A DNA stretch of 63,321 nt, counting the filler, from Rozella allomycis CSF55 (Eukaryota): NCBI GenBank assembly GCA_000442015.1. It is 11 parts of 11 records of this genome, joined end to end, with 100 filler letters (N's around TTAATTAATTAA, not from the genome) between each part and the next. Parts side by side here need not be neighbours in the genome. Positions count along the whole stretch, not along the records: positions 46,138 to 56,483 come from KE560441.1; 10 more parts are not named here. The stretch is one strand, 5' to 3'. This document shows positions 1-63,321 of the stretch, in pieces. The notes under the pieces are model-generated. The model worked only from the letters and a program-made list of their open reading frames with translations. It did not search any database and was not told the origin of the DNA. The stretch's first letter is position 1. The number at the start of each line of letters is the position of its first letter. Position numbers and translations under genes: made by a program.

Positions 1-82
1 CCCCGGGTGTGTATAGATTTAGCCCTATGATGCTGATTCCGATGCAGGAATAATATTTTTGGTGACATAACGCTTCCTTTTG

Positions 83-300
83 TTACATGTCAACCTTCTC
101 TTGTTTAGATATCTTATTAATATCTTGCTTTTGCTTCATTGCTGATCCAAGTGTTAATGTATCATCTTCAACCTCTTCTTCTTCATCGTCTAACGTCTTC
201 CTCTTTATTGAAATCTTCTTCTTCAAAGGATTATAATCTTGCTTTTGAATCTTCGGTAAAATGAATTCCTGAATGTTTTGAATATAGATAGATTTTATTT
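83..300 (-). CDS. 3' fragment of a hypothetical acidic/Lys-rich protein
   Basis: Manual minus-strand translation ...QEFILPKIQKQDYNPLKKKISIKRKTLDDEEEEVEDDTLTLGSAMKQKQDINKISKQEKVDM*; 5' part lost at the n at 304. Confidence 0.4.
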
Positions 301-468
301 AAGNGAAATTTTAGGGCAGCCATAGGGCTAACGAACTGCTAGCCACCGTCGTAGCAGTTCACTCGCGTGTTTGGTACACGCGAGGCAACGGGTAACCTTG
401 ACTACTCGGTTTCAAAGCGACTGGAAGTCGCAATAAGTGTGAATAATTTGGGTTTAATAGATAAAACA

Positions 469-514
469 ACAACAGGGATAACTTACAACAGGGATAACTT
501 AAAACAGGGATAAC
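469..514. repeat. 16-bp tandem repeat ACAACAGGGATAACTT, about 3 copies
   Basis: Directly visible at 469-484, 485-500 and partial 501-514. Confidence 0.9.
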
Positions 515-915
515 AAAGATAATAAATCTAAAAAGGGATTTGGCCGCTGCTATGCAAAAACGACTTTGAATAATTTAATTGAACTGGGGCGCTCTGACTT
601 CGGTCTGACCAAACCTGTTTGGCTCTAGGGTTTTGTTTGGCTTCGGATCTGCGAGTTGGAATTGAGAGTTTTAGGGTCTTAAGTTGGCTTTAGGGTCTTT
701 GTTTCACTTATGCGATCAGGATAAGTAAAACATGCGAGTTTAAGGGTCTTCTAGTCGGATTTAAGGGTTTGTTAAGGTCTAAATTATTTCAAAGTCAGCA
801 TAGCAAGCCAAAATCCCATTACACATATAACAAAAATTTCAGTGATCATTCTCGCTGCGAAGAATTGAGCAGCCCAAATTTATTGCTTTAAAACAAAAAT
901 CAATAATCAAGTATA

Positions 916-1066
916 AACAAGCACGCTGGTCTATAGGCGAATGATCACTAGTAGCAGTAGCGAATGTGTGATTTCAAGCTTGAATTATTAAATGGTAAAA
1001 CATCTGGGTAAACAGGCGCGTTGGCCTATAGGCGAATGATCACTAGTAGCAGTAGCGAACGTGTGN
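916..1066. repeat. Two partial copies of a ~110-bp repeat family (core GGCCTATAGGCGAATGATCACTAGTAGCAGTAGCGAACGTGTG)
   Basis: Near-identical to the array at 7731-8140. Confidence 0.9.
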
Positions 1067-1253
1067 TTATAATGATGGAAAATTTGCGATGAAGTATGGT
1101 CGCTATTTGAATAATGGATACGGTGATAAGAATTCACATCATGCAGAGAAATACGATGAAAACAACAAATATGAAGATGCATACAATGATGANTAGTATA
1201 TTCAAAAGACAACTCACAAAAGACTTTAGTAAGTGGCTGAAAACTTCCTGAAA

Positions 1254-4200
1254 ATGACGAAAAAAAATTCGCACCTGCCTTTCTCATTCTCGGGTGTCGA
1301 AAAGCTCTCAAAAATATACACAAAATGGAGTTCCCAGACATGGAGTGAGCAAAAAGCGAGTATTCTACAGTTTAGCGGGTGTGAAGCGTTCTACGTTGGG
1401 ATAGGCGTTGACGATGCGACTCTGAAGCGGCTGTGTGTGCAGCGAGTTGAGCAGAGTGAGTATGAAGCGAGTGATGAAGATATGCGGCTGCTGCGTGAGG
1501 TTGTTGGGTATGAGGGGTATTTGTATGGGCTGTTTGTGTTTGAGATGGTTGGGATGGGACGAGTGTGTGGGTATTTGGTGAGGGAGCTGGTTGATGAGAT
1601 GTGTGGTGGGGAGGCGATGGATGATGGGGTTGAGTTGATGGCGTTGAGGTGTTTGTATGTGCTGATAAGGGATGGACGGACGGTTGTTGGGTGTGAGGAG
1701 GGGAGGAGGCTTGAGATGTGGTTGGAGGCGTGTTTTGGGAAGAGCAAGGAGACTGTTGGTGTTGCTGGGCTGGTAGTTGTTGGGCTGTGGAAGAAGAATG
1801 GGGTGTTGAGGGAGAAGATGGAAGAGTTTGTTGGAGGGATGGGCTGTGATGTAAGGAGTGTGAGTGTGATCAAGGCGTTGTTTACGTTGGAGTTTGAGAC
1901 GATTGAGTGGTGTTTGGAGAAGATGCTTGGAGTTGTGATGGCAGGGTGTGAGACTGGGAATGTATTGATTGTGCGGGTGATTAGTTTTGAGGCTTTGGTT
2001 GATGTGCACAAGTATCATTGTGAGAATATGAATGGAGTTGATGGGAGGATGGGGATTGTGGAGCGGATGAGCAGATATTGGGATGATGCTGTGGATATAT
2101 TGAGGTATAAGGTGAGGGATTTGTTTATGGTGAAGATGATGTATGAGAGCAAGGAGGAGATTAATGGGATTGCTAGGCGGGTGATGAAGAATATTGGCAG
2201 TGGGGGTGTTGTGCAGAAGAATGCGTATGGGATGATGAGTGTGTTGATGAGACATATGAAGGTTGAAGATGCGAGTGAGAAGATTGAAGAGTGTGTGATG
2301 TCGTGTGAAGGGGCGATGGAATCAGAGTTGTTGAGGAATAAAGCGTGTGATTTGTTGTGTGCATGTTTGAGTGTAGAAATAGAGAATGTTACTTTGAGTG
2401 AATATAAGAGTTTGAAGGTTGTGATGAGAGGGATGGAGAGTGCGAATGTGAATGTGAGGAATGCGTTGTGTAGATTGGTGATGAAACCGATATGCGAGAG
2501 GTATGTGAAGAGCATCCCAAAGTTGATTGAGAGTGTTGGAGGTGATGGGAATGTTAGGGGGAAGATGGCGCTGATGACTGTAGCGAAGACTGTTGGAGGG
2601 ATAGAGATGAATGATGTGAGGGAGCAATTGAAGAAATGTTTTGATCATTTTGATGAAGATGTGAGAATCCAGGCGTTGAGCTTTGTGTGTCAAGATAGAA
2701 AAAGCTGCAAGGAAATTAAACAAGAAGAATTAGAGCTAGTTTTGTATTTTGTGGAGAATTGTTTCTTGACTATTAATAGTGATACAAGACCAAAAATTAA
2801 AGTTAATTTGAAGAGAATGTTTGAGAGAATGAAGAAGAGTTTTAAAAGTAATATTGATGTTTATGAGATCTATTTGAATAAAATGTTAAAGTTTTGTGAC
2901 GAGGGATTGCATTTGGGATCATGTTATAATAGATTGAGTATTTGTTTGTTTTTGGTTAAAGAAATTATTGAGTTTGAAATTGAAATTGATTATGCGTTGA
3001 TTTGGAATAAACTGTTTAAATGTATTTTCTATGATGATTTTGAACTGAAAGAAAATTGTTATGAAATATTGAAGACTATTAAACATAAATTACAGGGCAC
3101 AAAAGGGATTGATGATAGTTTCAAGTCGTTAGATATGCATTTACTGAATTCTGTAAGATCTAATGATGCTGAATCCATTGCGTTGTTGATAAGATTGATG
3201 AAAGAACCACTAATGAAATATTATAAATTGTTTAGAAAACACTTGAATGAAGCAAAGAAGGATATTAAAAGAGCGAGTGTTGAGTATTCGTTGCAAGGAG
3301 TTTTAATAGTTTTGGGTTATTTAATTGAAGATGAGAAAGAATTTAATGATGTTGAAATAAGAGAAGGATTGTTTGAAATGATTAGAGAATTGAAGAATAT
3401 AGTTTCTAAAGTTATGGAGAGTTCAGCACCTGAAGGGTTCATCATTGACGACATTGACATAACCACTGCTAGTAGTAGTGCATTAACTTGTAACGCTTTG
3501 TCTTCGCAATTAACTTGTAACGCTTTGTCTTCGCAGTATCTCAGTTGCTATTGTTGGAGATCAATTAAACAATCAAATCAACTTGCAGGGGTTTTAGCAA
3601 AATGTTTTGAAAAAGATTACGAGTTTATTTCAAGGTTAGCAGAATATTTAAAAGATTTATTAATAAATTCAACACATTGCGGGGCATTTAATTCAGCAGT
3701 TCCATCTTTTCAATTGGTGTGTTCAATACTTTATAAGAATAAACAAATGAAAGAAATTAGTGGATTGATTGATGGATTATTTTCTAGTTTGAATGAGAAA
3801 CAAAGTTATACAAGAAGAAGCGGTGGGATTCCATTAGTCTTGTTGGAAATATTAAAGAATACAAATGACCAATTTCTAGAATATTCTTTTAATAAACTAA
3901 TAAAGAATTGTTTTGAAGAAGAAGAAGAAGATCATGTCAAGATACATTCAATGAATATAATTAAGAGTATTATTAAAGAATCAACATTGAAAAAGAATAT
4001 AATAAACTATATTAGTGATTGTATGGAAATTTGTTTGAGTTCATTGAAGAGTAAAGATTGGAATATAAGAAATTGTGGAATGATGCTTTTTAGTTCATTG
4101 ATTGTTAGAATATTTGGTAGTAAGAAATCTAAAGATGAATCTTTGAAGGAAAATAAAATTACTGCGAATGAATTGTTTTTCAAGTTTCCCAAGATTTACA

Positions 4201-5907
4201 ATTTAATTCTACTAGAACTAAAGGGGATGAAGGGGGTGAAGGGGGAAAAGGGGGAAAAGGAGAATGGAGAGAATAGTACTACTTCAATATCCACTACTTC
4301 TTCGTCTACTGCGACGTTGTTTTATATTCTTTTGTTGTTGAATAGACTGGAACCATCATCTTCTGATAAATTACATGGAATAGATTTAGATGAAATAATA
4401 GATTTACTATTTAATCTACTGGGGTCTCATAATATAAGAATACGAAGTATGACAGTCAATGCAATATATTCTTTAACAAATGATTTCAATTCTCTTTTTC
4501 TCTATTTAAAGAATATTTGTTTAAATCTAAATCTTTACTCTTCAAACTTTCAACATGGCATTCTACTCTTGTTTCATAAAATATTAAAAAAGATTAATCT
4601 AAACAATTTCAATCTAAATAATCTTTTTATTCATCAATCTTTTAAATGTCCAATAATCTCTCAATTGATAATTCAAATCTTAATTGATTTTAACTTCAAT
4701 TCTATTTCTGATGCAATTCCTTTTATTAAAGCAAATGTTTATTATTCAGCTATTGAACCAAATCAAAGAAATTTACTTTTAAATTCAATCAACTTTAATG
4801 TTTCAAATGAATCATCTATTCATGATTTAAAGTCTATTTTACAGAATATATCAAGGTAAGTATTTTATAGATTGTTTTCTTTTTTAAATGATGTTTTTGA
4901 TTAGTCTTTATGAAATCCATTGATTCCAAAGCCTTTTCTGATTCCATCTCTTTAACTATTTCTTTTATTTAAACAGTTTCTAATTATAGATTTGGTATTT
5001 CTGAAAATTACAAGTCTTTGAAACAGTAAGTTATTTCACCTTTATTATTCTCATTCCATCTAATGATGTCTTTATGAATTCCATTGATTCTAAAAGCCTT
5101 TTCTGATTCCATCTCTTTAACTATTTCTTTTATTTAAACAGTTTCTAATTATAGATTCGGCATTTCTGAAAATTACAATTCTTTGAAACAGTAAGTTATT
5201 TCACCTTTTATTATTCTCATTCCATCTAATGATGTTCTTGATTAGTCTTTATGAAATCCATTGATTCCAAAAGCCTTTTCTGATTCAATCTCTCTATTAT
5301 TTCAATTTCTTTAACAGTTTCTAATTATAGGTATTTGTTAAGCAAACAGCCAAAGAATCAACTAGAAGAGAAGAATATTCTTGAATCTCTTTTGCTATTC
5401 CCTTCAATAGAATTTCCACCAGAGAGAATCCTCGATCAAACTATTTCATGTAAAAATAACCACATCAAATATTTAAACCTCTTGGTTCTATCAAAGACTA
5501 ATTTATCAACTCTAAATTCCTCTTACATTGAAAAGCTATCAACGTTCCTTTATGGGTTATCAGATCCAACAGTAAACTATTACCTACGATTAAGTTGTTC
5601 TCGTGTTGTCGAGTCTTTAATACCAATATTCACAGCATTCAAAAATGACTATTTCATTACCGCACTATGTAGGCTTCTAATGGATGACGATGATTCTATC
5701 AGGCATTCAATTAACTATTCCTGTCAATCTATTCTGCCTCATCCATCTGATACTCTAGTTGCTCTAAAATATTTTGCTTCGATGATTGGAAATAAGTCCT
5801 TACTAAAATCTACATCAAATAGTGACTATGGGGCAAATGGGCTTTTCAAAAAGGAACAAGCTAATCAATTCATTGATAATATTTTATTGAACTCTTTAAT
5901 AAAATAG
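1254..5907 (+). CDS. THADA: THADA/Trm732 family HEAT/ARM-repeat protein (tRNA 2'-O-methylation cofactor)
   Basis: DUF2428-type motifs SSAPEG, CWRSIK, HCGAF, RRSGGIP, WNIRNCG. Exon 1 ends at 4855; 36-nt exons at 4990-5025 and 5155-5190; last exon 5331-5907 stays in frame. Start codon uncertain. Confidence 0.85.
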
Positions 5908-6459
5908 AATTTTAATAAAATTAGTTCCAACTTGAAATAATATATTTGTAATACAGTTGATTATGCGGGGCTTGCGTTCTCTTCTTATATTCAGATTTCA
6001 TTTAAACTATAAAATATTAAAGGAGTAAATCAGCCATTAGGCGAGTCACCCTAGTACATTAAAATATTGAATCAAGTTACATTTAAGTAAACATACTTCG
6101 AATCTGGACCATAAGCGGAGATTTGGATTTGATATAAGCTATTTAATAGTTACCGAAACATATGCCGTAGAGATGTATTCTGTGATTTTCATTTGCGTAA
6201 TCACTTCCTCCATGTGGTAGATATTTTTTGGAAATGAGTGGTAATGGACAATAGATTATAGATCGTTCATTTTCATCATAACCAACTTGCATTGCTATTC
6301 CGAATTTCGGAAAAGACATCCCACTTCTATGGTTGGAAACTAGGCCTTCAGCCCATCAGATTTTTATGTGGAGGCTTTTGGTAGGCATTTGAAGTCTTTC
6401 AAAGGTCATATTTCTCACTTTATTCTTTAAAAAATAGAATGTCATAAAATTTAATGGAA

Positions 6460-6657
6460 TTTTTTTTTTTTTTTAAATATATACAATTAAGTCAATAATC
6501 GTATTTATTAAGGATGAGGGATCCACATCGTCAAAGTCACCAAGGAGTCGAACCCTGCCTCACCCTAAAACCCCGGAAAATTCGGATACATGGATGGGGT
6601 TCGAACCATGCACCTAGACGTCCAAAAGTGCCTTAGTTTGCCACTAGACCACCGGAC
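6460..6657 (-). mobile_element. tRNA-derived SINE-like element with poly(A) tail
   Basis: Minus strand: A box TGGTCTAGTGG, B box GGTTCGAACC, second B box GGTTCGACTCC, body, then A15; second copy at 55855-55980. Confidence 0.7.
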
Positions 6658-6867
6658 AGTCAAAAAATGAAGCATCTTTTTGCTTTTGAAAATTTCGAAT
6701 CGGGATTACATTTAAAGTGAATAAATCGAATTTGGACCAAACGGACAGAGTTTACGACCCGGGCTTCAGAATCGTTTATTGAAATGTTGATTTAATACTA
6801 CTTTCACCTCGAATATTCCTTGAAGGGATTTACACCGTTGACCAGTGTAATCTGTGTATACGCATTT

Positions 6868-7377
6868 TGAGATCATCGTCCCCCCGCACCACCCAGAGAA
6901 ACCCGTAATTTTGTCTTTTCGCCGCACCATTACCGCACCACTTCAGAAACTCACACTAAAATCGCAATTCAAAAATTTGATATATATAGCTGTTGAGAAT
7001 ATACATAAAAATAGATTTATATCATTTATTCATATTTATAATATCATCCTGGGTACATATTTAGTCTATAATATCATCCTGGGTACATATTTAGTCGTGC
7101 ATTCTGTCTTCTTTCTCATGAGAAAGTCGCCCTTTTTCTTGAGTTCTTTAAGTTTTTTCTGTCACGTTTGTTACATGCAAGCTATGATGCTTCGTTAAGT
7201 TAATCGGCGAGTTGTACTATGTCTAATTAACGCATAAATTTGACAAGTCCTTGAGGTGGTGCGGGCAAATGACATATGGTGCGGGAAATGATATTTTTAT
7301 TAAGGTGGTGCGGCAAATGACANAGGTGCGGAACAATGACATTCTTATTAAGGTGGTGCGGACAAATAATCTACCCT
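6868..7377. mobile_element. Putative non-autonomous DNA transposon with inverted subterminal repeats
   Basis: CCGCACCA x3 on the left (6884-6941), repeated GGTGCGG on the right (7255-7361); degenerate terminal similarity; internal 30-bp tandem duplication at 7037-7096. Confidence 0.45.
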
Positions 7378-7730
7378 ACGCTTCTTTGATCCCGACGGGC
7401 CAAATTTTGCCTATGAACTCACCAATATCTAATACAGGGCTCACGAATATGCTTTCAAAATGTGTCATTAATGATGAAGAAGNAGAGACTTGTTAACAAC
7501 ATTGAAGAATTTCCTCTACTTCTAGATAAGTGGTTGGATCGATAGCTAATGATCTCCATCACTGATGCCATCAAAGTACCATTCGTACGCGAAAATGCAA
7601 ATTAAGATTACAGCCAACAGTCAATAATATACTCAAATAATAAACCATGATTTAATAATGATTAAATATCATAACACAGCACCAATATTCCAAGTTTTTC
7701 GCTATAGACGTGTTTTGCAATGTCGCCGTN

Positions 7731-8140
7731 GTTTGCAGCTTAAAATATTAATTGGTAAAACATATGGGCGATTAAGGGCTTTGGCCTATAGGCGAATGAT
7801 TACCAGTAGCAGTAGCGAAGGTGTGATTTCAACTAAGCCAGTTTGCAGCTTAAATTATTAATTGGTAAAACATATGGGTGAACAAGGGCTTTGGCCTATA
7901 GGCGAGTGATCACCAGTAGCAGTAGCGAACGTGTGATTTCAACTTAGCCAGTTTGCAGCTNACAAGCGCGTTGGCCTATAGGCGAATGGTCACTAGTAGC
8001 AGTAGCGAACGTGTGATTTCAACTTAGTCAAATTTGCAGCTTAAATTATTAATTGGTAAAACACATGGGTGAACAAGCGCGTTGGCCTATAGGCGAATGA
8101 TCACTAGTAGCAGTAGCGAACGTGTGATCTCAACTTAGCC
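7731..8140. repeat. 110-bp tandem repeat array, about 4 units (interrupted by an n)
   Basis: GTTTGCAGCT recurs at 7731, 7841 and 7951 (period 110); each unit carries the palindrome GCCTATAGGC. Confidence 0.92.
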
Positions 8141-8169
8141 CATTTCTAACCGAGCCGCTGCAGCGTCAT

Positions 8170-11100
8170 TGATGTAAAAAGAAGGACATTTATTTAATTT
8201 AGGCGAGGCTTCGTATATTAGTGAGGATCGTTTCTGATTGGTTCTGTGCGTGTGAACAGATCTTATTCTTGGATGTCGTACCAGGGAGTCTCATCCCATT
8301 TCATAGAGGGATTCTCATCCTACCCTTCTTAGAATAATTATCAAAGAGAGAAATCATAATTCTAAGGGATCTCTTAATCATGAAGGATCTCTATTGTGAT
8401 ACTAATTATAGAAAGGATACTATTTATAATTATAGAAANCAATTATCAACGAGAGGAGTCATGATTCTAATGGATCTCTTAATCCTGAAGGATCTCTATT
8501 CTAATACTAATTATAGAAAGGATACGTTTTATAGAAAGGACCAACATATAAAACTCTAAGGCGATATCAATAAATAGAACGGAGTATATTCCATTCTCAA
8601 TCGACTTCAGTTTTACTCTTTTATCTTTCGATTTACTATCAAATTTATGAGGATCTAGATACTATAAGCGCATGGAGCGACATTGGACTCTTTCGTCTAT
8701 TATTCTATTATTAGTAATACGACATTCACCTCTTCCTACGTGCTTTTCCAAGAAAGGTTTTAATCTGCGAATGTTGATTGTCTCGTGAATAGAGTGTACA
8801 TCCAAAACACATGTAACGTTTGCATTTACTTGAAGAATCTTATAAGGTCCTGAAAATCTCGGTTGAGTCTTTGAAGGATTAATATGTTTAATAAATGCTT
8901 TCATACCGAGGGAGGGCGTAGTTGAAGTTGATTCTTGACTTATTTTCTTTTGCCAACGCCGTTGCCTTTTTTTCTGTCTTCCTGTTGCGGTCTCGAGAAG
9001 TTCATTAGTATTGTATTTTAGACTTGGATGAAGCATGTTGCATCTAAATGCTAATTCTGCTGGGGAGCATCCTAGAACTCGATAATACGATGTTTTGAAA
9101 GCCGACGATATAGCTGGTAAACGATGCGACCAATTTGATATTCCAGTTGCCTGTATACTATGATTATGAAAACCATCAATTTGTTCGACTAGGGAATTGC
9201 TTGAGGATTATATGTGGTTGTTGGGCAATACTGAATTTCGTAACTGTGCAGTAGTTCTTGACACTCGGCGCTTGTAAATTGTGTTCCATGATCACTTGTT
9301 AATTTACTTGGTCTTGGGTAACGACATAACCATTCGTTATCAAATACTTGTGTCACCGTAGCGGCTTGTATATTGTTCACTGCAACTCCATCCTTGTGCA
9401 CCAATCAATCATAATTATCACGTATGTGTTTTCCTCCTCTCCACGTAAGAATTTAAATCAGGATTATTGATAAATGTATCTGTATTTTCCGATATGTTTT
9501 CTGCTTTAAAATTGAAAGGACCTAGAATATCAATCGAGACATGAAAGCATGGAATGTTGCAATTTAATGAGCGTAATACTTTTCCATATGAATTTGACGG
9601 CTTGGAAATTTGGCAAGGTTGACATGAATTGATAAAATGAACAACGTCGTCCTGTGAGTCCAATTAGCAACTTTTCGAATTGTTTGATATACGTTGGTAA
9701 TACCGGCATGTTGTACAGAGCAGTGCAACCTTCAATAATTGGGTTTTGCAGTAATGTAGGGTGTAGGGAACGGTCAAATTTTTGTAAGAAAATTACTTGC
9801 GTGGTAAATCCTGGTGGTAATGTCATTGAGAATTTTGTTGATTTAGGATCTAACGTTTGTAATTCCTTTCTTATTTCGTGACTCTCCGTACATTTATTTT
9901 GAAATTCGTTAAAGATGTTAGGATCTAAGGGATAGTCACCGTCGTGCAGGCTAACTGTGTTGATTGTATAATTGTCATATTTTCGTGAGAGGAAATCAGC
10001 AGCTGTATTTGGCTCGCCCTTAATGTAAGTAATGCGGGGACCAAATTCAACTATAAGTAACTACCATCTTTGAATTCTGTGTAGGTTAAATGTTGATAAA
10101 AATTGCCAATTAGAACGATCCGTAAAAATTGCGATTTCGTGGCCACAAATAATGTGTCGTGTTGCTTGACGCGCCCACACAATTGCCAAAGCTTCCTTTT
10201 CCGAGGTTGTATTCTTCGTTTGTGGATCAGACAATTTTACGACTAAAACAATATATTAATCTAACTTCTTGCATACGAATGGCTCCCACGCCTTTATCCA
10301 AAGCATTTAACATTTGAAAAGGTTTCTCATAATCTTACAAATAAATGTTGGCTAAATGTTTCAACTCATTTATAACTTTTCTCAAAATGTTTGTGTGTTC
10401 TTCGCTCCATTTAAAGGGGACTTCCTTTTTAATAGTCCCGTTTTGGGGCGATTTTGGTACTCACGTAAGGGATCATTAATCTGTTGAAATTCAATGCGCC
10501 AACCAATCTTTGGAATCCTTTTCTGTTCTTCGGTGTGCGTAATTTCTCCAATGCTTCCATATTGTGTTTCGAAATATGAGTTCCATTTCCACTAAGTTCA
10601 AATCCTACATATTCAACTTTCTTTTGCAAAAAATTACATTTGGCTAAATTCAGAGTTATTCCATGTTGTTCAAATCGTTGAAATATTATTTTTAAATCTT
10701 TTATGTGTTCTTCTTTGGTCTTAATAGCAATAAGTAGGTCATCTAAAAATACTCTGACGAGAGGTAAGTCGTCGAAACGTTTACTGACGTCATGTTAAAA
10801 AATCATAGGTGCGTTAGATGGGAAAAAGGGCGTTCTGGTGAATTCATACTGTCAAAAACTAAAGTAAAGGCAGTGGGAGGGATTGCATCAGGGTGGATGG
10901 CACGTTGAAGTTGAAATCAAGTTGGGAAAAAATGACTGCGCCAGATAAGGAATAGATAATATCATCTATGTGAGGCATGGGGAAGCGGTCAACGATCATA
11001 TTTTGATTAAGTAATCTAAAATCTACCACAAGTCTGATGCTTCTATTCTTCTTTAGTTCAACAAACGCTGGTGACGGAAAAGGTGGTAGACTTTTCTTGA

Positions 11101-12516
11101 TGATTCCCATAGATTTCCATTTTAAAATTTCTTGTTTTCGTTGTAAGTCGCTTGGGGAAGAAACTGAATCTGATATTCCGCATCTTTTAAAAGACCAATA
11201 TGAGTTTCGGACCCTTGGATTAATGGATATTTCTGTAGAAGTTGCCTAATTACAGGATGGCAGTTTATGGTTTGGAAAAATGTTGGCTTTTGACACTAGT
11301 ATTACGTCTGGATCAACATCTATGTTAGACGTATTATATTGCTTATCAATAGAATTTAAAAAATAAATTTGAGTTTTTCGTCCTGCAGATTTCTGACTAT
11401 TTGTTTGAAAATCAATAGCAGTATTATAGGTTTGTAAAACATCCATTCCTAGAATAGTTTCGGCAGTGCGTGTTGAGAGTACAGCAGCTTTGACATTTAA
11501 TTTGATTGTTGGGCTCCGGCTGAGTAGGAAAAGAGGAAATCTTGTGGTTCCAATGGTCTGGTTAGGAGATCCGTCCGCGAGCGTTATGCGACGAGGTTTC
11601 AATTCTAGGGGAAGGTTTAGTATATGTGCAATCTTCGTGTTAATGATGGTGATAGATGAGCCGGTATCGACAAGACACTTACCAGGGTGATGTAACATGG
11701 AGCCTTGTAACTCTAAACGCTTAATAGTGCTTGCTGAAGCATATTGGCTTGTTCGTTTTCTGGGGTGTCCTTGTCGGCGCTCCGGCTCATATCCAAAAAG
11801 GCTGCGTGGTCTTGATGTCGAGAGGTTTTAACGTAAGAATTTTTAAAAGGTGTTGATGTTGTCGATTGCGGTTTCTTTCCTGCGGCTCGGCTTTTGAATC
11901 AAAATATTTGACCGCGGCTCGGCTCGGCTCAGCTGAGAGTCATGGTGCCAGCCGCGGTCAAGCCGAGCTAAGCCGTTAACAACACTACTGCTGCTTGTAC
12001 ACGACATTCTGCATTGGTGTGCGAGTCAGTCTTGTGAAACATGAACGTAAAGGTTTTCTTGTTTTGTATTGTTTTATGTTGTGGTTTGTTGTTTTTGACT
12101 TCTTTATAGTTATGTTCGTGAGAGTTATGTGTGTGATGAGGTTTTGTATGACTGTGCGAATACATTCCTGTATTTAATTGGATTCACGCAGCTAACAGAA
12201 TCATTTCCGTGAGACTTCCAACCCCTTGCATGACAATGTCTTTCTTGATGACTGAAAGTTTCGAACGCTTGTCGTTGTGAGCCGTCCGCGTTGATGATTG
12301 GAGTCGAGAGTGGGACTTTCACGGTAAAGCGTACGAAGGTGCGTTGATTGTTTTGTGCTAACATTTTACTTTGTCTGATTAGAATGATGTAAAAAGAAGG
12401 CATTTATTTAATTTAGGCGGGGCTTTTTATATTAGTAAGGATCGTTTTTGATTGGTTCTATGCGCGTGAACAGATTCTATTCTTGGACTCTTTCGTCTAT
12501 TATTAGTAATACGACA
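8170..12516 (-). mobile_element. Ty3/Gypsy LTR retrotransposon, full length but decayed
   Basis: LTRs 8170-8724 and 12385-12516 (TG...CA); TSD GTCAT at 8165-8169 and 12517-12521; PPT AGGAAGAGGTGAA at 8725-8737. Domain order gag (His/Cys knuckle-like), protease (LVDTGS), RT (RLVVDFRLLN, FLDD), RNase H, integrase (SDHGTQF, YNPQ, GPY). Many stops and frameshifts. Confidence 0.93.
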
Positions 12517-12639
12517 GTCATAAAGGAAAACTCTCGAGTTACTCCTAAAGCAATACCAGCGGCGCGGCAGCTTAGTGACGGATAAACACCCAGTTTCGGG
12601 TGTTCTTCAGCCACAGCGAAACCTTTTCAACCCTGGAAA

Positions 12640-13040
12640 ATGGAAACTGAAGTAAAGGCATATCTTGCAAGCTTTTCATATGAAAAGAATATGAAAATCT
12701 CTGAAGCTTTGGTAGCGAATGCAATAAGAGCCCACCAAGTGGAGGCGGAAACAGTCACTATCAACGGAAAAACTAACATGGTAACGGTAATTTTAAGCTC
12801 CCCCGATGAAGCGAAAAAGATAAATGAAGAGACTCAGATGAGCACTGTGCTTATCTCGGGCAAACGTGTTTATATTAGGAACAGGGACCGCCTTAATATC
12901 TACATGCTTAGGGCGAGAAACATTCCAGGAGCCATCATTATTATAGAGCGGTAGAAAAGATGCTGGGAAAGGTGAAAGTCAACCCTTTGATTAAAAGGGA
13001 GGCAAAAATCAACAACAGCGGCCTATTTCACATCATTTGT
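12640..13040 (+). pseudogene. Truncated ORF resembling non-LTR retrotransposon ORF1 (RRM-like gag)
   Basis: METEVKAYL...VTVILSSPDEAKKI...LISGKRVYI shows an RRM-like pattern; lies downstream of tandem repeats; frame breaks after 12954. Confidence 0.35.
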
Positions 13041-13094
13041 AATGAAATTTTAGGGAAACAGCCCAAGAGAGGAGGGAAATAGGGAAGACAAATT

Positions 13095-13164
13095 ACGTAG
13101 CGAGGGATCGAACCCAAGACCACACAGACACAGGACATGCTTTTGGCCATCCTGCCACATCGTC
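13095..13164 (-). pseudogene. tRNA-like pseudogene or SINE head
   Basis: A box TGGCAGGATGG and B box GGTTCGATCCC at tRNA spacing, but acceptor and anticodon stems pair poorly. Confidence 0.5.
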
Positions 13165-13535
13165 TTGATGTTTACTAGAAAACTATCATTATTTTGTGTG
13201 TATCCTATGTCAAAAATAAAAAATTTTTGTCTTCTACTTTTGTTAAACTATATTTGTCATCGTTTGTAACAATAGCACTTGCTTATTTTGTTTAGGTTTC
13301 ATTTTACTTTTGTGTCTGTAAAATCGCATTTTTTAGATCAAAAGTGGGCTCTAAAGAATACTCGGGAAATTTCTAAATCGAAAAAGTGGCAATGATTATA
13401 TTCGACGTGTTTCTTCATATTCTTAGAATCGTCTTTTAGCCATTTTATATTAGACTTCAATATTAATAAACCAAACATATTTTCTAATTGAATATTTAAA
13501 AGAATGCTATGCATTTTTGACTGAAAGAAAGCCAT

Positions 13536-16417
13536 ATGCAATCACAATTTCCAAAGTGGCTTATGCACAAGTACATTCAATTAGACAACGCAGCATCAGA
13601 TTTTGAAATAATTCCGAAAGCAACCACTGACAGCGAAGATGACGACTTTTTCCATTCACAGCGAGTGCGTCAATTCACCAAGGACATTAAACGCAAGCTG
13701 GTCAAGGTATTCAGTCGCAAGAATCCGCGCGAGCTTGAAATCCTTGTTGAGCTGGATACGCCCACCAAGGCGATGTATGGGGGACTGGTTGCTCCGTTTT
13801 ATCGGTTTACGAGCCGTGACAGCGCTGTGCCTGTTCCTGTGATGTTTTCGATGTTGGATGTAAGGGGATGAGTTTAAATGGAGTAGGTTCATATAGTGTG
13901 CTGTGAGCATGATAATGCGATGTTTGATGCGAATTTGCCGGTGACGATACATTTGACGTATGGAGTGACGAACCAGAAATGGAAGGTGTCGCATTCGCTG
14001 CTGGATTTTGCAAAGCTGCATTCTATATTGAGGATACGACATTTGAAGGGGCATATTCCTAGACCCCCGAGTTTTCCGCCGCAGCTTGTGCATCTTGTTA
14101 ACCAAGCGAAGGATTGGCTTTCTGATTCGAAGCAACGGATGTTGAATAAAGTGTTAATGACACGTGAGAGAATTACTGCGTTGGAGATTTATTTGAAACA
14201 GTTGTTGGCTGTGATGAATATGAAATCGTGTATTGAATTGTGTGAGTTTTTGGAGATTAGTGGGTGTTTAGTGAAGGGTCCGATACAAAAGTTTAAAAAG
14301 GAGGGGTATTTGAAGCAAAAGGTTCATTCTTGGGGAGAGTTTTTTACTTTTGTGATGAAGTGTTGGATTGGCAAGAGATATGAGCAACGATGGATTGTTG
14401 TTGGGGATTCGTTTGTAGCTGTTCTAGAGAGGATAGATTCGCAGTATCCAATACAAGTTTTGCTTTATGATTCGTATTTTAGAATTAGCGAAGAAACAAA
14501 ATTATTTCATCCGAAACTTGTGGTGGCAAATTATTCGCAGAAATTGGAATTGCTGATTAAGAATGATGGCAAGAGGAAAGAATGGTTTTCAATTCTAAAG
14601 AAACAAAGCTTTGTGAATGAATTCTGTAAAGTGCATCCACATGGATCGTTTGCACCAGTGAGACTGAATTGCCACGTTGAATGGTTTATTGATGGACAGG
14701 ATACGTTTAAGTCAATCTATGAAGCAATAAACAATGCACAAAGACAAATTTTTATTCATGGATGGTGGGTGTCGCCTGAGCTTTATTTGTTGAGACCGAG
14801 CCATCTTTATCCCGAGTCACGATTAGATAAACTGCTAAAGTTGAAAGCATCGCAAGGAGTTCAAATCTTTATCATTGTGTACAAGGAAGTTTCATTTGCA
14901 TTGCCAATAAATTCATATCATACAAAATTTACACTGCAGGGGCTGCATAAGAATATTAAAGTTCAAAGATATCCAGACAGGGGTACTGGACCCTTGTATT
15001 GGGCGCATCATGATAAATTAGTAATTATTGACCAATCGATAGCATTTACGGGTGGTCTCGGTAAACAATGTTTAAATTTAGTTAAATAGATTTGTGTTAT
15101 GGAAGATATGATGATCAAAGCCATTCTATAGTTGATACTTCAGATACCCCAACATGGCCAGGGTTAGACTATTACAATCCAAGAGTTAAAGATTTCCGCA
15201 ACGTGCATTTGCCAGATACAACGCTTGTTGATAGAAAACTTGTGCCTAGAATGGCGTGGCATGATGTGCACTGTGTAATCCAAGGTGAAGCAGCCAATGA
15301 TTTGTCTAGACACTTTATTCAACGATGGAACTTTATCAAGACAGTCAAGGCTATGAGTAAAGGCGATTCAATTCCATTTTTGTTCCCTGGATCCCTTAAA
15401 CCCTTTAATAAAACAGTCACCGGCAAAGTCAATATCCAATGTCTGAGGTCCTGTGGTGAATGGTCAATGGGAACTATTCCTGAAAAGTCTATTTACGATG
15501 CATACATCCATCACATCCGCCATTCAAGGCGATTTATTTACATTGAAAACCAATTCTTTGTATCCACGTGCGCCAAGCCATCCCCAGTTAGAAATGAAAT
15601 TGCATTGGAAATAGCCAATCGAATAAAACTAGCATTTGAAAGAAACGAGACATTTAAAGTAATCATTGTAATTCCACTGATGCCTGCATTTGAAGCTGAA
15701 GTGAACCAGTCAGCAGCAACCACAGTGAGACGGGTAATGAAAGCCCAACTTGAATCCATTTCACGGGGTCCAAATTCTCTATTTGAGAAGATGAAGAGTT
15801 GGAATATAAATCCAGAAAATTTTATTGCATTTCTGTCGTTGAGAAGAGTTGATGATTTGTTGGGAAACAGAGTGACTCAGCAGATTTACGTGCATAGCAA
15901 ACTGTTGATTGTTGATGATTTGGTTTGTTTGATGGGATCTGCAAATTTGAACGATAGAAGCTTGCTGGGGTTTAGAGATTCTGAAACGTGCATTGTCGCC
16001 CAAGACACTGAATTTGAACAAGTAGAGTTTAATAATAAACACTTCAAAGTTGGCAAATCTATTTTTAATCTCAGGAAACGTCTTTTTATGGAACACTTTG
16101 GCTTACATGAACATGATGATCTGCTGAATGATCCAAGCAGTGACGCTTTTTTTAATGATATGCTGCATACAGCTAGAAATAATACACTCTATGTGAGACA
16201 CAATTTTAATTCTATTCCTGATGATACAGTCACATGCTGGGAAACTTATAGAAAGTTTAGCAATGGGAAATCCAACAATGCGATTGAATCGAATCCATGG
16301 AATGCCGTTCTTAAAGGGAACGCTGTTATGTATCCACTAGAGTTTATGAAGAATGAAGATTTGAGTGCTTCCATGTTGAATGCGGAATATCTGTTGCCAT
16401 TGGAAGTTTACTTGTAG
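13536..16417 (+). CDS. PLD1: Phospholipase D (PX-PH-PLD, PLD1/SPO14 type)
   Basis: PX and PH regions, two HKD motifs (HHDKLVIID, HSKLLIVDD), PRMAWHDVH, YIENQFF; introns 13860-13886 (27 nt) and 15061-15089 (29 nt) join the ORFs in frame; 5' end uncertain. Confidence 0.93.
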
Positions 16418-16489
16418 ATTTGCCTTGTAGAAATATTAAATAAATTTGCATATTAGCCATAACGTTATAATTAAAGAAGTTTATTTGCT

Positions 16490-17703
16490 TTAAACAGATA
16501 AATTATTTACCGCAGAAGCCAATGCATCCATTGAAGTGCCTTCCTTTAGCACTGTTTCCTCGCATTCTGATTCTCCCGACTCTTCTTCCGACTCTTCTTC
16601 TGAATCCTCTTCATAATCCATATCATCCCACTCATCTAAAATGTCTAGTTTCCCCATTCGATCAAGGTTATTCTTTATAGCTTCTGCAGCGCTCCCATCA
16701 GGATTAAAAGAGTTGCCATTCAGCGAAAGACTGTTCAACGATTCAAAACGAAGCAGCGCCTGTGCGGCAATAAGCGCACCGTCCTCATCCATTTCGTTAT
16801 ATTGATAGTTAATGCTATTAAGCTCCTTAAAATTAGCGCTCGATAGCGACTTCCAAACTGCCTTTGAGCCAACTGAACCCAGCAAGCAATCACCAATATT
16901 CAAATTCTTCAATTTCGGCCATTCATTTTTATCAATCGCTTTTGAAAAGGCCAAAGATCCAACTTGAGTAAACGTGTTGTCATTCAAATCTAATATTTCG
17001 AGATTCTTGCAGGTCGCAAGTGCCTCGGACAAGTCTTCTACACCCTCTGGGCGAATTCCGTTTTGAGGCAACAGTATTTGTTGAAGCGTTTTTGAATGTG
17101 CCTTTATTGCTTTTCCCAGCTCTTTCGCGGCTGCGTTTTCTAGTCTGTTTCTGCCAATAACAATAACTTCTAATCCAGAATCTATTTGTTCACTATTTAA
17201 CTTTTCTGCCAAAGATACTAGAGCTTTTGCAATCGTAGACCCGCCTATTTCTGCATGCTCCATCTTTTACCTTGTGGGCCCAGACCATTGTTGTTCAACA
17301 TTAACACCTTCAAGTGCACAGCGTTTTCCAAGTACTCAACAAGTGGGTTCGCGCCAGCAGGGCCAAAGGCATTATCGCTCAAATTCAGCTTTTCCAGCGG
17401 CTGCTTCAGAAACGCATCACACAGGGATTTCAGTGCCAGGGGAATTTCGCCAAGCAATCTTCCAGTGAAAATATCACTCAATTCAGCAGTCTCATAAGCT
17501 TCAAACAAATTTTATACCTTTAACGACTTTGTTATCGACAGGGCATCTGCCAAGGCAGAAATTGCTTCAACGCCAAAAGTATTCCCAGATAAACGGATTT
17601 CTGTAGTTTCTGCGGTTATCTCGTCAAGAAAAGGCTGTATGTCCTCTGCCGTATTCAGTTTTAAACCTTTTCCTTCAAGAGAAAATACTTTTGACTGTGC
17701 CAT
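16490..17703 (-). CDS. RNA1: Ran GTPase-activating protein 1 (LRR + acidic tail)
   Basis: FSLEGKGLKLNT, LSGNTFG, DIFTGRL, LSDNAFG, GRNRLEN, LPQNGIRPEG; two 26-27 nt introns join the three ORFs. Confidence 0.93.
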
Positions 17704-17789
17704 TTAGGTGGCTAAGGCTGGAACTGTCAAAAAATCAATAATCGTAAAAAATTTATTTGTTTCTGAGCTTTAGCAATTCAAAATGGCGG

Positions 17790-20135
17790 CTAATGAAGAC
17801 TAGAATAATAATTTTCACAATTAGGTACATCTACTCTTAATTTCTTTTTTGATGGGACAAATGACTCTTCGCTGTGGATGTTCTTTTTGGGACTGCCGTG
17901 TGGACGTATCAAATCACTTGCATGATTTGTATCATGTAGAGGGGGCGCCAATTGTTGTGCTTGGAAGCCATCAGATCCGCCGTAAATAACGCTTTTATTA
18001 GATGCCTGAAATTTTACTTTGTGTAATTGTCAAAGACTTCCTTGTTTGGAGCCATGTTTGATGGAAATGAATTACGCTCGGTATTTGCATGTGCTCTTGG
18101 TGGTTGGCTCTCCTGATACTGGCGATGAGCTTGCACTTCTTCTGCTTGGGCCATTGCCTCTTGACTCCAATGTTCTTCATAAATCTGCCTTTTAAGGTCT
18201 TCCAGTTTCCTTTCCACAATATAGAATATGTATTCGTCAAACAATAACCTCATCAAATGATAAGAACCTTTTAAATATTGAAGATAATGTTACCGAATGA
18301 ACTTGCACTTCTCAATGTCAAGTCACGCATAATTAGTGTAGACATAAATGACCATTTCATTAAAAATTGTCTTGAATTGTTTTCTACAATAGACGGATGC
18401 TCTGGTTCGTGAGTCTATTGAAGTTTATGATTTGTGTTACTTCTGGGGCCAAGCACTGTTCAACAATTCCTTCGAGCCATTCGCACCAAAATTCCAAAGA
18501 AACTCCTTGGCGTAAGTATGTTCTGAAACTCTCTTCCACTATTCAACATTATAGCAATTTATTACCCGATTCAAAAATGTTTTCTCTACATATCACAACC
18601 CATGAGGCTTGCTCTTTAATACTCTCAAAGTCAATATGGTTCCAGTCATTCAANTTATATTACCCGATTCAAAAATGTTTTCTCTGCATATAACAACCCA
18701 CGAGGCTTGCTCTTTAATACTCTCAAAGTCAATATGGTTCCAGTCATTCAACATCTGGCTAACTTGTTCTGAATTTTGCAAAACTGTTCTAGCAGCCTGC
18801 GCCAAATGATTTAAAGAGGTTCTTCGTCTAAGTACATGGCAAAATCTTCTGGCGCAATCAAGCTTTACATCCACAACAGCCATTGGAAATCCATCAAAAG
18901 CAGTCAAGAGCCAGATTTCCAAGTTTTTCGCAAAATGTCGTATCTGTTGTGACAAATTTATATTTAAAGGCTCTAGAACATTGGATAACAGTAATTGCAC
19001 AATATTCTTATGTTATAGTTATAGAATGTTTACCTGGTTCATTAAATCATCTGTTACACCAATTAATCGGCAAGCCTCCTCGCAGTTCAAGTTTGAAATT
19101 ATTTCCGAGTTTAATCCCTGCCAAAATTGTTTTAAAACCACCTCCATCTAGCATACATCTAAGAAAATCAATTTACTGAAGCAAAGTCTTTCATGCTAAT
19201 CATATTGTACACTTGTTGGCAGTGGATACGATATGCACTGCAAAATTCTACTAGCGCGTCCAAAGAAATGTGAGAGGGTATGTTTGATGCTATAGGTACG
19301 CAGTGCTCTTCTAAGACACAAATAAAGTCCTCCACACTCGGGCTGGTGTACAACCTTTGATCGTTGCGTTGCTGAATCTCTGAGATTGATTCCAAATTTT
19401 CTTGTTTAACTTTTCTGTTGCCGCTCCTTGGCTTTGGTGCACTGACTTTTTGTTCAGCACTTCGTACAATGAGGGATGTGTCATGGTTCATCATTTCCGG
19501 GTCGTTTTTCAGTTTGATTCCATAATAATGGTACCTATAATTAAATAATTTGTTTCATACTTTGAATTCCCGCGTGTTCCTAGTCTTCTTGTTTTGAGGT
19601 TAGGAAACACTGCCCTGATAATTTTACCGAATGAGGCTGCATTGACTGGTTCTACGCCCGATAAATGACACTGTTCCAAATAATGGGAATAGAGTGTAGA
19701 TCTTGGCATGCTAACTCCTTCATGCGCTTCATAGTTGGCCTCCAGCCATGTCGAAACGAACGGTGCCTTCGTCTTACTTACGCCATTCGACTGAAAAGCC
19801 TGCGCTAGTCTTCTAATGTAATTTAAACTTATAATATTTACGCTGGAAGTGGTTGATGAGCAAAGGCCTGAGGCCCGGCTTTTGCGGGGGAAGAGTAATG
19901 ATGAAAAATCCCTATGTGGCACTTTGAGAACATTTTACCTCCTTGTAGTGCATCATTACTTTCATCGTCTTCAGATGTGTCTGTAGATTCCTTAATGAGT
20001 GTTAAATCAAAGTATTACGTGATATTCAGAGTTTGTTGTGTTGGCAACGGCAACATTCGAGTGCTGATTGATGGTAGTGTCATTTTCTTGCTTTTTGTGG
20101 GGTTCATTATCTGCTATTAACACCGTGGAAAGCAT
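17790..20135 (-). CDS. RFX: RFX transcription factor with DNA-binding and dimerisation domains
   Basis: DBD WLEANYE...[50 protein letters not shown]...[24 protein letters not shown]; multi-exon; assembly duplication at n 18654. Confidence 0.9.
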
Positions 20136-20990
20136 TTCTAGTCATATGTGAAGCGAAGGCTATTTTACTTTTGTTTAAAGGTGTATTTGTAAACAAACCA
20201 GGTACATTGTTAAAAAAAATTTCCTTCAAGGGAAATCTATTATTTTCATTGAAAAGAGTCTTGAGAAGCAAAAAATCTACAGTTAAATTGAAATTTCCGT
20301 ATTTATTCTCAACAGTGGCTATACATTATGTTGTGACCTTCAAACTTTCAATTTTACAGAAATAGAAGAATATGAATTATATCATATATGTATCTACGTC
20401 AAAGGCGCAAACGCTCATTCATAAAAAAGAGGCGAAAGCAAATATTTTATATTTTAAATAAATACAATTAATTTAATAATTTATAATCGTATGAAATTGA
20501 AAATTTAATCAGAATAATGGCTTCGATTCATATTGAATGCCAAGTAATCATAAACAATTATTAATTCGCCCGCTTTGCGGCTTTGCCGTTTTCTGCACTG
20601 GAGGTAAACCTTTATTCTCTTCATGGACACTATAGAAACAGTAGTCACTAGTGTTACTCGCAGAGCTCATTTATAACATTAAAGGCAAGCTACATATATC
20701 CACTTAAAGATATGGTCCTCGGCGATTCAAAGTAACACCCACGAACAGTGAAAATCAAAATGGCATTTGATTCTTTGCATGAGCAAAAATTGAAATTATA
20801 AAACGAATTGATGAATTAAATTTCAAGTATTCAATACACATATACGTTTCTCATTAATATTTTTGTACTTCTTCCTCCACACTAATTGAAAAGATTCTAT
20901 AATTAATCGGACTAATGGCTATTCATAGAGTTTATCTATTTTTATAAATTGATAATCTAAAAATGCACTTTATGACCAAGCCACAACAAG

Positions 20991-21353
20991 ATGTTTATCT
21001 GGGGTGTTTTGACAGTTGTTACAGTCATTTCTAATGCGCTTGTTTCTGGGTCCCTTTCATCTGAAAAAGAGGTAAGACAAACGCTTGAGAATTTCGTCAC
21101 CGTAAGGAACTTGGAAACTGACGGTGTCAATGATGTTTTGGAGTTTATTGGAAAAAATGATATCCCAAATAATACGCCTTGGGATCTTTTTAAGAAAGTG
21201 ACCAATCAGGTGTTTCAATGTGTCAAGGTTGAAACTCTTCGACATCGCGCAACTAAAGCTTTTGAAAATTTGGTAGGTGTTTCTTCACGCAAAGGTGACA
21301 TATTCTATGGAAGAAATCAAGATAGCATGCCTTTTATGAATGATATATTGGAG
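20991..21353 (+). CDS. Putative secreted protein, 3' truncated by scaffold end
   Basis: Signal-peptide-like MFIWGVLTVVTVISNALVSG; frame open to the gap. Confidence 0.5.
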
Positions 21354-21453
21354 NNNNNNNNNNNNNNNNNNNNNNNNNNNNNNNNNNNNNNNNNNNNTTA
21401 ATTAATTAANNNNNNNNNNNNNNNNNNNNNNNNNNNNNNNNNNNNNNNNNNNN
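21354..21453. other. Artificial scaffold linker N/TTAATTAATTAA/N. Others at about 32956, 34162, 36246, 37832, 39399, 46038, 56484, 57780 and 61100
   Basis: Same 100-nt spacer with stops in all six frames occurs ten times. Confidence 0.98.
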
Positions 21454-22153
21454 AAGTCCTACTGCCAAAAATGAAAAAATAAAAGAAAAGGCGAAAGAAA
21501 AAAAGATTCAAAAGAAAAAAGCCATGGGAGATCTAAAAGATCAAACTAAAGAAAGAGAACAACCAATTGTTGAACAACTGGGCAAGAGAAAGAGAATCAG
21601 ACCTTTGGAGTATTGGAGGAATGAGCGGGTTGTGTATGAAAACAGAACAATTAAAGATGTGATTGTAAAGCCAATAGAAATAGACAAACCTCAACCAAAG
21701 AAATCAAATCCTTCTTTACGGTTGAAAGGCTACAAGGAACAAAGAGATTCAATAGAATTACCAATTTTAGATTTTGAATCAAAAAAAGAAAAAGAAAAAA
21801 GTAAAATAGATTGAGAATTTTCATTTCTAGTTATCGCGTGCACAAGAGATTCAAAAGGTGCCAGAAAGATTGCAGGGGTTGGATTGAAAATAAAAAACAA
21901 TTTTGATGAAAAAAGTATGGTTTCTGGCCTTATGGTTTTTGATCCAAAGTCTGAAAAATCAAATAGCAATTCTGGTGCATTTTCAATGGTATTTTATGTT
22001 GTTTCAGGCATATTCGAAGTTTCAATTCATAAAAATACTTTCATTCTAAGCGTAGGCGGTCAATTTCACGTCCCAAGAGGAAATCAATACAAAATTAGAA
22101 ACGTCACTCAGAGAGAAGCAAAACTCTTCTTTTGTAATTGTAAATTCGATTAA
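21454..22153 (+). CDS. MIF2: Kinetochore protein CENP-C/Mif2, C-terminal part
   Basis: CENP-C motif KRKRIRPLEYWRNERVVY; cupin domain MVFYVVSG...FHVPRGNQYKIRN; short intron near 21802-21830. Confidence 0.9.
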
Positions 22154-22216
22154 TATAAAAATGATTTTAATAAACTCTTCATCTCTACTTTTCTTTCATT
22201 TGATTCCCTATACTCT

Positions 22217-23913
22217 TTATTCAACTGACTCATCCTCTCCTTTTAATTCTTTTAATTGCTTCTTGTTGACTTTGCCCATTACATTCCTTGGCAGTTCCTT
22301 CACTCTCCTAAATTCTTTCGGTATTTTATAATTCCCCATTTTCTCTAAACAAAATTCTCTCAATCCATCAATCTAAAACGAATGTTAAATTCTTCATACT
22401 TCAAGACCATTCTTGCTCTTATAGAAACAAACTACCTTTTCTCCCATTTCAGCATCTGGCATTCCAACAATCGCGCATTCTTCAATCAATGGATTTTCTA
22501 CTAATAAATTCTCCAATTCAATTGCTGATATCTTATATCCCCCACTCTCTCAAAATAAATCAAATTTCATACCTTAATTATATCAATTGGTCTTCCTTTA
22601 ATCACAACACCATCAGTAGTCATTTCAACTTGGTCTCCAGTCTTAAACCATCCATTCTCAAACACTCCCTCATTGTTACTATTCAAATACCTATCTCTTT
22701 GATTCAAACGTCATCTACCCTTGGAATACACCCGGCCCTTTAACCATCAATTGTCCACTAGCGCCCTCCTTTCCTTCTTCATCCACAATCTTTATCAATG
22801 TATTCTTCAAAGGGTAACCAACACTCCCACACACCCTTTTATCATACTCATTACTCAAAACCATCCCAGTTTCAGTCATCCCATATCTTTCCAAAATTTT
22901 ATGACAAGTAATCGATTCCCACTCTCTAAAAACATTCTTTGGCAATGGTGCGGAACCACAGACAAATAGTCGAAACCTTTTCAATCTACAAGAAACTTTT
23001 AATTGCTCATTTTTCTCCAATGTTTTGTAGTATGCAATCAAACGCGTGTACACAGTGGGCACAGACATGAAAACCGTAATAGTTTCATCTGACATTATAT
23101 TGTTAATAATGTCCGCTGGTTTGGGTGTACTGAATCTCACTGTAGCACCAACCGCTAAAGGGCATATCAAAGCCTATATTAGTTTCCATTACAATGTACA
23201 TTAATCAATCCCTACAAAATTGAAACACTAGTATTACATGAATATGGTGCAAAGGTAGTACATGCAGAATACAGTCATGTTTAGACCACCTCCACGCATC
23301 ACACAATGTATTCACTTGATATTCCAGCATCGTCGCATTCCACGGCACTCCTTTGGGTTTACCAGTCGTCCCGCTAGTGTAAACAACTAGTTTCGTCGCA
23401 TCAGGTAGCTTTGCTTTCCTTCCAACTATTTCAACAACTGATAGACCATCTATTATTCCATACGACAGATACCTGCCAGATATCGATTCATGCACCTTGT
23501 AATCGGACATCACATTGGGATCCGCTAAAACAATCGATATCTGTGAATCCCAGAGCATGTGTTTCCATTCACTAAAGTATAATGCTTTCGAAAAGTATTG
23601 AAATGCGTACGCAGTGGTAGTGCAGCAGAGCCCATTGACCAGATTGTCAGTAGGCATTTTACAAACTGGACAGGATTGCTTTGTGCGATGCCAATTACGA
23701 TATTGCTCCAGTTATTGTTCCGGGAACTTTTATTTGGTAAAAAGCTTGGTACTTGAAAAATGATTTGAGGGTCGTTTCTGTTGAAGGTATTTCCAAATCG
23801 CATAGTGAATGCGTTTGGCCGTTGAATATTAGTTTGGATTCTTTTGATAGTATTTTTTCGGATATCGAAGAGGATAGGTTTCTTCTGAAGATGATGCGTA
23901 GTATTGATTTCAT
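22217..23913 (-). CDS. ACSF3: Mitochondrial malonate-CoA ligase-like acyl-CoA synthetase
   Basis: Presequence MKSILRIIFRRNLSS; YTSGTTGKPKGV; VLPLHHIHGLIN; ILERYGMTETG; LPRNVMGKVNKK; many short introns. Confidence 0.85.
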
Positions 23914-24205
23914 TTAATTGCGGAAAGTCTGAATTCAGAAAAAAGTAGAATGTTCTTTTGAATTTTATTCTTATAATTAATTCGCATAAATGAATTAACG
24001 ATAAAAATTAACAAGCCCCTAATGATGATGATCAAGTTAATAATTCAAATTAAAGATGTGGCTGAGAGAGAGATTCGTATGAAGAAATGATAGTCAAGAG
24101 GATTGAATTATAAATTCAAATAATGTTAGCTTTCATTCAAATGACAGCAGTCAATTCCAAAAAAATTCGAGGATGCAACCATGCCACCATACCCCTGCGA
24201 TAAAA

Positions 24206-24751
24206 ATGTCTTACGATCCAAAGGTTCTTAAAGCTGTCATAAAAGAGGGTGGAAAACGTGGTGTTGAAATCGAAGGGGCAGCTGCTCTCGGAGGATTGAA
24301 CTATTTCTGCACAAAGGTCGATGAGCCAAATGGAGATGTTGAACTCTTGATCAAATCTGTTGAAGCTATGAATGCTGAAGTTGATGAGAGCGCTGAAGAA
24401 CGCAGAGGTGGATCCGGAGAAATCGGAAAAATGATCTTGTCTTGCAATGAAAAGAAGCTTGCATTGGTCACCTATGTTCCTGAATCAAGAAAGGAAGAAT
24501 GCTCAGCTGAAGCTTGGCTCAAGGCTATTTTGGATGAATATGAAGGATCTGTCGTCAAGGTTGCTGGAACTATTGCTGCTGGAGAAATTCTTGCTGATGG
24601 TGATAAGGGTAGATTCCCTCTCAAGATCCGTGATGAAGCTATTCCAAAGGGTATTGCTTACTTGCGTGAAAGAGGATTGTTTCCAGTTGATGATGAATCT
24701 GATGATGACTCAGTTGACTACTTTGGAGAGCATAATGTTTTTAATGAATAA
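24206..24751 (+). CDS. Hypothetical protein, C-terminal half resembling the C-Ala/DHHA1 domain of alanyl-tRNA synthetase
   Basis: Intronless 181-aa ORF with marked codon preference; KEGGKRGVEIEGAA..GGL; KLALVTYVP...AEAWLKAIL; acidic tail. Confidence 0.65.
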   Translation: MSYDPKVLKAVIKEGGKRGVEIEGAAALGGLNYFCTKVDEPNGDVELLIKSVEAMNAEVDESAEERRGGSGEIGKMILSCNEKKLALVTYVPESRKEECSAEAWLKAILDEYEGSVVKVAGTIAAGEILADGDKGRFPLKIRDEAIPKGIAYLRERGLFPVDDESDDDSVDYFGEHNVFNE

Positions 24752-24769
24752 ATTAAGTTTTATTGTTAT

Positions 24770-25861
24770 TTAAAACAAAAGGAAAACTGCGTAAACCACT
24801 AGACATTGACCTATGTATATCAATATTTTCTTGTATTCTCTGGTGAAAATGCCAACCAGTATGAAAGCTATCGCGATGGATACATACGAATGATAAAACA
24901 GTTTTTGATTAGGTAGTCTTATGACATTCAATTTTAGACCGCCCTCATTTAATCGCATTAATCCCATTCCTGGATAATCATTTCCTTGCAGCCAACTAAA
25001 GGTTGGAACTGTAACCTCAACAACACCATGGGGGTGCTTTATCTGGCAGAAATCATGATCATCACCACTTAATACAATTTCAGGTTTAATATATGAAAAA
25101 ACAAAATCCGTATTGGCTTGTGATATTAGATTTTGATATTGATATCCCTTATGTTGCTCTATGCTCTGTGACGTCGTTCTTTGCCCACCGCATTTGGTAC
25201 GAGGAGGCCGGTAAAGGGGAACATGTGAAACTAAAATTATTTTTTCTTTCGTATGGTTAGAAAATGATTTTATGAATTGCATAGCATCATTTTTATAGTC
25301 TTTCAATTCTTTAATTGAATCATCCACTTCTAACGCCATAGTATTAACTACAACTAACACATAAGAATGAGGCAGCTTTACAGAATAATTAAGATCCTGT
25401 TTGGTATTCCTTTTAAAATCTTCGATTACGCCAACTACTGTAGTTGACCCAAATCCAATATCATGGTTTCCAGCAACATAATATACATCAGTATTTGTGG
25501 TATAGAAAAGCCTCTGAAATCTTTGGAACTCTAATTGAAATTGCTTAGATTTCCATTCTCTTCCTCCGTCCATAAGGTCCCCCAAAAATAGTATGGAATC
25601 CACCACGTCCTTAAATGCGTTAAAGCATCGTTTCATGTAAATATCACTGTAGAATTCAGTCATGTACAATAAAAATCCACTCTTTTGTCTATATGAATAT
25701 GCATCTGTGATCTGTGGATCCGCAATTATGGCCAACTGGTATTCCTGATCGGTTTCCCTTGAAAAGCTAAATTTCAATCTTTTATATGCGAAACTTTCAT
25801 TGTATAGCATCAAAACTATGCATAGGTTGCGAACAAGTTGAAAGAGACGTTCAGATTTCAT
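24770..25861 (-). CDS. CDC1: CDC1/MPPE1 metallophosphoesterase (GPI remodelling)
   Basis: ADPQ, GDLMDGGR, GNHDIG, SHVPLY, SGDDHD motifs; N- and C-terminal hydrophobic helices. Confidence 0.88.
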   Translation of the reverse strand: MKSERLFQLVRNLCIVLMLYNESFAYKRLKFSFSRETDQEYQLAIIADPQITDAYSYRQKSGFLLYMTEFYSDIYMKRCFNAFKDVVDSILFLGDLMDGGREWKSKQFQLEFQRFQRLFYTTNTDVYYVAGNHDIGFGSTTVVGVIEDFKRNTKQDLNYSVKLPHSYVLVVVNTMALEVDDSIKELKDYKNDAMQFIKSFSNHTKEKIILVSHVPLYRPPRTKCGGQRTTSQSIEQHKGYQYQNLISQANTDFVFSYIKPEIVLSGDDHDFCQIKHPHGVVEVTVPTFSWLQGNDYPGMGLMRLNEGGLKLNVIRLPNQKLFYHSYVSIAIAFILVGIFTREYKKILIYIGQCLVVYAVFLLF

Positions 25862-26031
25862 GAACCGTGAACGCCACTTACTGAATACTGAGCGATAAAC
25901 TATAAAAAGCAATTTATTTAATGATACATAAAATANTTTGAAAGAGACGGTCAGATTTCATAAACGCCACTTACTGAGCGATAAACTATAAAAAGCAATT
26001 TATTTAATGATACATAAAATACAAAATTTTC

Positions 26032-26931
26032 CTAAAAGTAAAAGTGGGTATACTTCCGACTATCTTCATGTATGTCCATTTCACGTTTCAGTGCATTTAG
26101 CTCCTGCTTGATCAAGTAAGCCATCACAGGTGTAATATTTAAATTGAATTCCCCTTTTCTTTCATATTCATCTCCAGAGTGAGTTATTCCAATGACAATA
26201 TCATCTTGAAATTTGACAGATTTCATGGACTTATGATTATCTTCTTTAAACTCGTTTTTGAGAATTCCTTTGAGAATACCCGGCTTTGATTCATCATCTG
26301 ATATGGAGCCCATTACAGTAGACTCGTTCGAATCTTCAGTAGGCCCTTCATCATTCCAATCAAACAAATCATCTGTCACTTCTGTAATCTTTGGCTCAGT
26401 TGAGCATACCAAAAATGATGCATCTTTTGAATTGTCAAATTTGAATGTATAATGGAATAGCCCAGCAGCCATGCTGGCAAAAAACAACTGGAGCGCAAAG
26501 TCATTCCCCGAATCATCACGAAGTAAGTTGTTGAAAATTGAGCGCCAATTATCATTTGATTCTTTTCGTGCACAAGTAATCGCCGAAGATGTTGAAGATA
26601 AAGATGAGTTTGAATAAGTATTTTCCAAAGCCTTGACTAATTTACATTCATCAGATTGTTTCTCATTAGCTTTGATTTCAACTGGAGATACACTGCAGCA
26701 GAGTCTATGCTTCATCCATTCTATAAGTGCAGCTTTCATTTTTTCGGTTAGACTAGATCGTCTCTTTTTGATAACAGGCTCTGGTTCATTTGGAATGATT
26801 GTCTCACAAGTAGGATAGTGAATAATGGGTTGCTGTTTTCGAAGCCAAGTCATAATCAGGGGTTTGTATATGATTTGCTTTTGTTTTGGCCTTTGATAGG
26901 TCGGAGTTTCACCAAATTGGGACAAATTCAC
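26032..26931 (-). CDS. PP1-targeting subunit with BNI4/PHACTR-type C-terminus
   Basis: GILKGILK, RVxF motif KSVKF, EYERK, IKQELNALKREMDIHEDSRKYTHFY; start uncertain. Confidence 0.72.
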   Translation of the reverse strand: MNLSQFGETPTYQRPKQKQIIYKPLIMTWLRKQQPIIHYPTCETIIPNEPEPVIKKRRSSLTEKMKAALIEWMKHRLCCSVSPVEIKANEKQSDECKLVKALENTYSNSSLSSTSSAITCARKESNDNWRSIFNNLLRDDSGNDFALQLFFASMAAGLFHYTFKFDNSKDASFLVCSTEPKITEVTDDLFDWNDEGPTEDSNESTVMGSISDDESKPGILKGILKNEFKEDNHKSMKSVKFQDDIVIGITHSGDEYERKGEFNLNITPVMAYLIKQELNALKREMDIHEDSRKYTHFYF

Positions 26932-27174
26932 GCGAAAATGAAATTTACTAATATATCAAATATAAACATTATTTTTTACACTTTAGAACTCTGATTAATT
27001 AATTTTAAACACCCTAATTATAGATTCTAGTAGATCTGCGTACAACACGAACTTTGCGCAACCTCGACATTAACGTCAAAATATAGTGATCAAGAGGATC
27101 CTCATAATCGGAAGAAATTATTTTTTTTTTGATATTTTTAATGATGCCTTTGAAAACGTTTAAAAAATTTCAGA

Positions 27175-28575
27175 ATGGAAACAGGAAATATGACCTATCC
27201 TTTGGAAATGTCGATAGAATCAGCCAATTCAGTCACACATGCGGAAATAAATAATAAAGAAAGGAATAAAATTCAGACAAAATTAAAGAATTCGGATATA
27301 GAAGAAACATTTATTTTACGGCAAGTTTGGAAGATTTTAGAGGCGTAGGGGCTAATATTTTTAATTTAATCGATAGAAAATACAATGGTGCACAGTTCTG
27401 GAAAGATTTTGAAGCAGGGGACAATGATTTTATCAGAAATTTTAGGGCCGGAAAAATACTTACCTTATCCTGCCTGGTGGTACAGCTGGTTTTATTGTAT
27501 TATAATAGAATGATTTTTATGCATTTATAAATGAATTAAGGAAAAGCCAAAGGTTTGATTCAAAGGCAACAGAGTTTCATGATACCTTCCTGACGCTTAT
27601 CTCACCATACATTGAAATAAAGTTGGAAAAGGTAGTTTATAATTCGCATAGTTATAGACATTAATCTTGTACAAACAAGGAAAGAATGGGAATTTTTTGT
27701 TTTCCAGTCTTCCTCGAGAAACAATTTCGAAAGAAATGTTAGAAACTACTGGTATAGATATCTTAATACACATATAGGTTATAAAGTATTAGAAATCGAG
27801 CCAAATGACGATATGGCACCTTCACGATCATTCACATTGGCTACTTGCATAAATGACTATAAAGAACTTGAGCAAAAACCTACTCAGAGAAATTCTAAAA
27901 CGCGATTTACTTGTAATGATACTGGAACAAGTTCATTTATGCCTCGATATGATTCAATGGGGCAAACATTTGACTATGATGAATTTTTGTGGCTTGAGTG
28001 CTTAAAGAACGAAAAGCAAATAGCCGATTTAGAGGAGGAAATTAGACACTCAAATTTTCATTATAATCATTTGAGGAAAATATGTGATATAATGTCGGGA
28101 GAAGAATCAGCAATGGAGATAGATAGCATTGAATACGACAGTGAGTATAATAACACTACAAGACCGCCAAGTCGTACTGAAACCTTGGAATTTGAAGATA
28201 TAATTGACTTTCATTCAGAAGATTTCGCCTATTTGATTACAGAGTGGGCAAAACTTGTTGACTATCGATTGGAAAAATGTATTTTACAGCCATTTCCGAT
28301 TGAGCAATCTTTGCGTAACTTTGGAAGGCATTTATAATGTAGATGATAAAATCAAAGCCTTGATGACAGACAAAATATACAAGGAAGGGATTAGCCCTTG
28401 CCACTTGGTCAATTTGAAATCATTGAAAAATCAGATGAAAGTTTATCAACCACAGAAAATAACTTATAATGGAGTTTTGAATCCAAATAATCTCGTTTAT
28501 ATTTCAGAGAATAATACAAGGAAAAGTGTTTTTGTCAAAGGAAAGAAAAAAAGATACCCAAAAATCCGAATGTAA
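27175..28575 (+). CDS. Multi-exon hypothetical protein
   Basis: Consecutive plus-strand ORFs separated by short intron-like segments; no recognised motif; exon structure unresolved. Confidence 0.45.
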
Positions 28576-28647
28576 AATTCCAAACGTTGAACAAGAAATT
28601 GGAACAATATTTTGAATAAATTAAAATAAAAATGAAAGCAAAATTTA

Positions 28648-31094
28648 TTAATCTAAATGCTTTTTTTCTTGATCATCGGAAGCCGAACTTACTTCTGATG
28701 ATTTTTTCTGAGATTCGATTTCTTTAAGCCAATGCGTCCTATTGGATTCCAAACCTTCAAGAACAACAGGGATCGGTTCAAATTTATGCAAAGCTTCAAA
28801 CAAAGGGTGGCAAATGAATTCAATGAAACCTGATTGACTGCTGGCTAAATTAACTGTTTCTCGGTCCATTAACGGTGAAACTGGAAGCCCTAAACGTTTC
28901 TCTTCGTCACCTTGACGAAAAAATTCTTCAAGAACTTTATGAACCCAATTTAAATGTAAATCAAACGCTTTTGTTGAATTGCAAACATCAGCAGCTTTAA
29001 TTACAATTTTGAATAACAAAAGTTGATCATCTTTTGATTCATTGGGCAAAAATTTTGATTCTTCATTCGAAATCTTTTTTAAATAAATTTACCGTTTTTA
29101 CCTTTGCTCTGAAGAGAGATAAAATTTCAAAATGCTTGGCCAAGTCTGTGGCTAAGACAAGTTCAATTACAGCGGATCTGAATTCTTTAAATTCATTTTT
29201 TCCAAAATCTTTTAGAAAATTATTTTCTTCTTTCATCAAAATGTTAAATCCAGTCGTTAAATGATGATTTTCCAAGATAGATTTATCATTGTACATTATC
29301 GCCTTTTCATCAAGGGTTGTAGCCAAAAAGTTATTGTTAAACCCGCCATGTCCAACATCATGAATGATGGCAGCAAAAAATAAAGCTGCCAAATCAAGAT
29401 CTGTAACTAAATCTCTGAATTGTGTTTTAGAGAAAAAGTAGTACGTAGCATGCAATACGTCAGCCGCATGAACGCACGTGTGGTCTACATTCACTTTAAT
29501 TTATATTTATTACATGTTATATCACTTCTGTACCCAGATTGAATAGAATTAATACATCTCATAAACTTTTCTTCTGGTATTTGAAGATTATCAAAAAGCG
29601 CATATTTACGAAAAAGAAATAATGATAACACAACCAGGGGTCTTCCATTTGTCGATTGATCAAAAGAAAAAATATCAAAATTCCAATCATCAACTTTTTG
29701 TAAAATTTGTGAAACCAGCGGAACAAAATCTTCAGTATCAGAAAATGTCTCTTCCAAATCAAAACTTGTTATGATCTCTTCCAATTCACTTGAATGGTTG
29801 TCACTGTCTTCTTTAATTTTTAAAACGGGTGATGATAATTGTCGATGAATCTTTTGTACTATTGTTCCGACTTTGGAACATGAATGTTTGCAATCCTCTT
29901 CATTCTCTGACTCACATGCAAGACTTTGAACACTCTTTCTCCTTTTAGGATTTAACAATGCTGGATTCTTTTTCACAATTTCTGAAAACAACCAATTCTA
30001 AATTTCAAAAATATCTAAATGTTACTTTTTGTTGCTCATCCATTGACAGAAAAGTTGGTTGTTGATCAAGATTTGGTGCCAGTAAATTATCAGAATTCAA
30101 TGCTTCCATTGTTTTCATCAAAATCTCCAATTGTCCAGTCGTTATCTCAGGATCAGCCATCAAAAGTCTAATATAGTTTGTAACTTTTTCAAGCGGTGAA
30201 TCCAAATCAACAGCATTTTTTCCATAAGAACGCTGAAGATTTTTAAGTTGATCAATTAATTTCTTATTGGTCGTCGCCAAAACTTCAGACTCGAAAAACT
30301 GCTTCCTATTGGTGTGCTCCTGTTGATATGCGATATATGCAGCAACAACGCAACAAATACTCACTGAAAATACAGTGAAAAAGCATTCTTGAATCTCAAA
30401 ATATTCGTTTTTGACAAACAATGAAATTAATTGAAAGAGCAAACCCATTATTGAAACCATGGTGGTTCTGAACGGTATGTAATTCAAAATATGAAATGTG
30501 ATAATGCATGTAATAAATATCGTTGCAGGAGTGGTGGGCGATCCCCTCGGCTCAAACCAAGCAAAAACTCCAGCTCCAATTGTCATCCAATTGCAAATCA
30601 CAGCAAGCCATGATACATATCTCATCAATGAAAATCTTCTGCAAACAAATTTGACAATGCCAGCAAATAAAACCCATGGAACAATCCAAAACAGAAAAAG
30701 CATAGAAATATCGTGAATCGCGGAATACTCCATCTTTGTCAAGGATCTAACAAGAATCAAACACAAAAATCCGGTAATCGCTATAGATGTATTCCAAGCC
30801 GCAAAAATCAACCATGATGATGCCGACAGGCCCTTTTCCATGAATGATATAAACTCAGATTCCAAGTTTTGATTGGTAAACTTTAATGAAAATTTGTTAT
30901 ATTCCATGATCTTTGGTTTCTGGACAATTTCTATAGTCGATGTGGACACTTCTGGCAGTGGCAACGTGGTGGACTGATAAAACATGGACATCTTCCTCTC
31001 ATACCTCTTGCTGGATTTTTTGGGGGTTGGAAACTTGTATGGCTTTGCAAACTAGATTGTAACACACAGATTTCATTACTGGAGAACTGTCCAT
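28648..31094 (-). CDS. Class I cyclic-nucleotide phosphodiesterase with N-terminal multi-TM region
   Basis: YHTCVHAADV (across a splice), HDVGHGGFNN, LENHH, LATDL, IKAADVCN, EEFFRQGDEE; about 6 hydrophobic helices in 30005-30991; 28-29 nt introns. Confidence 0.9.
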
Positions 31095-31283
31095 AAATTT
31101 TCAGGAAATTTTGAGAACGTGCTCCATGCGTTTTGACTTATGAATTTGATAAATAAATTAACTAATAATTTAAAATTTATTAAAATGGTTATGTATTTTT
31201 AAATTATTCTGGATATTGTACAGGCGCGAATATTAAACAGATTTCATGAAATTTCTCCATTGAGGGTTCTAGTTATAGGTTGC

Positions 31284-32841
31284 ATGGGGCATGCTAAACG
31301 ATTAAATATTTGGTAATAAAGTTTTGATATAATTTTATAGCATGGTTTCTGATTTTTTCTTCCCAAATATGGGAGGAGTTGAAAGTCATTTGTATTGTTT
31401 GTCGCAATGTTTAATTAAGAGAGGTCACAAGGTAATAGCAATGATCACGATGGAAGAGGTTATAATTATAACTCACGCATATGGGAAACGTGCCGGTGTG
31501 AGATATCTTTCGAATGGTCTCAAAGTATATTACGTCCCGACTTTGGTAATCAGTTCACAGGCCACTTTACCCAATCTATTTGGATTCTTTCCCTTGTTCA
31601 GATACATTGTCCTTCGCGAAGAAATAAATATCATTCATGGACATCAAGTAAAATTGATCTATTGAAATAAATGGCATTTTCAAGTTTGGCGGCAGAAGCA
31701 ATTATACATGGAAAAACTATGGGATTGAAAGTATACTTCACGGATCATTCATTATTCGGATTCGCAGATGCCAGTAGCATTTTGACAAACAAACTTTTAA
31801 AATTTACACTATCAGACATTGATCATGTGATTTGCGTGTCTAACACGAGGTAAATTTGATGAATTTTTGTTATAAGCAAAGAAAATACAGTTTTAAGAGC
31901 GGTTTTAAATCCCAACAATGTAAGTGTGATTCCAAATGCTCTTGTTGCAAGCCAACTGTTGCCCGACCCATCGAAACGAAACCCAGATTATAGTAAGTTT
32001 AAATAATTTAAAAAAACGTAGTAACGATAGTTGTTCTAAGTAGACTTGTATATAGGAAAGGAATGGATTTGTTAGTAGCAGTTATTCCAAGATTGTGCGC
32101 TTACCATCCAAGATTGCGATTTATAATTGGTAAACCATTGAAAAAACAATGAAAAAGGTGGGGATGGACCCAAGAGAATCGATTTAGAACAAATGCGAGA
32201 AAAATACTTTCTTTACGATCGAGTGGAGCTGGTTGGTGCGGTTAGGCATTCGCAAGTTCGTAATGTAAGTTTTATAAAAGCAATATATAGATATTGGTCA
32301 AGGGAGATATATTTTTAAATACTTCACTGACAGAAGCTTTCTGTATTGGAATCGTTGAAGCAGCTTGTTGTGGACTTTTAGTAGTGAGTACAAAAGTTGG
32401 CGGAGTTCCTGAAGTCTTACCAGAGGAAATGATTCTTTTTGCAAAGCCTGATGAGGATGGTATCTATTATAATAATTAAAAACAGATATTGTAAACGTAG
32501 TTAGCGAAGCAATCGACATCATAGAATCCAAAGAGCTTGACACGACAGCGTTTCATGAACAGGTAAAGAAGATGTATAGTTGGGAAGACATTGCAGCTCG
32601 AACAGAGATTGTTTATAAGAAAGACTCGCCAAACTTCAAGCTTCCTCTTATTGAACGCCTACGACGATATTACGGGTGTGGATTATGGTATGGCAAACTC
32701 CTGTGCTTGGTGATGATTTTGGACTGGATTCTTTTATTCATTTTGGAATACTTTTATCCTCTGGAAAGTATAGACAAGGCCGAATTTTTCGATGCCAAGA
32801 CATTGAATGACGACAACTTTGAACAAGGAGACAACCTATAA
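31284..32841 (+). CDS. PIGA: GPI-GlcNAc transferase catalytic subunit PIG-A/GPI3
   Basis: [58 protein letters not shown]; about 8 introns of 26-31 nt. Confidence 0.95.
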
Positions 32842-33055
32842 GACGTCAGTTGTAGTGTATGTATGATAGATATGATAAACGTGAATAAATTTATTTATTT
32901 ATTCATTCAACTTTTTGTCAATAAGTATCGTTATGAAAACCTAGTTCACGCGCCCNNNNNNNNNNNNNNNNNNNNNNNNNNNNNNNNNNNNNNNNNNNNT
33001 TAATTAATTAANNNNNNNNNNNNNNNNNNNNNNNNNNNNNNNNNNNNNNNNNNNN

Positions 33056-34161
33056 TGGTCTCAGGGTTGAAGTACAAATTTGTGGCTAAGTTTGAGGGTC
33101 GTAATGGGGCTGTCAACTTTTAACTCACGAAAAAGAAGAAAGGTGGAAGCCCCTGGAAAAAAACCTTTCCAAGGTAAATAGTCATATGTCTTATTTTTAG
33201 ACCTTGATGTATTATATAAATTGATTAGCCAAAATATTAAAAATAGACCGTTATTCTTGCAAAGAAATTTGAAATTTGTAGTAGAAGAACGGCTTAAAAT
33301 AAAGTATCATGTTTATATGATAATGTATAGACAATCTAAGAGATTCGTAACATCACACTTTGAATTCTATTTCAATTTTCCAGGAAACAAAAAGAAAGAT
33401 GAGAAATGTATCTATATTACTTTATCAGAAAAAAATAATGGGAAGGAGGTAAAAGAATAACATCTGCCCTCATAGATTGTCAAAACCAAACCATATTCCA
33501 TTGAGTCTGGAGCAGATATTGGATTTGAAGTTTCAGGAAGAAACTTTGCTAGATCATTACAAACGAGCAAAGTATTTGTAAATTTAGGACTAGCTACTTC
33601 GAATTGTGACTATCAAGGGTATTTTAGAATACGAAAGTTTAGAAAGTATGCAAGTGTTCGCAATTTGAATGTTCGTTTGTTTGATCATTTGTTGGGTGTT
33701 TATTCGGATGTCCAGTTTGATTTCTTAATTAAAGAACGGCGCAAAGAAAAGAAGATTGAAACGCTATGTTTTTATCAATTTGGCAATATGCGAGACTCCA
33801 AAATATATGTAGCTACTACGAAAAGGTTGGGATGCTATTGGTGTACACATGTGCCTTTTAAGACTCCCGAAGAACTGCAAAAGCATTTAGAACTTTGTCA
33901 TTCCCACTTTGATATTACTTGCGAGGTATTTCTTTTGTACTTTTAATCAATACAGCAGGATCTCACTCAAAGCTATCAAATGATCCATTTTTATCTATAC
34001 GCTGATTCTGATTTCAGCTTTAAATGCGAAAAAAATGACTTTGTTTGGGATTCTTATAGAAATAGTTTTGACGAGAAGATGCCAATAAAGACTAGAGAGA
34101 AAAACTTTGATTTGAAAATATATATGAAAGATATGTAAAATAGTATTTACAATGATGATAG
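33056..34161 (+). CDS. SUZ12-like PRC2 subunit, partial
   Basis: RPLFLQRNLKF (ZnB-like); FYQF followed by C2H2 finger LGCYWC...LQKHLELCHSHF; VEFS box not inside the contig. Confidence 0.6.
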
Positions 34162-34261
34162 NNNNNNNNNNNNNNNNNNNNNNNNNNNNNNNNNNNNNNN
34201 NNNNNTTAATTAATTAANNNNNNNNNNNNNNNNNNNNNNNNNNNNNNNNNNNNNNNNNNNN

Positions 34262-36245
34262 ACTATGACTATGTGGAGTGGCAGGTGACATCGACAAACC
34301 AAAAAGGATCAAGGTTATAATTGTGTACACTAGCAGTCTTTTAATCTTGGAATTTCGCGGATGAAAATTCAAGCCAGAGATAAGCAGTGGCACGATGCCT
34401 TCAGTTAAAACGTATTGCCCTAAACCCTCTGCTTGCCTTGCTTCATCAATTGTCAACCCTTGCGATACATAACGAATGCTATATCCAACCACATAATAAA
34501 GAAAGTAAACATTAATAGCCGCGTGCAACATAGTTCTGGCAAATGATGATTCTTGTACATTGACACTATTCTCAACTCGATCTCGTGGGTTTCCGTCCGC
34601 TGTTCCTTCATCCCACATTGGCACTGGATTAACTGTATTTTCTTGTGCTTCGCTATTTCTGCTCCTTGTTACACCTGCAACACTGGAATGAATTACCGCT
34701 TTCATTTTCTCCACAATTCTGTTATCAAACATTCTATTCAGACCATTCATGTGCACATTGGGGATATTGGGGATATTTGGATTATTAATTGTAAATTCAT
34801 AAAGCCTAGTTGCGATATCCTTCAAGTCAACAATACTAGAAACATTGTCCGAAAGTGCTTCTGCAGCACCAATCACCTTTTTAAATGAATCATTTAACGC
34901 TTTCTGAAATATTTCCAGAGTTTTGTTTTGTTTAATATTATCAGTTTCATGCACTGCTGGTTGTTCGCTTGTAGTTACGCTTTCGTCCGTTGCTGCCACT
35001 ATTTGTTCTTTTGATGCTAATTTACCGTCCGTTTTTGCAATAGACTCCTTTAATTGTTCAGTTATGGTCTTCTTGTCAACTGATCTCTTCTTGTCCTTAT
35101 CTTTATCTGAGCTCTTTCCTTTTTTATATACCAAATCAATTTTATTATCAATCCCAACTATTTTATTAATATCTTTAGCTATTCTCAACGCATCTTTCAC
35201 TATTGCTTCCTTGGTGGCTTGGTCGCTGCCTTTGATATTTTCCATTCTTTTTTGGACTGCATTATACTTTTCTTGGATATCAGCGAAAAGTTTATTTTCA
35301 AATTTCATATTTGACAGCTTCCTTTTTTTGACATTTTCTAGAAAGGAATTCCCAAGCGTTCGTCCCTCCTCGGCACTCTTTTTCGCGCCCTCAATCTTAT
35401 TTCTTTCCGAATCTTCAATAGAACGCTTACGCAGCGAAAGAAAGTTGGCGAACTAAGTAAAATATGATTGTAAAAGTTACATTTTTGCCAGTTATGCTAC
35501 CCCGCACCAAAATTGAACTTGGATAGGCTTCAACCACAAACTTCGCCTCGACAATATTAAATAGCTGGCCATGTCCATTCAAACGAAAATATTTTTCACA
35601 AAGCTGCACATCAAGCGACGCAGAAATAAACGCAAGATCACCATATCCAGCAAACTTCAGCCCTGGAAATTTCTCAGAATTGCGAGAAATGTCAAGCTCA
35701 AATATAGGCCCAAACTTACTGCCTTTGCTTCTCAAAATTTTTAATCCAAAAATATCAATAGGACCAACTTCAATCTTTGAATATAGCCTATCGGGAGTGA
35801 GTTCAAATTGTGTTATCGTTTGCACTGAGAACAGTGTTACATTTGCGTAGATTAAAGTGCCCATCTTGTAAAGTTTGTCACCAACGTAGAAATCTGATGT
35901 AGCAAACATTAAATTGAATTGGTCGAGACGAAAAACATTGTCTAAAATATCTGGAATTGAATCGGCAACAGCGTCATTCAACAAAGCTCCCACAAATGTT
36001 TTAAGAGTTATACCATGCAAAGAAAGATCCATCATTGACTTGTCAGATTTACGAATTATCAACCCACCACCGCCAAAATTATATTTTTCACTACCATAAG
36101 TGGCGTTTAGATGTACCAAAAATTCCAGAGTCGAATGAAACCCTGTGGATATTCCAACTTCAAATTTCAAATCTCTTACAGTCAGCCTTTCAATCCCAAG
36201 CGTCCTCTTCCACTGTCCATTCACTTGTACTCCTACCAGAAAACT
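34262..36245 (-). CDS. Large hypothetical protein fragment: beta-rich region, coiled coil, C-terminal TM helices
   Basis: ORFs 35427-36224 and 34214-35308 joined by a 28-nt GT-AG intron near 35452-35479; both ends truncated by gaps. Confidence 0.55.
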
Positions 36246-36446
36246 NNNNNNNNNNNNNNNNNNNNNNNNNNNNNNNNNNNNNNNNNNNNTTAATTAATTA
36301 ANNNNNNNNNNNNNNNNNNNNNNNNNNNNNNNNNNNNNNNNNNNNTTCACGAAATCATATTTTGAGCCAACTCGCATGGACTTGCAAGCCACTCGATACG
36401 TTACGATTATATTAAATCATGATGTAGAATTAAAAATGATCATTAT

Positions 36447-37058
36447 TTATTCATCGTTATCAAATCTTCTTGGCAATCTAAAATTTGGTGGCCTTCTATT
36501 CACTGGTGGAAGCTGCTGAGTTGGATCAGGAAGAGTCACACGTTGGCCGTTTCCAGTAGGATCAGGGAGAACGACATTGTGTCCATTGTTTGAGGAAGAA
36601 GAAGAAGATGCTTGACTTTGACCTTGAAATCCTCTAAGGTGCTCGGGAATTCCTTCATGGTAGGCTGCTGCATCTGGTGATCTAGCTCTTGGAAGTCTCA
36701 TGACGCCTCTTTGAGCTGGCACTTGTGGTTGGAATTCTAAAGGATTTGGTAAAGCGAAACCTGTTGGCAATGGTGCAGGTCCAGTTGGCATAGGAGGCAA
36801 TGGTGCAGCTCCAGTTGGCAATGGCAAGGGCAAAGGAGCAGATCCCATCGGAAGAGTCACTGCTGGTTCCCCATTATTAAGAGAACTAGAAGATGCTTGT
36901 GGGATTGGCAAATGGTTCTGTGCTTGTCCACGAGGTCTACGAGTGATAAGAGGAGCGTTACCAGCTGCAGCTCTACGTCCGGCATCAAATCCTGGCGGCC
37001 TATTTGGAGCAGAAGCCAAAACGATAGCAGCACCTGATAAAAGAGCGATGAATTTCAT
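36447..37058 (-). CDS. Small secreted Pro-rich protein
   Basis: MKFIALLSGAAIVLASA signal peptide; PLPTG and VTLPDPT repeats; 5' end duplicated across n 37129. Confidence 0.7.
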   Translation of the reverse strand: MKFIALLSGAAIVLASAPNRPPGFDAGRRAAAGNAPLITRRPRGQAQNHLPIPQASSSSLNNGEPAVTLPMGSAPLPLPLPTGAAPLPPMPTGPAPLPTGFALPNPLEFQPQVPAQRGVMRLPRARSPDAAAYHEGIPEHLRGFQGQSQASSSSSSNNGHNVVLPDPTGNGQRVTLPDPTQQLPPVNRRPPNFRLPRRFDNDE

Positions 37059-37678
37059 AAAAATGATAAGCCACACATGAATTTGTCGATTTTATAACAC
37101 AGGTGGCTTAGTTAGACGTGAACGTGTGNGCGTCCGGCATCAAATCCAGGTGGTCTATTTGGAGCAGAAGCCAAAACGATAGCAGCACCTGATAAAAGAG
37201 CGATGAACTTCATAAAAATGATAAGCCACACAGGAATTTGTCGATTTTATAACACAGGTGGCTTAGTTAGACGTGAACGTGTGAACAAGTTATTTTTAGA
37301 ACAAACCTAAATTTGACTTTCAATTGTTATTCAATATTCATTCTTCATTTTTCGGCTCCGTGCCCTTTATGGTCGCAAACCAAGTAAGAAAAATATCCTT
37401 GAATGGTAGAATACTAAATACGACTATTTGCAGGCATTATGTCTCGCGCGGCACCGCCTACGATCAACGATGGCGGAAAATATCACAGAAACTAATATTC
37501 CCCAAACACCATCAGACATCAATATCTAAAGGCGCATAAAACGTTAATAAAGAGTCTCTAAATTGGAAAGCGTAATCAAAGTCTAAACATCTCTTTTTAT
37601 TCGATAATTTTCTTAATAGTTATTTTGGCGCCAAAATTGTGTTTTAGTAATTTTACTAAACTAAACTAGCTTCACTAA

Positions 37679-37831
37679 ATGGCGATTACCAGTCCATATC
37701 TGGATATCAGAGTATTAAAAAATGAAGCAACTACTCATATCGGAGCTTTGCAATATTTCCCTGATCGAGAGATTGTGTATATGCCAGTTGATGGAAGCAA
37801 GGGAATGTCAATCAAAATAGATACGGAGCGA
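37679..37831 (+). CDS. 5' fragment of a hypothetical protein
   Basis: ATG after AT-rich upstream region, open to the gap. Confidence 0.35.
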
Positions 37832-39748
37832 NNNNNNNNNNNNNNNNNNNNNNNNNNNNNNNNNNNNNNNNNNNNTTAATTAATTAANNNNNNNNNNNNN
37901 NNNNNNNNNNNNNNNNNNNNNNNNNNNNNNNCATTTGACTTTCTTTAATCTTATTTGATTTTAGCATCTTTTTAATCATCAGCGTGGACTCATTTATTCT
38001 TTCTCTCTTAATCGTTTTCTATTTTTACGCGTAAGCTACAGCGCAAAAATGCAGTTTTGGTCACCGAATACCAGGAACAAATAGCACTAGCCACTGAGAC
38101 AAATGGATCTATATAGGGCATAAGGAGGGCTTTCAGCCTTGCAGGATTTGACCGCTACTGCGATTACTATGGGTTTGTGGCTAACACCTTTTGTTCCGGT
38201 ATTCTGCGGGTCTTTGAAGCATTTTGGTTCTGAATATCTCTCAAGATATCTCCTTTACGTTTCAATCAACATATCTGCGAACACACACTCAACACCAATG
38301 CATCACTCCATTTAATCCAAAACTTGCAACAATCTCTGTCTGGGATCTCTCTCAAACATCAACGTTAAAAAATTTCACTAATCGCCAATTTCAACATGCC
38401 CATCACAATAAAGAATATACGAAACACTTGTTATTCTCTCGGCCATTGGATCCCGCACATTCTTATTAACCACTTTCACATTTTTATTAGAAACCAAAAC
38501 TATTTGGCCATTCATACCGAATGTCGCTCCATCCGGCCGCTTACACCATCGAGGCGTTCTCTCCAGTCTTCCTTCACTGAACCCTACAAATGGATTTTAC
38601 TGCTTCCACTTTCCGTAAACGTTTGATGCCAATAAATCACCACTTAGCAAATCTATCGCGAATGCCATTAAACATCAATTGTCCTGTTTCTACTAGTAAC
38701 TAAATGGAACTTACAACATGAACGATATTATCATTTTACTTTTTCAATATACTCGGCCGTCGCTGTGTTCCACGCTGTCGACGAGAACAGCGATTCAGCT
38801 AGTCAATACTAGCGATCCCTTTTGGACACCAAAATCTACTTTAACATCCAATCCCACCCTAAACACATATTAATGCCTCCACTCACAACCAAATGTACCT
38901 GGAACGGATTTAAATACAATCCCTTGACATCCCTGGTGCACCTGTTTTTCTAATCATCACCCTGTCTCCACAAAATCAATTCCACAACATCCCCATGGCC
39001 ACTTCAGCTAAAAAACATCGCATACTGGCACGCTGTCGATATTAGCTCAAGTTGCCCGTCATTCATGTGATACATTTTTAGAAGTACTTAGCATCATATC
39101 AAACGCCAGGTTACGTCGCCCATCGCTAAATAAGCCTAAAGTTGGTCGGAAGGCAATCAGACACATGTTGCGGTTCTGTTAAGAAATTTAGGACATTTGG
39201 GAATTCACGCGCTGGACATCATAAGAGTATTTTTTAAATTTGAAATGAAATTTATATAGTTGTAGAAGCACGAGTATATGTAATTCAAACATAAATTTCA
39301 GAGAAATGAAAGAAAACCCGTAGAACCACCAAAAATCCCTCAAAATTGAAAAACCATTATGTCGCTCCATGCGCTTATAGTATCTTAATCCTCATAAANN
39401 NNNNNNNNNNNNNNNNNNNNNNNNNNNNNNNNNNNNNNNNNNTTAATTAATTAANNNNNNNNNNNNNNNNNNNNNNNNNNNNNNNNNNNNNNNNNNNNCA
39501 TTGATGTTTTCATTGATTGAGAAATTCCTATTTATATGTCTTTCATCTTGACTTTGATGAGCTCTAAATTCACTTTCATTTCTATAACTTTCATTTTGAT
39601 CAACTCTAGATTCATTATGATTTTCTAAAATTTCATTTTCCTTTGCTNTTCCTATCTATATGACTTTCATTTTGACTTTGATTTACTTTGAATTCACTTT
39701 CATTTTGTAACATTTCACTTTGATCAACCCTAAATATACTTTCATTTT

Positions 39749-41002
39749 CTAAAATTTCATTCTCGTTTGCTTGCTCTCATCAATGACAAAATTAAACCTA
39801 GATCTCTTTCTTCTTGAGAAGAAAGAGTTGATTGAACTTTCATCTTCCTGATTTAATATAAAATGATTTGAACTTTTTCTTTTTCGTACACTTCCCTCTC
39901 CTCTTTTTATGTTTTGTTTTGGCAAACCGAAGAATAAATTCGAATCTGCTACTCCTCCCTGATCTATGCTTTTTCCATTCCCAATGATTTGAGATTGAAA
40001 TCTATTTTTCCTTTCTACACCTCCCTCTTTATTATCTTTTATCATTACACCTCCCTCTTCCAATTCTCTTTCATTTCTAATCTTATGAAATTTTATTCCA
40101 TTTTTCCCAAGTACACCTCCCTTATCCATTTCCATTTCTATAATTTTATTGTGAAATGTGCCTTCTGCATTTACTCCCCCCTCCAGGCCTCTCGCATAAT
40201 GCCCATCACTCTTTACACCTCCCGTACTTATTGCAATTTTGTTCTCATGTACGCCTCCCTCATTGTACCGATCACCCAATGCACCTCCCTCTTTTGTTGC
40301 CTTTACTATCCCATTTACATCTCCCTCGTCTTTGGATTTTTCCATCGCATCTACACCTCCCTCAATATTTCCATCTCCCATTACACATCCCGTCATCAAT
40401 ACTACTCGTCCCTCATCATCTCTGTTTTGGAGTATACTTGATCGCATTTCCGCACATAATCCTTCATTCCCTTTTCTTTTAATTCCCTTTTCTCCTCCTT
40501 TTGCGATTATATGGTCTATGTCTAAGATGAGAAAATCTGCTTCTACATCATCAGGATTCGCTATATCCATTTTGGACATGATCCTGTTTTCCAACTCTTT
40601 CTCAACACCATCTATTTCATCAAAGTCTTTTTTGATCACTGTCCCGATTTCTTCTTTATCGGGTTCGTAAGTCATCTGTTTTGTTTTAGATTTAATGTTG
40701 GCATCTACACATTCTTCCTTGTTTTCAAAGAAGGTTGCTTCGTTTCCAATAATCTCTCGGCCATCTTCCACGATTGCGCTTCTATTTCTTACATTTTCAA
40801 TTTTTTTAATATCTTTTTCTTTTAGTCTCCAACTCTCACCACTTCTCATTTCAAGTTCCGGGTTCCCACCTCCCTCTGCACGCTCAATCGCGGTTCTGGG
40901 CTTAAAATAATCTAAAATATTAAATGGAATATTGCTTTTAGATTTTAAACCTGTTTTACTTAGTAAAGATGAATTATGAAATTTCATTCTCTTACTTACC
41001 AT
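39749..41002 (-). CDS. Low-complexity charged ORF with recurring (E/K)GGV motifs
   Basis: 417-aa open frame; GAGGGAGGTG recurs; related fragment at 44490-44820. Confidence 0.45.
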   Translation of the reverse strand: MVSKRMKFHNSSLLSKTGLKSKSNIPFNILDYFKPRTAIERAEGGGNPELEMRSGESWRLKEKDIKKIENVRNRSAIVEDGREIIGNEATFFENKEECVDANIKSKTKQMTYEPDKEEIGTVIKKDFDEIDGVEKELENRIMSKMDIANPDDVEADFLILDIDHIIAKGGEKGIKRKGNEGLCAEMRSSILQNRDDEGRVVLMTGCVMGDGNIEGGVDAMEKSKDEGDVNGIVKATKEGGALGDRYNEGGVHENKIAISTGGVKSDGHYARGLEGGVNAEGTFHNKIIEMEMDKGGVLGKNGIKFHKIRNERELEEGGVMIKDNKEGGVERKNRFQSQIIGNGKSIDQGGVADSNLFFGLPKQNIKRGEGSVRKRKSSNHFILNQEDESSINSFFSRRKRSRFNFVIDESKQTRMKF

Positions 41003-41023
41003 NGTGCATTCAATTCATCAATC

Positions 41024-41360
41024 AGCTCATTTATGACAAAAATAAATAAAATCGGACTCAAGGAAGAGCCTTGTAAAAGACCTCTTTTGTTCTTTAGCGG
41101 ATCAGATATCTTGCCATTTACTACCAATTTAGATTCATTTTGATCAAACAACACTTTTAATATTTCTATAATTTCATCAGAGACGTTAAATTTTTCTTTT
41201 AATTTCTTCCATAAGATTCTTATATCGACCAGGTCAAAAGCTGCTTTAAGATCAAGAAATATATTTATAATAGGTCATGATCTCACTAAGACTGAAGATT
41301 TGTTGTAAAGTTGAACGATGTGGTCTTAAACCGCCTTGAAAATCATTTAGAAAATGGCTA
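41024..41360 (-). mobile_element. Non-LTR retrotransposon reverse transcriptase fragment (not in the ORF track)
   Basis: Manual translation: FQGGLRPHRSTLQQI...FLDLKAAFDLV...LW...RGLLQGSSLSPILFIFVINEL, with one frameshift. Confidence 0.88.
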
Positions 41361-41385
41361 GCGGGGTGCAATGCAGGCCTAACCC

Positions 41386-42734
41386 TCAGTAGTTTTCGAT
41401 TTGCTTTTTATCAATATCTGGCCTAAGATCAAGCCGATATAATTCACTGTTTTCCACAAGCAGGCCTTTGTCAATAGCTGTCATCTGGCTGAAGATACAT
41501 GGTTCTCCATCAGTTTGTACAATAACGACTGGACCACAAGATCCATTCAAGCCTCTATTATTTGATTTTTTAAAATTCAGTGCTGCAAAACTTTGAGCTA
41601 AAGCCTGACCTTTGGCGTTTCTCATAGTCGCCGGTTGCTTCACCTCTAGTACAAANACCATCTTGTTCTTTCTTGGGTTTTGTGGTCCAGTTTGTCTCCC
41701 TCTTGAATTTCTACATTTAGCAATTGTTGATTTAGATGCGGATAAAGATGAATGTTGGAGAGGAGCCATGGAGTCTTCCAAATTTGAAAGGAGACCTAAC
41801 CCTCACTATTTTTCGATTTGCTTTTTATCAATATCTGGCCTAAGATCAAGCCGATATAATTCACTGTTTTCCACAAGCAGGCCTTTGTCAATAGCTGTCA
41901 TCTGGCTGAAGATCCGTGGTTCTCCATCAGTTTGTACAATAACGACTGGACCACCAGATCCATTCAAGCCTCTATTATTTGATTTTTTTAAATTCGGTGC
42001 TGCAAAACTTTGAGCTAAAGCATGACCTTTGGCGTTTCTCATAGTCGCCGGTTGCTTCACCTCTAGTACAAATGCTGACGGATCAAGAGGCATATTTAAA
42101 CCGGCCTTCGAATGACCTACTACAAAATCAAGTGGCCCAACATATGTTATCCTCTTTTCGCCGTCATCGCCTCATTCCTGGAATAACTACACTGACAGTT
42201 CTTTCCTCGTCAATACGTCGTGGCTTAAAGCCAAATCGTTTGGTCAAGGGAGCAATGTACACAAGCAAAAAAGACACAATAAGACGGCTTGAAGATTCCA
42301 GACGTGTAGTGTGGAACGTAAAATAATTGTTCAAAATTTCAATTTATCCAGTTCGGGACATTCACTGGTTCTACCTGCGGTCTCCAAACTTTTTCATTTT
42401 CTGAAATCCTAAAATCGGCTTTCACTTCAAACACATCAGCTGCGCTACATTTAATTCTTAATTTAGCCGGTAATTCCGTCGATTCCTTTTCCTTCAACAA
42501 TTATAACATCTTTAACTCCTCTTTCTTCATTAGGGGCTTCTTTTCCCTCCTCAGGAACTCCCCTGTCTTCATTAGGTTGATAAGGTCGTCCTGATTTTTG
42601 CCATACACAGCCTTGTTAGTTTCAAACCATTCTGGAAAGGGAGAACCAAATAGTTTCTCAATAAAGTTAATTTGTTTATCGACTTTCATTATCTCATCGT
42701 TCACTTGGCTTATCTATTTCTGCAAACTCTCCAT
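41386..42734 (-). pseudogene. Crinkler-type coiled coil + PD-(D/E)xK restriction-endonuclease-fold pseudogene, REase part duplicated
   Basis: FVLEVKQ...GQALAQ...VVIVQTDG in two copies (41386-41655, 41806-42075); upstream W..YG..LRREKK..KKEEL coiled coil; premature stops. Confidence 0.55.
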
Positions 42735-42947
42735 TTTATTACAGGCGTCATAATAATCAAAAGTTAATATTTTTATATCAGATAACGAAAATTGAAATTT
42801 TGTTAATTCATATTTACTCTCTTATGTCTAATGTATTATTTGGAAAAAGTTACTGCGATAGAGCAATGAACTCCGTCACCAGTGAACCACAAACTGCTTA
42901 CATTCATTTAATGTATTTTCGAAGTCGAAACAAGTTATTTTGCTTCT

Positions 42948-43212
42948 AACAAATTATGCCAAAGAATGAAGTATGACCATATTCGTTGCTACTTTTGATA
43001 TCCTGATCCGTGACCCAACCAACATCAGAATGTATTTTGAGATTCTGATAAAGATGTTTGTTTGTCTACCGAAAACGATTACCTGTTTTTACATCCACAA
43101 AATCGTTGATATGATTATAATTGTCAAATGGTAAAACTTCAGGGGTTCCCGTAGTGACATCCGTGGCGATGGTGGACCAAGCTAAGAGGAAGAGTAAGAA
43201 GATACCATTCAT
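42948..43212 (-). CDS. Putative small secreted protein
   Basis: MNGILLFLLAWSTIAT signal peptide; a 27-nt GT-AG intron near 43067-43093 restores the frame; 3' end uncertain. Confidence 0.4.
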
Positions 43213-43569
43213 GCCACAAAACTATGAGGCAGGGTCTGTTTGTTAAGCCTCAATAGGCATAATTTTAAAATAGAAAAAGTTGATTTTCCAAATGCTTTAA
43301 ACCNAATTCATGCCACAAAACTATGAGCCAGGGTCTGATTGTTGAGCCTCATTAGGCATAATTTTAAAATAGAAAAAGTTGATTTTCCAAATGCTTTAAA
43401 CCTATGGGAACCGTAAAATGTGATTGACACATTTTAGATCTAGAAATAACATAATAGGGGCTACTATTCATCAAAATCACCATTTTATCAAATATATAGG
43501 ACAAAATTGAAAATATTTTCATCCTTTAAACCTAAAATTTGAAATTCATAATTTAATGTTTTAAAGAAA

Positions 43570-43992
43570 ATGGGCCCTGGCTCTACACATTTGGGAACGG
43601 AGAAACGATCATACTATGAAAGTTTTTCATCATCATACAAACACATTCACTCTGCGGGAACAGAAGCTGCATTTAATAATCGAGGGTACATTGAAGGAGC
43701 TATAGAAAGTGGAAAACGAGTAGCTAAAGCAATTAACGCGTCTTTGAAACATTCAGGAACGCCATTCATGGAACTTCCACAGCCTATCATTGATGACACT
43801 CTTGGTAATGTTTCAAGGCCGAAAATCGAAGAGAAGAAAAGCAAAGAAAATAGGAACAGGTTAAACAAAAGTAAATCTGGATATGTTTGTTTGGGGGTAG
43901 CTGCCATCGGGGCAGCAGTTTTTGACATCTATTATAATAATATCGAAACGAAAATGAAATACAATAACCATTTCTTTTGTAAATTCATCTAA
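43570..43992 (+). pseudogene. C-terminal fragment of a flavin-containing amine oxidase
   Basis: IHSAGTEAA...GYIEGAIESGKRVA followed by a hydrophobic tail; no N-terminal GxGxxG domain upstream. Confidence 0.7.
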
Positions 43993-44068
43993 TCAAAATC
44001 GAAGTCGTATTGATAAAATATTAATTAGTCCCAATTTAATAAATTCGTTTTCTGGAGAACTGAAGACT

Positions 44069-44460
44069 TTGTACTATCCCGAGTCCGACCATTTACTTTT
44101 ATATACGTCTTTTTACCTGCATTTAGATTTAGGAGGAAATCATGGTTATGGCTATTGGAAATTAAGTAATAGCATTCAACTAAATAATTTTTTAATAAAT
44201 GAGTTATATAAACTTATTCAATGTACAAAAAATCCAAATCTAAGTATGAAGGAAAATAGAAGAGACAGATGGGATTATTTCAAACTAAGGGTAAAATCAA
44301 CGTCCACAATGTTTTCAAAAGAGATACGCAACACTACAAAGAGTGCATTGAATAGTGCATTTAATTTATTTATTCAAGAATTGTCGTTATGATATCTTCT
44401 GAAAACTGCACAAATCTGAATTTATATAAAAGTCAGTTACAAAATGAGATTATGGCATTT
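44069..44460 (+). mobile_element. L1/Tx1-like LINE ORF2 fragment (end of APE endonuclease + linker)
   Basis: SDH...GYGYWKLSNS...WDYFK pattern. Confidence 0.65.
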
Positions 44461-44839
44461 AAAAGAGTAATATATATCCAAAGTAGCGCCTACACCTCCC
44501 TGTTCCTATACTCCACCCTTTCCCACTTCCGTTCCAACAGGATGAGATTTTAGGCCCATCAATGCTTCAATTCCACTCTCATCAACGTCTAATTTCATTA
44601 TATCTAGGTCCCTCACGATAACTCCTCCCTGTTCCTTTACTCCTCCCTTTTCTACTTCTGCTTCGAATTGATCAAATTCTAGACCCATCAATTTATCTAC
44701 TCCTCCCTCATCATCTTCTAATTCCGTTCTATCTAATGCCAATTTAGTCTTCTCGACTACACCTCCCTTTTCCTTTACTGTTCCCTCACCTTCTGCTGTT
44801 TCAAATTCATCAAATCCCCTAACTCTCAGAATAACAAAG

Positions 44840-46037
44840 TTTTTTATTTATATTAAGTGTGTTCGTTTAAGAATGTTCGATTTCGAAGGTGCATTGAGTT
44901 TGTTTGCGACGGAATGTCGCAAACCTTTCATCCGATTCCTTTGCGCGGGCGACCGATGGGACGATTTCTTTAAAGAGCGATTTGATGATGATATACAGTT
45001 CTTGCAGCGGATTGAGCGAGAAGACGAATGGATCGAGCAGGATTTTCATTGTAATTGATACCGGAAGAATTTCCATTGTTTCCATTTCGGTGGCTTGGTT
45101 GTTCATTTGATTGAGTTCGATTTGCATTGGAGCTTGGTAAGTTTGGATTTTGCCACAGACCATTCCTTCTCTGACGATAACCTAGACAATGTTCATAAAT
45201 TAAACTTTTTGAGTGATAAATATGATTGTAGAATTCAATTGAGGCTTCTTGTCTATGATGATTCAATAAATAATTGATTAAATTTGATTCAGAACCCTGG
45301 TCTATAATTTCAGCGTACAAGCCTCTTAGATATTCCCCGGCACCTGAACACTCAATTGCGTGAGCACGTGATACTTCTTCATTGCACTTCTTGCACTGTT
45401 GATGACGCGTGATATTTCCGCAACGCCACCTCATGATTGTCTGTCTAACTTTTTGATCAAGATCTTTATTGGGTTTCAGCAAATGATGATGTTTTTTCTC
45501 CTGGAGCAACTTCAATGGACCCTGCAATAGTGCTTGGATAGTATGGCTCGATGTTCTCAATATGGATCATTGTAAAAATATTTAATTCTATTTTGGAGTA
45601 CATCTCCGTCGGCTTGTTGTAGTATGGAGTCAGTCTATTGAAAACATGGTTGAGTTTCTTTGCATCTCGCCAGAACTGATTCCGACTTACTATTGGTTCT
45701 TGTTTCTATCGGATAAGCCACTCAACCAGAGACGGATAACTGGAATACTCTTGTCAGTGCAATTATGAAGTTTGTCAGCGAATCTGATACTCAGGGATGC
45801 ATTTCGGAGTTCAATTTTCTCAATTAGCAGTAACTTGTGCAATGCATTAATAGATGTGCTTCTATGACCAGATACAATACGTCTAAGAATATTATTGTGT
45901 GCTTTTTGAAGAATAGATAATGCTTCTTCGGCTACCATTGTGAGGCTTAGTCCATACTTCAATTGAGGTCTTATGAATGTCTTATAAACATTCACATTTG
46001 CCGTAATTGGCCATCCAGATCCATTCAAGCCACAGGT
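44840..46037 (-). mobile_element. 3' half of a non-LTR retrotransposon (RT thumb + Cys/His finger), decayed
   Basis: VYKTFIRPQLKYGL, NNILRRIVSG..STS, CKKC...RAHAIEC; A-rich 3' end near 44840-44855. Confidence 0.85.
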
Positions 46038-46310
46038 NNNNNNNNNNNNNNNNNNNNNNNNNNNNNNNNNNNNNNNNNNNNTTAATTAATTAANNNNNNN
46101 NNNNNNNNNNNNNNNNNNNNNNNNNNNNNNNNNNNNNGACTCCCCGTCCGATTTAACGAGCACTGCGAGACTTGTTAAACGCCTCTTGCTAATATCATAA
46201 TATGTCTTCTCGAGAAAAAGAACAAATAAATATAAAAGATCATATTAAACACATTAAAGTAAAAAGGGTGTTTTTATTAATTAATAATGAGACTATTAGC
46301 CGATTATGAG

Positions 46311-48975
46311 TTATCTTAGATTAAGTGCTAATGGATCGGTTTTATGATAACCAACTTTGACAATGTTGTTGGCCGCAATATGGATTTTGAACCCACTCAA
46401 AATATCAAAACTTATTTGGTATCCACACTGCTCAACTTTACTGATTTTGTCGTAGATTGAACGAAAAGGGCTAGCATTTCTCTGATCAGAAGAAAATCCA
46501 AGCTTTATATTCTCTAATTTTGAATTCTTAATATTATCAGTAAAACGAGATAAAAAGTTGTCAAAGTACTTTAATACTCTTTCCTTTTGTTTATGTGAAG
46601 CTCCGGTAAGAGCCATATTGAACTCAAAGTTTCTTAATTGAGAATCGAAAACTTTTTCCACAATGGAAAAGTTAAACTTTTCAGAAATTCCAAAAGTTTG
46701 GATTTGTAAACTATGCAATTTTGTGTTTGGTAAATTATTAAACAAAGTGGTTAAACCCTCGCTTGATTTAGTGTAATCAAGTTAAGATTCAGAATTTTTA
46801 AATTTGAATAAAACAAAATTGTAGCCAAGTCTTGAAAATTGATTCTACCGATGTCTATTGTGAGTTCAACCATACTAGACTTTCTTAAAAATGAATGTAA
46901 ATGTGCATTATCATCAAGAACAACATTGCGCAACTTCAATCGTTGAACGTTAGAATTCAATAATGGATCCGTAACACCAACCTTACATTTCTTACTGAGG
47001 GTTACACTTAAAGACTTTAAACTCTTCCATGTCATCTTTTCAAACAATTCTTTTACAAACAAACCACAATCTTGATTTTCAATATTTAATTCTAAATTTT
47101 CAACATTGTCGAAANAGTTTATATTCAAAATTTTTAAATTTGAATAAAACAAACTTGTAGCCAAGTCTTGAAAATTGATTCTATCGATGTCTGTTGTGAG
47201 TTCTACCAAACTAGACTTTCTTAAAAATGAATGTAAATGTGCATTATCATCAAGAACAACATTGCGCAACTTCAATCGTTGAACGTTAGAATTCAATAAT
47301 GCATCCGTAACACCAACCTTACATTTCTTACTGAGGGTTACACTTAAAGACTTTAAACTCTTCCATGTCATCTTTTCAAACAATTCNATTCTTACTGAGA
47401 GTTACACTTAAAGACTTTAAACTCTTCCATGTCATCTTTTCAAACAATTCTTTTACAAACAAACCACAATCTTGATTTTCAATATTTAATTCTAAATTTT
47501 CAACATTGTCGAAAATACTCAACTTTGCAATCAAGTTTATTAATTTTTCGTCATACATTATATCAACCTTCAGTTTCAAACTTTTCAAGTGTCTTTTCAA
47601 TCGCAGCGCTTCAAATGCGTTTCCAAAATAAAAGGGAACAGAGGTTTTTAANAAGTTTCAAACTTTTCATTTTTCAAGTGCCTTTTCAACCGCAGCGCTT
47701 CAAATGCGTTTCCAAAATAAAAGGGAACAGAGGTTTTTAATGAAACTATTGTTGACGGTAAATGATGGACTAAATCTTTCAAATCTAAATTGCCATCCAG
47801 TTCTAATACTTTCAATTTTGATAATGACAGAGCTTCAAGGAATTCCCTTTGGAGTGTAGCAGGAACCCTAATAGAAAGAAAGAGCTCTTCTATGTAAGGT
47901 CGCGATAACAAATCACAAATATTTTTTAACTAGACACTTGGCAAAATTGGTTCAATAGCCAATTTTCTTATGGTTGACTTTGAAATAGCAATTAACAATC
48001 TTTTCAAACTCTCCTCGTCAGGTGTCTTGTAAGATTTGTAGGAAATGATAATTTCATGGATCCTTTTAGAATCTATTCGCTCCAAGTATTCAATGGCTCT
48101 TTCAAAAGATAGAATATTAAACCCGAGGCCAAGGGCAAACATGCCTCTCATGTCAAAAACAANAGAATCCCCTTTGGAGTTCAGCAGGAACTCTAATGGA
48201 AAGAAAGAGCTCTTCTATGAAAGGTCTCGATAACAAATCACAAATATTTTTTTAATAGACACTTGGCAAAATTGGTTCAATAGTCAATTTTCTTATGGTT
48301 GACTTTGAAATAGCAATTAACAATCTTTTCAAACTCTNCCTCGTCGGGTGGCTTGTAAGATTTGTAGGAAATGATAATTTCATGAATCCTTTTAGAATCT
48401 TTTCGCTCCAAGTATTCAATTGCCCTTTCAAAAGATAAAATATTAAACCCGAGGCCAAGGGAAAACATGCCTCTCATGTCAAAAACAACATTGGCTTTGC
48501 TATTGGGAAATTTCTCATAGAAGCTAATAATATCATCGATCTTTTGAAAATGGACTGAGAGATATCTTGATCCACTACAAAGATTGCCTTTTAAAATTGA
48601 CCTCTCAAAGGGGATGCTTATTTGATTTTCAACGTAATCTGCTTTGGGTCTTTCAAAAGCGTAATCGACTACATTTTTGTACATTTCGTAAAGTTTCCCC
48701 TTCAATGCTGGAGAAGTGATTGACAAACGACGAAAGTCTTGGAAAGATAGATAGTCACCTATACAAACGAGGGCATCATCGGGCAAATTTTCAATGTTTG
48801 TGGGAAGGTTATCAATTAATGAAGGCTCCAGTTCACTTTTTGCTTCAGTGTCAACAACGGACTCGAGTTGATTTGGTGCTTGGGGAACCAAAGCCAAAGA
48901 AGGCTCTTTGCTTGTCACAGGAACGGCGAAAACAATCGTAAGTAGTAGAAGTGTGCTAAGGAATATTTTCATCAT
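46311..48975 (-). CDS. Secreted F-box + LRR-like protein (paralog A; scrambled by assembly duplications)
   Basis: Signal peptide MMKIFLSTLLLLTIVFA; F-box IENLPDDALVCIGDYLSFQDFRRLSITSPAL; repeated LxxLxL (LKSLSV, VQRLKL, LKILNL). Confidence 0.78.
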
Positions 48976-49133
48976 TATTCAAATGAAAAATTTTAAACCA
49001 GGGTTAGACAAATAAGTAATAACGAAAATTGCTGCTAAAAAAAGTTATAAAGCAAAGTATTATTATTTAACAATTTTTAATGCACGAGGATAGTCCGCAA
49101 TCGCATATTCAGAAAGTTGTTAAGAGAATGAAT

Positions 49134-49522
49134 NAATTGCCTTTTAAAATTAAAATTGACCTCTCAAAAGGGATGCTTATTTGATTTTCAACGTAATCTG
49201 CTTTGGGTCTTTCAAAAGCGTAATCGACTACATTTTTGTACATTTCGTAAAGTTTCCCCTTCAATGCTGGAGAAGTGATTGACAAACGACGAAAGTCTTG
49301 GAAAGATAGATAGTCACCAATACAAACGAGGACATCATCGGGCAGATTTTCAATGTTTGTGGGAAGGTTATCAATTAACGCAGGCTCCTGTTCACTTTTT
49401 GCTTCAGTGTCAACAACGGAACCGAGTTGATTTGGTGCTTGGGGAACCAAAGAAGGGCTTGTCATAGGAACGGCGGAAACAATCGTAAGTAGCAGAAGTG
49501 TGCTAAGGAATATTTTCATCAT
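49134..49522 (-). CDS. Near-identical 5' copy of secreted F-box paralog A (allele or recent duplicate)
   Basis: Same signal peptide and F-box with a few substitutions and indels; bounded by n joins. Confidence 0.6.
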
Positions 49523-49619
49523 TATTCAAATGAAAACTTATTANATAATACATTTGAAGTTATTAAAAGATGAAATTTAGGTTAATTAAATTATTTATTT
49601 TGAATTAAAATGTAATTTC

Positions 49620-51695
49620 CTATTTAGTAAAAGTGAGCATCAAAATGCTTCTTTGCATATCAATAGTAAATTGAGGTAAAGGTCCCGATATGTGAATAGA
49701 GTTTAAGATGGATGTTGTTCTACTTAATAAATTCTTTTGTTCCGACTGTAGTATGTTAATTCCTTTAAATTTGATGACAGCCTTTTTAAACTGGACAGCA
49801 TCAAGGCTGTTCCCTATTTCACGAAAAAACTGAATGATGTTTTCAAAATAATTGTTGCGGATTTCAATTACATTATCCACNCTAAATTTGATGACAACCT
49901 TCTTAAACTGGACAGCATCAAGGGTATTCCCTATTTCACGAAAGAATTGAATGATGTTTTCAAAATAATTGTTGCGGATTTCAATTACAGCATCCACGTT
50001 GGTGGGAGTATAAGAGTACTCGAAATCAAGGACTACATGTTTCAGTTTAGAATGTAGAAGGATTCTCTTAATTTGAAGCAACAAATCTTTATTAGTCCAT
50101 TTGACTCTATTTATTTCAAGATGATTAACTTTTGAGTCAATTAAACTGGCAATAAAATTCTCGGTAATTTCATGAGTTGAGGAATATTCAAATATTACCA
50201 GCGAGGTTAAACTTGAAAAACGTAAATAATTGGCAAAATATTCTGGTTTGACATTCATTGATTCAAGTTCAAGCTCCTTGAGATCCTTTTTGGTCAAAAT
50301 TCTTGCTAAATCTACCTTTTCCTCTTCTGTAAGCCTGAGATTAGAAAGCTTTAGTTTCTGTAACTTTGAATTTATAATATAGTCGGTGATCAATGTAGAC
50401 ATTCTAACCTTCATATTAATTGACGNCCTAGCAAAATCTACCTTTTCATCTTCTGTAAGTCTGAGATTAGAAAGCTTTAGTTTCTGTAACTTTGAATTTA
50501 AAATATAGTCGGTGATCAATGTAGACATTCTAACCTTCATATTAATTGACGCACTTATCACATTCATTTGAGAAATGGCATTGAAAATACAGCCGTCCCT
50601 TCTAGAGATCTTTTCTGAAAAATGTAAATGATTTAGGCTTTCCAATACTTTAAAATCATCGTAGCTAAACCCGATAATTCGAGAAGCAATCAATGTCAGA
50701 CTTTCAATCCTAAATGCTTTCAGATTTTCAAAGACATCATACAGAATCAACGCACTAGTTGGCGCGTGTATTTCAATATGCTTTATAGTTGGCGGTAGGC
50801 TTCTAGATATCATTTGGAGAATCTCTGGCTTGTCGATAACTTCCGCCTTGATGTATTTAACACTTGTACTACTTAATAACTCGCTAATAAACACACAAAC
50901 ACCTTTATCTCTGCCTGATGGCTCATTCGTATCCCTCAGACCAATTTCCACTTCATTAATAGACTTTGCATATTCAAATCCACGCAACATTTCAAAATCC
51001 TCCTTCACAACTAAAAGTACTCTTGCTTTGGAATCCTTAAACCTTGTTTTAAACTTTTGAATATCGTGCAGACTAGAAAACTTTATTGTCAAAATCTCAT
51101 TAGCATATGGCAGTTCAAATTCCAACAAATCTTTACTAAAATCAATCAGAAATGTGTCATATCTCAATTCCGGATATTCAATATAAAAAGTATTTGGTTT
51201 TATAACCAAATTTTTAGTTTTATAACCTATATTGTTAAAGTATTTAGCCATCTGCCGTGGTTGCACATGAACTCGTGACTCTAAATCTTTTGAACAGGCA
51301 GCTAGTCTAAACTTTTCTTTAAGTGGCAAGAATCTAGCAACCTCGTAAAGTAGATCAGTTGGAAGATTTTCAAAACGAGATCCACTCCCTTTTTGGCCTG
51401 TCACACTACTTGGCACTTCACCTGGGTTGCGTTTATCTTCAGTTTCACTTTCAACGAGACGTGCATCTCCGGGAACTTTTTTCAAAACTTCTGCATTAAT
51501 ATTTTGAGTCTCGATAGTGAAATTGTCATTAGTATTTCCAATAATGGTAGGTCCTTCAGAATGAGAGTTCATAGCCAAACGAGTCCTAATTCTGGACCCT
51601 TTCGATTTTGAGTCGCCACAAAAAGTGGCAGAACAGGCAGAAACTAGGAGTAACGATACCAGAGACGCTGCTATGATTTCCTTTCCGTTCTTCAT
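49620..51695 (-). CDS. Secreted F-box + LRR-like protein (paralog B)
   Basis: Hydrophobic leader IIAASLVSLLLVSACSA; F-box FENLPTDLLYEVARFLPLKEKFRLAACSKDL; LQKLKL, LKELEL, LTSLVI repeats. Confidence 0.8.
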   Translation of the reverse strand: MKNGKEIIAASLVSLLLVSACSATFCGDSKSKGSRIRTRLAMNSHSEGPTIIGNTNDNFTIETQNINAEVLKKVPGDARLVESETEDKRNPGEVPSSVTGQKGSGSRFENLPTDLLYEVARFLPLKEKFRLAACSKDLESRVHVQPRQMAKYFNNIGYKTKNLVIKPNTFYIEYPELRYDTFLIDFSKDLLEFELPYANEILTIKFSSLHDIQKFKTRFKDSKARVLLVVKEDFEMLRGFEYAKSINEVEIGLRDTNEPSGRDKGVCVFISELLSSTSVKYIKAEVIDKPEILQMISRSLPPTIKHIEIHAPTSALILYDVFENLKAFRIESLTLIASRIIGFSYDDFKVLESLNHLHFSEKISRRDGCIFNAISQMNVISASINMKVRMSTLITDYILNSKLQKLKLSNLRLTEDEKVDFARXSINMKVRMSTLITDYIINSKLQKLKLSNLRLTEEEKVDLARILTKKDLKELELESMNVKPEYFANYLRFSSLTSLVIFEYSSTHEITENFIASLIDSKVNHLEINRVKWTNKDLLLQIKRILLHSKLKHVVLDFEYSYTPTNVDAVIEIRNNYFENIIQFFREIGNTLDAVQFKKVVIKFXVDNVIEIRNNYFENIIQFFREIGNSLDAVQFKKAVIKFKGINILQSEQKNLLSRTTSILNSIHISGPLPQFTIDMQRSILMLTFTK

Positions 51696-52399
51696 TGCGT
51701 GGCTGAGTGCCTTGCAAATTGCAATGAGTGAAATTATGTTACTAAATTAAAATAAATTACAAAAATTAAAATAAATTACAATAGACATTCGGCTGCTTCC
51801 AACAAATCGCCTATGGATCTCTCTGAATCTTTTGCAATAAGTCAGTAACACTTCATTTATCTGTTTTTCTTTTGTTCCATTTAGGATTAGGAAGGAATTA
51901 AAATTTGGGTAAAAAATGGATGATTGTACGCGTGAACTTTTACATACTCTCCATATTACACCTATAAACTATGTCGTTGACATTTTAAGCACCTTTAAAC
52001 GTATCACCCGTTAAATACGCATTTACACAACCTCCTTGTGGGTTATATCGCGAAGCATTGAAGTTTTTAGCTCAAATTCAAGACAAGGAATCAAACGTTA
52101 TTGGCGATCGTAGCAAGGGTAAAATAATTCAAAATAATTCAATCACATTAGAAACTATTTATTATTAGATGAAAATATAATTGATAAACAATAATACGAC
52201 GGCGCTAGATATTAAACCAATAGTTAAACCGATATTCAATAGTTTANGTTAAATACGCATTTACACCTCCTTGTGGGTTATATCGCGAAGCGTTAAAGTT
52301 TTTAGCTCAAATTCAAGACATGGAATCAAGCGTTATTGGCGATCGTAGCAAGGGTAAAATTATTCAAAATAATTCAATAAAATTAGAAACTATTTATTA

Positions 52400-55300
52400 T
52401 TAGATAAACATATAATTGATAAACAATAATGCGACGGCGCTAGATATTAAACCAATAGTTAAACCGATATTCAATAGTTTAGAGACCCGATCTTCTTTCC
52501 CGGATTCTGATTCTTCTGTAACTAATTCAGGTTCGGCAGTATCCCCGCTGATACTATTAGATAATAATAATTCACTTTCGATTGAATCTGTCTCTAAATC
52601 TGATGATTCTGAAGCTGACTCTGGTTCTGTCTCTGTCTCTAAATCTGATGATTCTGTCTCTGTCTCTAAACCTGATGATTCTGAGTCAGTTCCAGATTCT
52701 ACTTTCGTGGCTGCAATTAATTTTGGTTCATTGATCTTCTCTCTCTCAGACNTCTGAATCTGTCTCTGAATCTAAATCTGAATCTAAATCTAAATCTAAA
52801 TCTGAATCTGAATCTACATCCCCGACTGTAATTAAATTTGGTTTGTTAATCTTTTCTATTTTAGGCCTAAAAATATCTCTGAGCTTGATAACTATTGTTA
52901 CGCTATTCGACGTTTTGTAGAATAACAAAAGGTAACCCACACTGTAAAACTTTCGGATATTAGAAAACCCCCAAGACTTAAAACTTTTCACGTCAAATTT
53001 ACATTTTAATACGAATGCAATACGTTCCAATCTTGAATTTCTTAACACATCAGCTAAATCAGCTAACGGATTAAAAAACTTTTGAGCATTCGCCTGAGAA
53101 TCGTGATGACATTTAAAGCTAACTTCAAGAATTCTAAGTTTTGAGCGGGCTATGTTCTTTATTAAATTAACGTCAAATTTATCTGAAAAACAAATATTTT
53201 TTAATTCTAAATGAACCAATTCGGTTTTTGGTAAAACACTAAAGAAATTATTCAAACCTTGACTTTGATCGATTTTGGAAATTTCAGAAGACCTTCCAGA
53301 TTGAGCAAGACTCAATGATTTTAAATTTGAAAAAGACAGACTCTCTGCTAACATTTTTAAATCAACTCTTTCAATTTTAGAAGAAAATAGCACTAAATCA
53401 GGCTTTTGAATCAAAGAGTAAAATACTGGAGTGACATCCAAGTTCATTTCAACTGTCAACTTTTTTAACTTTGATTTTAAGATGCTTTTAGGAATCTCTA
53501 ATTTTTCTCTTGGAATACCATTCAATGAAAGAGAGATTTTTATATCTTCAAGTTTTGATGGAGAAAACTGTATGATTTGTTTAAGAAGCTTAGGAAAATC
53601 TGTATATTTTCGCCTATTCCAGATCGTTATTTCTAATGTTTCTTAACCCGCGAGCAATCTCAAATTCTTGAGCGTATATTCACTCGAACGGAATTTTATA
53701 TCTCTAAGGCCTAAATGTTTCAAGTTTGTTTTCACAGCCAAAGTCTTGAATATGGATCCCAAACTCTGTATGTTGATGTTAAAAAATCCCATTTTAAATG
53801 TCCTAATATTTAATGGTAACGACTCGGCAAGATGGACTAAAAGGTCCTTCCTTATAGTAGCATACTGTTCAATTTTCAACACCTCTATTTTGGACTGGGG
53901 GAGAACTTGAAAAAACTTTGACCATTGTTCATCAATATTATGATCAGCATGGGGGCGTTCACTAACGAAAATATTTAATTCTTTGAGCTGCTTGGCGCTA
54001 CTGGTAGTTATGTATTTTCCAATTAAATCCAAATAATCCATATCTTCACACATTATTTTTAAAAAGACTTTTCTAGCACCAGACTGCNCACATTCAATTT
54101 CATTTCAACGACCAACTTTTTCAACTTTGACTGTAAGATGCTTTCAGGGAGCTCCAATATGTCTCTTGGAAAACGATAAAAAAATGAAAGAGAGATTTTT
54201 AATTCCTCAAGATTTAATGGAGAAAATTGTATGATTTCTCTAAGAAGCTTACGGGCAGAATGCATTTCCCACACGTTCTGAAGTCTTAATTCTAATGTTT
54301 CTAAACCCGGAAGTAACCTCAAATTCTCAAGTGTATATTCACCATCGTCGAACATAATTCGGCCAAGGACTAAATGTTTCAAGTTTGTTTTTACAGCCAA
54401 AGCCTCAAATATGGATCCTAATCTTTCTATTTTGAGGTTAGCAAACACCATCTCAAACGCCCTAATTTCTAATGGTAGCGACTCAGCAAGTTGGACTATT
54501 AGTTCGTTTCGTAAGCTATAATAATGTTTAACATTCAGAACCTCGATTTTGAACTGGGGGATAATTTGAAAAAACTTTGACCATTGTTCATCAATATTAT
54601 TATCAACACCGCGGCGTTCACTTACGTGAATATTCAATTCTTTTAGTTGCCTTGTACTGCTAGTAGCAACGTATTTTCCAATCGAATCCAAATAGACCAT
54701 ATCTTCAAACTTTATCATAAAAAAGACTTTCCTAGCACCAGACTGCAAAACATATGGGATTAATTCGGGATAGGTAAAATAGTAATTAATGTCAAATTCA
54801 TGAATTATACCTCCACCTTGTAAAAAACTTGTCAATTTTTGAGCATCTTTTTCTTCAAACGTCGAGGGTTTATAGATAATGATCGCTTTGTTTTTTGGAA
54901 AACGCTCTTGGAACTTTATTATCCAATCAATATTATTAAATGTNAAGGCAAAATAAGATTCAAATAAATCAAAGTTAAATTCATGTATTTTACCACCACT
55001 TTGTAAAAAACTTGTCAAATTTTGGACTTCATTTTCGTCTAAAATATGGGGATCATAAATGATGGTCGCTTTGCTTTTTGGAAAACGATTCTGGAATTCT
55101 TTTAAACTTTCAATCATTTTAAAAGAAATTGAAAAATAATTTGAAAGGTAACACAGTTCATCTGGAACCTTCGAAAGCCTCATGGGCACCACGTTATCCA
55201 AAAGTTTAAGTGAAAAGTCTTCACTAAAGCCATTACGATCTCTCATCGTAGATAAAAATTCAATCATATCCTTGTAATCCTTATAAAGAATGCTTTCCCT

Positions 55301-55576
55301 AAGGATTTCCGAGCATGTTGAAAATCGATGATAATCTTTGAGAGGTAAAAATTTACCGACGCACAAGAGTAAGTCATCTGGAAGTTTCTCAATCAATGCG
55401 AGTTCGTCGTGTGATTTTACTTTTTTCCTTAGCAGGAAGTTTTTTAGTTGATGCAGGTTCCAGTTCACTTTTTCTTTCATTTTCAACCACACAGAAACCA
55501 AAGAACTTTGTTCGCTTGGCGTAGGAAGGGCGACAACAATTGTAAGTAGTACTAGTGTGCTAAGAAATATCTTCAT
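52400..55576 (-). CDS. Secreted F-box + LRR-like protein(s) (paralog C) with acidic stalk and hydrophobic C-terminus; probably a mosaic of at least 2 copies
   Basis: MKIFLSTLVLLTIVVA; F-box IEKLPDDLLLCVGKFLPLKDYHRFSTCSEIL; LRR-like repeats; DS/ES-rich tail ending LLNIGLTIGLISSAVALLFINYMFI*. Confidence 0.72.
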
Positions 55577-55854
55577 CACTATTCAAATGAAAAACTTTCT
55601 AAGCCAGGGTTGCCAGCACGAGTCAAAAACTTTTTAAGCTAGGGTTGCACGACACATTCTAAAGCCAGGGCTGAAAATTTATTTCTTTATAAATTTTGCT
55701 TTAGATTAAAACAATAAAAAAGATTTCATCTTCAGAATAGAAAATAAGAAAAATATCTTTTGCGTCTTTTTATCTCATTCCTATGCTCTTGAAGTTTTGA
55801 AGAAAAATTTACTTATTAAATAAATTTTTTTCTGGCTAACCATGATGCTTCCGG

Positions 55855-55980
55855 ATGGTTCGATCCCCATCGGTTTCCAGGTTGAGGCAAGGTTGGACTC
55901 CTTGGTGATTTTGACGATGTGGATCCCTCATCCTTTATAAATACGATTATTAAAATAATTGTATCTATTTAAAATATAAA
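55855..55980 (+). mobile_element. Second, 5'-degraded copy of the tRNA-derived SINE
   Basis: ATGGTTCGATCCCCATC...GACTCCTTGGTGATTTTGACGATGTGGATCCCTCATCC..ATAAATACGATTATT matches the reverse complement of 6475-6610. Confidence 0.8.
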
Positions 55981-56177
55981 AAGAACTTAAAAAAATTTTT
56001 GATAGCTCATATAATTCAACTAAAGAGTGCATCTTTGAGTTATGATTATTTGATAGGCATATGCCTCCACGTTTTTGCTTAACTAAAGAGTTTCTTTCTA
56101 GCGGTTGTATTCGTGTCACTCTCCATAAATAGATTTGCATGTTTATATTTAGCGCCTTCTGAATGGCAAATCATTGT

Positions 56178-56360
56178 TTAAAGTCGAACAAAACTTTGAC
56201 CATGGTACATCAATATTACCGCGGCGTCACTAACTTGAATATTCAATTCTTTGAGTTGTTTTGCGCTACTAGTAGTTATGTATTTTCCAATCGAATCTAA
56301 ATAGACCGTATCTTCAAATTTATCATAAAAAAACTTTCCTAGCACCAGACTGCAAAACAT
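56178..56360 (-). pseudogene. Internal fragment of the F-box/LRR paralog C family
   Basis: YLDSIGKYITTSSAKQLKELNI nearly identical to segments near 53980-54050 and 54630-54700. Confidence 0.75.
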
Positions 56361-56583
56361 CTACTCCAAAGAAAGAGACCATTTCATTAAAAAGTCCCAA
56401 GCCTTTAAGCCAATAACTGGAATGTGTGTGTGACAACGCAGTGTAAGTTTGCCCTAAATCATCGACAATTCCGGAAATGAAATNNNNNNNNNNNNNNNNN
56501 NNNNNNNNNNNNNNNNNNNNNNNNNNNTTAATTAATTAANNNNNNNNNNNNNNNNNNNNNNNNNNNNNNNNNNNNNNNNNNNN

Positions 56584-57779
56584 GCATGTTCCATAGAGAA
56601 AGAGAAATCGGTTACAATCGGTGATATTCAAAGGAAAAGCGTCAGACACATTAACGTCCAAAAGGGAGTGCATTGTTTTGAGTACTGTAGAAGACCGAGT
56701 TTCTTAATAACTGGAGGCAGAGATAAAATATTGTAATTAAAAAATGCGTTAGATATAGACGCCTGTGGAATCCTTATGTTCTTACCAAAAGTGCAGGAGT
56801 TCTTGAAGGTCATTTGGCACCGATTACTAATATTATTGTCTCTCATCAAGAAGGCTATATTATAAGTTTATCAGAAGACAAAAACATCAGAATATGGGAT
56901 ACACGGACGTTGTCTTGCATTCAATCTATTTGGGACAAGGCTTATACTAGACCTGAGAATTCGATTACTGCAATATTTTACGACGACAGATCAAAAAATC
57001 TGATGAGTGGAACTAACACTCTGGATATTTGGCCAGTAATCACACTTACCTATTTTAAATAACCAGATTAATAGGAATGCCAGATTTGGTACAGCACATT
57101 ATATTTATTACAGCCATGACGCCCCAATTGTGTCGGCCTTATACAATGAAGGTTTTGACCTTGTTGTTAGTGCTTGTCAAAACTCTGTGGTCAGCATTTG
57201 GAACTTTAGTTCAGGGAACAGAACCTTTAAATTTTCAAATGCACATAAAACGGAGATCACTGCTTTATGTTTTGACACGAGTGGTAGAAGATTAATTACA
57301 GGAGGCAGAGATGGTCTTGTGATTGTAATTTTACATATCTTGGGGAATTTAGATTTGGAATTTCAATAACGGCATGAACTTGCAAACGTTTCAGAAGGAC
57401 AGTAACTGTGAAGTCACCAAGATTCTTCATGTCGAGCTTGGCCAAAATAAATTTGTTTTGGTAGTCGGATGGGATAAAAGAATATCGGTTTTTGTTGACA
57501 ATCCCAATATTCCAGAGTCCAAGGCAGTCAGACATATAAGAGTTGATGGCTACGGGTCCGCTTATCGTGGTCATGAAGATGATGTTTTATCGATGGCGTT
57601 TCTACCTCCTAATAAATTAGTGACATCAGGAATCGATGGGAAGATTATCGTGTGGAATTTCAATTCAGGACACGAACGACTAATTATGCGAGAGCCACTG
57701 ATCGACGCCAAAAGCTTGGATGAACGTCCTATTGAATCAGTAATATTAAAAAATGAACATTAAAGATTGCGTTTTTAGC
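56584..57779 (+). CDS. WD40-repeat protein, WDR49/WDR64-like, partial
   Basis: KGVHCFEY...LITGGRD..LRLWNPY, GHLAPIT...SLSEDKNIRIWD, AHKTEITALCFDTSGRRLITGGRDG; short introns. Confidence 0.8.
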
Positions 57780-57879
57780 NNNNNNNNNNNNNNNNNNNNN
57801 NNNNNNNNNNNNNNNNNNNNNNNTTAATTAATTAANNNNNNNNNNNNNNNNNNNNNNNNNNNNNNNNNNNNNNNNNNNN

Positions 57880-60800
57880 TTCATGTTTTTCAAAATAAAT
57901 CACTAGGTGGGTCAGATCACAGGCCAATAATTCTATCGTTCAAGCCTCAAAATAAGCACAAACATAAATCTTTTCAACGACTAAATATAAGAAACTTCAC
58001 CAAGAAAGACAATCAAGAACACTTCTCCTTGTCTCTTTCAAACTCTCTTCCTGAAATTCTTAATCTTCTGTTATCAACAAAGTCAAACAATGAACTCACC
58101 AACGACGATAAAGTGGAAGAAATGTGGTCCATCATAAAAGAATGGATCACCAATGAAGCGGTGCTAACGGTTGGTTTTAAATCTTTCAAAGCATACACCT
58201 CAGAATTCTTTTGGACCCCTGAACTTCTTCAGGAGTCTAAAGATATTGAATCCCTTACGGCCCAAGCTCAGCTAATGCAAGATAGTAACAATACTTCACA
58301 GGAAACGACACATATCTACGCCAGACTACGTTTGGCTAACGAAAGATTCAGAGACAAACTTCATCAAAGAAGAACCCAAGTGTTTCAAGAAATTGTCACA
58401 AATCTAGCTCAACCTCAAAACTCTGGAGCATTCATGCGAATGACAAAGTCAATTAAGAAACGAAAGAATAAAGATCATTGTCAGTTGGACCCGAGAGAAA
58501 TTAATGAACATATGAACTATTACAAGTCCACATTTGGCGCTGAGCCAATGGGACAATTTGAAATAGTTGATGAAACAATGGAAAAAATAAATAGTAATGT
58601 TGATTTGGGAACGATTGATGTTGTTGATAATAATAATTTATTAAATAGAAATCTAAATGAAAGAGAAAGACTTATCTTACTTGATGATGTTAAATGTCAA
58701 GCCACATCCTTAATAAATCAAATGGATTCCAACACAAAGTCAAAGATGTCCTTAATTGACAGAGTTGACGCTGTTGGTCTAAATGTTCGTTCGAATTTGA
58801 TCTCCAATAGAAATCCATTTAAAACAAATGCTCTTCATGATAACTCTTTTCAAGTTACTTCTTTTTCTAAAGATCCAATGATTTCTGACGAAGAAGTTCT
58901 TTACTTGGACCTTCCAGTAATAAATACATCTACTAACATTCATAAATTGAAATCAAACTATCCATTCTCTAATGTAAATCTATCTAAAGATGCTTGTGAT
59001 AACATAAGAATTAATGATTCTAAGCTAAGACTTCATTCAAGGTCGAAAGCTAAAGTGTCGAAAATGGAATCGTTAAAATTTAAAAGGCAGTGTGCTAATA
59101 AAGTAAATCATCAACGCGTGAGTAAAAATAAATATTCTGCTTTCGAAAATAATGCTGTCAGTTCTTTATTCAATCCTGGCTGCAATAAGAATTTTGTTTC
59201 AAAATCATACAAAACTAATTCCAAATTCAATACAAATACTTTATTTAATAGTCCTAATTTATTATCTTATAGTTCTTTACCATTTAAATTAAAAAATAGA
59301 TTAAAAAATGATAGTTCCAAAGTCGGAAATTTCGACATGCAAAAAGAAGTCCAATTGTCGTCAGAATTCATCGCTTCAAATTTTGGTAATAATATTAAAA
59401 TATGTCCTAACGATTACCCTATTTTAAATAAAGAATTGGAATACTTTGATGTTTTAGACCCAAGCCACAATAACAACAATGAACAAATCACTTCGAATTT
59501 AGAGAAAACAAAATTAATTGGAGATAATAAATTATTATTTAATTATTCTCAAGATAAAATCGCATCAAAATCGTCAAATTCTAATGTTCATAATTTCAAC
59601 TCGTTCAATCAGGATCAAATCTTGGCGGATTTTAAAAATTCAAAATTATTATTAAATGAAAAATTATTATCTAGTGATTGCCCTAATTTAAACAATGAAT
59701 CTCCATACTTTGTTTTCGACGAACCATGCCACATAAATAATAATGTTCAAAAGTTATCAGAATTAAATGGAACAAGAAATTCTTTTGATTATAAATTATT
59801 ATCTAATTATTCTTCACAAAAAATCGCTTTAAAAACAACATCTTGCAAAGTCGGAAATTTCGACCCTCAATATCTTTGCCAAAACTCGCCCAATTTCAAC
59901 GAACAAAAGAGTTTAATGAATAATAATTTATATTCTAACGACTCAAGTGGTTTAAAACACCAAAATGAATACTTAGGTTTTGGGGAGCCCAGCCACCGAG
60001 TAAACAATAGCGATATCTCAGTGAATTTTAATGATAAAAATGCAGAAAAAAATCCAGCAAGTATAATTTTCAATGCTCTTTCATCTCAAAATAATTGCAT
60101 TCAAGATTCATCAATTTTGTCAGACTCAAAATCGAAGATAGAAGCGGATGTTAATTCTTATGCATCTGAAGGGTTAAATATATTCAATCCAAATCAAATA
60201 ACAACTCTCGTTTCTGTGGAGGCTCAAAACTCACCCGTTCAAATTATGCTGAAACCTCGATCTTCAAATAATGCCTTTAAGAGTAAAAGCGACCAAGACA
60301 TTTTTAAAACAAATTTTAAAAATACTACTTACTGCAGTAGCTCCTCAAAAAGCCTTCAAACTTCTGACTTTGCTCAAACGACCTCTAAACAATATTCTTT
60401 TAATGAAAATGACAGTTCAAAAATTAAATCATCATTATTTAATATTAAAAACCGATCAAGAAACAAAAAATATTCAAGTTCTGACTCTTCTTTACCAAAA
60501 GGAATTTCCAAAATTTCAGAGTTCAAATCATTCAAAAATGCTTCAAAATCAATCGAACAAAATTCAAATAGTATTAAAAAATTAAAACAAATTAAATTAA
60601 CCTCTTTAAAACATCTTTGCCAAACCTTTGAAAAAGACTCTGAAATTTCAAAACAAAATCACAACGTGGATATTAATGACTCGAAATCTTATAATCAATC
60701 TTCAAATGAATTTAATTTTAATATTAATATTATTTCTTATTATAATCCAACTTTAAATCCATCTTCAAGCTTAAACACTTTCCAAACTCCAACGATCAAC

Positions 60801-61099
60801 ACCAATGAACTTAATTCTTCCTTAGGGCCTGAAGAAAAGCCAGAAAATAATTTAATCCACTATAATACACTTATTGAACCTCTTACCGTGCATGGATTGG
60901 ACAGTAGTAGTAGTCCTCCAGAAAACAAGATGGAAAAGGGAATAAACCAAAGACCAACGCAATCAGAAATAGGAATACTAAAAGAGAAGGGAAAAAATAA
61001 CCCAAAAACTTCAGAGTTGGCTCAAAGAAAGAAAGCCATCCTTAATGAACACATTGTCAATTCTAAATTTTCGAATCAAAACAAAAAAGGAAATTCATT
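57880..61099 (+). mobile_element. LINE ORF2 N-terminal part (APE end + linker) in frame with a long Asn/Ser/Lys-rich low-complexity ORF
   Basis: GGSDHRPII near 57906, WSIIKE, FFWTPEL, YYKSTF; after ~58570 no RT motifs in more than 800 aa. Confidence 0.6.
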
Positions 61100-61199
61100 N
61101 NNNNNNNNNNNNNNNNNNNNNNNNNNNNNNNNNNNNNNNNNNNTTAATTAATTAANNNNNNNNNNNNNNNNNNNNNNNNNNNNNNNNNNNNNNNNNNNN

Positions 61200-61962
61200 T
61201 TGAACACAACGCTCCATTCTTTGTTCCTTCAGGCGCCAACTCTCCCCTACTTTCATACCTGAATTACATTTACTTTAAAAGTAATCTTCTAAACTCCATG
61301 GCTCCTTGAATCAAGGAGGCTGCTCTTCCTGTTTGCGTTCTAAACTGCGGTCTATGGTCATCCACAAATTGAAAAAAGTAGGACACGTAAATAACCACTG
61401 GATCCCTGTATGCCAAATACGCATACTCATTCCACCAATTAATCAACCAGCTTGTCTTGGCATTTTTTGCCTTTTCAACCAATCTCTCTTGCAAAACACG
61501 CCCAACTCCATTAGGCGCCAGGAACTCTTCAACCGCCCTCCTGTTTTGCTCATATTCCACATCATTCAATAACGGCTTTAGTGTTTGCAAGTACTTGCTG
61601 CACGTTTCTTCTAATGTTGGTACAGGTAGTTTAGGCAGCGACGCTTGATGAGCCCACAATTGTCCAGAGGGTACGGCGTCCATGTAATTTTCATTAATTG
61701 ATTTCTATTTATTATGTAAATTGGACTTACGGCGTTANAGTTTGCAAGTACTTGCTGCACGTCTCTTCCAGTGTTGGCACAGGTAGTTTAGGCAGCGACG
61801 CTTGATGAGCCCACAATTCTCCAGAGGGTACGGCCTCCATGTAGTTTTCATTAATTGATTTCTATTTATTATGTAAATTGGACTTACGGCGTTAAGTGGT
61901 ATCAATGAATACTTGCGGGTTGCAAATGGCATACTTCTAAAAATGGAACGCAAAATACTCAT
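61200..61962 (-). CDS. CRAT: Carnitine O-acetyltransferase, N-terminal part
   Basis: Presequence MSILRSIFRSMPFATRKYS; LPKLPVPTLEETCSKYL; WLINWWNEYAYLAYRDP; duplicated across n 61737. Confidence 0.88.
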
Positions 61963-62432
61963 AATCGAAAATTCAATAATTAAATATGAAAATGAAAAAA
62001 TTGAGAAATCCAGATTTTAGAACTTTAAATGCAGTTCATGTTCACAATATCAAATCGTCAATTCAATTTATTGCCATCAAAGATAGAAATTGACCTTTCA
62101 TGATGTCGTTTTCTGACTTTGTATATTCTATGACGATCCATTGCAGTAGCTCCGAGCTCGACCAATTGAGTAGTGGTTTCGAACGCCCAGAGGCCGTTTT
62201 TGGAGAAGATATTCTCGCAAGCAAAAACATTCTTAAAAATTTTGAATGTCCGGATGGATTCATTTCCTTATACTACGATAAACTCCTCGCTGTGGTCAAT
62301 ATTATATCAAATGTCAAATGACAACGTTCCTAAGAATAACAAAGCCGAAAGTGAAATGATTTTAAATGTAAAGAATGTAAAACAAAATAGGACGCAATTG
62401 TTTATTAAAAAGTTGCAACCTTTGGGGCAGAA

Positions 62433-63206
62433 TTAAAAATACGGACCAAAATTGAGTAAGATTTGCAAAACTGTCTTTTCGCTTTTGACTACATGCAAAT
62501 ACCCATCGTCCCAGTCCAAATAGTTAATTCCATTTCCTGGATGAAAATCAACTTCGATTGAAGGACTACTTCCCTCCATAAGCTTGGGCTCCTTCGGCAC
62601 ATATTTGTAAGCATTTTCGAAATCATTGCAGTCGACTAATGCCGCCCAAAGTTTGCTCACTCTTTTTTTGCCCAAACAAACATTTGAATCTTTGGAGCCT
62701 AACCGGAGCGTGCTATCACCCTTATCGTAAAATCTCAAAGCCGATCTGTCGGTACATGAAACCGGGATAAAATAGGAATCTTTTTGCGCCAGGCATTGTC
62801 CACCCACTTGAACTTGGATCGAAAAATCTAATCTACGGCTGCACGGGTTTACATGGTCTCCTGACATAAGGAACCCTGGTTTGCATGTTTGGCATTTAGA
62901 GTCTGCGCAATTTTCTGTATTCATTTTTTCACATCCCCAGAAACCCCCATTCTTGCCAACCAGAAAAAAGCCTTCGTTGCAATCGGAACATAATTGATCT
63001 TTGCACCCATCTTGCGAATCCTCAACGCAAACGAACTTTTCATTGGATGTTAACATGCGTGGTACGCGGTTGTCCTTGCATGTTTTACAGTCTGCTTCCG
63101 CACAGAATGCATCGCTTGGAGATGGAGGGTTGTCGGGAAAAGCAGTTGGAAAGGCAAGCAAGTTTGAAGCTAATAGCGACACGAAAAGGAAAGATGTTTT
63201 AAACAT
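62433..63206 (-). CDS. Secreted protein: Cys-rich (CxxC, furin-like) repeats + ricin-B-lectin-like domain
   Basis: Signal peptide MFKTSFLFVSLLASNLLA; CxxxxCxxC x3; GGQCL...VSC, VCL...LVDC beta-trefoil-like pattern. Confidence 0.65.
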   Translation of the reverse strand: MFKTSFLFVSLLASNLLAFPTAFPDNPPSPSDAFCAEADCKTCKDNRVPRMLTSNEKFVCVEDSQDGCKDQLCSDCNEGFFLVGKNGGFWGCEKMNTENCADSKCQTCKPGFLMSGDHVNPCSRRLDFSIQVQVGGQCLAQKDSYFIPVSCTDRSALRFYDKGDSTLRLGSKDSNVCLGKKRVSKLWAALVDCNDFENAYKYVPKEPKLMEGSSPSIEVDFHPGNGINYLDWDDGYLHVVKSEKTVLQILLNFGPYF

Positions 63207-63321
63207 TTTCTGATTTAGGGGTAAATTTTGGGCGTATATATATTGCCAAATTCTATTTTTAGAAGCGATATGTTACAAATATTTTTAGAAGCATCTAAAT
63301 TTACGGTCGGTTAGTTTATTT

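Follow-up and report, generated by a model that had tools for sequence, protein, structure and literature searches.

The 63,321-nt window of Rozella allomycis CSF55 DNA that we analysed (by the window we mean this whole stretch) contains several divergent paralogs in which a signal-peptide-like N-terminus is followed by an F-box and by leucine-rich repeats (LRRs). This architecture had been proposed in a first-pass annotation of the DNA, and it was upheld by independent lines of evidence: Pfam, hydropathy, a profile search, AF2 models with Foldseek, the ESM Atlas and docking. We consider it about an even chance that the locus is a lineage-specific tandem cluster of FBXL-type proteins that acquired a cleavable-looking signal peptide and co-opt the SCF ligase of the host. 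Export into the host and capture of the host SCF are plausible, and the architecture suggests them but does not prove them. We infer cleavage and secretion, access to the host cytosol, the binding of host rather than parasite Skp1, and any target.

Locus layout and assembly

Family-related sequence extends from 46311, where the stop of gene C lies, up to 56360, in a fragment of 60 codons, and is on the minus strand throughout, so the ORFs bear out the position and shared orientation first given for the paralogs. All six-frame ORFs of 30 aa or more in the whole window, 1005 in total, were scanned with the family HMM. Seven had E<1e-3, all within 47933-56360, and the next-best match (46754-47401, E=0.021) likewise lies inside 46311-56360.

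The locus is an assembly mosaic. Of 13 single-N joins between 46 and 56.5 kb, 9 have duplicated flanks (local score at least 47), and because of them the apparent repeats are inflated. Assembly artefacts were absent from the first-pass annotation, as were the small size of the family and the eukaryotic precedents SSGP-71 and NemLGF2.

The flank upstream of gene A holds a high-copy repeat (55450-56180, no strand assigned) with a word depth of about 12000-24000, compared with roughly 100-700 across the genes. A second repeat of high word depth lies below gene C, at 46138-46482. A 121-base stretch of the gene A upstream flank recurs at 6446-6566 with 86% identity. We ruled out RNA genes as the content of these flanks, with 0 Rfam matches and 0 tRNAs in 45000-57000, and a Pfam scan found no family for the retroelement-like ORFs at 44970-46037 or for other unexplained ORFs. 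One metatranscriptome run gave three short, spurious pieces with loose ends and no real cover of the locus, and is uninformative either way.

Gene structures

Gene B (49620-51695, minus strand, 691 codons as assembled) is the sole clearly intact member and is open over its full length in two assemblies. It has a signal-peptide-like N-terminus (51624-51695), a linker of about 85 residues, an F-box (codons 108-141, 51273-51374) and an LRR domain. Artefactual duplication at the N joins 50426 and 49881 has added two blocks, of 41 and 39 codons, to this count. P0001, from an independent assembly, is collinear with gene B except for exactly these blocks, and X1 and X3 contigs omit 126 bases there.

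The 505-aa "gene A" as read in the window is a chimera of two paralogs. Its first block (54945-55576, minus strand, 210 codons) comprises a signal-peptide-like N-terminus (codons 1-22, 55511-55576), a linker, an F-box (codons 62-97, 55286-55393) and the first LRR units; the N-terminal part of P0002, from an independent assembly, is identical to it. Between two single-N joins inside the gene sits A' (54089-54943, minus strand), 285 codons of a different paralog without an N-terminus. This 855-bp piece is a misplaced (mis-scaffolded) paralog fragment: P0002 runs from the first block straight to 54086 downward, bypassing A', and a contig of run X5 links 54087 to 54945, omitting 857 bases. The amino acid identity of A' to the true continuation of gene A is 63%.

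That continuation begins with a second block of LRR units (53646-54086, minus strand), which is 98% identical to positions 217-365 of P0002 and ends at an in-frame TAA (53643-53645). The X5 contig has 0 differences over 53359-54087, so the TAA is present in independent data. The third block (52755-53642, minus strand) has 296 open, LRR-like codons after the TAA and an acidic D/S-rich end at the N join 52752. It is homologous to the end of A', with a dN/dS of 0.67 between them. The A-type C-terminal tail (52400-52750, minus strand, stop at 52400-52402) consists of an acidic S/T/D/E-rich stalk and then a hydrophobic segment of 25 residues at the very C-terminus, which by hydropathy is membrane-anchor- or GPI-signal-like. 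This tail opens with 34 residues that repeat, in diverged form, the end of the 52755-53642 block (15/34 identical, E=1e-5), and X1 and X3 contigs connect 52751 to 52983. A further A-type copy is represented by a fragment at 56178-56360 (minus strand; family HMM E=1.6e-10, about 37 codons matching), with 75-83% to A/A2 in tblastn.

Gene C (46311-48975, minus strand) has a signal-peptide-like N-terminus, an F-box (codons 61-91, 48703-48795) and an LRR-like remainder. It comes to about 625 codons once duplicated overlaps are collapsed, as the contigs do at the joins 47000 to 47401 and 47601 to 47691. An in-frame stop (48252-48254) and a frameshift (near 46778) break the window copy, but gene C is open in other contigs. 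The X1 contig has T>A at 48253, which changes the stop to Leu, and in X1 and X3 contigs the frame is restored by an additional base behind 46778. C' (49135-49522, minus strand) is a fragment of 129 codons with a signal-peptide-like segment and an F-box, on a piece of 409 bp that has an N join on either side. C' is near-identical to the start of gene C (89% over 133 columns in tblastn; 95% over 127 ungapped codons, dS 0.067), and X1 and X3 contigs link 49138/49123 to 49545, omitting it. On ploidy as a source of C versus C', the accessible part of PMC9457484 has nothing for Rozella.

The frames had at first been described as largely uninterrupted, which is partly right: it fits gene B, but not A, with its in-frame TAA, or the window copy of C, with its stop and frameshift. 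We rejected introns as the main explanation of the in-frame stops in A and C. Both stops fall within possible GT..AG intervals of 47-48 nt, but the splice sites are weak, and in A' the sequence homologous to the gene A interval is coding LRR sequence. We did not find intron statistics for Rozella, and the word "intron" is absent from PMC5701793.

It is possible to see the locus as a decaying, repeat-associated pseudogene cluster with no present function, in a transposon-rich and poorly assembled region. The TAA of gene A, confirmed in a second data set, would fit this, as would the stop and frameshift in the window copy of C, the fragments A', C' and 56178-56360, and the high-copy repeats on both flanks. 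We nevertheless think it very unlikely. Gene B is open in both assemblies, in other contigs gene C has Leu in place of the stop and its frame is restored, and about 410 codons stay open after the gene A TAA in sequence of 33% GC. In addition, dN/dS is 0.31-0.67 in four paralog pairs, not about 1, and the paralogs are in this way shown computationally to be under purifying selection.

Signal-peptide-like N-termini

The family N-termini (n=4) begin with MK, followed by a hydrophobic core of 14-16 residues and small residues. For A, B, C' and C the starts are at 55576, 51695, 49522 and 48975, and the layout rule holds by hydropathy in 4/4, in line with the signal peptides that had been claimed for the paralogs; these calls are based on Kyte-Doolittle 12-mer hydropathy and layout. 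The window has 25 ATG-ORFs of 150 aa or longer. Four pass the 12-mer test and three of these are family members, a rate of 3/3 for the members that are long enough versus 1/22 for other ORFs. A typical membrane span would need a longer core than these 14-16 residues. No ER-retention-like C-terminal ending was seen in the translations of B or C.

F-box proteins normally act with the Skp1 of their own cell. We therefore weighed whether these could be parasite-internal F-box proteins that sit at an internal membrane and use Rozella's own Skp1, with no host role, which we judge to be rather unlikely. The N-terminal segment would then be a membrane anchor, or would be untranslated with a start at a downstream Met, and to this part we give the same modest credence. 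Gene A does have a downstream Met, at codon 34, and the C-terminal hydrophobic segment of the A-type copy makes membrane association plausible. What speaks against it is the N-terminus itself: an MK start, a 14-16 residue core and then Pro and small residues is the layout of a signal peptide. Under the positive-inside rule, on which the orientation argument is based, this layout would put the remainder of the protein on the lumenal or outer side, apart from cytosolic parasite Skp1. Gene B also has the same layout without nucleotide similarity to A or C, and since the hydrophobic character was kept without that similarity, we argue that the segment is translated and selected. Between A and C, DNA identity is 82-85% over the 5' flank and signal-peptide codons, yet they are 34% identical as proteins.

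F-box and predicted Skp1 docking

The F-box HMM check favored the F-boxes named in the first-pass annotation, with Pfam scores that look marginal. The gathering cut-off of PF00646 is 20.5 bits, and it was reached by 4/6 sequences (P0002 23.2 and P0003 21.8 bits, both from the independent assembly, B 21.3 and A 21.1 bits); the other two were below it (C' 19.4 and C 18.2 bits). A search of 1.84 billion proteins with the family profile gave 8 matches at E<=1e-3, two of which are from Rozella. Five of the six others align to the F-box columns of the family and one is a bacterial LRR protein; among the five, the Pfam F-box is above the cut-off in four and scores 19.2 bits in one. With PDB sequences as the target, the profile found no F-box protein, and the best match was the LRR protein LRRC4C (E=0.019). 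The ESM Atlas feature matches included F-box clusters at 0.90 (15/30), which is a lead only.

In the AF2 model of P0002, the F-box region has predicted helices at 57-63, 67-74 and 79-86 (pLDDT about 60-70). The model of a gene B segment has them at 19-26, 31-38 and 42-48 (pLDDT 62-79); the residue alignment to Skp2/COI1 is not displayed by Foldseek.

We predicted P0002 residues 55-200 in complex with a stand-in Skp1 and obtained an ipSAE of 0.78/0.79/0.78, compared with 0.01 for the best of 3 controls. In calibration, the mark was reached by 51/78 solved complexes and by 2/108 mismatched pairs. At least 85% of contacts recur between runs, with a partner pLDDT of at least 53. The predicted interface joins Skp1 89-152 with P0002 60-93 and 105, the span that Pfam assigns to the F-box, in the canonical mode on the C-terminal helices of Skp1. 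The stand-in is a plant/alga-like Skp1 from an IMG/VR contig, neither that of Allomyces nor that of Rozella, and the predictor used no alignments. The predictor may have passed this pair by remembering solved Skp1/F-box complexes, as it is a textbook one. The complex prediction that had been suggested as a check gave canonical docking at ipSAE 0.78, with a stand-in in place of host and parasite Skp1. The prediction is silent on whose Skp1 binds, a point in favor of proteins that stay inside the parasite.

LRR domain and fold

Pfam LRR families gave no match at E<=1 in A or B. The AF2 models (pLDDT 68.7 and 61.4) have short helices and then regular beta/alpha repeats. Foldseek matched them to Skp2, COI1, D3, TIR1, FBXL17 and FBXL3, plus RanGAP and NLR LRRs, with prob 1.0 to Rna1p, Skp2, COI1 and NLR LRRs; the TM-scores are 0.3-0.4, and generic LRR proteins score equal to F-box proteins. 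In the Atlas, structure TM by query was 0.50-0.56 in 9 of the 10 listed rows and 0.47 in the tenth, with LRR_6-type clusters. The degenerate repeats first noticed by eye are borne out by the repeats in the models and by the ribonuclease-inhibitor (RNI)-type Foldseek matches but not by Pfam, and we assign a degenerate RNI-type LRR domain from the predicted structures only.

Another reading is that of LRR binding proteins, similar to adhesins or receptors, that are secreted or lie at the surface, arose from an FBXL gene and do not bind Skp1 in vivo, the F-box being vestigial or a solenoid cap. Several results are in line with this: the marginal Pfam scores (below the cut-off in C and C'), the lack of an F-box match among PDB sequences, the dominance of generic LRR proteins in the fold matches, and the acidic stalk with C-terminal anchor in the A-type copy, which is a surface-protein layout. 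On the other side, the profile retrieves true F-box proteins from 1.84e9 sequences, the F-box span was docked by prediction on the F-box-binding helices of Skp1 (controls 0.01), and the F-box is, together with the signal peptide, the best-conserved module in A-B and A-C. Identity for A-B is 45% in the signal peptide and 43% in the F-box, versus 9-23% elsewhere; for A-C it is 73% and 46%, versus 24-29%. The F-box does not stand out in B-C, with 27% identity versus 24-30% in the remainder. We find surface binding without Skp1 unlikely. The conservation of these two modules in A-B and A-C fits adaptors with a constant partner and variable targets.

Family extent

The family appears to be small and Rozella-only, a size that we base on protein libraries and on the 63,321-nt window itself. 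We saw about 5 distinct N-termini. Three family proteins are annotated (RKP17447.1, RKP16007.1 and RKP15884.1), all from R. allomycis CSF55 and all partial "hypothetical proteins".

We found no paper on a "secreted F-box" effector. In the accessible text, papers that mention Rozella allomycis together with an F-box (e.g. PMC4746824, PMC4928854) do not concern this family, and judged by title and abstract the papers on Rozella with LRRs and signal peptides do not either. According to the accessible part of a review (PMC6690862), James et al. 2013 proposed that Rozella has proteins that serve in protein-protein interaction, in manipulating the host and in recycling its proteins. By this paraphrase, the general idea may be partly in print there.

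Proposed mechanism

In the host-SCF reading that we favor, the signal peptide would direct the proteins into the secretory pathway of the parasite. Soluble forms (B and C) would be released at the host-parasite interface, and the A-type form would be tethered to the parasite surface by its acidic stalk and C-terminal hydrophobic anchor. In the cytoplasm of the Allomyces host, the conserved F-box would dock on the C-terminal helices of host Skp1, and by this docking we propose that the protein would enter the host Skp1-Cul1 ligase. The divergent LRR face could then select host proteins for ubiquitination, or the proteins could merely titrate host Skp1. The Rozella plasmodium is described, in the accessible part of PMC6317583, as lying inside a compartment in the cytoplasm of the host, so a secreted protein would still need a route to the host cytosol.

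We know of no outward-facing, membrane-anchored SCF substrate receptor from any organism. A more speculative variant, which we regard as a long shot, is that at least one A-type member is not released but displayed on the naked plasma membrane of the plasmodium, and recruits the host Skp1-Cul1 ligase to the interface. Such a protein would have, in order, a signal peptide, an F-box-LRR ectodomain, an acidic stalk and, at the C-terminus, a membrane or GPI anchor. Surface adaptors could ubiquitinate host proteins or organelles locally, for example marking host cytoplasm for phagocytic uptake by the parasite or disarming host defences at the contact zone.

Comparison with known systems

Within the sister lineage of Microsporidia, Rozella is the best-studied member. 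If the host-SCF reading is true, it offers a testable handle on the molecular control of the fungal host, in which host Skp1 could serve as bait and the specificity of the LRRs could lead to host targets. There is also a warning here: the public assembly is a mosaic at this locus, and the genes are unannotated there. In the second assembly they are only partial "hypothetical proteins", and effector surveys of the whole proteome will therefore have missed the family.

Cellular FBXL proteins (Skp2, FBXL3, FBXL17, COI1/TIR1/D3) likewise have the F-box directly before an RNI-type LRR solenoid and are among the best Foldseek matches. They differ in being cytosolic or nuclear, without a signal peptide, and reach TM 0.3-0.4 and 10-16% sequence identity to the Rozella models.

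Legionella AnkB/LegU1 and Agrobacterium VirF are comparable bacterial effectors; bacterial effectors of this kind are delivered by type III (or type IV) secretion. The RipG/GALA proteins of Ralstonia solanacearum, as far as PMC4617103 is accessible, combine an F-box with LRRs that give target specificity, bind host SKP1-like proteins and are thought to redirect the host SCF. Unlike the Rozella proteins, they are bacterial and use type III secretion without a eukaryotic signal peptide, and we found no sequence relationship. NemLGF2, a large gene family of Nematocida displodere in the microsporidian sister lineage of Rozella, has a signal peptide and a RING, and the authors speculate on interaction with the host ubiquitin system (PMC4928854, accessible part). 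There the RING is C-terminal, in place of an N-terminal F-box, there are no LRRs, and the family takes up over 10% of the genes of that genome versus a handful in Rozella. Pfam scans of the members found no RING or NemLGF-type match, and no microsporidian protein is among the profile matches.

Another close likeness is to SSGP-71 of the Hessian fly (Mayetiola destructor), which has a signal peptide, an F-box and LRRs and binds host Skp (PMC4617103, again in its accessible part). It too comes from a eukaryotic parasite, is secreted, and has the same module order, with an N-terminal F-box and then about 13 degenerate LRRs; its 5' end and signal peptide are more conserved than the mature part, as in the Rozella family. 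In contrast, SSGP-71 is described as a large family versus about 5 distinct N-termini in Rozella, it is delivered in saliva to a plant whereas Rozella lives inside the cell of a fungal host, and it is described as binding host Skp where ours is docking by prediction. None of the 8 profile matches at E<=1e-3 among 1.84e9 proteins pointed to SSGP-71 (Mayetiola) or GALA/RipG homology, and the resemblance, as far as sequence comparison tells, is one of architecture and not of descent. If our reading is true, signal-peptide-bearing E3 modules that hijack host ligases arose independently as a RING in Nematocida and as an F-box in Rozella, and the same hijack arose independently as F-box-LRR in a gall midge and in bacteria.

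Assembly state of the locus

Rozella allomycis is a cryptomycete endoparasite, and its host is the water mould Allomyces. Close database relatives of the cluster ORFs number only three, all partial "hypothetical proteins" from R. allomycis CSF55, which we call P0001 (RKP17447.1), P0002 (RKP16007.1) and P0003 (RKP15884.1). They come from an independent assembly, and we compared them, together with contigs from public sequencing runs (X1, X3, X5), with the window.

Assembly of the region is poor: 13 single-N joins fall within 47115–54944. Comparing the flanks of these joins across the cluster region, we found mutually repeating flanks (local score of at least 47) at nine of them, which marks uncollapsed contig overlaps, so an ORF that crosses such a join gains an artificial internal repeat. 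P0001 is collinear with ORF B save for two blocks, 41 and 39 residues long, located exactly at joins 50426 and 49881; contigs of other public runs skip these stretches as well. Because the duplicated join flanks are missing from P0001 and from the other contigs, part of the impression of repeats in the raw sequence is an artefact. The first-pass annotation had described a cluster of divergent, co-oriented genes here; that observation holds and goes well beyond chance, though assembly artefacts had distorted it.

Direct duplications of about 60–240 bases also flank many single-N joins across the window (for example 7961, 18654, 37129, 43304 and 61738). The fillers between joined records keep a constant pattern of 44 N, 12 bases and 44 N (21354–21453, 32956–33055, 46038–46137, 56484–56583 and others). 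Elsewhere, a PX-domain phospholipase D at 13920–16417 (plus strand) is split into ORFs of 389 and 388 codons with about 160 bases between them; an intron could explain the split, or a break in the assembly.

Genes of the cluster

All family members lie on the minus strand. Gene B (51695–49620) is the only clearly intact one, with about 610 codons after subtraction of the two artefactual blocks. Gene A starts at 55576, and the 505-codon ORF seen in the window is a chimera: both P0002 and an X5 contig join 54945 straight to 54087/54086 and skip 54089–54943, a stretch of minus-strand sequence (A') that is a fragment of another paralog lodged within gene A. Gene A has an in-frame TAA at 53643–53645, which the X5 contig shows too (0 differences), and 296 more open codons follow downstream of it. 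Past join 52752 there is an A-type tail of 116 codons, the start of which is a diverged copy of the end of the preceding ORF (15 of 34 residues identical, E=1e-5).

Gene C (48975–46311) comes to about 625 codons when collapsed, and its copy in the window contains a single in-frame stop and a single frameshift. In the X1 contig the stop codon reads as Leu (48253 T>A), and an extra base behind 46778 restores the frame in the X1 and X3 contigs. A second copy of its start, C' (49522–49135), is near-identical to it (95% over 127 codons, dS 0.067) and occupies a 409-bp piece; since the X1 and X3 contigs skip this piece, C' could represent either an allele or a recent duplication.

Family HMM and sequence match place a short A-type fragment at 56178–56360. 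The family HMM matched seven of the 1005 ORFs in the window (E<1e-3), all within 47933–56360, and found no other members anywhere in the window. P0003 has no exact match to any piece of the window, the best being 80% across its final 102 residues, which means that the family has at least one further copy.

F-box and LRR domains

The F-box that had been read from a motif alone is borne out by Pfam, with positions 1 to about 35 of the PF00646 model aligning at the same place in every family member. Against a cut-off of 20.5 bits, B (21.3), A (21.1), P0002 (23.2) and P0003 (21.8) score above, and C' (19.4) and C (18.2) score below. Searching 1.84 billion representative proteins with the family profile gave only eight matches at E<=1e-3: two were from Rozella, five (insect, mite, plant and two metagenomic proteins) fell on the F-box columns of the family, and one was a bacterial BspA-type LRR protein. 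Four of the five F-box-column matches have a Pfam F-box above cut-off, and the fifth scores 19.2 bits. The feature neighbours of the family in the ESM Atlas are F-box clusters, at a score (0.90) where chance matches still occur and which counts as a lead only. The family profile found no F-box proteins among PDB sequences.

The repeats had been called degenerate, which is apt because A and B have no Pfam LRR family at E<=1. We modelled P0002 (8-row alignment, pLDDT 68.7, pTM 0.63) and residues 95–423 of B (7 rows, pLDDT 61.4, pTM 0.59) with AlphaFold2. In the models the signal peptide and linker are disordered; a cluster of short helices covers the Pfam F-box span, and regular strand/helix repeats follow. 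Foldseek matched them in the PDB to RNI-type LRR proteins (E of about 1e-4 to 1e-2, TM 0.3–0.4), among them the F-box receptors Skp2, COI1, D3, TIR1, FBXL17 and FBXL3, alongside RanGAP and NLR proteins. The predicted folds support an architecture of F-box plus RNI-like LRR, although Foldseek alone does not single out F-box proteins.

Predicted docking to Skp1

As a stand-in for Skp1 we used a complete 154-residue ORF from an IMG/VR contig (L005:2263–2727), which is neither the host nor the parasite Skp1. Its JGI name is "S-phase kinase-associated protein 1" and it has the Pfam Skp1 domains. In complex with P0002 residues 55–200 it gave ipSAE values of 0.78, 0.79 and 0.78, compared with 0.01 for the best of three controls, with contact agreement of at least 85% and partner pLDDT of at least 53. 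In the calibration of the predictor, 51 of 78 solved complexes reached the mark used here, as did 2 of 108 mismatched pairs, and a textbook Skp1/F-box pair can pass it from predictor memory. The confident interface joins Skp1 89–152, the F-box-binding helices, to P0002 60–93 and 105, the Pfam F-box span. The model shows that the P0002 segment is F-box-like enough for canonical docking; binding itself, and whose Skp1, are not implied. It is quite improbable that these are surface LRR proteins in which the F-box is vestigial, a reading that would suit the scores of C and C' better than the predicted docking.

The Skp1 motif pattern also matches four other IMG/VR "viral" contigs (L001–L004, 1.8–2.5 Mb), and the L003 copy appears to be interrupted after about 150 codons.

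Putative signal peptide

All four N-termini of the family begin with MK(+), followed by a hydrophobic core of 14–16 residues and then Pro and small residues, a layout that suggests cleavage. We applied a simple hydropathy rule, a 12-residue Kyte-Doolittle threshold, to the 25 long ORFs of the window. Four passed; three were family members, and one came from the 22 others. Gene B keeps the layout with no nucleotide similarity to A or C. The DNA of A and C is 82–85% identical over the 5' flank and signal-peptide codons, against an identity of 34% between the proteins. The DNA conserved at this level among A, C and C' (55495–55611, 48891–49005 and 49457–49536) takes in about 45 bases of flank ahead of the ATG; a shared promoter or leader could account for it, or 5'-end gene conversion.

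By hydropathy, the A-type tail continues with an acidic stretch rich in S/T/D/E and ends, right at the C-terminus, with a hydrophobic segment of 25 residues. Such a segment would fit a membrane-bound F-box protein that stays inside the parasite, which we think unlikely given an N-terminal layout suggestive of cleavage.

Signal-peptide-like N-termini also occur on two minus-strand ORFs of about 200–260 codons, at 36447–37058 and 62433–63206. Neither has a Pfam family or any kinship with the F-box family, and both are possibly other secreted proteins.

Evolution and flanking sequence

Module by module, conservation between paralogs is highest in the signal peptide and the F-box, the F-box of B and C being the exception. 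A and B are 45% identical in the signal peptide, 43% in the F-box and 9–23% elsewhere; for A and C the values are 73%, 46% and 24–29%. The F-box of B and C, at 27%, does not stand out. Nei-Gojobori dN/dS was 0.33 for C/C', 0.47 for A/C, and 0.31 and 0.67 for the two A'/A blocks, values that mean somewhat relaxed purifying selection and not neutral decay. A decaying gene cluster, which the in-frame stops and fragments might bring to mind, is very doubtful next to these ratios.

High-copy repeats bracket the cluster at 46138–46482 and 55798–56142, with a word depth 20–100x that of neighbouring genes in three DNA runs; we found no Rfam family or tRNA in them. A 121-base part of the repeat recurs at 6446–6566. 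Just below gene C, ORFs at 44970–46085 (minus strand) resemble a retroelement polyprotein in its C-terminal part, and no Pfam family was found in the two that were tested. Elsewhere in the window, 58122–61151 (plus strand) holds a 1009-codon ORF, very rich in low-complexity Asn/Ser/Lys stretches, that runs into a gap.

Interpretation and comparison with known systems

The most economical reading is that an FBXL-type gene gained a signal peptide and then diversified locally. The constant module would bind Skp1, and target binding would fall to the variable LRR module. The plasmodium of Rozella has no wall; it lies within the host cytoplasm and phagocytoses it (PMC6317583). Because of this, and because a secreted F-box meets Skp1 only in the cytoplasm of another cell, host Skp1-Cul1 is the obvious, putative partner. 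The same source describes the plasmodium as within a compartment, so a route into the host cytosol is still needed. We regard an effector role as reasonable but unproven.

In the literature library that we searched there was no paper on the Rozella family; James et al. 2013 or the supplements to it may touch on the general idea, judging from a review (PMC6690862). Functionally, the closest systems are Hessian-fly SSGP-71, which is secreted, has an F-box and LRRs and binds host Skp, and Ralstonia RipG/GALA (both from PMC4617103). The nearest counterpart from the sister lineage is NemLGF2 of Nematocida displodere, a family with a signal peptide and RING (PMC4928854). The profile search of the 1.84 billion proteins found no sequence kinship to SSGP-71, RipG/GALA or NemLGF2. 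The Rozella family is a new instance of a known strategy, apparently independent of these systems.
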